DNA of 64,000 nucleotides, taken from Macrostomum lignano (lineage: Eukaryota). Each line of letters begins with the position of its first letter. Position 1 is the first letter of the stretch. A program made the translations under genes and the position numbers. Under the pieces are notes generated by a model. The model worked only from the letters and a program-made list of their open reading frames with translations, ran no database searches and was not told where the DNA came from. Shown here in pieces: positions 1-64,000 of this stretch. Where the stretch lies: NCBI GenBank assembly GCA_002269645.1, contig NIVC01002702.1, positions 84,779 through 148,778 on the forward strand, read 5' to 3'.

Positions 1-198
1 TAAGAAACGCCAAGGCCTGGAACTGAGGTCAAAGCCGGGGGGTTTGACCAGAGAAGGTAATAAACAGAAAGAACTTATATTTATTCCCCTTTAGGTCCCA
101 GTCTTGTAGCCGACACTTAGTTTATCTAGTTGGGCCAAATAAATGGCTCAACCAATTAAAAATGTTGCAGAATTTCCAGTGCAGAACACTTTCCCCTT

Positions 199-713
199 CT
201 AGCACACTCCCCCTTACTACATTCTAGCACTGTCTCTAGCACCGTCCTGGTGACTCCCCCCTTCTAGCACTCTCCGGTTCTAGAACTCTCTTTCTAGCAC
301 ACTCCCCACTTCTATTGTAATAGCACTTTCTGTTTCTAGTACATTCCCCCATTCTAACACACCTCCACCTTCTAGCATAAGCACATCTCCACCTAGCACA
401 CTATCCATTCACTTTTAACACACCTCCACCTTTTAGCATAAGCACATCTCCACCTAGCACACTATCTATTTCTAGCACAATATCCACATTTAGCAAACTA
501 ACTTTATCTAGCACATAGTACACTATTCCCATTTAGAAAACTATTTTTATCTAGCACACTGTCCCCATCTAGCACACTGCTTAAATTTAGCATACCAATA
601 TCCCAATCTAGCATACTGTTCCTATCTAGCACACTATCCCTATCTAGCACATTCTTATTTAAGCACATTGTCCTTATACTATTGTCTAGCACATTGCCTT
701 CATCTAGCACATT
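199..713. repeat. Degenerate TAGCAC-core tandem repeat
   Basis: Recurrent CTAGCACA/TTAGCACA cores at irregular spacing; explains the 504..710 pseudo-ORF. Confidence 0.7.
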
Positions 714-1989
714 GTCTTAATCTAAAAGTGAGCTTTTTAAAGCACTATTTTTAGCCCACTTCAAATTTCTCTATAATATAGTAGCCTAATCTTATCTAGT
801 TGCAAATTTCTTAATTTCTTAGACTTTTATTGTTGCCTTTTATTTATGCTTCTTTTCAATTACAAATTTTTCCTTTTGTCATTTTGAAATTATGTTTTGC
901 AAGAGATTGATTTTGATTTTACTTACCTTAGGCTTAGCTTATATACTCTAACTAGTCAAATTGGCAAGCTAGCATAGTAGGTTAGAATTTTTCATATAAA
1001 GTTTTAATAAATACCTATATATAAGTTTTATAATTCTCTTTTAATGTTAATATAATGCTTAGTAGCTTTGCTTTTAAATGAAATAGCTTTGTTTTACTAG
1101 AAGTAAGGCAATATTCAATATTTTTAAATGAAATTACACAAGTTTGTTGAACAAATAAAAGCTGTATGCATATAAACCTTTTACAGTTATACAAGTTTGT
1201 TAGAAATATGTACACAAGTGCATAAGTTTTTATTAGTACATATGGAATGCATCTAAGAGGGTTTCCATGCTTTTCAATGACAGTGCATTTTAGTGCCCAG
1301 CATTTCAATGCCCCAGTTTGCTTTTTGGTGCCTTAGTTAATGACCGCTAAATAATAAAAAAGTAATCTCAAAACAAATATAATAAATACTTTACAAAACA
1401 TTTTATTTTCCTAATAAAAGCAATATCCATTTTGTTCAACTAGCATATTTCTTAAATTTCAAATAATCCATTTAATTTAATTGTAAACATTTGCCATATT
1501 CTGTATAGGCTACAAGGCTGCATTTAATAAGCATGTGTGCTAAGAAGACTTAGTTAGATAAAGATATAATCCATCAATTATGCTACATGTATAGTTTTGA
1601 TTGAAATTATGAAATGTGACAAATCAATTTTAGTATTGATTTCTTGAGTCTACATGGCATGATCATACTTTTTATCTTGAAAAATTGAGACATTTTAAAT
1701 TTAAATGAAACAAGCTGTTGAAACCCGCGGATTTTGAACCCTGGGAATTCCAATCCCTGGAACTATTCTGAAATCTGAGGCCATACTCAAAAACTTGTTG
1801 ATAATTAGCAGAGAGGCAACCATAAAAAGGAGTACATTTATGTAAAATTAGAATTTGAGGCAAACATTGATCTTGTTGGCTGGGGTGCTGCGCAGAATGT
1901 CAGGCAATGTCTGTCTGACTCTAAAACATGTATTGGCAAACTCTGGCCTCTGCCTCTGACTCTCCCTACGTCCCTTGGATTCTTTGAAA

Positions 1990-2383
1990 CTTCTATCTTC
2001 TCTTCTGTTTCCTCTTCTCTCTCGTCCCTCGTCTCTCCTCTCTCTCCTCTCATCTCTTCTCTTTTTTCTCTTTCTTCTCCTCTCTGATCTCTATACTCTC
2101 TCTTCTCATTCCTCGCTCTCCTCTATCTCCTCTCTTCTCTCAACTCTATTCTCTACTCTCTCATCTCTCCTCTACTCTATCATCTCTCCTTTCTACTCTT
2201 TCCTCTCTCTTTCTCCTCTCTCATCTCTTCTCTTTTTCCTCTCTCCTCTCTCCCCTCTTCTCTCGTCTCTTCCCTCACTTGTCTTCTCTCTCGTCTTTGC
2301 TCTCTTATCTCGATCCTGTCTCTTTTATCTCCTTTCTCTTATCTTTTCTCATTTATCTCTGCTCTCCCTCTCTCTCGCCTCTC

Positions 2384-2445
<62 letters not shown>

Positions 2446-3250
2446 CTCTCTCTCATCTCTCCTCTCCCCCCATCTCTCTTCTCCTCTCTACTCTCTCCCC
2501 TCTCTATTCTTCTCTTTCCTTTCCTCTCTCCTCACTCACTTCTCTCTTCCTTTGTCTCTCCTCTCTCCTCTCGTCTCTGTAATCTCTTCTCTCTTCTCTC
2601 TTATCTCTTCTCTGTTCTCTCTACTCTCCCATCTCTCGTCTGTTCACTCTTGTCTCTGCTCTCTCACCCCCTCTTTCATCTGTCATCTTTACTGTATTAT
2701 ATGTTCTCTCACCTCTTTCCTCTGTACTCTTTTCTTTCCCCTCTTTTGACTCCTCACTTTCCTTTCTCCTTTCTTCTCTTCTCTTCTCTTCCCTCTTCTA
2801 TACTCTCTCCCTCTCTTGTCTCCTCTCTTCTCTCTTCACTCTCCTCTCTCCTCCATTATCTCTCATCTCTCATTTCCCATCTCTCCTTACACCTCTCTCA
2901 TCTTTACAATCTTAGAGATGTAGAGATGTATCTTTATCTCTTCTCTCTTCCCTTTACTCTCCCATCTCTCCTTTCACCTCTTTCCTCTCTCCTCTCTGCT
3001 CTCCTCTCTGCTGTCTCCTCTCTCCTCTCATCTGCAGCTTACTGCTCTCTCATCTCTACTCTCTTCTCTCTCCTCTCTACTCGCTCCTTTCTACTCTCCC
3101 CTCTCTCATCTCGCTTTTCCTCTCTCCCCTCTTCCCCCCCTCTCTCTCATCGTCCTCACCCCTCATCTCTTATATTATCTTCTATCTTTTCTCTTATTCC
3201 CTCTTTCGCCTCTCCTCACTTTTCGAATCGTCTATTCCTTCATTTTTCCA
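1990..3250. repeat. CT-rich low-complexity tract with a pure (CT)n core
   Basis: Nearly all C/T; pure (CT)n at about 2388-2442; source of the L/S-rich pseudo-ORFs. Confidence 0.95.
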
Positions 3251-3869
3251 CTCTCATCTGCCCCTCAGCCATGAGCTGGATTCTTTATCTGGCCTTTAAG
3301 GTAAAAGTCTGCCCATCCCTGCTTGGAAAGCCAGTTTGTGGGACGTACTACTCTCATCACTCATTGTTGTTCTCATACTTTGATCACGTCATCTTTATTG
3401 CCAATTTGCAGCCCTGAAAGGATTTGTGTATCTTCAGTTCCACTTCAGTCTGCATCAGTCTAACAACCAAAGAAATACGCATTTCTTAGGAGGCCATTTA
3501 AAATTTAAAGTACTTTTAAGAGAAACTTAAAATTTCCATGGTGTGACAAATTTAGTAGGGTTGTATTGCATTGCGTCGCCTTTTCATAAATATTTCGCTT
3601 TTACAAACCATGCTGGAGCTGGATTGCCTTGATTTGCCATCCACTGTTAAACTGCTGCAGAGTTTGCCTATACAGAGGACAATGGTTAGAATTTCTCACT
3701 AAACTGTTATGGATGCCTAAACGTAGCCTCTCCACGGGGGTGCAGAGAAGGCCATAAACAAAGCTATTCCAAAACACTGTACATTCGCTATGTACATTGA
3801 GCCCTATCGCCTGACCCTTCGTCTGGGCTGGCGCTGAGGAAGTGAGCAGCCCAAACAACAGAAAAAGCA

Positions 3870-4475
3870 GACAAACTTCACATGCTTACAGTTTCCGTTC
3901 TGATTGGGTTACAGAATTGAAACTTTACATTTTGACAGAGAATGAGTCAATGAAGAATTGTGTCAAGTTTAAAGTCAATCGCTTTATGTGGAGCAAACTT
4001 ATGGCAGCCGAAAGTTAGTCATTTTAAAACCTATTTGCACCCTTTGCCCAGATAGGGAAAGAAAGGCAGGCGGGCGGAGGTTGGGGTGGTTGCTACGCTG
4101 AAAAAAAACAGCCTAACTTTAAAAGTGCACAGCGGCTTTCAGGATTAACTTTGAGATTTGAAATTTTACACGATTGTGTCAAAATAGTTGAAGATTGATT
4201 GTGTTAAATTTGAAGAGAATCGGTAGAAGTGGAGCGGCGCTATGGATGATTTAGTGAAAAAATCGCGCATTTTGAGCAGTTTTTTGCACTTTTAGGGGGG
4301 AAGACTCAAATTTAGGAAATTCAAAGGTAGCCTAAGACATTCTCCGTAGTGAGTTTAGGGTGGGTGTAAAGTTTGGTGTAATTTGGTTGAGTGGTTTGGG
4401 AGTCCATAGCGAACGAAATTGTCCACAGACAGACAGACACACAGACAGAGAGTTTTGGTTTTTATAGGTATAGAT
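3870..4475 (-). mobile_element. Possible non-autonomous Helitron/Helentron-like (Lep1/DINE-type) element; 3' end not defined
   Basis: Minus strand begins A|TCTATACCTATAAAAA, followed by a (CTGT)n microsatellite and ..AAACCACTCAACCAAATTACACCAAACTTT.. This layout resembles the 5' ends of invertebrate non-autonomous Helitrons. No clear CTRR/hairpin 3' end was found. Confidence 0.35.
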
Positions 4476-5093
4476 GAGATACTTTTTTAATTAAAATAGT
4501 AGGCTACCTTAACAAAATAAATAATAATAATACAATATTTTTAAGTTTAGAAGTAGAAATACTATATTTACTTATTGATAAATTCCAATTGTCAAATTCT
4601 GCTTTAAAATCTAGGCACCAAAATGCAAATTAGGGCACCAAAAAGCATAGGCACCAAAAAGCGTAGATAGGGGAGCCTACCTTTAGGAGCAGGATTATAT
4701 TCAAAAATTCTATTCCGGCTTAAAGCTAGCTATATTATATATGTAGACTATTTTTATAGAGTTGTATAGTTAGATTAGATAGGCCTAGCCTAATCAAGTT
4801 AGGGCCTAATAATAAAAAAATTGTGTTAGGCCTACTCTTGGGATTTTTTGCATTTAATTTAAATAAAAAAAATTTAGAATCTTTGATTATATAAATAAAT
4901 GACAATAGTCTAGTCTAGAATAGTCAATAGTTAACTCTAGTTTAGATAATAAATTTCCTAGTATCCTTCTTAAAAACTTTTATTCCAAATATTAGAAATG
5001 AAACTTTCCATATCTGGATATCTATCATTTTTGGCATTTGATTCATTTTTTAAATAAATAGGCCTATTAGGCCCTATACTTAGTAGGCTGTCC

Positions 5094-5374
5094 CATAGGT
5101 GTAGGAATGGGGGGGGCAATGGGGCCTTGCTGTCGCCGAGTCAACCTGTCGCCAAATTAACTGGTTCCCTTTTAAAGTGGGGGGGGGGCAGTAATGGGAT
5201 GTGCCCCCCCCCACTTTTTTCAACCAAAATGTTGTCTTTTTATAATTTTATAATTTCTTTTTTATAAAACTACTTTTTTGGAATTTGCTGCCTTGCATTG
5301 CATGAGTCAATCTTAGTCATAAGACCTATGGCTGGACCTGGCCCCCCACTTTTTAAATTGTTCCTACGCCTATG
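5094..5374. mobile_element. MITE, hAT-like (281 bp)
   Basis: TIRs CATAGGTGTAGGAA / TTCCTACGCCTATG (13/14 match); perfect 8-bp TSD GGCTGTCC at 5086-5093 and 5375-5382. Confidence 0.9.
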
Positions 5375-5660
5375 GGCTGTCCCCTACCCCCAATAAATAT
5401 AGTTTCAATTGACTGTTTCATACAACTTTATTGATGCCATGACAGCAGCATGGTGGTGCCCCCTATGGCCTATGTGGATTTTGTGAACTTTTTTAAGCTA
5501 CAGACAGTGACAATGAGCAACTGAAGTTTTGAGTGATGCATAATGCTATTGGATTGTTGTAAAAACTCGTTAAATTAACAAACTTACAAACATAGCCTAT
5601 TTTAACGCTTTATGAAGTCTAAATTTAAAATCTCAATAATGTAGGCCTATCAGTAGCCTA

Positions 5661-6405
5661 TCATGGCTCCGCCATGTTGATGGTTGGGCCTGGGCCTGCC
5701 CTACCTGCCGTACCCCATACTCTGTGCGGAAGGGTTCTTTCTTTGAACAGAGTCATCTGAAGCTGACGCAGTTGATTGACTTCATCTACGGCTGGTCGCA
5801 GAAGACACGGATAGAGGACGTTATGCGCGAGTGCGAGATTGGCGACTGGCACACGGTGGTTGACTGGGCCAATTTCTGCCGCGACATCTGCACCCAGTTC
5901 TTCATTGACCATCCAATGCAACTCGGTGGTCCAGGAACAGAAGTAGAAATCAACGAGAGCAAATTTTTTCACCGGAAATACCACGTAGGTCAGTACCGCG
6001 AAGGCCACTGGGTTCTGGGTATGGTGCAGCGGCCAGCGAGGAACGAACTGCTGCATGATGGTCATTGTCCCAGACCGCCGTGCGGAGACCCTCATGCCCA
6101 TTATTGCCCAGTACATACTGCCTGGCACCCGCATAATCACTGACAGCTGGTTGGCCTACCAGCAGCTGCCCAATCATGCTGTCGTCAATCATTGACTGAA
6201 CTTTGTGAACCCGGTGGACCCAACTGTCCACACTAACACCATTGAGGGCACATGGGCTCACGTGAAGGCCAAATTCCGCCAGATGCATGGTACATCCTAT
6301 GGACTGTTTGAGTCACATCTACAGGAGTACCTCTGGCGGCGCCTCTTCCCGAACAAGACCTTCGGGAACTTCCTCTACTGGGTGTCGCATTATTATCCAT
6401 TGTAA
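5661..6405 (+). pseudogene. Merlin/IS1595 (ISXO2-like) DDE transposase, inactivated
   Basis: Motifs DGWAWACPTC..RKGSFF, VEINESKF (D>N in VEIDES), HWVLG, IITDSWLAY, VVNH, HTNTIEGTW, HLQEYLWR. Frameshift near 6035-6050 and in-frame TGA near 6193-6195. Confidence 0.88.
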
Positions 6406-8877
6406 TCCGTTTCAATTGCAGACTAGGCCCTAACAAAATTAGACAGTTGCTTCCATGTTTATCTTACTCCCTGTTACCCCTTATTATCTATTCTGTCACT
6501 TACTAAGCTTAAAGTGACTTAAAAGATATTATTTTAAAAAAAAAATAATTTAACGTGCGAAACTACAGGATAGCCATTTTTTGCATAGCCAGGTTCAGGC
6601 TTGAGTGATGTGATCCGTGCTAATTTTTTTAGTAGTAGGCCTAGTAGTAGTAAATTTGGCTCAGGCTTAAGGAGCCTGTTATGCCAGTATGATCCGATTT
6701 ATTTAGTATTTATTCAAAGGGTTAAAATTTACACGATCGCTGAAAACGAGTACTACACGATATTGTATTAAGTAAGGTATTTGAAAGGGCATCAAGAATT
6801 TTTAAGGGAAAAATAGAAAATCGATGTTGTATATATATGACCTTCATGCAAAACGATTCTTCTAAAATGCGATTCAGAAAAGGTAGTTAAATATTATTTT
6901 GTCAATATAACAAATATCTAGTATAACTAAGGATTGTTCTCAATAATAGGCGATTTATGTAAAAGATATAGTATTTTTGAAAGCGCGTGATATTTCAAAG
7001 CGTGAAAAACGAGCATAAACACACTTCGAACGAACTTAACGTCTAACGATTAACGACGAATTAAATAGGAAATTAAAAAAGACAGTAAATGAATAAACAA
7101 CTTGCTGATCAAGCGCGCTGTTTGAAATCGTGCAGGTTTCTGTGAAGTAGTTACAGGCAATTTTAACAAATTGCCGTTGATACTGGAGTTTTTTTCTGCT
7201 GAGTTATACAGGCTGGAGTGAACTGGATTAACTGAGAGCTGAATGGTCTAAGATAGTGCCTAGTGCTTTATTCTTTTACACATGCCGCATGGGCTTCCAT
7301 GCACTGTGGATGACTCAATTTTATAGGTAGCAAAGACATGCATGATCGATAAGACAAGGCAGGGCCGCTAAAGAGGCAATGTCAAAGGGAAATTGCCTGA
7401 GAAAGAACGTCATACCCATGTCATCATTTTATGGAGCATAATGCATGACCAATCTTCTACTGTACACGTCTAGAAATTTATATGGGAAGTCTGAAGTCAA
7501 GAAATTTTAAACGCGGTTTAATATATTGCATGAGTTGATATGAAATGTATACCAACTGTAGGATTTTATTCTTCAACATTTCTGCATGCAGTAATCTGCA
7601 GTGTTGAACGAAAAGATTTATTTAACCAAATGGTATGTCCTGCCATATGCACGTGTGCATGGAATCCCAGCTATTTTGATTAATTGGGTTGCTAGTAGTA
7701 GGATAAATGCACTAATGATCAAACTAATATGGCGCATTAACAGTCCAAAAAACTGTTGCAATTAAGTGATCAAATTGTACATGTAGCTCTTTCGATGTCG
7801 AAAGGCCAACATTAGATGTCACTGTAGCATGCGCAGGCAGGCAGTTCGGGCACCTAGTTTGCACTCCGTGACCCCCACCCGGCCTAATCCACTTCCCTCT
7901 GCTCGAGCACATCCCAACGCGCACTCAATGAACCGGAAATCTGTGTTCTACCAGACAATAAATATACAGGCACAGCCACACTCTATTTCTCCACCTTTTT
8001 GAGTGGCTAACTAACACTCGCAATAACCAGCCAGAATTGCTCGCTACAGTCACTTAGACTTAGCCAATAGATCTTGATCAGCCAAAAAGCTGAGATCCAG
8101 TCAGCAATCGCTGGCGGATTCTCACGACCTGACGTCAGGCAAAATTTCTGATACTCGAATCGTCGATAAGCTTCAACAATGGACTGGCAACGTCTGCAGC
8201 GAACTTCGTGACTTTGAGCAGAGTATCGTCTCTTTTTAATGAGCTCCGCATTGAGGTGGCTAAGCGACTTGGCTTGCTTCAATTTTACCCCTCTTTGCTG
8301 CTCGAACGGCCACCACCGCACAACAGTGCTCTCTCAGGCTTACATGCTCGATGCGTTTCAACTGATGCTCGGCCACTTCCGCTGTCATCAGTTGGTAGAA
8401 ATTTTCGCACCTGGTAATCTGCATGCAGCATTTATGATGCAGACTTGGATTACAAATTGCTTCTACTAGTTTGCTAGCGTCTTCTAAGCGATCTGAAGGA
8501 GTGATTTGTATTACAAATTATCAATAATTTAATAAAACTGTTGCATTATATTAGCAAACGTGTTTGTTATCATCAAGGACAAAGAAGAAGTCCTTGAGAA
8601 GAAGAAGACTCGTTCAGATATTGTCTGTTTTTTAGTTCTTCTAATTAGCCTCGAAAGTATAGTAAACGGCGTGAAATGAGAATCGTTCAATCAGTATTCT
8701 GTCGATGAGTTGCATCAATAAAGGGTTATAGATTTTATTCGCAATGTTATACTATAATTTTTTATTGATATCTCATGTTTTCAACCACGCTTTTATATAA
8801 AGAACAAAAACATAAATCATGCAGTTCTAAGCCGGAGCGAATGAAATAATGTATTTTTTTGTTTTTTTAGTAATTAA

Positions 8878-8961
8878 GAGGCGTCGGTGAGTGGACAAGA
8901 GGCGTCGGTGAGTGGACAAATGGCGTCGGTGAGTGGACAAGAGGCGTCGGTGAGTGGACAA
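8878..8961. repeat. 21-bp minisatellite x4 (GAGGCGTCGGTGAGTGGACAA)
   Basis: Four near-perfect adjacent units. Confidence 0.95.
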
Positions 8962-10153
8962 GATCAGGTTTAGTGGGCAGGAGGCCAATATCCACAGAAA
9001 TGTCACACCGAAGCGATAAGAAGTGCTTCGATTTTATTAAATTATTCTGAAGTTTTCATTTATTTTCAAGTTTAGAAAAGGTGAGGTAAATCAAAAATCA
9101 AAGGTAAATAACCCAGACTCAAATATTTACCTGTATAGAAAGCGGTTTTCGCAGCCACGTAGCAAAATGCTTCTCTAAGTTCGTTGTCGGTCAAAACTGT
9201 TAGTAGCTTGTCTACCGATATGTTTAGATAATTTCTTTTATTTGCAATTGTTGCGGACTCTCTGCAAGCAAAATTTTTTAACGATATGTTGCTCAAATAG
9301 CCAACTAGTTTATTGAGCACAGTTAGCTGACCTTGTCTAGCCGATGACCGCATAGCAATCATTGATTGAGTTGAACCCATTGCTATATAGTACTAAAAGA
9401 AATAAATTTCAACACTGTCCAATACTCATCTACTTTTAATATAGTACTTGGAATTCAGAGAGTTCTCAACGTACTGGATGAGCCAAATGCATGTCTAACT
9501 TCATACGTTTGCGTGTACACTCTGTATTGTTAAGGTATTGCTGTACATCCAGCTGCAGTGCACACGCATTGTTCTATACACGTACTTACCAGCTAACTTG
9601 GACAGCTTGCAACGTTTTATGCTCTTTGCTTCTCTTGCTTCTAATAGCATTCTTTTATTTAAAACATTATGAATGATCGAAGGTTACTTAAAATGCTAGT
9701 AGGTCAGTTATTCAAGAGCCAGGCAAAATATCAATTCGCTTTTTACTCTGAAATCTTTTCGTAGATATTTTCTAAGATCGTTTCTACTATAAATATTACA
9801 CTAATTATCGAACTTTCGAGGAGTATAACTAGCCATTACAAGAAATCGTGGCACCAAATATGCTGCTTTAGATTTACCGTCATCTATAGCCATCCTGCCT
9901 AACAAAAAACATTTCTTCGAGAATGTTGCAATCGAGTTATCTGCTTGAGTACCATAGACAATAGGGCACTGCTGGGGACACTCCTCGCTGTCTGCCGTGG
10001 GACTAATTGCTCGATAGAAAGAATTTTGATACGAGCGTGAAGCTTACCTAATCGCTTGTTCGTTCAAGTTCTCGTTTCCATGCTAGCAGCAGCAGCAGAT
10101 CTTCTTCATCAAACGAATCTTGGACATCACTCAGCGTATACACTGCTGTCAGA

Positions 10154-10744
10154 ATGGGCGAGGAAGACCGCGAGCAGTGCATGCACTATGTTCACAACTG
10201 GCACACTGGACAAGACGCAGTTGTGCCTTTGCACACCATGGAACGCTACATAATGACTACATTTGCCGCTAAGGTTAACTCTTTTCGCGATCCTGATAAC
10301 CCCGATTTTCGACCGTTTTACCACGACTTCATGGAGAACGAAGGCGAGGAGAGACAGTTTGCCGATGCGCACTCGTTTATGAATCGAACTCGACTATCTG
10401 TGAGACGAGTGCTCGGCTGCGGGCACTTCATCCTATGCGTTCTGTACTCAGAGTACTGCAAGCTAGAGAAGAAATTTGGCGAATCCTGGTCTTGCCTAGA
10501 GCTCTGGCAGCAATTCAAAGAGGACCTGCTATCCAAGGATCTGCTAAATCCCGACGCACCTTGCGACCCGGAGGCTGTGTACTCGTGGATGCTAAGCTTC
10601 TATTCGAATCTGTTCCAGATGACTGTACCTACGGATCAGTGGTGGGAGTCAAGTCGAATACCGTTCACGCAGTTTTCCTTTACAGCACCGGTTGAAAAGG
10701 ATGCCGACATGCGTTCCGAGGAGTTTCTAAAGAACTATCAGTGA
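10154..10744 (+). CDS. Orphan ORF or terminal exon, about 196 aa, unknown product
   Basis: Non-repetitive, protein-like composition with GC-rich coding-like texture; the frame stays open upstream to about 10052. No family recognised. Confidence 0.5.
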   Translation: MGEEDREQCMHYVHNWHTGQDAVVPLHTMERYIMTTFAAKVNSFRDPDNPDFRPFYHDFMENEGEERQFADAHSFMNRTRLSVRRVLGCGHFILCVLYSEYCKLEKKFGESWSCLELWQQFKEDLLSKDLLNPDAPCDPEAVYSWMLSFYSNLFQMTVPTDQWWESSRIPFTQFSFTAPVEKDADMRSEEFLKNYQ

Positions 10745-10875
10745 GTGATTCCTGACTTTACCAGCAATTAATGTCGCCAGTTGCAGAGACAGCAACAGAA
10801 GAAGAATAGCTTTATACAATTAGTGTTAGTCTATAGTGTATGAGACGTTGTAAACAGGAAAGCATCACCCCTGAT

Positions 10876-11624
10876 CAGGGGCGTCGCCAACGGGGGGGAC
10901 AGGGGGGACATGTCCCCCCCCCAGTAAAAGATCTGGGGGGACATGCCAATGCTTTGTCCCCCCCACCCCATACCTTGTAATCCGTTATGGAAATCTATAA
11001 TTTTGCTGCAGAGCGACAAAACATAGCGCCTGTGGCGCTAAAATGAGTGCCTGCGGCGCTAAAATGAGTGCCTGCGGCGCTAAAATGAGTGCCTGCGGCG
11101 CTAAAATGAGTGCCTGCGGCGCTAAAATGAGTGCCTGTGGCGCTAAAATGAGTGCCTGCGGCGCTAAAATGAGTGCCTGCGGCGCTAAAATGAGTGCCTG
11201 CGGCGCTAAAATGAGTGCCTGCGGCGCTAAAATGAGTGCCTGCGGCGCTAAAATGAGTGCCTGCGGCGCTAAAATGAGTGCCTGCGGCGCTAAAATGAGT
11301 GCCTGCGGCGCTAAAATGAGTGCCTGCGGCGCTAAAATGAGTGCCTGTGGCGCTAAAATGAGTGCCTGCGGCGCTAAAATGAGTGCCTGCGGCGCTAAAA
11401 TGAGTGCCTGTGGCGCTAAAATGAGTGCCTGCGGCGCCAAAATGAGTGCCTGTGGCGCTAAAATGAGTGCCTGTGGCGCTAAAATGAATGCTTGTGGCGC
11501 TAAAATGAGTGCTGACAACACCGATTCTGAAAATAATGTATATGTAGGAATTTAGTCATGTACATGTACATGCATAATTGTTGGCTTTGTCCCCCGCACC
11601 ATAAAATCCATGGCGACGCGCCTG
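10876..11624. mobile_element. hAT-like MITE (749 bp) carrying an internal minisatellite
   Basis: TIRs CAGGGGCGTCGCCA / TGGCGACGCGCCTG (13/14); perfect 8-bp TSD CCCCTGAT at 10868-10875 and 11625-11632. Confidence 0.92.
11027..11515. repeat. 21-bp minisatellite (GCCTGCGGCGCTAAAATGAGT), about 23 units
   Basis: Direct tandem units; source of the ILAPQAL and MSACGAK pseudo-ORFs. Confidence 0.97.
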
Positions 11625-12126
11625 CCCCTGATATCAATCTTAATAGCCGATAAATTAGTACCCTATTCGAGCTTTGTTATCCCAGCTGACTTAAAATGTT
11701 TCCTTGAGCTTTGCCCCCCTCCCTATTGTTCCTTACGCTTAGTATAACAGCATTCTACATTGATCTAGAGTATCTCAGCAACTCCCTATGAAGTCTTGGT
11801 ACACATATAATGGTACATGGATAAGTAAATACTGTTTATTTCGGTCGGTAGGTCGGTAGGTCGTCATAGTCTCTATATCAAAATCTGTTCGCTGCTGCTA
11901 TAGGGGTCGTTCTATAAAGCTGTCGTAGCGTAAGTTCGATCGTGCGTTGGAATGAGCTACACTGCTGAGATATGAGCTAAGAACGATCTTATCTTATGAT
12001 GGCTTAATAGAACGGGCCCATAATCTAATTTACTGAGATCGGTTGGGTTTGGTACGCGCGCAGGTATGTAGGCAAGAAAAATATTGATCTGACGACTGAT
12101 TTCTATCATTAAAAATACGTCTGCAG

Positions 12127-12745
12127 GGAGTTCCTCGGCTTTCACTTGCACAATATGAACGAATTCGCGCTACTGACTGGAGACCATCTTAAACAGTACT
12201 ATCAGCTAATGCGCAAGGAGGGCGAACCGCCGGCTTCAAACATCACGCGCAGTCAGAGGAATTACATTCAAACAACTAGCACCACCGTTGTACAGAAGCA
12301 AACTCACGTGTCGTACAAAGAGACGAAAGTAATCGCAGTTGCCGTTGGCGCTGGACAAACTGTGCAGTCGTTGAAGCAGATCAGCAGCGCACTGTCCGAG
12401 TGCACCAGCCGGCACAAGCACTTTGAGAAAAGGGAAGAATTTCGAAACAATGGGCGACCCCATGCTGGAAATCCAAACTCCTTCGAATGGCACCGGCTAA
12501 TCATAGGCAGATCGAGCGGCATGTGGCGTTCAGTGTCCAGCAATTTGTCAGTGAAAGTCGTCAACTCCGAATGGAAACGCGGCTGTAAAGGCTGTCCGGC
12601 ATTTCAGCGTTGGGTCACCAAAAGCGGTCGCAAGCGCGAGTGCAAGTGGGTCACTATCCGGCGGACCATACTCGTTCGTCGAGTGTTTTGGCGTCGGTTG
12701 CCGCCGAGGCCCATGAGACGCAGGCTGCGAGCGAAAAAAAATTGA
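12127..12745 (+). CDS. Orphan ORF or terminal exon, about 200 aa with a basic C-terminus, unknown product
   Basis: Open frame after a CTGCAG acceptor (12126): EFLGFHLHNMNEFALLTG...RRRLRAKKN*. No family recognised. Confidence 0.4.
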
Positions 12746-14152
12746 AGTAGAAGTCCATGACGAATGTCGGATAAAACAGTCTCAGTGAACGAGCTTTCAT
12801 GTTTAGTTTTTGATTTTGTGGACCATTCCATTTTCCTTTTACTTTGATGCTATTAAAGAAACCTGTTTTTGGATTATAATAAATCGATTCCAATAAAAGA
12901 AAAAAGTTCTTTTCTTGTATCCACTTGAATCGCGAGCTCATTTCGCTGATCATAAAACTCGTAGGTTCGATTTTTGAAGCTGGCTAATTTTCTCGAATTT
13001 CGTATACACGTCAAGTACGAGCTGCATGTGGGTGCATGTGGGTGGTGCATGTTATTTTTGTTATATACCCCAATTGACACCTGCATTACGCTAACATCAG
13101 CTGAGTTTTTTCAGGAATTTTCCAGCACCAACGGCGATCAATTAAAGCACACATTTGCAGGAAAATGCAAAACAAATTACGCTGTCACAATTTGTTAATA
13201 AAGGTCTGGCCACGTTAAAGCTCGAGCGCTAAAGCGGAAACACCCAACCTGTATTTGGCAGTCGAGATTATCCAACTGAGTGCATGTACAGTATGGTGTA
13301 TACAATAACAATGATATATAGAAATAGTAGCACAATTACGGCTTAGTGTGTAGCACAATTCCCTTAAAAGAATATATATTGTACAGATATACACATGTCT
13401 ATCTATATATACATGTACCTATATTAAAGTGGCTGGCAGGTTGGCGTACCTGCATGTTCCGCCATAGCTACTATACGCTGGTATTTTAAGAAATAGTGCT
13501 TGGCAAAGTACCCAAAATGTGCGACTTAAGTAGCTAGCTAAGCTACTAACTGCTAACTGCTAAATGGATAGAACTGCTAACTGCTAAATGGATAGAACTG
13601 CAAACTGCTAAATAGCTAAAAAGTGTTAAAATTGTGTGTTTGCGTGTAGCAAGGCTAGACAATGCCGTTGACACGATCATCAGCACGACGGCACAAAGAA
13701 TAAAACCAGCATGTTGATAATAATCAGTACATAGTAGCAGCATTTTAATCGGCTAGAAATGGAGCTGTAAAAACAACTAAACGACAGCATTACATAGCAC
13801 GGCTAAATAATAATGAATAGCCGGCATGCAGGCACGTGAATTAAAGACAAAGCAAAACACTGCGCGACCATTTAGAGCTATGGAAATTATAACGATACAC
13901 TTTCTCCATGCACAATTAACATATGTATCTCTAAGATATCTATATATCGATCAAGTCTATGCGTTTAGAAACAGCAGCAAAGACAAAAAGGACTAGTGAG
14001 AGTATAATAGAGTTTAATACAGTATAATAGAGTATAATAGATTATAATAGCCCCCAATTTCGAGCTACGTTGTTGGCAATAATATTATCGCTTTCTGCAA
14101 TCCATTTTCCACTCGGGGTATTCAAAAGTGACATGGGCAGTCGTGTGGCTTC

Positions 14153-14465
14153 CATGGAGGAAAGAATAGAATGGAGTGCTAATCTGAGCCAGTTATTTTT
14201 ATCTCGCTCGATTTTCGCTTTTAACATCCCTTTCCCCCGTTCCTTCCTATTGGCTGAAAGCATATTTTGATGCGAGCTCGTACTATTCTGGGACATACCT
14301 TTCAGAGAGGAAAGAAAACAAAAACGAGACAAAAATACTTTGTCTATGGCAGTCACGAGCCAATAGGAAAGAACGGGGGGGGGGAAAGGGATGTTAAAAG
14401 TGAAGATCGAGCGAGATAAAAATAACTGGCTCAGATTAGCACTCCATTCTATTCTTTCCTCCATG
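14153..14465. mobile_element. MITE with long (about 100 bp) TIRs
   Basis: The same peptide (MEERIEWSANLSQLFLSRSIF) appears on both strands. TIR starts CATGGAGGAAAGAATAGAATGG; perfect 8-bp TSD GTGGCTTC at 14145-14152 and 14466-14473. Confidence 0.92.
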
Positions 14466-14951
14466 GTGGCTTCGCACAAATCTCAATAGTCTATGACCTA
14501 AGAGAAGTGGCTGGAATGAGCAATCGATTTTCCTCATGTAAAATTAAAAAAGTAAACTTAAAAAGTGTCATATCAAACATACGAGCAAAAGAAGCGTCAT
14601 TTCAAAAATGAAAGAAGCGTCCATGTCGAACATAAAAATTCAATTTTGTCAATGTTGACAAAGATGTCAATGTTGATCGGAAATTTCTGAGATGTCAAGA
14701 CTGAGAGGTCAGAAGCTACGTGTAGTTCAATCAAACAAATTATTTCATTCTTTGTTGCCTACCCAACCGGGGCGCCGATTGATGGTATTACGTAATGCTA
14801 CTGCGCGTTAATAAAGTAGACATTAGCAATTAATAAAACTACTACTAGTAACTCTAAATACAAATTTGGTACAAGGTTCTCATCATCAAAGACGTGAGAG
14901 GCTACCACTTTTGAGGCAGCGCACCGCGAATTCAGCCTCTGTCTGCAGACT

Positions 14952-15323
14952 GCATCTCATTGCGAGAGCATCTCATTGCGAGAGCATCTCATTGAGAGAG
15001 CATCTCATTGCGAGAGCATCTCATTGAGAGAGCATCTCATTGAGAGAGCATCTCATTGCGAGAGCATCTCATTGAGAGAGCATCTCATTGCGAGAGCATC
15101 TCATTGAGAGAGCATCTCATTGCGAGAGCATCTCATTGCGAGAGCATCTCATTGCGAGAGCATCTCATTGCGAGAGCATCTCATTGCGAGAGCATCTCAT
15201 TGCGAGAGAGCATCTCATTGCGAGAGCATCTCATTGCGAGAGAGCATTTCATAGCGAGAGAGCATTTCATAGCGAGAGAGCATCTCATTGTGAGAGCATC
15301 TCATTGCGAGAGAATATCTCATT
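14952..15323. repeat. 16-bp minisatellite (GCATCTCATTGCGAGA), about 22 units
   Basis: Direct tandem units; each carries a TCTC..GAGA mini-hairpin. Confidence 0.95.
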
Positions 15324-15945
15324 CACACTACTCTGTCTCTCTGCTGTTACGTGCGGCAGATCAAACGGATTTCTTTGCTGTTTAGACTCAAGCATCCTTG
15401 AGTCTTTAGTATAATAAACTCCATTATAGTCAATCCAGCTGTGATTATTCGACCTCCCTAAGTATAAACTGCAGCAAATTATTTTAAACTGCAATAGCTG
15501 ACCTGTTGCGTAAAGCGGAAAATATAATTATCGGTTGACTAAGCGTGCAGGAATGGCTTTTATTGGCACGGTAATAGAGGTTAAAATGTTAAGAGTACAT
15601 TAAGCCAGTAGCTAAACAGAAATTTCTGAAAATATTTCAACTATCAAGGGTGATAATTTCAAACATTGACTAATTAAACTATTTTCTGCGCCATCCAACT
15701 TTTCTGCTTTAAGCTTTGAGCTCGAAAATTGGTTGAATTGGCAACTACAGTCAAAATAAAATGGCAAGCTATTGCTGCCTTTCTAAGCCCTATAATGAGA
15801 TTTACGTCCACATGCCTTTAGAATAAATAAATACTCTATAAATAATGTGTCAGCTTGTAGGCCAAATCTTCGCTCTTAAATTTCTTGCGAGATCAGTCAG
15901 AAAAGTACCAGCGATTTGATTTTTATCAACAAGAGGCAAACTAAA

Positions 15946-18306
15946 ATGGTGTCCGAAGGCTGGCTACTGCTGGCTGTGTGCCTTCTGCATGTGCTGTCTC
16001 AAGGTAAGTGGCTTCCAAGGTAAATGCCAACATAAGCATTGTATTTTTCCTCAATAAATCACACTAGTGTTCATGCAGTAACGGAACCCATCTTAACCGG
16101 AAATTTTTGGCACAAAAGACACATGACACCCTTTTTCGAACGAGAACAAGCCATTGAAAATCCACGATAAACGCCCGAGCTTTAGGGAAATTACAATCAA
16201 CCTGTTGTTTACAATTAGGTACAAAATCTCCAATGCAATCGAAACTGAATTTTTTGTCTATTTGAAAAAAGATAAGCCCATTATCCAAATGCCTGACTGC
16301 AATTCACCAACATTCCTACATTCCTATGCAGCGCATTCATATCGCTACATCGGTTGCTTCGTGGACAAAGAAAAACGGGATCTCCCAGTACTGGGCGGAA
16401 GCGGCCACATGTACGCGGGTAAGTGCGACCGGCTCTGCCGCAACCGGAACTACCGCTACTTCGGTCTGCAGCACTCCAAAGAGTGCTGGTGCGGCAACAG
16501 CTACGGCAAGTATGGCGCGCGTCAGTCGAGCGAGTGCCGGATGCGCTGCAGCGGCAACCGAGGCTCCTACTGCGGCTCGAGCTGGCGCAACAGCATCTAT
16601 GCAACCACCAAGCCAAGGGCCTCAAGTAATTTGGCGCTGCATGATGAATTAGCCGTTCCGTTTAGTCAGCTGATAATAATATTTCCCCTAAAAATGCACA
16701 CATGCTCATATGTACACAATTTCAGCGAGGCTGCCGCTGTCCAAATGTTCGCAGCACTCCGTCGATTTTAACGGTAAATGCAGTCGAGCCATCGATGGAG
16801 ACACAAATCAAAACTATAGGAAGAAATCCTGCACCCACACCCGCACTGCTACCGGAGCCTGGTGGCAGGCGAGGACCAGCAGACGCGCCAGAATCACATC
16901 CGTCAGAATCTACAACAGGCAGGACTGTTGTGCGAACCGACTCAGGAACTTTGTGATCAAGGTCGACGGTCAAGTGTGCGCGTCCTACCACTCGTCGAGT
17001 GCGTTCTCTGTGAAGACGTTCAGGTGCAACGCAGTTGGTCGCACAGTCCGCATCGAGACGAGAAATCGAGTACCGCTGACTCTGTGCGAAGTGAAAGTGT
17101 ACGGACGTTATGCAGAAGATAGCAGAGGTAACCTAAGAACCCTAGTTGCTCTTTATGTGAGTCAAGTAGATTGCTGTACGCATATCGTTGCCGAACTGAG
17201 TAGCAGATGTAATTCTTCGCTTGGTATCATTATTTGTCATACATTTAGACGCTAGGTAGTGAGAAAGATCTGACTAAAATTAACGTTACGTGCTTTTATT
17301 ACCAATAGAAAGGCACTGTGCACCGGCGTTAAAAGTCCAAATAATATTTCCCCCTAAAATGCACACATGCTCAAATGTACACAATTTCAGCGAGGCTGCC
17401 GTTGTCCAAATGTTCGCAGCACTCCGTCGATTTTAACGGTAAATGCAGTCGAGCCATCGATGGAGACACAAATCAAAACTATAGGAAGAAATCCTGCACC
17501 CACACCCGCACTGCTACCGGAGCCTGGTGGCAGGCGAGGACCAGCAGACGCGCCAGAATCACATCCGTCAGAATCTACAACAGGCAGGACTGTTGTGCGA
17601 ACCGACTCAGGAACTTTGTGATCAAGGTCGACGGTCAAGTGTGCGCGTCCTACCACTCGTCGAGTGCGTTCTCTGTGAAGACGTTCAGGTGCAACGCAGT
17701 TGGTCGCACAGTCCGCATCGAGACGAGAAATCGAGTACCGCTGACCCTGTGCGAAGTGAAAGTGTACGGACGTTATGCAGAAGTTAGCACAGGTAACCTA
17801 AGAAATCTTTGCTCTTTATATGCTTTTAAGTAGATTTTTGTAGGCATTTCGTCACTGAAATACGAGCTAAATAATTACCACCTTAAAATCCTTTTAGCAA
17901 GTTGAGTTTCTGTCGTTTTGATATTTTAGCCGAAGAACCGAATCTTTATAGCTTCAGTTTAGTGTATTTTTCTAGCTTATTATTACATTGTTGATAATCT
18001 AAAGCCTTTTGCATCTGATATCGCACTGTTACAGAATTTCTTGGCTGTTATCCGGACGACTCGGAGTTCCCAGACTTCATCGTCGCCAAGGTGTCTGCCC
18101 TCATGACCGTGTGGAAGTGCAACAAAATCTGCAAGGCCAAGAAGTTTTCCTACTTCGGCGTTAAGAATGGCCAAATCTGCGGCTGCGGCAATGAGTACGG
18201 AAACAGCGGCGACACTGTCAAGGCCAACTGCAACGTGGCTTGCGGCGGCAACCCGGACGAGAAGTGCGGCGGGAGCACCAACAATAGCGTCTTTGAAGTG
18301 AAGTGA
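15946..18306 (+). CDS. Secreted lectin: signal peptide - WSC - F-type lectin - F-type lectin - WSC (475 aa predicted)
   Basis: Exons 15946-16003, 16332-16625, 16726-17127, 17391-17792, 18035-18306 (1428 nt, all introns phase 1, GT-AG). WSC motifs YIGCF..C..LC..YFGLQ..ECWCGN and FLGCY..YFGVKNGQICGCGN. Both FTLDs have the canonical H-x26-R-x-D-x4-R motif (H..RQDCCANR). Confidence 0.88.
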
Positions 18307-20680
18307 ATTGACATTGTGAAACTTGGATTCTAATAACTCACTAATGGTGTTATTGGCAAGATAAACTTTTACTAAGCTTCAATAATTTAAAGAATTTTCA
18401 GACAGTAAACTGTAATTTTTAAGTTAAACCTTAAACTAATGGCTTGTCAATTTTTGTGTTCGTTGCCGGCCTAAATTTCTATTGGGTGCTACTTGTAGTA
18501 GACACGCTAATATTTTCTATTTGAGATGAACTCAACTGACTTGCTTACAGCTGCCGGGGAGAGGACGCTGCGGATAGACTTGAGGCCTCTACCGCAGCTT
18601 CAAGCTAAAAGCAGAACAATTTCTTTGTTCATTTGTATTTAGGGCCATCATTGCATCTCTCCAGCAGCAGAATTCAGCTAGGGGGCCGATGTGACGATTT
18701 CGTGCACAGTTGAAGTGCGGGCAGAAGGTGACACAGTGTGTCGCTGTTTCCTACTCTTAAAAGTGACTCAAAAGTGACGGATGGGGGAGCAATCGCTTTG
18801 TATAATAATTGTACGACTAATATGTCTCTGAAAGAAGCCATGGCCAGTGATGACCATGCACAAAAGTTCGCCGTTGTAGCCAAAAGTATAGTAATTGCAG
18901 GCCTCTCGAGTTTTTAGCTAGGAATTTCATACCCTCCGCCTGAAATCATCTGCAAGCCTTCCCTTTCATTGTATTTATCTAATAACTGTATCAATTACGG
19001 ATCTTCTCTCATTTACATGTAGCTAACCGCATCAGTCACCTACAGGTAGCCTGAGGTAGGCCCTAGCGCACAGGATAGGGCGACTGCATGATGTGAGGAG
19101 ACGCGAGTTGGTTCGTCTTTTTGACAGGTCAGTTTGTGATCTTGGGGGTTTGGAAACGGGAAAATCTTGAATTCGGGAAATTTTGAGGTGCGATCGCTGT
19201 CAGTCCGATTAAGCGACTATACAACAACAAAATAGAGACTGGCCGCGCCGGCCAGCCAATCAAAACCCCGCCTAAGGAGGAGGGGGGCTGCACCCGCGCC
19301 AAAGCTGGCCCGGCCGCAGCCAACCAGCCCTGAGCACGGGGGCAGGGGCACGACTGGGGAGGGGCACGCGCAAAGCCCGGCCGGCGGCCAGACCCTGCCA
19401 CGCCCGCCACCCCCCCCCCCCCAACCAGCCCCAAAGTGCAACGCGCCCTGCCAACTGACAAGGGCGCATGCACTACACTCTCAGTGAACAATTCTCTGAG
19501 AGAATAAGACAGTTATTCGGTACAGAGAGGGGAAACAGAAAGGAGCTGGTAGGGCAGCCGGAGACGGAAACGAAAGGGGAAAGTTGCCATCCGTCCCAGC
19601 GAAAAGCTCGGGACAAATGTCTAGTCCGTAAAAGGGAAGGGAGGCAGGGTCTCTCGATCAAGTATGATATGATAGCTAAAGAAAGACCGAGCTGAATCCA
19701 AGATGGGATTGAAGGTGGAGTTTTTGTTCAAAAAGTAGCTTTCTTTATAAGCATTTCATAGTCGTCGTCGCTTTCGTCGACTGCCTGCTGGCTGACGCCG
19801 GCGCGCCCCAGATTCGGCCTGCGGCGTGGAGTTCGTTCGCGACCTGGCCTTGAGACGTGCCCTGTGATGCTAACTGCGTATTTTGTTTTTGTTGGGGTAG
19901 CTTGTTTTGGTGGGCTTAGCCGGTGGGGCCATCGGCCCCAGGGTTTGATTATTATTTAATGCGGCTCTGGGCCTTGCTCACGCCCTTCGCGCTGTTTTTT
20001 TGCTGTTTTGTGTTTTGTATTGGTGTGCTCGGAGAGTACCAGTGCGAGACTAGACGGTTAAACAGCAATTCTAGCTATTGAATACGAGAAAAGAAGCATA
20101 AGAGCCTTAAGAAGAATCTTGGAAGTTAGAACCTGCACTGTACAACGAGCGAATCAATAAACGTAACGGCGATTTGGCCACTGGTAAGCCGCCTGCTGCT
20201 TGAGTTCTTTCTTTTCTGGGAGCTTGTTAGGCTGAGTTCTTGCCAGAGCGTCATAACGCCGGGAGATCATATAGCTTTTTGTAGTACTGTACCGTCTACT
20301 CTATATAGTGTGTACAACCTACGTATCGAGACTAGAAGCACTCGAGAGTGGCACCACACCTCGAGCCGCAGCGTGAACCCTGAGTGTCACAACATTAGAG
20401 GGATCGAGCTATTATCGCAGAGCGTCGTTACGCCTGCTCGTATTCATATAAAAGTACAGTCAGAGCGTCACAACGCCTGTTATATCACATATAATATATA
20501 AATTGTACTCGGGACTGGGCACCCAAACCGACCCGGGTTACGACAAGAGATTTCAACTCCCTCAGCTCGTTTAATTGTCTACCCCCTTTTAACACTGACG
20601 GCACGCCAGGCTTGCCAGGCCGGTCTCATATACTCGTATGTGTATACAATCCAATAGCTTATTTAATGGTATATTTTACC

Positions 20681-20827
20681 ATGGTTTTAGAGGTAGACAT
20701 GGTTACATAGATTGTGTCGTCTATGGTTTTAGAGGTAGACAATGGTAGATTGTGTCTATGGTTTAGACGTAGGACATGGTAGATTGTGTCTACGGTTTTA
20801 GGGGTAGACATGATAGATTGTGTCTAT
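20681..20827. repeat. About 34-bp degenerate minisatellite (ATGGTTTTAGAGGTAGACATGGTAGATTGTGTCT), target of the RTE insertion; resumes at 22264
   Basis: The same units flank both ends of the LINE. Confidence 0.8.
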
Positions 20828-22263
20828 TGGTGTCCTGGCGGGAGGCCCCGCGCCCCGCGAGTGGACCCAGGCCAACATCGTCGGCATCCCGAAGAAGCCG
20901 GGCACTACACGGAAGGAGGAGCATCGTGGAATCTCGCTCATGTCCTGTACCGCGAAGCTGTTCAACCGGGTGCTATTAGCACGGTTACAGCCCGTGCTGG
21001 ACTCGTTCCTGCGGTACGAGCAGAACGGGTTCCGCCCCCATCGCGGTACGGTGACGCAGATCCTGGCCCTCCGCCGCATCATCGAGGAGGCACGCATCCA
21101 CCAGTCAAGCCTTATCGTCATCTTTGTTGACTTCCTCAAGGCCTTCGACTCGGTGGCGCGCGGCGCGCTGCCTCACGTGCTCCGTGCCTACAACGTACCG
21201 CAGCAGCTGATCTCCGCCATCATGGCGCTGTATCAGGACACCACCGCCGCGGTAGCGACGCCAGACGGACCGTCGGACCTGTTTAGCACGACCTCCGGAG
21301 TGCTACAGGGTGACACTCTGGCGCCCTTTCTCTTCGTGCTGGTGATGGACTGGGTGCTCAGGACCGGCCTGCCGACATCAGAGGACGGCTTTCTGCTGCA
21401 AAGGCGCACCAGTAGACGGCACCCGGAGAAGAAACTGTCTGTCCTTGGCTACGCGGCCCTGCTGTCTTCCACGGCCGAAGGCGCCCAACGGCTGCTGGAC
21501 GGCCTGACTGCGGCGGCGGCGAGGGTCGGTCTCGTCATCAACGCCAGGAAGACCGAGGTGCTGACGGTGCCGCATGATCTACCCGCCGAGATTCGACTTC
21601 GAGACGGCGACGGCCCCGGGACGGCGCTCCCGAAGTGCCTTCAGTTCGTCTACCTCGGCGGACTGGTGCCGGACGTCGGTGACGACCTAGCGAGACGGCG
21701 CGGCAAGGCCTGGGCTGCCTTCCGATCTGTGCGGGCGGTGCTGCTCTCCGAGGCCCTGTCCGACGGCGCCAGGTCCCAGCTGTTCCAGGCGGTTGTTGAG
21801 ACCGCCCTGCTGTACAATGCTGAGACCTGGACGCTGACCGGGGCGCTTGAGGCGCAGCTCGACGCGGCGCATGCGGCCCTAGTCCGCGCCGCTTTCGGCG
21901 CCCGCCGCGGCCCTGGCAGCGAGACAACCGAGTCCCTGTACAAACGCACAGGCCTGACGCGGCCTTCTGCCCTGCTGAGTCAGCGGCGCCTGCGGCTTGC
22001 CGGACATGTCATCCGGGCCGAAGCCTACTGCCCAGAACCGCTGCAGGACGTCCTGCTGTGGACCCCGCAGGGACCGCGCAGGCGTGGTCAGGGACGATCA
22101 GCCCGCTACGTCGACCGCCTTTTTGAAGATGCGCGAGCACCCAGCCAGACGGCCGGTGTGAAGCACATTAGAGACCTGGCTCTGAAACGCGCGATTTGAC
22201 GCTCCCCCCTCTTGGCCACTCCCGTGGCTGGCGTGGGGCGTAACTATTATTATTATTATTATT
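20828..22263 (+). mobile_element. 5'-truncated RTE-clade non-LTR retrotransposon (RT domain ending at 22199)
   Basis: RT motifs NGFRPHRG, FVDFLKAFDSV, GVLQGDTLAPFLF, YLG, ETWTLT, AGHVIR. 3' UTR hairpin GCCAC-TCCC-GTGGC; (TAT)n tail 22245-22263; TSD ATTGTGTCTAT at 20817-20827 and 22264-22274. Confidence 0.93.
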
Positions 22264-23469
22264 ATTGTGTCTATGGTTTTAGAGGTAGACATAGCTATAA
22301 TGAAATGGACATCCAATGCACTGCTACTTTTGCGTATGCATACTACTCCACGGAATAATTTCATTTGACTCGAGACGTAGAGAGCTTTAGTGGAAATTTA
22401 AAAGTCGCATAATCTAAGAAACAATCAAGCCGAGAAACTGCGATTTTACGTTTTTGTAACAATTCTTCTTAGGCCTATGTTAATCTATTCAGTAACGATT
22501 AACGAATCCAGTGGGAGGCGTCCTAGTCCTGTCCCAACTCTTTTGCCGTGGCTGTACTTGCATATAATAAGCTGACATCGTAATTTTGGGCTTATTTTGG
22601 GCCACTCAAAATGCTGAGCCAGTCCACCGAGCCGACTTACGACCGAGTACCGACCGCCCCTACTTTAAAAATCCTGGACCTGCCTGTAAATCCATATGTG
22701 TTAGCTTATCTTTTACTTTTTAAATTGTGCTGTCTAAGTAAATGACAGCACAATGACAGCACAATGAAAATGATAGCACAGCACTAAGTTTTAAGTGTAG
22801 AACTAATCTGCATTGCCATTAGTTTTATTTAGATGTATACTAATACTATATAATAGAGCCATGAGTATGGAAACTATGTATATAGCAGAAACAAATATTC
22901 TAATTTGTTAGAATATTTGTTTTTGTTAGACCTTTATCACTTAATGGCTGATTCACTGGACTTAGGCATCAAGTGGTAACCCTTAGGCCCCCTATTCTCT
23001 TATTATAATACAGAATTGCTAATTGTAGCTTTTCAATATTTCTAGCTTGAATAATTAATTAATTAAATGTAATCTTTCTTTTCATTTTATAGGCTACCTT
23101 AGCTTAAGCATAGGCCTACCCTAAGCCTAAAAGCATTTCTTTACTAGGCAGTAAATGCATTCTAGATTCTAAATTATTTTTCCTTTCTAAAAGATAATGA
23201 TATATATTATTTTTTGGCCTATCCTTACACTAGATATCACATAGAATATCCTAGAGATTATTGTTTATAGAAAGAAATTTAGAGAGAAATTTTTTATATT
23301 AAGTTTGTTTTTTTTTAGCTATTTTATAAATGATTAATTATTATCTTATTAATGAACTATATAGTATACCTTTAAATATAAGATTATTTATTTGAGGAAA
23401 ATATTTAGCTTCTCTATTTACCAATCATGATATAATTTATAATATATTAAATTGTTTTCAGACTATAAA

Positions 23470-26400
23470 ATGATGGTTGTTCTAAATAGCTCAATATTGG
23501 ATTTTTTCTTAGCTTTTTCCACATTGTTAGCTGCATGCATTTTTACTACTGGATTCTTTCCTGATGTTGGAAAATCATCTTACTCTGTTTGTGGCCAAAG
23601 TAGAATAAGAGGTAATATATTTTCAACCTTGTTAGCAAGCAGCTTTTCTACTGTAGGACCTTGGCAGAGGTTAGCACACAACCTTGGCAGAGGGTAGCAC
23701 ACAACCTTGGTAGAGGGTAGCACACAACCTTGGCAGAGGGTATCACACAACCTTGGCAGAGGGTAGCACTCAACCTTGGCAGAGGGTAGCACACAATCTT
23801 GGCAGAGGTTAGCACACAACCTTGGCAGAGGGTAGCACACAACCTTGGCAGAGGGTAGCACTCAACCTTGGCAGAGGGTAGCACACAACCTTGGCAGAGG
23901 GTAGCACTCAACCTTGGCAGAGGGTAGGACTCAACCTTGGCAGAGGGTAGCACTCAACCTTGGCAGAGGGTAGCACACAACCTTGGCAGAGGGTAGCACA
24001 CAACCTTGGCAGAGGGTAGCACACAACCTTGGCAGAGGGTAGCACACAACCTTGGCAGAGGGTAGCACACAACCTTGGCAGAGGGTAGGACTCAACCTTG
24101 GCAAAGGGTAGCACTGGACCTTGGGAGGGTAGCACTCGACCTTGGGAGGGTAGCACTCGACCTTGGGAGGGTAGCACTCGACCTTGGGAGGGTAGCACTC
24201 GACCTTGGGAGGGTGGCACTCGACCTTGGGAGGGTAGCACTCGACCTTGGGAGGGTAGCACTCGACCTTGGGAGGGTAGCACTCGACCTTGGGAGAGTAG
24301 CACTCGACATTGGGAGGGTAGCACTCGACCTTGGGAGGGTAGCACTCGACCTTGGGAGGGTAGCACTCGACCTTGGGAGGGTAGCACTCGACCTTGGGAG
24401 GGTAGCACTCGACCTTGGGAGGGTAGCACTCGACCTTGGGAGAGTAGCACTCGACATTGGGAGGGCAGCACTCGACTTACGGAGGGTGGCACTCGACCTT
24501 GGGAGGGTAGCACTCGACCTTGGGAGGGCAGCACTCGACTTACGGAGGGTGGCACTCGACCTTGGGAGGGTAGCACTCGACCTTGGGAGGGTAGCACTCG
24601 ACCTTGGGAGGGTAGCACTCGACCTTGGGAGGGTAGCACTCGACATTGGGAGGGTAGCACTCGACCTTGGGAGGGTAGCACTCGACCTTGGGAGGGTAGC
24701 ACCCCCACTCTATAGTAGCAATGTTGGAGATTCTGCATACACATGGTGAACTCAGTTCTACTAATTAACGGACGCAGATTTACAAATGAGCAATCAAAAT
24801 AATCATTATTTGTCCTCTGACTGGCATTTAGACAGACGATGTTTCGGTCGTAAAACTGTCCTACTATTGATTGATGGCATGCGACAGGACATGGTTTTCT
24901 CATCTGATAGACAATCTGCTGCTAAAATGCGCTTTCTGGACAGTGCCAGGAGAGGCAAAAGCAGAATTGCTGGCATTCGCGGCAATTATAGCGCTGTGGT
25001 GAAAGTTCAGTCGCCTACTGTTACTCTGCCTAGGATTAAGGTAGGCTGAGATCTCTTATCTCTGTCCTACACAATTCACCTTCCTCGCTTTCTCCTGTCT
25101 TTCTCTTCCCCATATTTCTCTTTCCCATCTTTCTCTTCCCTTTTTCTCTCCACTCTTTCTCTTCACTCTTTCTTTTCACACCTTTCTCTTCCCATCTTTC
25201 TCTTTCCTCTTTCTCTTTCCCATCTTTCTCTTTACCATCTTTCTCTTTCCCATCTTCTCTTTCCCATCTTTCTCTTTCCCATCTTTCTCTTCCCCTCTTT
25301 CTCTTCCCTCTTTCTTTTTCCCATCTTTCTCTTCTCCTCTTTCTCCTTCCCATCTTTCTCTTTACCATCTTTCTCTTTCCTCTTTCTCATTCCCATATTT
25401 CTCTTCCCTCTTTTTTTGTTTCTCTTGCTTATTTCTCTTCCCTCTTTATCTATCCCATCTTTCTCTTCTCTTTCTCTTCCCTCTTTCTCTTTTCCCTCTT
25501 TCTCTTTTCCATCTTTCTCTTCTCTTTCTCTTCCCTTTCTTCTTTACCCCTTGCCCTTTCCTTCTCCTTTTGCCTTCTCCCTCTCACCAATCCACCTTGC
25601 CTACTTCGCAGTGCCTCACAACCGGTCGAGTTCCGGGATTCCTGGACGTTTTGTGGAATTTCTTCGCTTCCGAATTGGCCACGGATAGCATTGTGCGTCG
25701 TTGGCATTCGGCCAATTTCAGCGTTCAGTTCTATGGGGACGACACCTGGACCCGGATGTTCCTGGGTAGCTTTGCCATGGCGCAAGGGCTGCCATCCTTC
25801 TTTGCTACGGACTTCTACGAGGTGAGGAATTGGCTTTTGATGACTTTATCATTCTGTGCCAGTCTTCTATAAATCCTCTGAACATTTTCATTTTGAGCCA
25901 CCCAGAGATCCCATATTGAGTCACTCAGATCTCATATTGAGTCACTCAGATATCCCACATTGAGTCACCCTGAGATCCCATGTTCAGTCATTTAAAAATC
26001 CCATATTGAGTCACTCAGATCCCATATTCAGTCACCCAGAGATCCCATATTGAGTCACTCAGATCCCATATTCAGTCACCCATTGATCCCATATTGAGTC
26101 ACTCAAAGATCCCATAATGAGTCATCCTGAGATCCCATATTGAGTCGCTTCTCATTGATCCCATATTGAGTCACTCAGATCCCATATTCAGTCACCCAGA
26201 GATCCCATATTGAGTCACTCAGAGATCCCATATTAATTCACTTCCCATTGATCCCATATTGAGTCACTCAGATACGCCCCAAAAAGTATTCATTTTTCCT
26301 AATTCTCACCCTGTCTCACCCACAAACTCTTAACACTTTGCACCATTCTAAACTATTAATAATTATCCGATCGCACTACTAAATTTTGCAGGTAGACAAA

Positions 26401-29400
26401 AATGTGACAGAAAATTTGCGAGAAGCGCTGAACGCTACATCAAGCTGGGATGTGCTCATCTTGCACTACCTCGGACTGGATCACATCGGCCATATTGAAG
26501 GCCCAAATAGTAGATTGGTGCCGGATAAACTTGCGGAAATGGATGCGGTTGTTGAGTCTATTGTTACGGCTTTGAGTAGCCAGGTAGGTGCTTGTGTGTG
26601 ATGGGAAATCTGTGGGGGTAGTGACTGATTATGGGATCTCTGAGTGACTCAATATGGGATCTCTGAGTGACTCAATATGGGATCTCTGAGTGACTCAATA
26701 TGGGATCTCTGAGTGACTCAATATGGGATCTCTGAGTGACTCAATATGGGATCTCTGAGTGACTCAATATGGGATCTCTGAGTGACTCAATATAGGATCA
26801 TTGGGAAGTGACTCAATATGGGATCAATGGGCAGTGACTCACAATGGGATACTTAAATCAAGTGACTCACAAGAAGCCGCTCCCAACCAAACCATCTCTT
26901 CAGCCAGTCGACTGGCTCCTAGTGGTAACCAGCGATCACGGAATGAGCGACCTTGGCGGTCACGGAGGTGCCTCCCCCGCCGAGACGCGAACTCCTCTCG
27001 TGTTGCTAAGCAGTGTACAGCTTTCCAGCAGTCTAGATCCATCGATTGAGCTCCCAGAACTAGAGCAGACAGATATGGCTAATTTGCTAACTAGCTGGAC
27101 AGGTGTTCAGCCTCCCAGGGCCAGTTTGGGACTGCTGCATCCGTCACTAGGCGGACTCGCCTGCGGCGGCTTCTCCAACTCGTTGCTTAGCAACAACTGG
27201 CTCGATTTGTTGGAATTAGAAGCCGAATTGAATTCTAAATCTGGTGAGAGTTTTTTGTTTGATTACTTTACTACTCTCTAACTGCTAAGTAACTGCACTA
27301 CTGATAATAAAGAAATCACAATTTTTCTTTATTTAAAAAAAACTATAAATTAGAGGCCTTCAATCGCTCCGAACGATCCAAGCGCTGCGCCGAAGATCTA
27401 AACTATTGCTACTCTGAGGCCAGACAAGCTCAACAGGCTTTGGTTTACGCATCGGCTGAGTACAGCTTGCCTAGAATGCTCATTGGTTTAGGGCTGGGCT
27501 GCCTCTGCTGTCTTTTTCGTTTGCCAACTTTGCTGCAAGCTGTTGGTATGATGACAGCAAAATCTAACGGCCCAAATGAATTCCAATCAGCCGACGACAG
27601 GGTTAGCTATTTTTATTGTTTGTTCTTAATGTACGCCCACCCCATCCTCCACAGCCACCCCATCCTCCACAGCCACCCCATCCTCCACAGCCACCCCATC
27701 CTCCACAGCCACCCCATCCTCCACAGCCACCCCATCCTCCACAGCCACCCCATCCTCCACAGCCACCCCATCCTCCACAGCCACCCCATCCTCCACAGCC
27801 ACCCCATCCTCCACAGCCACCCCATCCTCCACAGCCACCCATCCTCTACATCCACCCCATCCTTCGCAGCCACCCCATCCTCCGCAGCCACCCCATCCTC
27901 CGCACGCACCCAATCATCCTTCACATACTATGCTTCGACTTCATACCGAGCACAAAGCGCCAAATTTCATATAAATTGCCCAAAATTGTTCCAGCTAAAC
28001 AACCTGGCGATCTACCTGCTAATTCTGGGCACCTGTCTAGCTCCGATATTAATTCACGCGTCTACTAGTTTAATAGAGGAGGAGCATCAGTTTTGGTACT
28101 TTGCTTGCACCAGCCTGTTTGCCTGTCGCGTCCTATCAGCCAGTCTAAGCACTGCTAATTTACCTTGGCTGGAATGTATTCGTCAACTGATTCAACCCCT
28201 GATTCCTCTTGTAGCATTTCGATTAGCTAGAAATTTCAATCAAACCGGAGACAAATGGGCCCACCTACCAGATCTAGATCAGCACCTGCGCGGTTGGCCT
28301 GTCTGTTACGCAATAATTCTCCTCTGTAGCATCTGTTTAATTGGTGTTTTTCTGCAAAAATACCTTGATTATAACAATACATTTTCAAACGATACTACTT
28401 ATACTATAGTTGCAAATAGTAGTAAAATTCGATGCCTAATTTTAATTGCATGCTGTTTTTGCGCTATTTGGCTTCGTTGTAGTTTGGCATTGACAAATTT
28501 TATTAATCCTATAATTAGCTGTTTGGGATTGCTATTGGCTATAGCATGGACTGTTATTGGGATTATTACTAATGCTAATTATGGCTGCCCAGTTGCCTCA
28601 TCAGCTGGTGGCATTCTACTATGCCAGACTTTGTTGGCAAGTTGTCCGGCCAACTGTGCAGTCCTTTGTCTGCACTGCCTAGCCATTGGACCAGCGTTTG
28701 CTAAACCAGGACTTTACAGTTCGAGGCGTGATAGACTCATTCTGATGCTCACCTTTGTTTGGCTGGGTCAGGCTCTCTACTTTCAGTTGGTAAGTCTGCA
28801 CTTTTTTATCGTTGTTGAGTTTTATGCTTGAAAAATCAATATAGGGTTTTGGCCGCCCCCCCCCCTGGCACAGGTCCTTCAGTGACATCAACGGGGCGCT
28901 TGCAAAATCCCGAAATTTTGCAATTCAGAAATTTCATAAACCCAAAATTTCATAAACCCGAAATTTCATAAAACCCGAAATTTCATAAACATCGAAACAT
29001 AAAATATCGGCATAATTCATAGAACCGAAATTTCACGTCAAATTGTACGATATTGAAATGAACTGGATGAATAAAAATAAGACTAAACTGAGAATTAAAA
29101 TAAATTAAGCACTTCATATTTCTAGAATCTTTTTATTCCTTTACTTTTACAAAGTCGTCTCGGATGTGCAACTTTTGGCTAGGAAAGAAACTGTCTTTCG
29201 ACATTTTGAAAATTCGGGTTTTGTGAAACCCGAATCCGTCTCACAGCACCAGCGATGAGGCAATTCTGTCCATACTGTACGCAGACGCAATAATAATAAA
29301 AATAATTGATTACACCTGCCCCGATTGGGCCAGATGTGCAACCGACAGCTCAGCCGCAGCTATTGCGCGGCGCATCTGAAGGCTGCGTACGGCTGTTCAG

Positions 29401-29886
29401 TCCAAAGACTGGGGGGTCAACACACAGCCTCAATTACCCCATCAATTACCCCATAATAAACAGAATTTTCCGCGTTACGATAAAATGAAAATATGTACCG
29501 TCCAATTTCAGGGCCAGTCAAACAGTCTCGCAACGGCCGATATTGGCGCATCATTTGTTGGCCTGCCGTTTAATTCGATGATTTTAAGCGGCGCTTTGCT
29601 CGTCCTGTCAACTTGGACTGGCCAATTGTTTTATCTATTGCTTGCAATTCTGCTTCTAAAAGGGCATAAAAGCATCTGTACTGGTGGAGAGTTCAGACGA
29701 GCATCATCTGTGATTGGTCTGGCGCACCTATTGGCAGGTTACAGCTGGTGCAGCCTGGCGCTATTCTGCATTGTACAGCGGCATCATCTGTTTGTATGGA
29801 CAGTGTACGCACCCAAGTACTGCTATGGCTCCGCTTACCTGGCTCTGCTAACTGTGCTGTATCTTGTTGCGCGGCTTTTCGATTGA
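23470..29886 (+). CDS. PIGG: GPI ethanolamine phosphate transferase 2 (836 aa predicted)
   Basis: Exons 23470-23611, 24832-25040, 25612-25821, 26392-26583, 26904-27243, 27354-27601, 27995-28789, 29512-29886 (2511 nt, phases consistent). Motifs GFFP, LLIDGMRQD, PTVTLPRIK, YGDDTW, ILHYLGLDHIGH, SDHGM..GGHGG, EEEHQFWYF, GQSNSLATADI, VWTVYAPKY. Confidence 0.92.
23657..24702. repeat. Minisatellite in PIGG intron 1; 23-bp unit switching to a 21-bp unit near 24110
   Basis: TTGGCAGAGGGTAGCACACAACC followed by TTGGGAGGGTAGCACTCGACC. Confidence 0.95.
25052..25585. repeat. CT-rich degenerate repeat in PIGG intron 2
   Basis: CTTTCTCTTTCCCAT-like units running up to the exon 3 acceptor. Confidence 0.9.
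25905..26272 (+). repeat. About 21-23-bp minisatellite (GAGATCCCATATTGAGTCACTCA) in PIGG intron 3
   Basis: Tandem units; reverse complement of the intron 4 array. Confidence 0.92.
26628..26870 (-). repeat. Same minisatellite, inverted (TGAGTGACTCAATATGGGATCTC), in PIGG intron 4
   Basis: Exact reverse complement of the intron 3 unit. Confidence 0.92.
27638..27905. repeat. 18-bp minisatellite (CACCCCATCCTCCACAGC) in PIGG intron 6
   Basis: Reads (HPILHS)n in the PIGG frame. Confidence 0.93.
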
Positions 29887-30124
29887 TTTGAAATCCAAGT
29901 TACATGTAGGCAGTTTCTGTTCTTTTTGAAAAAAACTTTGGTGCTCCTAGCAAACTGACAAAAAGATGACTATAGCTCAGCTAAATTTATTTGCATTTAC
30001 TTTTTTCCCTTCTCCTTTTTTTCTTAATATAAATTACACCTATTAGTACTGTTCTAAGTAATAAACAGTTTTTTTTGCGATTTATACTTTCAATTATAAA
30101 AAATAACTAAAAACAAGGGTAGAG

Positions 30125-30575
30125 AGGATTGAACTGGCAGGCCAATTATTATCAGGGGAGTGACGGGGTTGAACTAGCGAGCCAATTATTATCAGGGGAG
30201 TGATGGGGTTGAACTAGCGAGCCAATTACTATCAGGGGAGTGAGGGGGTTGAACTAGCGAGCCAATTATTATTAGGGGAGTGACGGGGTTGAACTAGCGA
30301 GCCAATTATTATCAGGGGAGTGAGGGGGTTGAACTGGCAGGCCAATTATTATCAGGGGAGTGAGGGGGTTGAACTGGCAGGCCAATTATTATCAGGGGAG
30401 TGAGGGGGTTGAACTGGCAGGCCAATTATTATCAGGGGAGTGAGGGGGTTGAACTGGCAGGCCAATTATTATCAGGGGAGTGAGGGGGTTGAACTGGCAG
30501 GCCAATTATTATCAGGGGAGTGAGGGGGTTGAACTGGCAGGCCAATTATTATCCGGGGAGTGAGGGGGTTGAACT
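30125..30575. repeat. 40-bp minisatellite between PIGG and AP5M1
   Basis: GGGGGTTGAACTGGCAGGCCAATTATTATCAGGGGAGTGA, about 11 units. Confidence 0.95.
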
Positions 30576-30618
30576 GGTTTCTATTTCTATCACTAACACA
30601 TTTTCTTAATTTCTTCAG

Positions 30619-31347
30619 TCTGTGCTGTGCCTGGGTCTGTTCCGCCTGCGTGACACTGGCGGCAGTTTTTCCGGTCAGCCGGTGCTACTGCACCGGTTCT
30701 CGGCAACGTCGACCAGCCTGGCCGGTTTACCGGCCGCCATGGATCAGAAAGAGTTAACAGCCTGCATTGTCAGAGCGCTGGGCTTGGCCTATCCAACAGA
30801 ATCGTTTGTGCCCGAGCGAGACTCCTGCCGATTGTCTCCGACAAAGCCAGTGTTCTCAGTGCCCGTGCCGGGCGGGGTACTCCGGCCGTTGCTAGTCACC
30901 GAGCATAGTCCGCCAGGCGCGTTGCTATGGTGCCTTGGCAACGAGGATCATGAAGACGCCGTGATGGACGCGTTCGCTTTGCTTGAAGCTGTTGGCGAGT
31001 TTCTCGGCCCTCTGTCGAAGGATTTCGGCCCGGAGGAGCCGCGGCTGGCCGAGCTGCAGTTGTTCCTGTCCTATGCCTGTCCTTTCGGCACCCCGCTGGC
31101 TCTGGAGCAGCCTCTCTATCGGCACCTGTTCGGCCAGGTGCCAAGCCTGCCGGCGGCGGGCAGCAGAGAGGCGGCAGAGTCGCCGCACACAGTCTGGACT
31201 GTGGGAGCGCCCGCCGAAAAGAAGTCGAAGAAGGTCAGGATAGGAGCGGGGATCAAAGTAGCTCAGCGGCTACTGCGTCTTAGTTTTGTGCCGCTGGAGT
31301 GCCTGGGCTCGATTCCATGCGCGACTACATGAGTAATGGGCCACTTA

Positions 31348-31392
<45 letters not shown>

Positions 31393-33011
31393 GGTATTAT
31401 GGGAGCTGAGTTTAAAATCTGTTTATTTCTCAATCTCCAACGCAGGGTTCCTCCGTGGCCCTGCAGTTGACAGAGCGGGTCTATTATTCTTGCCAGGACG
31501 AGAATTCCTGTCATTCGCGGCAGGGCGATAATTACCTGTGCTTCGGGTGTCTCACCTGCGACGCGTCGTTGTTAAAGGTGAGAATTGAGAAAAGAGGATG
31601 AAGGTGAGGGTGAGAGGGTGAGGATAAGGGTGAGAGCGAGAGTAAGGGTGAGAGTGAGGGTGAGTGAGAGTGAGGGTGAGAGTGAGGGTGAGGGTGAGTG
31701 AGAGTGAGGGTGAGAGTGAGGGTGAGAGTGAGGGTGAGGGTTAGTGAGAGTGAGGGTGAGAGTTAGGGTGAGTGAGAGTGAGGGTAAGAGTGAGGGTGAG
31801 TGAGAGTGACGGTGAGGGTGAGAGTGAGAGTGAGGGTGAGGGTGAGTGAGGGTGAGAGTGAGGGTTAGAGTGAGTGAGAGTGAGGGTGAGAGTTAAGGTG
31901 ACGATGAAGATGAGGGTGAGGGTGAGGATGAGGGTGAGAGTGAGGGTGAGGGTGAGTGACAGTGAGGATGAGGGTGAGGGTGAGAGGGAGGATGAGGGTT
32001 AGGGTGAGGGTGAGGGTGAGGGTGAGAGGGAGGATGAGGGTGAGGGTGAGGGTGAGGGTGAAGCGGTGAAAGTGAGGGGGTGAGGGACCGAGGGTGAGGG
32101 TGGGGTTCATTGTCAGCAGTGTATCAGTCGCCATACTGCATGCATACTAACTAAAATCTTCTCAAACCCCGCAATCGCAGGAGAACTGCAGTTTAGAAAT
32201 TCGCCTAGACAGTCCGCGTCAACTGTTGCACGGAGTCCTGGTGACGCCCCGCTGCGCCTACTGGGACGCCACGCCTCAGTCGGCTCGGATCCGGCTGCAG
32301 CCGCCTCGCCAGGCTGGCAGTCGTTTGATCACCTACTGGCTGGCGCAGCCGTTGCATCCGCTTGTCACAGGTTTCTACCAGGTGAGACTGCAGCAGCAGC
32401 AACAACAGCAGCAACAGCAGCAGCAACCATCGCACATGCGCCAGTCTGCTGCTGTCAGGCTTCAGTTAATATTTTCCGACATTCTGTGTCGCGGCGCGGC
32501 CAAATGCGACTATTGCGAGGTGCACTTGCACCTGCCAGCTTGGGCTCCGCAGCCGCGGGATGCTAAATTGACTTGCAGCTTAGGCACAGCCTCGCTCACG
32601 CAGCAGCAGCAGCAGGCTTCTCCTTCTGGTCGGATTTTAGTCTGGAATTTGACCGCCGGAATGGCAAAACTGTCCCCGGGTACACCGGTGAACCTCGTTG
32701 GCACCGTCAGCTTCGTCAGGACGGGCGCTGCCGCCGCTCCGGCAGGCGATTCCATGCGCGACGACATGACCTGCTGCGCTAGGCTGTACTTCCGGTTCTC
32801 TCGCGTTGCACTGTCCGACGCCAAAGTCGATGCTCAGTTTGTCGGTCTTAGCGCCGGCCCGGCGCCGAAATCCTCGCCCTCCGTGTCTCTAGCCGTCGAA
32901 TCCGGCGATTGCGCCGTCTGGAATTCCTTCGGCGACGCGCCGATTTCCTACCGACCGGAGGATCGACTGCTGAACACTGCCGCCGGATTTGAATTGCACA
33001 GCGCGTCGTGA
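30619..33011 (+). CDS. AP5M1: AP-5 complex subunit mu-1 (MuD); no local genomic initiator ATG before the first coding exon
   Basis: Exons 30619-31233, 31446-31577, 32181-33011 (all phase 0; 525 codons plus stop). Motifs FVPERDSC, ACPFGT, VALQLTERV, GFYQV, CDYCEVHL, GTVSF, WNSFGDAP, matching AP5M1 as recalled. Confidence 0.85.
31349..31393. repeat. (GACA)n microsatellite in AP5M1 intron 1
   Basis: About 11 units. Confidence 0.95.
31600..32105. repeat. Degenerate (GTGAGG/GTGAGA/GTGAGT)n hexamer array in AP5M1 intron 2
   Basis: Direct reading of the sequence. Confidence 0.92.
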
Positions 33012-33247
33012 TATTTTTGCAACTCTTTGTTTTAACTAATGGTTTCTAACTGATGAATGAAACCAGTTTACAGATTGTTCAAACCAATGTATAGGTTGCT
33101 CAAACCAGTATATAGATCGATCAAACCAGTGTACAGATTGTTCAAATCAATGTTTAGGTTGGTCAAACCAGTATATAAATTACTCAAATCAGTGTATAGA
33201 TTGTTTAAAACTAATGTATATACTGGTTAAGTCCATTTATTTGTTCG

Positions 33248-33560
33248 TTTTTTAAGTAGAGTCAAGGGCTGTGTGCACCCTGGTTCACTTTAAGCGACAT
33301 TGTCACACAACCGGCGAGAGGCATTACTGCCCATTCCGCCGACTCCCCTGAGCAGGCATACAAGCGCGCGGATACGTACGCAGGCACACACACAGGAGTG
33401 TACAGCGGTCCTGACTGTATTTATCGTTAGGCATGTACACTTCACTGTGCCTTGGGGGTTGGCCTTCAAGGCCGTTAATTGCGCGAGCAGAGCCAAGCCG
33501 AGATTCCAATTTAGCCCCAAATTAATGCGACTACACTCGGAATCGGCTACGGCCACGGCC
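33248..33560 (-). mobile_element. Interspersed SINE-like repeat, intact copy A
   Basis: Homologous to 36439-36547 plus 42908-43110. On the minus strand both copies end in CTCTA..AAAAAA. Class not established. Confidence 0.6.
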
Positions 33561-36015
33561 TATAGGCTACGGCCCACATCGAATCTGTTTATAGATTGGT
33601 CAAATAAATTTATTGCTTTACGTGCTGTTTTATTTGGTTAGTTTTGCCGATTGTTCAAGTTTGTAGTTAGCTTACAATCGTGCTTGTCCTTTCATTCAAC
33701 AATCGTTGCTTCTCAAGCATAATATGCATGCGTATTAAATAAATGTCAGCCATTTTTAATTCTCTTAGAGTTTGGTTGTGTGCCAATGATAGATTCTCAC
33801 TAAAGTCCGCTTATTGAACTGCTTCAGTATGAAGCTGGAGTACTTGTACTGTAAGTGTAATACTGGGTCTGTTAAGAACGTTGGAACTTCGCCACTTGTG
33901 AAAATTAATCTGTCAATCAAAAAAACAATGGAAGGATATTCCTTTCACCGGAGTTTGTGCAAACATTTTCAAGTCGACTGACATTATATGAATTATTTAC
34001 AGTGAGAAGTGCCATTTTTTCTGAGTTATTTACTGTCCAGGTCAGAGATATCACCTGATAGACTTGAGGACGAGTGATGGGAAACATTTCAAATAGAAAA
34101 CACCTGTTGTGACAGCAGCCAGTTCGTATAAAGAAGCTGTTCTTGTCTGCAGTCACTTGCAGTGTGTGCTTCGGAAATGTCTAAAGAGCTAATATCAGTT
34201 TGCATACTGCTTCTAGCAGCAACACAAGCAGAATTAACAACAGGCGATTGCAGCATCAACCGGTTGGAGTTCAAGCGCTACTCCTTCCTGCCAAACTGTT
34301 CTCAAGCGCTGTCTTTTGTGTCTGAGCAGATTTTCACCTGCGGCATGGCTGCTGCCGTGTCTGCAGTCCCCATGGCAGTTGTCATGCAGTCGTCAAACTC
34401 CAGGCCCAATTGCCACGTGACGGCCGCTCTGTGCCCTCGCTACCGACTGTGCTCTGTGGACGACTGCGACTCAATCGTGCTCATGCCAGTCAGTCTCATC
34501 GCTCTTGAGCACCTAATCTTGGGCGTGAGAGCCGGCAGTGGATATACAGTGTGGGAACTGATGACCGGAAGTACTGGTGGCAACTCCGACTCTGTAGTGC
34601 AACCAGCAGCTCTGGACTCGGACATTGCCAACCTGCCGGACGCTTTTCGTTCCAGCCTGTTAGAGAACGTACGTCGCCTGATTTCTGGTCTCGTCTACAA
34701 GCAGTTCATTGTGCAGATTTACAACGGATCTGTAGTTCGACTAGAATTCGATGTAGGTTCCTCTGTTGACGCTCTAACCAATCTGAACTGGTTTAGGAAG
34801 CAGCGACTCGTCCGCAGCTGCCCAGTGAAAAATGATTCATGGATTCCACGTGGGTTCCACGTGGCCATGTGGAATTTAAATGTTTCCTTAATTTTTGCAA
34901 ATTAATGACTTAAAGATGACATAATGGTATGCAAAGTATTTTTTATGCATTATTTTTTAATTTTTACTGTCCTAATGTTGATGTGGATTTTACAAGGAAT
35001 TCATGAGAAATAAGCGTATATTGATTCAACATGGAATCCACTTCGATAAAAAACTGTGATACACCACATTCAGACGTTTTTATGAAATTACTATAATTAA
35101 TTATTACATTTATATGCTTTTAAGTAAAAATTAATATCTTAAAGCTAAATTATAATCAGAAAATAAGATACTGTTTGTTAAAATAGACAAAATAGAAGTG
35201 AACAATAAAAAACGTTTCGTGCTTTTTAAGATTAAATTTATTTTATTTTATATTCGTCAATGTCTTGCATGGTTCAAGGCCTTGAAAGATAAATTGCCTT
35301 GTTTATGGCTATTTAAGCACCTTAAAAATTTTAGTAGACGTAGCCTATAGGCAATAACTTATAAGGCCATGGCCTCCATGGGATTAGAAATTAGATAAAT
35401 CAGTATTTCATCATAGATAGGCCTAATACTTTTGCCAGTTTTGGTAAAATCCATCCATGATAAATTTATTTAGGCTTATCCAATTTCTAGGAATCCCATG
35501 GCCATGTCCATAGATTGGCTACTCATTTTTTAAACTTAAATAGGCCTTTCGAAGTTCATAATTTCCTCTTAGTCCTACCTATTAGTCCTAGGCCTAGGGC
35601 CTATCTATTTATGTATGCTTATTAATATTAGGCCTATTTTAAGCTAGGCCTATAACTATCAATTCAGGTCCTTCTATTTTAATTAAGGTTAAGACTAGGC
35701 CTAGCTTGACTTTGTGAATTGTGACTAGTCAATCTAGTTAATCTGTTAAAAATCTATTCATTTATGATTTTCTTCAAAAAAGCCTATTAGCATCTTTTGG
35801 ACTTGTTGCATTTTTAAAAACAATATTATTAATCATTATAAATAATTCTTTGCAATTACACTTGCAACCTGTTTTTGGCATAGCTAGCCTAGCAGATCCC
35901 TAAGGTTGCTATTATAAATAAATAATGATTATTGTAAATTTGATCTGATTTAGGCCAAGTCCAGAATTTAATAGCCATAGGGCATAGCTTTTAAGATTAG
36001 GCCTAATGTTTAGGC

Positions 36016-36419
36016 CGGTGCATGACCAAGACCGCCACATACCAAGACTGCCACAGCTCTTACTGACTATTGGAATTGAGGGGAAGCTACCAATCTTTCA
36101 GCATTGCTATTGGTTATGATGGGTTGTGGAGTTAGATAAGGAGGAAGTGTCCTAAGATTGGTCACTAATAAGATGAATAAGTGGCCCAAAATGATTGCAA
36201 GTCAACCAGGGCAATTTTAACAATTCAAATTAAATGAAAAAACAAGGAGCCTGGCTCACTCACCTACCTAGCCAGGCTAGCCTGCTCACTAGTTCTTCTC
36301 TTGTGGCCTTGTCTTGCTGGCTCTCCCCATCTTACCCCTCCTCAGCCCCATCCAATAACATGGTGAGCCAAATTCCTCCCTCCTAGCTCCCCCAAGTGTG
36401 GCGGTCTTGTCCTATACCG
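36016..36419. mobile_element. MITE (404 bp) nested in the CMC-like element
   Basis: Imperfect TIRs CGGTGCATGACCAAGACCGCCACA / TGTGGCGGTCTTGTCCTATACCG; TSD TTTAGGC at 36009-36015 and 36420-36426. Confidence 0.75.
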
Positions 36420-37082
36420 TTTAGGCCTAATCATACTATTTTTTTATTAGAGGCAGGGGGTTGTATGCACCCTGGCACACTTTAAGCGACATAGGCATAC
36501 AACTAGCGAGAGGCATTGCTGCCTATTCCACTAACTCCCCTGAGCAGCCAGGATGGAATTCTTGCTCAGAGGAAGGAAAACGCGCGCGCACGTTTTTGGA
36601 GCAGCGCGCAAGTGCGCACGCCAGGGTCGCCAGCTAAAAATAAGAGAACTTGAGCGCACATAACCATGTTGTATACAAATTTTATCAAATTTTAACAATC
36701 GAAGTATTTTGTGTACATTTGCTACTATTTTTGCTTTTCGATTATGCAATTACGAGTAAGGCAACAAAAAAGATAATGACACGTTTTACATTCATAAAAA
36801 ATATTGCTTTGTATATTTTTGAGTACATGTATGCAACTGTGTATATTTTTGTTTTAATAATAACTTTTAATTAATTAGAAAAAGAGAAACACCTGCAAAA
36901 ATGACAATTTTAGTACAGTTATGTTTTTAGTATAATATTAGACGTTTAGTATAGTTGGATTTAGTATAGTTGGGTTGATGTATATTGTCGCAAAATTCAA
37001 ATCGAAATGTTGCGTTTCATGTACATGTTTAATTAAAATAATGATTTTTCTTTGCCCTTCCTGCAAGTTACATGTAGCTATA

Positions 37083-37329
37083 CAGTGGCAGATCAATTTT
37101 TTGGGGGCGGTCTAAGTTTGGGCGCCAACACGAGTATAAGGGTGCCAATTTAGGGGCTTAAAAATGCATGTAGGGGGCGATAAGATATTAGCTTAGGGCG
37201 CAAAAAATGGTGTTTCGGGGCGAAAAAATCAAGTTTAGGGGGGGGGGCGCAAACTTTGGCTTTTTCTGGGGGTGCACTATGTTCCGTCAAAAGTACTTAT
37301 TTTAGGGACGCCCCCCAAATCCGCCCCTG
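37083..37329. mobile_element. MITE (247 bp) nested inside the hAT element
   Basis: TIRs CAGTGGCAGAT / ATCCGCCCCTG (9/11); TSD TAGCTATA / TAGCTAGA (7/8). Confidence 0.7.
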
Positions 37330-37702
37330 TAGCTAGATGTACATTCAACCCTCTCTGTGCTGCGTCGTCCCATCTTCATTTCTGTCCTTTTCTCTGTGGC
37401 CTGCATGCCTAGGTACAAGTACAAACCCCCCACTCTTGTTTTTCTATCTGCCCCGCACTTCATGTACGCTAGGCATATTATTAGCGTCCCCTCATTCTAA
37501 AATTCAAGACAAATATAAGTTTTGTTGCACTAAGCGTGCTGGTGTGCTTGTCCATTTGTGGTTATTGCCTGGAGAGTTCTGAATTGTTTACGCATTATAT
37601 AGCGAATGATTTATTGAGTCAAACATCTTAACAAGTCATTGTACATGCATTGTGGTTCATTTCAACTTGCGTATAAATGCTAGTCAGACGTTACAGTCGG
37701 CA

Positions 37703-40660
37703 TTACACGAGGTGGCCCAACCGTGGTTTAACACAATTTTTTCGGCGCTGAACTGCGCTTCTAAACCCACTATTTAAATATCCGCGGATGGTACGGGGAT
37801 CGGATGCAAGTGGACATGCCGCAATCTTTAAATACTTAGACGCGATTTCGTTGACTGAACGTTCGATTAGAGAGCTGATGGGCGGGAGGCACCAATCGAT
37901 CTTCGTTCGCAACTGCAAGGCTTTATTTTTTTGCCTTCCCATAATGCGTTGGCTACGCATTACGCCGTAGAAACTTTCAGCAATTGCCTCCCCACCACCT
38001 GTGTTCAGTGCAACGTCAAGAAGAATGCACACAGCTCGACCAGCTTCTTCAAAGACTGGTTGAACTGTGTATAATTGTTTTATAAGTGCTGCCTCATCCA
38101 GAATACAGTTGTCATAACAGCGTACATCAGTTTCAACTTTAAAAACCTGCTGGAGGCGCGAATTCTCTTCAATTTTTATGGAATTAATGATTTGGCCCTT
38201 AATTGGCTTTTTTGACTTGGAACATACAAGGCACTGTATCCCATACGGAGCAAGGTGACCCCAAAAGAGGGATTCAATAACATTCTTGTACTTTACATGT
38301 ACGTAGCTATGGTTTCCAAGTATCAGTTCTGAAAATAATTCGTCTGATTCAGCCACCTCAGAAATATATGGGAGTGAAACCACATAATTAAAAAACGAAC
38401 AAAACTCTGGCTCACCAGCCTCCATGAAGCCAGAAAAGTTTATGCACTGCCGAATAGGCTTGGCTGTACCATTGGAAGCAGTTTCACGGGAACCACATAA
38501 AAGGTATAGTAGCTGCTCAAAGTCCATAAACTTGGCTAAGATATTTGAGCATGCTGAGGTTCCCTTATTTAATCGATTAGCCACACTTTGACGGAGAGAG
38601 CTGGAAACGACTTCGACCTCTCTGACTGCATCATTAGTTGTTCTCTCCTCCCAAAGGTATACTTTCTTCTTATTACACCTCCGACGTCTTCCTCGACTAC
38701 TTTCTGCTTCTTGCCCGACATATTCTTCGCCAATTACATGCCAGCCCTCTAGAAGCCGCACCTTCTTAAAGCTCATACCTTCAATGTCAGCTCGGTGCTT
38801 GTCATATAATGGACGACACTTTCTATCCATCATTTGTAGAAGGCGATTCCCCCATGAAACAATTTTCCAGTGATTGAATTGCAATCCCTGGGCCAGCTCC
38901 ATCATTTCAACTAGTGGTTGAAACACATCTAGTAGCAGACACAGATCGGTAGCAAAGTCTGCTCCCAAAACCCTATATTGGAGGGGAAAGTCTTCATCTT
39001 CATCGTGAATGCGACGAAAAGTTGTTGCATACAGACTGTAAGCTCTTTCAATTTTGACCCACTGCTTAACAGATGAGCTTGTAAATCGCTGTGTTGCATA
39101 TGGTATTGGTACAGACACTTTTTCCTTCATTTTGGACGCCACTTTTGACATTAAAGTATGGTTTTTGCCCCTTCCCATTAAATGGTTAAACTCGTTGGCC
39201 CTTTCAATAAACAATGTTAAGCAATCTGCCGCAGGTTTACCGTACTTTGACTCGCGAACATCTAACACCGCTAAATTAAGTAAGTGCGATACATCCCATA
39301 TTACAGGTTGAAATGTAGAACTGTCCGCGATATTGCTACGCCCTGACAAGCGGGTTATTTCATTTGCAAACATTGCCGGTTGATACTGGCCATCAGCTGC
39401 TGTACCACAATACCGCAAGAGGTCCTTTTCCCCCAGTTTTAATTCATCTTGAATCGTGCGAAAGATAAGCTGCGCTAGCTCAGCCAGACTCCCCCAGTAA
39501 CTACTACGCGATCTAAGTCCTGACTCGTGCTTGTGTCAGAATCTGATTCATTCGATTCACCAGAATCAGAAACATCACTATTTACTGAAGCACTGGAGTT
39601 CTCCTCGCAGACGTCTTCATTTTGTACAAAATAAACACATGGGGCACCAACTGGGAATGCGACTCTTTCCCCTCGGCTTATAGTTGCAAGCAAGATAGCC
39701 TGGTTTGTCTCGCGGGTCTGTGTCGCTTTATCAACAATTCCCATGAAATGTGGAGGGAGACCTGTAGACTCCAATGGCGTCAAAAGAAGCTTCCGGTTTT
39801 CATCATTGATCCATTCGTTAGCTGCATTAATAATAATTGAAAGCTGTTTTCTTCCGTGCCCCCGATTTCCAATTTGACAGCCATTGAGTTCTAGAAAAGT
39901 TACTTGATTTTCATAGTGTACAGCACCAGCCTTGGATCTAATAGTTTGGATTGCTGAGCGGACTAAGCGTTTAGCAATTTCGTGAGATAGTTTGTCTTCT
40001 TCTGCTTGATCCTTTTGTTTTTTTACAGAGAGCGCATGCTGCCGTCCCTGTGAATTATTTGATGACCCTAAAAGATGCCCTCGCAGTTTGCTCTTGAAAT
40101 TTCGCCAAAACTGTGTATCTTTCTTATTAGAAGTCCCTTTTATAATCAACTCAGTTTCGCTGGGATTCATGTAAACACCTGTGCCCAATGTGCAATTATC
40201 ACTATAGTGACGAGACACTTGAAAAACAGACATTTTACTCAGCTTTCGAGTATCTAAAGCTTCCCAGCATGTTTTACACCTTACTACAGAGTGTCCATCT
40301 TCTTCATTCAAAAATAATTCTATGTCTGGGACTTCCCGCGCTACGTCTACAATAGAGTTTAGCGTCATCCACTTCTCCAAGTCCAATACAAACTCGCTGT
40401 TAGTTACACTTGCGCTGTGACTTCGATTGGAATTCTCAGATGGCTTACCTAATGTCTCAAAGGCAAAGGCGAGTTTTCTTTCAACTATATCTCCTATCAT
40501 ACTAGGCAGTTTTTTAACAAGATCGGAAAATGCATTGGCACAGTCACCAGCACAGGATGGGTTTATTACACCAGAGTTTGTTGGTGGTAGAGTAGTACTT
40601 TTTCGCGATCAGCCTCAGAACGAGTCTTCTTTGCCTGAGGTGCCTCAGTATCGCTAGAAG
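37703..40660 (-). CDS. hAT-family (ZNF862-like) transposase, main exon with two apparent -1 homopolymer frameshifts
   Basis: Motifs GIVDKAT, GTAADG, WDVSHLLNL, RF, AIAESFYGVM. The 39475..40500 and 37703..39418 ORFs join by restoring one base in the C5 run at 39491-39495. A second slip is in the T5 run at 40599-40603. Acceptor at 40661-40662; possible further 5' exons at about 40760-41680. Confidence 0.75.
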
Positions 40661-43600
40661 CTAAAAATTCATTTTTTCTTTTATATTAATGTGTTGCTCA
40701 TTCTAAAAGCATATTGTAAAATGTGTAAAAAGCCATAAGAAACACTTTAAATTACATGAAATGGTCTCTCTTTCATCTGGTGCAGCAACAGGGTGAGATC
40801 TCTTTGAAGTCCTATGTGTTTTAGCAGCTTCATGTTCTGAAAGTGAAATAGTTATGAAGTAGTAAATAGAAATGATCAAAAAACAGATGAAGTTATACTT
40901 CTAAAAAAACTTAAGCCATACCTCTAACAAGCAAGATGGCCTCCTGGGAAGAATTCCTAACCAAATTGCAAGTTTTGGCAGTGTGGAATTTACTCGCAGT
41001 GTGCCGATCCTTGTCTCTCTTTTGAGAGACAGTGTACTTCAACTAAAATATTTCAACTATAATAATCAAACTATTGAAAACAATATATATAAATAATATT
41101 TAGAAATAGTGAACCAAATTTACCTTTCCTTGTAGATAACATTCCTTACATATAAAAATGTTAGGACCTCTATCCTGAAAGGCAAGGCCTAGTGGCTGTG
41201 ACTGGCCTGAAGACATACTAGAACCAGCACCTTTATCTTGGCGCCATAAGTCTAAAAAAAGAAATTTGAATAGCAGTTACTTTAATTGAAAAGTTTGAAA
41301 TATACCATCCTATTTAAACTATATATTCAATGTTAAATAATCTTAACTAACCAAAGGAAAAAGCTTGTCCATCCTCTCGATTTACAGAAGGGGTAGTAGT
41401 AATAGTGATAGGTGAATCTGGCCTAGGAATGGATCCAGCACCACTGCTATTGTCAATTGGACTAGCAGTAAAAACAGAAACAGTTGCTCTTTGCAAAAGC
41501 AAAGGAGTGCCAGTAGGACTAGGTTCTGGTGGGGCCTGGATTTCATTTTCAATATCAATTGTGTCTTTGGCAGTTATCATAAGATATGAAATAATGGCAA
41601 TTGTCCAAATCCCTGGCACAACAGCAAGGAAAGCCATTATGATATGATGTTGTCTTATTGAATGTTGCAGATGCTAAGATGCAGATCAGTTAAAAAATAA
41701 TCATGAAATAAAAGATTTTATTTCTTATTATTAGTATTAATAAATATTACTATTTTAGTATTATTGAAACAAACAGTGGAACTATATATAAGTTATTTAT
41801 AAACACTATAGCTTTTAGTTTTAAAATAGTATTGCAGACTTGCAGTGTAGTATTGAAAAAAATTACAAAAATAAAAAGTATAAATCAAATGATAAATTCC
41901 AAATCATAATGTATAAACCTTTGACCTGCCTCATGGCTTATGCTTGACACTGAAAGCTTTTTAATAGCCAATATCTTAATCTTAATTCTTAATGGCCCTA
42001 TGTGTAGTAGGGCTGTAGGCTAGTTTAGTTATGAAATCCTATACAAAAACAAAATGTCTAAGTCCAATTAGTCCAAATTATAAGTGTAAATTGTTCGATT
42101 CTTTTTATTTTAGGCACTGCAGTTGCCCTTCAATAAAACTCGAAAACTAAACTCGCTATATTGATTGTTTGCCAATTGCCATCACCGATGGCTGGCAATG
42201 CCATTCGCATAGTCACTTCAAATCTAAAGAAATTGTACGCGTAAAATATTAGTATTTCTTAGAAAAAAAGTTAAGCAAATGGTTTAACGTGAAATTTCAA
42301 AACAGTTAATTGTGCAAAGATTAAAAAAATGAGAAAGTAAATTCATCTTTTCACATTTGTTAAAGACTGTAGTGACTTTTTCTTAAAATCTCTGAGAAAA
42401 TGTAGGAAAGAGTTCAGACAACACGGCCAATTAATAAAGCTGGGAATTTACGGTATATTGAACGAACATAGAATCAAATCCGTATTTAAAATATTAAAAA
42501 CTTGTTCTTACGAATGGTGCATCAAACGTTTCAATTTCCTCAAAAGCAAAAACATAACATTGGGGCAAAAATGGGTCGGATTTTGACGGATCATATACGT
42601 ACAATTATAAATTAATATGCATTACATGTATATTTGTATGTGGTATTACATGTACTGTACTTACATGAATGATGTTTTTTCTCACTCGTCGAAGGGACAT
42701 CTCTGCAATTTTTTTTAAAAATGTGCGCACTTATGCACGCAAGGGGTCACAAGCGCGCACGCGCGCGCAAGCGCGCACGCGCGCACAAGTGCGCACATAC
42801 CTTTCATGAGAGCGCGCACGTAGGCCCCTTTCAAGCGCGCAAGCGCGCACGAATTTGACAAGCGCGCACAAACGCGTAACGACTTTCGTGCAAGAATTCC
42901 ATCCTGGCTGAGCAGGCACACAAGCGTGTGGATATGTATGCAGGCACACTTACACAGGAGTATACAATGGCCCTAACTTTATTTATTGTTAGGCATGTAT
43001 ACTTCACTGTGCCTTGGGGGTTGGCTCTCAAGGCTGTTAATTGCACAAGCAGAGAGCCAAGCCAAGATTCCAATTCAGCCCCAAATTAATGTGACTACTC
43101 TTAGAATCGAGCCTAGGTCGCTAGCACACTAGAGCAGCTGTGCTACCGCTTGGCTACAACCCCCCTTTTAATTATAATAGGCCAGCAAATATAAAAAAAA
43201 CATGCATTGCTTTGCCTAAATACTTTATAGTCTAAAATCAGTTTTATAATAAAAAATTAAATTTATAGAAACATATATTAATTTTTTGTACTTATTATTT
43301 TAATTTTATTAATTTAATTTTATTGATTGACTTAGGTAGGGTTTTCTTTTTTGCTAGAGACAAGGTGCAAAATCATACCCTATGCTCACTTTTAGGGTTT
43401 TATGATTTTAAGGCTTAGAATGTAGTTTCTCTTTTTTCTTATATAAAGGCAGTGCAAAAAAGGCTTCAACAGAAAAATAGGTAATGAGATCACACCTAAA
43501 CTGTATCATCAACTTTTTAATTTCAATTTTCAAGGTGCAATTTTAAAATTTAGGGTGCATATACACACTTTGCGCTTAAAAAATAAACCTAGGACTTAGG

Positions 43601-45499
43601 CCTAGTTAATTTTAAAATAAACTTTATTTTATTTTATAAGTATTCATCATTAAATTAGTTTTATGAATTATATCAATATTATTTATCAATCTTAATTGGC
43701 AACAATTATTTTTCTATTTCATTTCAGCCTAACATTACATGGCCCATCCTCAAACTTGGATGTCACCTTGGTCTTGCATTTGAAGAAGCTTGCAAAGCTA
43801 CTTGGAATTTGAATTTAATATCTCGAATGCTACCTTTTGTGAAGCAATGGTAAGTTTTAGTTATAAACTGATTTTTTTCTGTCATCAAAATCTATCAAAA
43901 TCTATTACAAAATCTGTCAATCTGTTATAAAATTCTGTAATTTAACCCCTTTCTTTTCTAAGGTTGCTCACCTGACCTGAAGAAGCAGCATTCTGGCAAT
44001 TGGCAGCAGCATGTTTCTGACTGTTCTAATTCTGATGCATTATATTATTGTTAATTAATTAATGCTATTGACAATGTCAATTTCAAATTATATATTATAT
44101 CATATGCGCAGTGCAACTCTAAAGATATCAATATTTACATCAGTGTGTTTATTCTTTGTGTGCCAGTGACTCACTACTGTACATAAATACACCTTACATC
44201 GTTTTTGAATATTGAATATTGAATTTTGAATTTTTGTGCAGAAATATTTTTTGCTATAGCTAGTGTTTCATCTGTGTTTCAGTTTCTTTTATATGGTATT
44301 GAGATCTGGGGTTCGTATGAAATTTTGAGATCTGGTATTATTTTGAGATTGAGGATGCAACAATTTATTATGGCAACCAGTATAATGGCTGCTTACTCAA
44401 TGACAATGTGGATTCTATGTGAAATACATAATTACTTCCATATGGATCTTCCATGTGGAATCCATATCTTGATTCCACATGGATGGACGGAGACAAATGC
44501 ACATATGGATTGCATATGAAAAATCCACATGGAATCCATATCATTTTTTTCACTGGGTGGCCGGTGACTGACCTGGCGTCGAGGTACACCATGAACTTTT
44601 TTAGCATTGAAGGCGAAACTGGGGGCAGTAATTGCAGGCGATTCTTCATCAATATGAACTACCAAGGCTGCCCAGCTGACAATGGATTTATGGCCGTGTT
44701 GGACTCAAAGAACGATGTCTGTCCAATGTATCGATATACTGCGCCTGTGCCGAGAATTGCGTACAGTTCTGACCCTAGTCAGGTCATGTCTGCTAGCATC
44801 CGGGATGCTGATTACTTTGCTATTCTGGTGCGCTAAGAAGAACTAAGAAGAAATGAGAGCTGAAGCTCACTTGAATTCAAGACGAAGGAACTATGTACGC
44901 TTTTTTATTCTTTTGTCTTAAATCAAGTTCTACTCCATTATTCTCTACGACTAGTTTGCCCCATTCTACTCTACTCTCGTCTCTGAATCTCTGCTCTACT
45001 ATGCTCTACTTTACTCTCTCGTCTCTACTCTTCTCTAATCTACTCACAACTCTACTCTAATCTAAACTCTCCAAATAAAACAGATTTTTATTTAAAAGAC
45101 CCGCATATTCAATTATTGGCATTAAAAATTTGATTGCTTTTAGGCAACTCCTTCTGTCTGAATTGAATTTTAAACAGTCAAACGCTTAAGAGTTGCCACA
45201 AATTTGACTTTTGTCTATGGTACAATCCTATCAAACCACTCTATGAACCAAGTGGCAAGTCAACATGGTGTTAAACATCAATCAGAAGCCTTTCTGGCTG
45301 CCGAGACGATCCACGGAGTCTCGCACCACGGAGTGCGAAGCGCGTCGACTTACAAATGTTGATTGTTGGTTTTTTATTCTATTATTTGCGAAGCGAGCAA
45401 CTCTACCTGATTTCAAATTTTATCACCTCTGGGACGTGACATCATCCACCGGCCTAAGAGTCAAGGGTAGGCCGGCACCCACTAAGAGATGGGGCCACT

Positions 45500-46215
45500 A
45501 AGAGACAGGGGCGCCCACCAAGAGACAGAAGGAACCCATCAAAGGACAGAGGGGGCAACCAAGGGACAGAGGGGGCCACCAAGGGACAGAGGTGCCCACC
45601 AAGGGACAGAGGGAGCCACGAAGTGACAGAGGGAGCCAGCAAGGGACAGAGGGGGCCAGCAAGGGACAGAGGGGCCCACAAAGGGACAGAGGGGCCCACC
45701 AAGGAACAGAGGGAGCCACCAAGGGACAGAGGGGGCCCACCAAGGGACAGAGGGGCCCACCAAGGGACAGAGGGGCCCACCAAGGGACAGAGGGGCCCAC
45801 CAAGGGACAGAGGGGCCCACCAAGGGACAGAGGGGCCCACTAAGGGACAGAGGGGCCCACCAAGGGACAGAGGGGCCCACCAAGGGACAGAGGTGCCCAC
45901 TAAGGGACAGAGGGGCCCACCAAGGGACAGAGGGGGCAACCAAGGGACAGAGGGAGCCACCAAGGGACAGAGGGGGCCCACCAAGGGACAGAGGGAGCCA
46001 GCAAGGGACAGAGGGGGCCAGCAAAGGACAGAGGGAGTCAGCAAGGGACAGAGGGGGCCCACCAAGGGATAGAGGGGCCCACCAAGGAACAGAGGGAGCC
46101 ACCAAGGGACAGAGGGGGCCCACCAAGGGACAGAGGGGCCCACCAAGGGACAGAGGGGGCCCACCAAGGTACAGAGGGGGCCAGCAAAGGACAGAGGGGG
46201 CCCACCAAGGGACAG
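45500..46215. repeat. 21-22-bp minisatellite (CACCAAGGGACAGAGGGGCC-like)
   Basis: Tandem units; source of the PLCPLV and TKGQRG pseudo-ORFs. Confidence 0.95.
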
Positions 46216-46994
46216 GATCTACGCTGCACAGGATCTAAGTTGCAACAGCTGAATACCAAAAAATCGTCATTTTATTGACGTATTCCAGGAATCGCTCCTA
46301 AAATGATTGTGCGACCATAGAATCAATGTGCAAATTACTCGTACAAAAGTCGGCTGAGCTACTGAAGTCAGTTTGTTAGTAGTGCTGCAGCATATTATCT
46401 TCGTCTGGTGCATTTTCGATAGAGAAGCCCTCGTTTCTGTTAAATAATATCACGTTTTGATAGAAGAAACAAAGCGTTACACCTTGTCTAGCATGAATAT
46501 TAAAAACATTTGTCAGTAAGCGAAACTCCCCAGTCTAGAACTCGATGAGAAAAGAATTTATTGAAATAAAAAAATAAATAAGACGCATCGTATTTAAGTA
46601 AGTTTTGACCTTAGACAGAATTTTCTTGAGAGAAAAGGGAAGACCCAACCTTGTTCATATTTATTTATCTATTGATGTCATAGCCGATCAAACAAATATT
46701 TTTCTTGCTGGATAATACAGGTAACTGGCAGGCAGGTAGTTAAAAAGGCAGAAAGACGGACAATCTGACAGGTGGAACCATTAAAAATCCTCTGACCATA
46801 AATCATATTAAAGAAAATCTTAAGAGAAAATTTCTAGATAAATTTACCGAACCAAAAATCTAGTTATAGAAAAATGAAAAAATAACTAACACAAAATTTT
46901 GGATTTTAAAACAGCGAATTAAATAATGAAGCTTTTATTACTAGTACTTGACTCAAAATAATAGACATTTTAGACTAGATACAGACTTGACTAT

Positions 46995-47690
46995 TCTAAT
47001 AGACTCAGCTACGAATTCTAATAGAATCAGCTAGGAATTCTAATAGACTCAGCTAGGAATTCTAATAGACTCAGCTAGAAATTATAATAGACTCAGCTAG
47101 GAATTCTAATAGACTCAGCTAGGAATTCTAATAGACTCAGCTAGGAATTCTAATACACTCAGTTAGTAATTATAAAAGACTCAGCTAGGAATTCTAATAG
47201 TCTAAGCTTGGAATTCTAATAGTCTAAGCTTGGAATTTTATTAGTCTAAGCTTGGAATTATAATAGTCTAAGCTTGGAATTATTAATAGTCTAAGCTTGG
47301 AATCATAATAGTCTAAGCTTGGAATCATAATAGTCTAAGCTTGGAATCATAATAGTCTAAGCTTGGAATTATAATAGTCTAAGCTTGGAATTATAATAGT
47401 CTAAGCTTGGAATTATAATAGTCTAAGCTTGGAATTATAATAGTCTAAGCTTGGAATTATAATAGTCTAAGCTTGGAATTATAATAGTCTAAGCTTGGAA
47501 TTATAATAGTCTAAGCTTGGAATTATAATAGTCTAAGCTTGGAATTATAATAGTCTAAGCTTGGAATTATAATAGTCTAAGCTTGGAATTATAATAGTCT
47601 AAGCTTGGAATTATAATAGTCTAAGCTTGGAATTCTAATAGTCTAAGCTTGGAATTCTAATAGTCTAAGCTTGGAATTCTAACAGACTTA
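46995..47690. repeat. 22-bp minisatellite in two variant blocks
   Basis: GACTCAGCTAGGAATTCTAATA followed by GTCTAAGCTTGGAATTATAATA from about 47195. Confidence 0.95.
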
Positions 47691-48486
47691 GCTGGGAAAT
47701 TTAACAGACCGCTATAATAAAAACTGGGTAATTAAAAACAGATCCTAAAGTTATAAATTAAGTACCCGAACAATAACAAATATAGAAATTTACGTTAGCA
47801 TTGACAATATATTGCAATATAGAGACATAAAGGATAAATTATCTAGTAAATAATTGAAACTCAGGAAAAAATATGGCACTCTAAAAATTCAAATAAAATA
47901 CATAACACATTTGCAGAATAACATGTAAAGTAGTAATATTGGCACATACTATTAATAGTTAATGTGTGAAAATAAAAACAAGAGAAAAGTTGCATTTATT
48001 AAAATAAAAGAAATAAAATACAACTAGCAAATAAACCTCTAGACAGACAAATAAAGTTTATAAATCTTAATAAATCATACGTTACTGATAGTAATATAAA
48101 GCAATATAGTCTATGGTCAAAGTTAAAAGAACATAGCTTTTGTCATGCTTGAAAGCCTACAGAACAGAGATAGGTTGGGCCATAGACGACACGAAAGTTT
48201 CTGACTGAGAGATCTGAGATACAATGGTATAATGCATTTTAAACGAGTTGATGTCCAACTCTGGGCATTGTCTATGGCCCAAACTGTTTTTATTCTGCAA
48301 GCGTACAACTTTGAATATCCGTTTTCTAACTCAGCAGATCCATGAAGTGTCCTATGGCAAAACAATTTGGTGCACCTAGTTATAGTTAGTATAATAATTG
48401 CCTTAATCGGACTTTTGTATAACGCACACCTACTCTTAGTAGTTAAAGTGTATTTGTCTATTATAATTTATAAAGAAAAACAGCCC

Positions 48487-50082
48487 CTATTGCTCAACAG
48501 CTCCAGCAGGCGACTCCGTACCCGCTGGCGATAGAGCCGCCAAATCTGGCACAGGTGGAGACTCTACGTTGTAACGGCACAACGCCGCGTTCAAGCACTC
48601 CAATAGGCGACGCATAGCAACCAGACTAGCGGCCATAGACTCGTAGAGCTCGTCCTCGTTAACGCTATCGTCTCCGTATGTCACTCTGGCTAGAAACTGG
48701 CTACGCTTTGGTGAAGTAGAAATCACCAAGCCAAAGGTTTTCTGCACCAGCCAGGAGTGCCGCGGCTTCAGAGTGGCCTCGTAGGCTCGCCTGCACAGCT
48801 CAGCCATGCCAAAGTCGCCGGTTCGAGCCCGGCTAGAGTGAACTAGGCACAGCATAGCGTACAGGTATTCCAGAGCCCGTTTGAACCATAACAGTCCAAT
48901 TGTACCGCTGGGGTCCTTGGCCCCTAAGCCGCTGGCTTGCTCAGACTGGAGCAGGTGGCCAACTGTGGGAATATTGGCATAATGCTTTAATACGATAAGA
49001 AATATTAGTAAAATGTACTTTGTATATTTTTATATAGATAGTACATATCTACATATTTTTGTATACATGGTTATAACGAGTACGCCAATACTATTTACCG
49101 TCTAAACAACTACTTATCTACCCTAAACTACGAGCTACTAACACATCTTTCCTAAATTGCTAACACATCTACCCTAAACTACCTTATCTCATCTACCATA
49201 AACTACTTACCCTATCTACCCTAAACTACTTACCCTATCTACCCTAAACTACTTACCCCATCTACCCTAAACTACTTACTCCATCTACCATAAACTACCT
49301 ATCCCATCTACCCTAAACTACTTACCCCATCTACCCTAAACTACTTACCCCATCTACCCTAAACTACCTACCCCATCTACCCTAAACTACTTACCCCATC
49401 TACCCTAAACTACTTACTCCATCTACCATAAACTACCTATCCCATCTACCCTAAACTACCTACCCCATCTACCCTAAACTACCTACCCCATCTACCCTAA
49501 ACTACCTACCCCATCTACCCTAAACTACTTACCCTATCTACCCTAAACTACCTTATCTCATCTACCGTAAACTACTTACTCCATCTACCATAAACTACCT
49601 ATCCCATCTACCCTAAACTACTTACCCTATCTACCCTAAACTACCTATCCCATCTACCCTAAACTACAACGCCATCTACTACAAACAACTATCTACGCTA
49701 TTATCTACCCCTAAATCCCTAAAAATCTATCGAAATGTCCCATCTACCCCGTCACTCTACTTAATCCACCCTGGCACCATCAGGACCAAAGCATCAGCCT
49801 CAGAATCTCACCGCTGCCCGTCTGAAACTCCTCAGCCCCGGCAGCGGGCGCCGAGTCCAGCTGCTTGGCCGCGTCCGTCATTTTTCTCACATTGCCGGCC
49901 ACATCGTTTCTGGCCGGCTTGAACGACACGCCGAGCTGGTCGAAAAACTCGGACACGGCTTCGCCAAGCGCGCACAGCCCGGCCACCCGAATGTCGCAGC
50001 CGTCGCTGCCGGCGCTGCTCAGAGCCGCCCAGTCGATTGACGTGAAAAATGTTCGCTTTGTAGCCTGCGGTGCCGACGTCAT
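48487..50082 (-). CDS. GLTP: Glycolipid transfer protein family member (248 aa)
   Basis: Exons 50082-49812 and 48962-48487 (phase 1, GT-AG). Motifs F..LG..F..A..DV..N..K, GLLWFKRALEY, AYEATLKPRHSWLVQKTF, PKRSQFL. Confidence 0.85.
49125..49680. repeat. 23-bp minisatellite (CTACCCTAAACTACTTACCCCAT) in the GLTP intron
   Basis: Tandem units. Confidence 0.93.
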
Positions 50083-50140
50083 TGCTTGGCTTGCTTCAGG
50101 TGTTCTGGCTGCTGCTGCTGGCGCTGGAGTATTGAGGGCG

Positions 50141-50397
50141 GCTGTCTGTCTGAATGTCTGTCTGCCTGTCTGTGTGTCTGTCTGTCTGTCTGTCCGTCTG
50201 TGTGTCTGCCTGTTTGCCTGTGTGTTTGCCAGTTTGTGTGTCTGTCTGTCTGTCTATTTACCTATCTATATTTCTATTTGTCTGTCTGTCCATCTATCTA
50301 CCTATCTATCTACCTATCTACCTACCTATCTACCTATCTACCTACCTATCTACCTATCTATTTATCTACCTATCTATCTATCTATCTACCTACCTAT

Positions 50398-50452
<55 letters not shown>

Positions 50453-50537
50453 CCTATCTATCTATCTATCTATCTACATACCTATCTACCTATCTATCTA
50501 TCTATCTATCTATCTACCTATCTATCTATCTATCTAC

Positions 50538-50596
<59 letters not shown>

Positions 50597-50597
50597 C

Positions 50598-50636
<39 letters not shown>

Positions 50637-50712
50637 CCTATCTATTTATCTATCTATCTACCTATCTACCTATCTATCTATCCAACTATCTATCTATCTA
50701 TCTGTCTATCTG
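50141..50712. repeat. (TCTG)n grading into (TCTA)n microsatellite
   Basis: Direct reading; source of the YLSI pseudo-ORFs. Confidence 0.97.
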
Positions 50713-51855
50713 TCTACTTTTTCAAGTCTGCAAGTTATCTAAAAAAACAGCAAAGACAACAACAGCAAGGTTTACAGCAGTATATCAGTTAGGCACAGCA
50801 TTTTAGACGTGACATGAGTTTTTGATTTCCATTTACGTCATTGATAAGCAATAAATGTGTGGCATAACTAACTAAAATCATAAGTTTGAAAATCATTTTT
50901 CATGAAATAAAACAAAAACTCTACTAGCAGTTAGCATTTGTTATAATAAATTTGACAGCAGGTGACCGGATGAAATTCAGATTTATATCTTCAAATCATT
51001 TAAATACTTGATCAAATTTATCAAAAGTAAACGTTCTACAGCAGTAAGCTTACTTGAAATTAACAATAGTGCATAACTTTCTATCAATTAATCAGAACAC
51101 AGTAATAAAATAATGCTTTAAATATGTGAGGGATATTACAATGTACCATAACTAATTTACATATTGTGTAGTGTAGTATTTGATGAAAGTATATACCTAT
51201 ACCAATAATATGCTAATAACACAGCCATGGCTTATACACACTTGATTTGGCATTTGAATTAATCTAGATTACAAAATCAATCAATAAATAAATATGATTA
51301 TTCAGCAGAGCCACAACTAAGCCAGAAAAAATAGTGACAAACTATTTACGTTACAGTCGCTGTATTTCCTGAAAATCATCATGACACTACTCATCTACTA
51401 CCCAGTAGTATGCATAGCGTATGCTTATAAAAAACGAAATCAACAGTGTGTGACTTGAGCAGTAAAAAAATCTTTGTTTGAAATGAAGAACCTGCGACAA
51501 ACCTCAATTCGCCTGTAAAAAAGTTAACCACCAGTAAGAAAAAATGAGTATGCAAAACTTATTTCAATAATATGGACATTTGGAATTAATAATTCCAATG
51601 GCTAGCTAAACGAAATCAGACTAGATGAGAAACCATAAAATCTTTTTATGCTACTTATGAGTAGTTTAAAAATATTCTGGTTCTCAAGAATTAATATTTA
51701 TTTTATTATTAATAGATATTGATCATCTAACCAACCCAATTTTGGCAGACTTGGAAGAAGCGACAGGTGAACAAAATGAGAGTTATAAATATAAAAAAAC
51801 AAAAGCAAAGTTTAATATTTGGTTTATACTAAAGCATTGGTCAATTAACATCAAT

Positions 51856-57772
<5,917 letters not shown>

Positions 57773-59934
57773 ACTGATTTATTGGATTTTAAGTTGTAGA
57801 AAAAATCAATGCAGGATATAGTAAGCAGATGATTCACTTTAATTTTGAGTATTGATGCAAGTCTTTAATAGTAAATAACTTCTACCATATCTTCTAGTAA
57901 GGCATGAATTGTACAATTATATGATTATATAGATAGATACAATAGTGTTATAAACATTATACACTTTCTTTGTTATACCAATAACTAAAAATCTTTTTAG
58001 TTTTCATTATATTCAAGTTTAACTTTTAAGTCAAATTATGGTACCATAGGTTTTAGCTATTTATTATGTTAAAATAAGCTCACTTTAAATATTATATTAA
58101 AAAATTCTATATACATAATGTTCATTATTTAAGTACTAAAATTAATAATATTAATAGTTATAGTTCTTATAGGCTAACTTTTAAAAGATTATATTATCAA
58201 AGTTAATAGCAATCCTGAGTTATACTTTAACTGGAAATGCTAAGTTTTTTTCTTTGTTTTTGGTTAAGTTGCAACTGGCCTTCTATATAGCATTTTTAAA
58301 CAAAGCCATTTTTAGTTTAGTGATAAAATTGGTATAGCTAGCAATAATGCAACTTAAAGTAGGCATATATATTATACTATTTTATACTCTGCAAGATATA
58401 GTGCATGCTAGAATTGTGAAAAGTATAAATGAAAAAAATGTATAGCTATTAGTATGCATAATGCATGTTATAGCATGCTAGTATAGGCTTATACATATTG
58501 GCTCTACCTCCCAGTTCATTGGCTCAAATGCTATGGATTTGTTTGGTATTAGTGTGTAATAACTTTGAAAGGCAAAGGCTAGCTTATAGCACAAAATAGT
58601 TTGCTTTGCTAAGCTGAGAATTGCAGAGAGATACCAGAAAAGAGGTGCCTTTCCCAAACAGAGTTGGAAGCACATTTATGACAATATATTTGGGGTGGGT
58701 ACACCCCAAGCTTTATAGAGAGAAGGCAATAGAATGCACAAACAGTGGAAAGATACAAACAATAGGATGAGTCCCATGCAGATAGACAAATAAACAAAGA
58801 GAGATAGATGAAGAACCAGATAGACACGCAATGATTCAGACAAGGGAGTGCACACAGAAAATAGAAAAAGTGTATATGTCCATTGCACAAATGCCATAGC
58901 ATATTTTAATTTTGTTTTGAAGTAAGGCCTATTCTAATATGCATTTACTATGATCTAGACTATAGAATTGTATACTATCTAAGTCTTATATTTTTCTATT
59001 TTGTTTTAATACTAAATTATAATCATCATTTAGGTTAGGCCTACTATTGAATTTAGGCTATGATTTAGACAAAATTTTCATTTAAATAGCTAGTTATATA
59101 GCCATTGGTTTTTTGCTTAAGCATAATATAATAAAGGTAATATAATCAATATAATAAAGTCATTACTTTTAAGTGTGTAATAAATTCTAGCTCAGTATTG
59201 ACTTTTGAATGACACAACTTGCACTATACAATGCAGATTTGGGCTGGGTGAGGAGGGATTGGGATGAGCAGGGGGTGAAGATTTGATGGATTGAAGCTTC
59301 TTTCCACGACCATTATTGTCCACCTATTTTCATTATTTTTCAAACATTTTTATCAAAATGCCATGGTTGGCTAGATGATAGATTGTAGCACATATATCAT
59401 TAGAATTGCTCATACGTTTTATTCATATTCAGTATTAATAATATGAAAATTATAAAACAACATGAAACAATTTAAGAAGCAGCATATTAATCTTGATAAA
59501 GAGAGCTTGATTTATTGTTTGAGCTAGATAGCATGTGTTTTAGAGCAGATGCACCATCCGAAATCCATCATTAGCAATAGCACGGACTGTTTGTATCTGT
59601 CATCGTTCGTCCTCTAAGAATAATGTGAGGTCCCAGTGATGATGATTTCTAAGAAAATCCAACAGTGAAACGATTTTAAAACTTCGAAGCATTGGTTGGC
59701 AACGCAGTTTAACAAGTATGTACACGTGCTACACGAAAGCTGCAAGTAATCAAGCCATTTTCATCGTCTGCAGCATCTTTAACTGAATTGCTTCCAACAA
59801 GCAGCTTTGCAATTAGAGAGCTTGGCGTCGTGTGCAGTTGGGTACGTGAATGCACATACATGTATACATGGTACAGGCAGCTTTCGGTTAATCTAATCCT
59901 TTCCGACCGACCTTAACCCAAGGACGATTGCATG

Positions 59935-59935
<1 letters not shown>

Positions 59936-60007
<72 letters not shown>

Positions 60008-60014
60008 GCTACTA
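59936..60014. repeat. (TAC)n microsatellite
   Basis: Direct reading. Confidence 0.97.
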
Positions 60015-61037
60015 CTTTTGGATAAGGTATCTCGAGCGAAATCGACTGCATGGGTGCAGATTTCACGCTAATCACCGTTTACTCCAATCGAAAAAATGCT
60101 GGTTGGTACATTACCCGAGGCCTAGTGAAATTGCGTGTGCTGATGTACTAGAACGTGTGCATATAGAAGAGGGCGCCCCCTTTAAAAGAAGTCCTGGCTA
60201 CGCCCCACCCATGCCTGATCAACCCAATGCAGCACTAGCTAGCAGCTTGCATTGCCTTCTTTGAGTCTGCTAGCTATAATTTTCGTTACAGCCGTCTCTC
60301 TTATCTCCTAGTTATTTGCTGCTTCATCCTGCCTCTTTTTGAAGCAGATGCAGTGCCAGATTGTTATACATTTGTTTTTTGCTTGCGCATTTTTACATAT
60401 AAATTTTAGAGAACGTGGTATTGTAAATTTTCAACAAATATTTTAATTAAGTTTGGATTTGTTTGTCAGGAACATACATGTAGGAATGCAACCAACGAAA
60501 CACTGAAAATTCGAAAGGAGCTGTGAACTATTAATTTGTTAGATGAAGATAAGATTTTTGTTAACTGCAGTTAGCCTGATTTGTATCATTCGCAAAAGAC
60601 TTATACATGTACATGTATTGCGTCAATTTGTCTTTTTAGATCAAGGGAGCTTGGTGAAATATGGATTATATATAATCGCACGTGATTAAATGGCTTTGGA
60701 CTAGGGATCTTGCAGCTTCCGGTCTTGAGATATATCGATTTTGTCAGGTCTTCATTACGTGCAGCCCGAATCCATGACGGTTCATATCAGCTCTGTAATC
60801 CTTCGTAGTTATAGAATGAAAGAATTCTTGAGTTGCCGGATAATTTGTGTCATGAGTTCTTTTCCAGCACTCAATCTTGCTCAATCTTGCTTTCCAATCC
60901 ACATGCAATACCTATAGATACGCTTGTACTTTGTTAAAGATGAAAAAATAGCACAGGGAATTGTTTAGAAGACCAATATATACCAGGGTATGATACAGCA
61001 ATTTTTACCAGGTCACGAGTAAGACAACAAAGATAGT

Positions 61038-61584
61038 TTTCCTCTCCTCTCTCCTCTTTCTCTCATCTCCTCTCCCCTCTCTATTCTCTCCTTTCTCCTC
61101 TCTCCTCTCTCCTCTCTCCTCTCTCCTCTCCTCTCTCAGATCTCTTCTCCTCTCACCCCTCTCCTCTCTCCTCTCCCCTCTCTTCTCTCAGCTCTCCTCT
61201 CCTCTCTCCTCTCCTCTCTCCTCTCCTCTCTCCTCTCCTCTCTCCTCTACTCTTTCCTCTCCCCTCTCCCCTCTCCGCTCTCCTCTCCTCTCTCAGATCT
61301 CTTCTCCTCTCACCCCTCTCCTCTCTCCTCTCCCCTCTCCTCTCTCAGCTCTCCTCTCCTCTCTCCTCTCCTCTCCTCTCTCTTCTCCCCCTCCTCTCCC
61401 CTCTCCTCTCCTCTCCTCTCACCCCTCTCCTCTCTCCTCTCTCCTCTCCTCTCCTCTCTCCCCTCTCCTCTCTCCTCTCCTCTTTCTTCTCTCCCCTCTC
61501 CTTTCCTCTCTCATCTCTCCTCTCCTCTTCTCACCTCTCTCCTCTCTTCTCTCTCTCCTCTCTCCTCTCTCCTCTCTCCTCTCA
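61038..61584. repeat. (CTCTC)n-type low-complexity tract
   Basis: Direct reading. Confidence 0.95.
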
Positions 61585-62416
61585 TCGTTTGTGTGTCTGT
61601 GGTACATAATAATTGGTAATGTACGAGAGAAGAACTTGCTGAAGGAGAATTCAAAATTGCTTCAAGCTTTTTAAGCAGGGGCGCGAATTATGTACCCAAA
61701 GCGTTAGCTTTCTCTTGCTTGATTTATTTATCATAAATCTACAAAATAGTTCACTAGATTTATGATAAATTATTATTATAATTAATTACTCGAACCCACA
61801 AAATGTCATACGTTATATGTAATTAGCTAATTAAACTTAAACAATTAGAGATGCATTGATAAGATCAATAATTGTGTTTCGAAATATTTCATCAACGCAA
61901 AGCTGAAAGCTCACAAATTACAGAGCTATAATTACCGCTTCAAGCGCATAGCTAAAGCTGTGACGCAAACAACTCAACTAGCCACGCCTCCCCCCATCTG
62001 TTAATTATAATTATAGATAATTCTCGTTTTACAGCCTACAGGCTGTAAATGGGGTAAGGGATCCTGGACAATTCTCACAGTCTTTGCTTTAATTCTCTCA
62101 CTGGCGATTAGTGGCTTCAGATTAGAATCGCTTGACATGAGTGTCTGCATGCAATGTTTTGCTCGAGGTCCTAGCTCTTTCATAATTAGAGCTCCTGTGA
62201 TCACGTGTTTGCTTTCGATGACTGTTTTTAAGCTTTAAACAAAACTATAGCTACTTATTTAGGTCATGAATTGAAAAGAAACTGTGCAACCTTTTTACAA
62301 GTACGAGGCCGAGCTAACTTAATTATTAACTGCAAAGGACTCTTTAAACAAGTAATTCCCTATTTCTTATTGAACTTACGCCTAAAAGTCCCAATCTCAA
62401 ATTCCCTAATGTTTAC

Positions 62417-62577
62417 CAGTGGCGTAGCCAGGATTTCCTTCTGGGGGGGGGTCACAGTCACAGGCTCTCATAGCGGCAACCGATGGCAGGGGGTGCTAGG
62501 CCTCTGCGACGGGGGAGGGGGGTGCTGAGGCATTTGGCCTGGATCAGCCGGCTGATCCCCCCTTGGCTACGCCCCTG
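62417..62577. mobile_element. MITE (161 bp), hAT-like
   Basis: TIRs CAGTGGCGTAGCCA / TGGCTACGCCCCTG (13/14); TSD ATGTTTAC / ATGTTTGC (7/8). Confidence 0.8.
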
Positions 62578-63629
62578 ATGTTTGCTTACTTAATCATTCC
62601 CAATTCCAATTCTCAATTTTCATTACCCAAATTATTTATTTCCGATTGCATTTGCTCACTTCTAATTCCACATTTCTCGATCAATTCAAAAGTTAGCGTG
62701 ACTAATTCTTTTTTTGAAGGGCCATATTTTACAAGGCATTTTTTCACTGCTGATTCTGCTCGAGGCTCTGAAATTTCGATGGCCGTGCATAATTAAGGAT
62801 GAGATGAGGGAAGAAAAAAGCAGTTTTTAAATTTTGTATATTTTAATAGTATAAAGTATAGTATTTTGTATATTAATGTATTATCAACACTTGGTAATGC
62901 TATAGAATGCTTGTATAAAGAATTTATTTAGCTATCGATTTTAGTAAACATTGTTTTAACAATTACACTTACAGAACGATGATTATTTTTAAATTCTAGG
63001 CATAAAAATACCCTCTAAGAATTCGCAAATAAAAAAACATTTTTGCACAGAAATACAACGTAAAGTTATAATTTAAAATCGCGTTTACAAGCACAAGTGA
63101 GGCATTTTGTTTTAGTTAAGCTAATTACTTTTTCTAGTTATTTATCTTTAGTTATCTATTGGTTGCCATAACTAATTTTGAAATTGTTGACATGTAGAGA
63201 CGAAATAATAAGTCATATATATTTTTACAATTATCAATAGTTACAGCATATACACTGGCAAGTAAAACAAATTAGCATCGAACGGATTCAAATTCTGTCG
63301 CTTCTTGCTTTCGCACGTCTAGATCTGTTTGTTAGTGCATACAATATAAAATTATATAAGCAATGATAATTGTTTCCTTCTAAGGAAAAAATATTATACA
63401 GAAACAATTATGCGAGGCATTCATAAAACTAATTCATTAAAACAATATATAAAGTATAGAAAAATGACAAGCCAATCAAAGATCGACCAATTTTCAGATG
63501 CTGGTAAAAATTGTTACACCAAAGTACTCGTAACTGTTTTAAATAGGAATAGGACAAACGACAGGTAGGATAGGTGACGCCAGTAAAGTTATATTTAATG
63601 ATGCAAATTACTTCTTGTGTAACAATTTA

Positions 63630-64000
63630 CAAGAAGAAACACGGAGAAGTTGCTGTAACGGAAACGGACAGAGCATTGACAGAGTGCAGTGACGGCGGTA
63701 CATAGACGTTTTTGGGGTCAATTGCCGTGTGCTGACGGACAGCATTCAAGATAATTCATTCGCTCAGATACTGCAACGTCAGGCATGTGCGCGCTCAAAC
63801 AAACATAATCTTCTAATTGATCCCTAAACTAATTAAAACCCACGCTGCCATCGCTGCTGCTGCTCTTGTGCAGGTCTCGTTACGCGACATTGCGCTGCTG
63901 TCGCTGAAAATTGTCGAGAGTTGATGTCGGGCTTTAGCCTTGTCGTTGCGGCAGCGGCGGCGGCAGCATTGGACCGAGACGTTGAGCGGTGACGATGCCG
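63630..64000 (-). other. Possible 3' exon(s) of a gene running off the window edge
   Basis: GC-rich, Ala/Gln-run coding-like texture with open minus-strand frames; no motif recognised. Confidence 0.3.

What the first reader, a model, noticed from the sequence alone, without database searches (positions are those of the whole stretch)
29886..30650. Candidate PIGG-AP5M1 operon in which the spliced leader supplies the AP5M1 start codon
Seen: AP5M1 homology begins immediately after a strong acceptor (TTCTTCAG|TCT GTG CTG, 30618/30619) in phase 0. There is an in-frame TAA just upstream (30607-30609). The first in-frame ATG (about 30739) lies some 40 codons downstream. Only about 730 bp separate this acceptor from the PIGG stop; roughly 450 bp of that is a 40-bp minisatellite, and an AATAAA sits near 30060. 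I found no ATG-bearing exon with a phase-0 GT donor in the gap. Established: flatworm spliced leaders end in AUG that can act as the initiator Met, and trans-splicing resolves operons. Inference: SL-AUG plus exon gives MSVLCLGLFRL.., making AP5M1 a downstream operon gene whose translation depends on trans-splicing. PIGG (TTTTCAG 8 nt before ATG) and GALNT10 (ATCAG 1 nt before ATG) also have acceptors right before their starts.
Basis: partly seen in the sequence, partly recalled or inferred. Interest (0 to 1): 0.8.

Follow-up and report, generated by a model that had tools for sequence, protein, structure and literature searches.

The report
Start codon borrowed from spliced leader
In this flatworm (Macrostomum lignano) locus the AP5M1 gene has no start codon of its own at its 5' end and most likely takes its ATG from the trans-spliced leader RNA, a mechanism already known in flatworms, so this is a sound annotation point, not a new kind of biology.

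Summary
The window is Macrostomum lignano. Its single 35-nt spliced leader (SL) is published and ends in ATG.

- **Main new evidence:** GenBank protein PAA75795.1 (BOX15_Mlig017254g3, "partial") comes from a 98-99% identical second copy of the locus. It begins exactly at SVLCLGLF, the first codon after the acceptor. In that annotation the 5' ends were set by mapping SL-trimmed reads.
- **No cis start in the gap:** the 732-bp gap holds only three ATGs, and none can form a phase-0 ATG exon.
- **The 40 codons before the first internal ATG look translated:** codon-usage score is +11 bits in frame against -4 and -8 out of frame. They are colinear with the M-[S/A]-x-R-G-V-W N-termini of 15 AP-5 mu orthologues. 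AlphaFold models them as strand beta1.
- **Correction:** their sequence similarity to orthologue N-termini is not statistically detectable. Profile homology starts just after Met42.
- **Operon with PIGG:** it fits the published criterion of a repeat-adjusted distance under 1 kb (here 276 bp), but co-transcription is untested.

Verdict: a new member of a known kind (SL-AUG initiation, Cheng et al. 2006), of modest interest.

The parts
23455..23472 (+). Candidate trans-splice acceptor ttttcag (23455-23461), then 8 nt, then the first ATG (23470-23472) of the PIGG-family gene, which is the upstream gene of the candidate operon
   Evidence: Read. The encoded N-terminus MMVVLNSSILDFFLAFSTLLAACIFTTGFFPDVGKSS looks like a PIGG signal-anchor (the comparison with human PIGG is from memory). 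An SL ATG joined here would be out of frame: ATG ACT ATA AAA TGA.
29512..29886 (+). Last coding exon of the PIGG-family gene. The intron before it is phase 0. Stop TGA at 29884-29886
   Evidence: Translation. Pfam PIGO_PIGG membrane region, E=1.1e-15. The penultimate exon's donor TTG|GTAAGT at 28789/28790 is also phase 0.
30060..30065 (+). The only AATAAA in the gap, 174 nt after the PIGG stop. Inferred poly(A) signal of PIGG
   Evidence: It is followed by a T8 run. The function is inferred, not shown.
30122..30577 (+). 40-bp minisatellite, 11.4 copies, filling most of the intergenic or outron region. Each unit carries a GTGAG and a TATCAG but no usable ATG
   Evidence: The second genomic copy has 10.4 units, so the copy number is variable and probably neutral.
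30591..30618 (+). 3' splice-site module: branch-point-like cactaac (A at 30596), pyrimidine-rich tract, and CAG acceptor (AG at 30617-30618). An in-frame TAA lies at 30607-30609
   Evidence: It matches the published trans-splice acceptor motif [T/C]TNCAG. GC content jumps from 24% to about 65% at this boundary.
30619..30738 (+). First 40 codons of AP5M1 exon 1 (SVLCLGLFRL...GLPAA). They form an open frame with no ATG and are inferred to be translated from the SL-donated AUG
   Evidence: - Codon-usage log-likelihood is +11.3 bits in frame against -3.9 and -8.4 out of frame.
- The GenBank 5'-partial CDS PAA75795.1 starts here.
- The stretch is colinear with orthologue N-termini.
- AlphaFold models a strand at residues 3-10, pLDDT about 85.
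- Against: no significant sequence similarity to orthologue N-termini.
30739..30741 (+). First in-frame ATG (Met42 of the full protein), in the context gccgccATGg. It is the rival or secondary initiation site
   Evidence: Profile homology to AP-5 mu starts right after it.
30619..31233 (+). AP5M1 exon 1, 205 codons, donor AAG|gtcagg
   Evidence: tblastn of P0001 and splice-site inspection.
31446..31577 (+). AP5M1 exon 2, 44 codons
32181..33011 (+). AP5M1 exon 3, encoding the mu-homology domain. Stop TGA at 33009-33011
   Evidence: PDB 8yab_E (AP-5 mu-1) is the only sequence hit and the top Foldseek hit.

Best explanation
The first exon of M. lignano AP5M1 (30619-31233) is a spliced-leader trans-splice acceptor exon with no initiation codon of its own.

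**Proposed mechanism.**
- The 35-nt SL, which ends in AUG, is joined at ttcttcag|TCT. Its AUG then lies in frame as codon 1, giving M-SVLCLGLFRL....
- Translation from that AUG yields a 526-aa AP-5 mu subunit with an intact N-terminal beta1-beta2 hairpin.
- The pre-mRNA is most likely a PIGG-AP5M1 polycistron. PIGG would be cleaved and polyadenylated shortly after AATAAA at 30060. The downstream RNA, which includes the 456-bp minisatellite, would be discarded as intercistronic or outron sequence when the SL is added.

**Shown:** the sequence anatomy, the published SL sequence, the published 5'-partial CDS starting at the acceptor, and the coding-like codon usage of the first 40 codons.

**Inferred:** actual SL addition at this site, use of the SL AUG by ribosomes, and co-transcription with PIGG.

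**My estimates:** SL addition here about 0.85; the SL AUG as the functional initiator about 0.7; true co-transcription with PIGG about 0.6.
For: 1. **Organism and SL.** The window is M. lignano: UniRef and GenBank proteins are 100% and about 99% identical. Its SL ends in ATG; 30% of genes are SL trans-spliced and 15% lie in operons (PMC8629364).
2. **Published annotation.** GenBank PAA75795.1 is marked 'partial' and begins SVLCLGLF, exactly the first codon after the acceptor. It maps to a 98-99% identical second copy whose gap and exon 1 are the same apart from one base in the last minisatellite unit, one minisatellite unit fewer and one synonymous change. That annotation trims the SL and cuts transcripts at SL-read peaks (PMC5730564). 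If the transcript began further upstream, the ORF would run back to the TAA at 30607 and the model would start at Met42.
3. **No cis start.** No ATG-bearing exon with a phase-0 donor exists in the 732-bp gap.
4. **Acceptor quality.** There is a full 3' splice-site module matching the published trans-splice motif, and a sharp GC jump at the boundary.
5. **Codon usage.** Codons 1-40 score +11.3 bits in frame against -3.9 and -8.4 out of frame. Only 1.65% of GC-matched unannotated windows and 0.14% of shuffles reach this.
6. **Orthologues.** All 15 full-length AP-5 mu orthologues start M-[S/A]-x-[R]-[G/A]-[VIL]-W. Ten have Ser2, as here, and about 44 residues precede the helix that aligns with Mlig residues 44-54. 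Within the whole protein, the best match to the orthologue motif VLFSRRYPTVERRA lies at the colinear position.
7. **Structure.** AlphaFold with an alignment places residues 3-10 as strand beta1 (pLDDT about 85). The whole model's top Foldseek hit is the solved AP-5 mu chain, 8yab_E.
8. **Precedent.** The SL AUG is an experimentally shown initiator in S. mansoni: it is in frame in 28% of trans-spliced mRNAs, and more than 40 cDNAs need it (Cheng et al. 2006, as cited in PMC9851317).
9. **Operon.** Same strand, and a repeat-adjusted distance of 732-456=276 bp, under the published 1-kb threshold.
Against: - I saw no SL-containing read or cDNA. The protein collection holds no transcript-derived protein starting MSVLCLG, and no supplementary table I could search lists the gene.
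- The first 40 residues have no statistically detectable similarity to orthologue N-termini. Significant homology starts immediately after Met42, whose context gccgccATGg is strong, whereas the SL AUG context ttgcATGt is weak.
- The AlphaFold support depends on the alignment. The single-sequence model is uninformative (pLDDT 42).
- For the operon, about 60% of trans-spliced M. lignano genes are not in operons. The AT-rich gap contains TATAAA at 30028 and 30095, which could belong to an own promoter. PIGG is not annotated in the GenBank copy, so no shared transcriptional unit is documented.
Confidence: 0.7

Rival explanations
1. Translation starts at the first internal AUG (30739, Met42), whether or not the mRNA is trans-spliced. 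The 40 upstream codons would be 5' UTR or a dispensable extension. M. lignano AP-5 mu would then lack the canonical beta1-beta2 hairpin, or both isoforms would be made by leaky scanning.
For: - Profile homology to AP-5 mu begins right after Met42.
- The first 40 residues are not significantly similar to orthologue N-termini.
- Met42 has a strong context, gccgccATGg, whereas the SL AUG context is weak (T at -3, T at +4).
Against: - Codon usage of codons 1-40 is coding-like in the AP5M1 frame only.
- All orthologues have about 44 residues before this point, and they form the central strand of the N-terminal domain.
- If the SL is added, its AUG is the first one a scanning ribosome meets, and it is in frame with no stop.
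- A protein starting at Met42 would lack strand beta1 (inference from the fold).
Confidence: 0.2
2. AP5M1 is SL trans-spliced but monocistronic. Its own promoter would sit in the AT-rich sequence between the PIGG poly(A) signal and the minisatellite, and the minisatellite would be the outron. PIGG and AP5M1 would be close neighbours, not an operon.
For: - TATAAA at 30028 and 30095, in sequence of 27% GC.
- Most trans-spliced M. lignano genes are not in operons.
- No shared transcriptional unit is documented.
Against: - TATAAA is expected about 0.6 times by chance in this AT-rich stretch (my estimate from the composition).
- After subtracting the repeat, only about 80 nt lie between the likely poly(A) site and the acceptor. 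[quoted passage not shown]
Confidence: 0.3
3. The acceptor at 30619 is used in cis. The donor would be either a distant upstream exon carrying the ATG, or the PIGG penultimate exon (28789/28790, phase 0). The second option skips the last PIGG exon and gives an in-frame PIGG-AP5M1 fusion.
For: The PIGG donor and the AP5M1 acceptor are both phase 0, so a fusion would stay in frame. Chimeric read-through models are common at flatworm operons (PMC12582326).
Against: - The published CDS starts at the acceptor and is marked partial, not fused.
- Phase compatibility has a one-in-three chance.
- Such a fusion would replace the last three PIGG membrane helices with a cytosolic adaptor subunit (inference).
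- No ATG exon exists in the gap.
Confidence: 0.05

Closest known systems
SL-AUG initiation in flatworms (Schistosoma mansoni; Cheng, Cohen, Ndegwa and Davis 2006, J Biol Chem 281:733), also called 'slORFs' (PMC9851317)
   Same: The SL ends in AUG. The acceptor is in phase, so the SL AUG opens the conserved ORF. The recipient exon has no AUG of its own at the position of the orthologues' N-terminus.
   Different: This is a free-living macrostomid rather than a parasite. Use of the SL AUG is inferred here, not shown by reporter or cDNA experiments. I found no discussion of SL-AUG initiation in the M. lignano papers I could read.
M. lignano SL trans-spliced genes and operons (Wudarski et al. 2017, PMC5730564; Ustyantsev and Berezikov 2021, PMC8629364)
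   Same: The acceptor motif [T/C]TNCAG is present. The upstream neighbour is on the same strand. The intergenic region is inflated by repeats and falls to under 300 bp once the repeat is subtracted, as described for M. lignano operons.
   Different: Operon membership of this particular pair is not documented in anything I could access. PIGG has no GenBank CDS in the copy I could inspect.
C. elegans SL2-type operons
   Same: A poly(A) signal of the upstream gene is followed by an intercistronic region and then a trans-splice acceptor of the downstream gene.
   Different: M. lignano has a single SL with no specialised SL2. The nematode SLs do not end in AUG and do not donate the initiator codon. 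The intercistronic region here is about 530 nt, mostly minisatellite, against about 100 nt in C. elegans.

Membership tests
SL trans-spliced gene of M. lignano | [quoted passage not shown] | tested here: met
   cttcag|TCT at 30613-30618, with a branch-point-like cactaac 22 nt upstream and 16/20 pyrimidines.
SL trans-spliced gene of M. lignano | No cis donor-bearing coding exon upstream that could pair with the acceptor | tested here: met
   There are three ATGs in the 732-bp gap, and none has a phase-0 GT donor inside its ORF. GTGAG motifs do exist in the minisatellite, but no exon precedes them. Non-coding upstream exons cannot be excluded from sequence alone.
SL trans-spliced gene of M. lignano | RNA reads carrying the SL joined to the exon | not testable with these tools
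   Only an indirect indication is available. The GenBank 5'-partial CDS PAA75795.1 starts at the first codon after the acceptor, in an annotation whose 5' ends come from SL-trimmed reads.
SL-AUG-initiated ORF (Cheng et al. 2006 type) | The species' SL ends in AUG | tested here: met
   The published SL is ...TTATTGCATG (PMC8629364). No SL RNA gene lies in the window itself.
SL-AUG-initiated ORF (Cheng et al. 2006 type) | The SL AUG is in frame with the main ORF, with no intervening stop | tested here: met
   The acceptor is phase 0, and the 40 codons from 30619 to the first internal ATG are open.
SL-AUG-initiated ORF (Cheng et al. 2006 type) | The conserved protein sequence extends upstream of the first internal AUG, so the SL AUG is required | tested here: inconclusive
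   For: codon usage, colinearity with orthologue N-termini, the best motif match at the colinear position, and the AlphaFold strand at residues 3-10. Against: no significant profile or global similarity.
SL-AUG-initiated ORF (Cheng et al. 2006 type) | Protein or ribosome evidence of initiation at the SL AUG | not testable with these tools
   No proteomic or ribosome-profiling data were reachable.
M. lignano operon (criterion of Ustyantsev and Berezikov 2021) | Adjacent genes on the same strand with a repeat-adjusted distance under 1 kb | tested here: met
   732 bp minus the 456-bp minisatellite is 276 bp.
M. lignano operon (criterion of Ustyantsev and Berezikov 2021) | The downstream gene is SL trans-spliced | tested here: inconclusive
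   Indirect support only, as in the rows above.
M. lignano operon (criterion of Ustyantsev and Berezikov 2021) | Co-transcription as one precursor from a single promoter | not testable with these tools
   This needs RNA reads or RT-PCR across the gap and transcription-start mapping. The suffix 'g3' in the locus tag is ambiguous: it could mean the third gene of a unit or the third copy of a cluster.
AP-5 complex subunit mu-1 (AP5M1) | Best sequence relatives are AP-5 mu-1 proteins | tested here: met
   Beyond the window's own protein, an exhaustive HMMER search found 20 relatives. Seven of the nine I looked up carry a source name, and every name is AP-5 complex subunit mu-1 (sea urchin, amphioxus, turtles, sea cucumber, Nematostella, snail, sponge). 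The only PDB sequence hit is 8yab_E, AP-5 mu-1.
AP-5 complex subunit mu-1 (AP5M1) | Mu-adaptin architecture: an N-terminal longin-like domain plus a C-terminal mu-homology domain | tested here: met
   The AlphaFold model has mean pLDDT 75.7. The top Foldseek hit is 8yab_E (E=1.8e-19), followed by the mu subunits of AP-1 to AP-4. Pfam itself gave no hit for this divergent protein.
PIGG (GPI ethanolamine phosphate transferase 2) | PIGO/PIGG membrane region and N-terminal phosphodiesterase-type domain | tested here: met
   Pfam PIGO_PIGG, E=1.1e-15 and 3.8e-13. Motifs such as WDVLILHYLGLDHIGHIEGPNS are seen. Choosing PIGG over PIGO rests on my memory of the human sequences and was not tested.

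The most novel reading that the evidence does not exclude
AP5M1 may be one visible case of a large, unrecognised class of M. lignano genes that have lost their own start codon and depend on the SL AUG. Trans-splicing would then license their translation. The current annotation, which trims the SL before ORF calling, would systematically label these genes 'partial' or truncate them to an internal Met. In this gene the weak-context SL AUG and the strong-context Met42 could also yield two isoforms whose ratio depends on trans-splicing and leaky scanning.
Probability: 0.35. Interest if true: 0.45.

Novelty: new member of a known kind. Interest (0 to 1): 0.27.

Why it matters
- **Annotation.** It corrects a gene model. 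The public protein is marked 'partial' and a UniProt model is truncated and misnamed, yet the gene is probably complete once the SL AUG is counted.
- **Wider effect on M. lignano.** The same correction may apply to many M. lignano genes, because the published pipeline removes the SL before ORF prediction.
- **Transgenesis.** M. lignano is the only flatworm with stable transgenesis according to Ustyantsev and Berezikov 2021. Knowing that a gene's initiator codon arrives in trans matters for designing reporters, knock-ins and rescue constructs.
- **Limits.** It adds no new mechanism. SL-AUG initiation and operons are both established in flatworms.

Tried and rejected
1. **Transcript evidence in the protein collections.** The N-terminal query found only P0001 and its cluster. 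P0001 is not on record in the contig index. No protein beginning MSVLCLG exists there.
2. **Supplementary tables.** I searched those of four M. lignano or flatworm SL papers for AP5M1 and PIGG and found nothing. One paper has no supplements held. No paper mentions AP5M1 together with Macrostomum. Wasik et al. 2015 is not held.
3. **Sequence-similarity proof that codons 1-40 are the AP-5 mu N-terminus.** The local profile, the shuffle test and the global alignment were all non-significant. Only two weak positional signals remained.
4. **Synonymous versus non-synonymous comparison with the second genomic copy.** Exon 1 differs by a single synonymous base and codons 1-40 are identical, so this carries no information.
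5. **Closest foreign relative.** P0002, on ENA contig L002, lacks its N-terminal exon; the contig ends in an intron.
6. **PIGG locus tags.** I searched the PIGG last exon, hoping the tags would settle whether PIGG and AP5M1 share a transcriptional unit. There was no hit, and PIGG is not called in L001.
7. **Single-sequence AlphaFold.** pLDDT 42, uninformative.
8. **SL RNA gene in the window.** Only chance-level matches.
9. **Bacterial promoter and terminator scan.** Not used, because it does not apply to a metazoan.
10. **Non-AUG initiation.** I considered initiation at GTG (codon 2 of the exon) or CTG (codon 3 of the exon) on an unspliced RNA. I rejected it as less economical than the documented AUG-ending SL.
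Full report
**What is in the sequence.**
- A PIGG/PIGO-family gene on the + strand ends ...ARLFD* with TGA at 29884-29886. Pfam PIGO_PIGG gives E=1.1e-15 for the last exon.
- 732 bp downstream lies a canonical 3' splice site, ttcttcag|TCT, at 30618/30619.
- Of the gap, 456 bp is a 40-bp minisatellite (30122-30577, 11.4 copies). It occurs nowhere else in the window.
- The only AATAAA in the gap is at 30060-30065.
- The frame that opens at 30619 is closed upstream by TAA at 30607-30609. Its first ATG is at 30739, codon 41 of the exon.
- The gap holds only three ATGs on this strand. Their ORFs are 1, 26 and 4 codons long, and none contains a phase-0 GT donor. No ATG-bearing cis exon in the gap could feed this acceptor.
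- The acceptor has a branch-point-like cactaac 22 nt upstream and 16/20 pyrimidines. GC content jumps from 24% to about 65% exactly at the junction.

**Organism and gene.**
- The exon translation is 100% identical to a UniRef protein of Macrostomum lignano.
- I rebuilt the gene as three phase-0 exons: 30619-31233, 31446-31577 and 32181-33011.
- Beyond the window's own protein, an exhaustive HMMER search found 20 relatives. Seven of the nine I looked up carry a source name, and all seven are named AP-5 complex subunit mu-1, from sponge to turtle.
- The only PDB sequence hit is the AP-5 mu-1 chain 8yab_E. It is also the top Foldseek hit of the AlphaFold model, ahead of the mu subunits of AP-1 to AP-4.
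- The AP5M1 assignment is therefore sound.

**What is already known about this species.**
- M. lignano has one known SL, CGGTCTCTTACTGCGAAGACTCAATTTATTGCATG, which ends in ATG.
- The trans-splice acceptor motif is [T/C]TNCAG.
- Operons were defined by a repeat-adjusted intergenic distance under 1 kb. Repeats are known to inflate operon spacers, and the main peak is near 100 bp (PMC8629364).
- In S. mansoni the terminal SL AUG is in frame in 28% of trans-spliced mRNAs, and more than 40 cDNAs need it as the initiator (Cheng et al. 2006, as summarised in PMC9851317).

**The strongest new evidence.**
- The cluster of the UniRef hit also contains GenBank PAA75795.1, 'hypothetical protein BOX15_Mlig017254g3, partial'.
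- Its sequence begins SVLCLGLFRL, exactly the first codon after the acceptor.
- It maps to scaffold NIVC01000861.1 (locus L001). This is a 98-99% identical second copy of the locus.
- In that copy the gap and exon 1 match the window apart from one base in the last minisatellite unit, one minisatellite unit fewer and one synonymous change.
- In that annotation the SL was trimmed from reads, and transcripts were cut at SL-read peaks before ORF calling (PMC5730564).
- A 5'-partial ORF that begins within 2 nt of an AG| is what that pipeline yields for a trans-spliced exon lacking its own ATG.
- Had the transcript model begun further upstream, the ORF would have run back to the TAA at 30607 and the model would have started at Met42.
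- This is indirect experimental support. I could not see the reads.

- A profile of 15 orthologue N-terminal domains aligns at E=9e-24, but only from residue 43, immediately after the internal Met.
- The first 40 residues score no better than shuffles: 979 of 2000 shuffles score at least as high, and a global alignment gives z=1.2.

Other evidence nonetheless favours translation.
- A codon-usage log-likelihood trained on 1,553 codons from other exons of the window gives +11.3 bits in the AP5M1 frame, against -3.9 and -8.4 in the other two frames. Trained without AP5M1 it still gives +10.4. Only 1.65% of GC-matched unannotated windows and 0.14% of shuffles reach the observed value.
- All 15 full-length orthologues start M-[S/A]-x-R-[G/A]-[VIL]-W. 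Ten have Ser at position 2, as here, and about 44 residues precede the first helix.
- The first 9-10 residues rank in the top 1.4-2% of windows of the protein against orthologue columns 2-11. The best match in the whole protein to the motif VLFSRRYPTVERRA is VLLHRFSATSTSLA, at the colinear position.
- AlphaFold with the 21-sequence alignment models residues 3-10 as a strand (pLDDT about 85), residues 25-28 as a second strand and residues 44-54 as a helix. This leans on the alignment; the single-sequence run was uninformative.
- A protein starting at Met42 would lack the beta1-beta2 hairpin that every orthologue has.

**Most likely mechanism.**
- The SL is joined at 30619, and its AUG becomes codon 1 (ATG|TCT GTG CTG = MSVL...).
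- The SL AUG context is weak (T at -3, T at +4), whereas Met42 sits in gccgccATGg. Some leaky scanning to Met42 is therefore possible.

**Operon.**
- PIGG and AP5M1 are on the same strand. The repeat-adjusted distance is 276 bp.
- If PIGG is polyadenylated about 20 nt after AATAAA, only about 80 nt of non-repeat sequence separates the poly(A) site from the acceptor. This is at the published ~100-bp peak.
- That meets the published operational definition, but co-transcription is not shown.
- The AT-rich gap holds two TATAAA motifs (about 0.6 expected by chance), so an own promoter with a minisatellite outron remains a live rival.
- PIGG has no CDS in the GenBank copy, so the locus tags could not settle it. 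The 'g3' suffix is ambiguous.
- The PIGG penultimate donor (28789/28790) and the AP5M1 acceptor are both phase 0. An in-frame read-through fusion is formally possible but not supported by the annotation.

**Side claims.**
- PIGG does start 8 nt after ttttcag, and GALNT starts 1 nt after aaatcag.
- In both cases an SL AUG would be out of frame. For PIGG it would give the 4-codon ORF ATG ACT ATA AAA TGA, overlapping the ATGATG start.
- The GALNT pattern is at chance frequency. These remarks add little.

**Verdict.** This is a well-observed and largely correct finding. It is a further example of a known flatworm mechanism, in a species whose SL, trans-splicing rate and operons are published, and the gene's 5'-partial annotation already reflects it implicitly. 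It is useful as an annotation and construct-design point, and as a pointer to a possibly large class of SL-AUG-dependent genes. It is not a new kind of system.

Noticed in passing
window 34829-44557: About 9.7 kb is present in the window but absent from the otherwise colinear second copy, L001. It contains two long minus-strand ORFs (37706-39535, 610 aa; 39478-40608, 377 aa) with no Pfam hit. I detected no terminal direct or inverted repeats. This is probably an insertion polymorphism or an uncharacterised mobile element.
   Followed up: partly
window 23462-23475: If PIGG is trans-spliced at ttttcag|ACTATAAAATGATGG, the SL AUG would open a 4-codon ORF (MTIK*). Its TGA overlaps the first PIGG ATG and abuts a second ATG. 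This resembles a termination-reinitiation arrangement. It is purely a reading of the sequence.
   Followed up: no
window 30122-30577 versus L001 9544-9959: The intergenic 40-bp minisatellite has 11.4 units in the window and 10.4 in the second copy. Every unit carries a consensus-like donor GTGAG and a TATCAG. These would be cryptic splice signals inside the presumed outron.
   Followed up: partly
window 32388-32425 and 32970-32980: The AP5M1 polyQ tract is 12 Q in the window and 10 Q in GenBank PAA75795.1. There is also one Asn/Ser difference near the C-terminus.
   Followed up: no
UniRef A0A1I8J532 (P0001), window 30964-32387: The UniProt model of this gene starts at an internal Met (MDAFALLEAV), stops at the polyQ tract, and is named 'Type I inositol 3,4-bisphosphate 4-phosphatase'. 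The name does not fit, because the sequence is AP-5 mu.
   Followed up: partly
window 23651-24750; 25040-25870; 27607-27971; 31348-31393; 31594-32106; also 2000-3400, 11000-11550, 45450-46270, 50040-50800, 52230-53070, 53660-54090, 54600-55170, 57150-57700, 61000-61670: The window is unusually dense in mini- and microsatellites, many of them inside introns. Examples are PIGG intron 1, AP5M1 intron 1 with (AGAC)n, and AP5M1 intron 2 with (GAGGGT)n. They produce long spurious ORFs in several frames.
   Followed up: no
window 20817-22196 (+): A LINE-type reverse transcriptase ORF (Pfam RVT_1, E=4.9e-26) lies about 1.3 kb upstream of the PIGG start.
   Followed up: no
window 16127-17830 (+): Exons encode a WSC domain (E=4e-18) and an F5/8 type C (discoidin-like) domain (E=1e-12). 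The discoidin exon is duplicated in tandem (16692-17252 and 17345-17830).
   Followed up: no
window 48490-49029 (-): An exon encodes a glycolipid transfer protein domain (Pfam GLTP, E=1.6e-20). It lies between the insertion and the GALNT gene.
   Followed up: no
L002 (ENA ERZ25070786 ctg97859l) 425-1537: The closest non-Macrostomum relative of this AP5M1 (E=2.8e-20) sits on a 6.7-kb contig from an ENA assembly. Its called protein starts at an internal exon just after an acceptor, ttttttag|G. The N-terminal exon lies beyond the contig end.
   Followed up: partly
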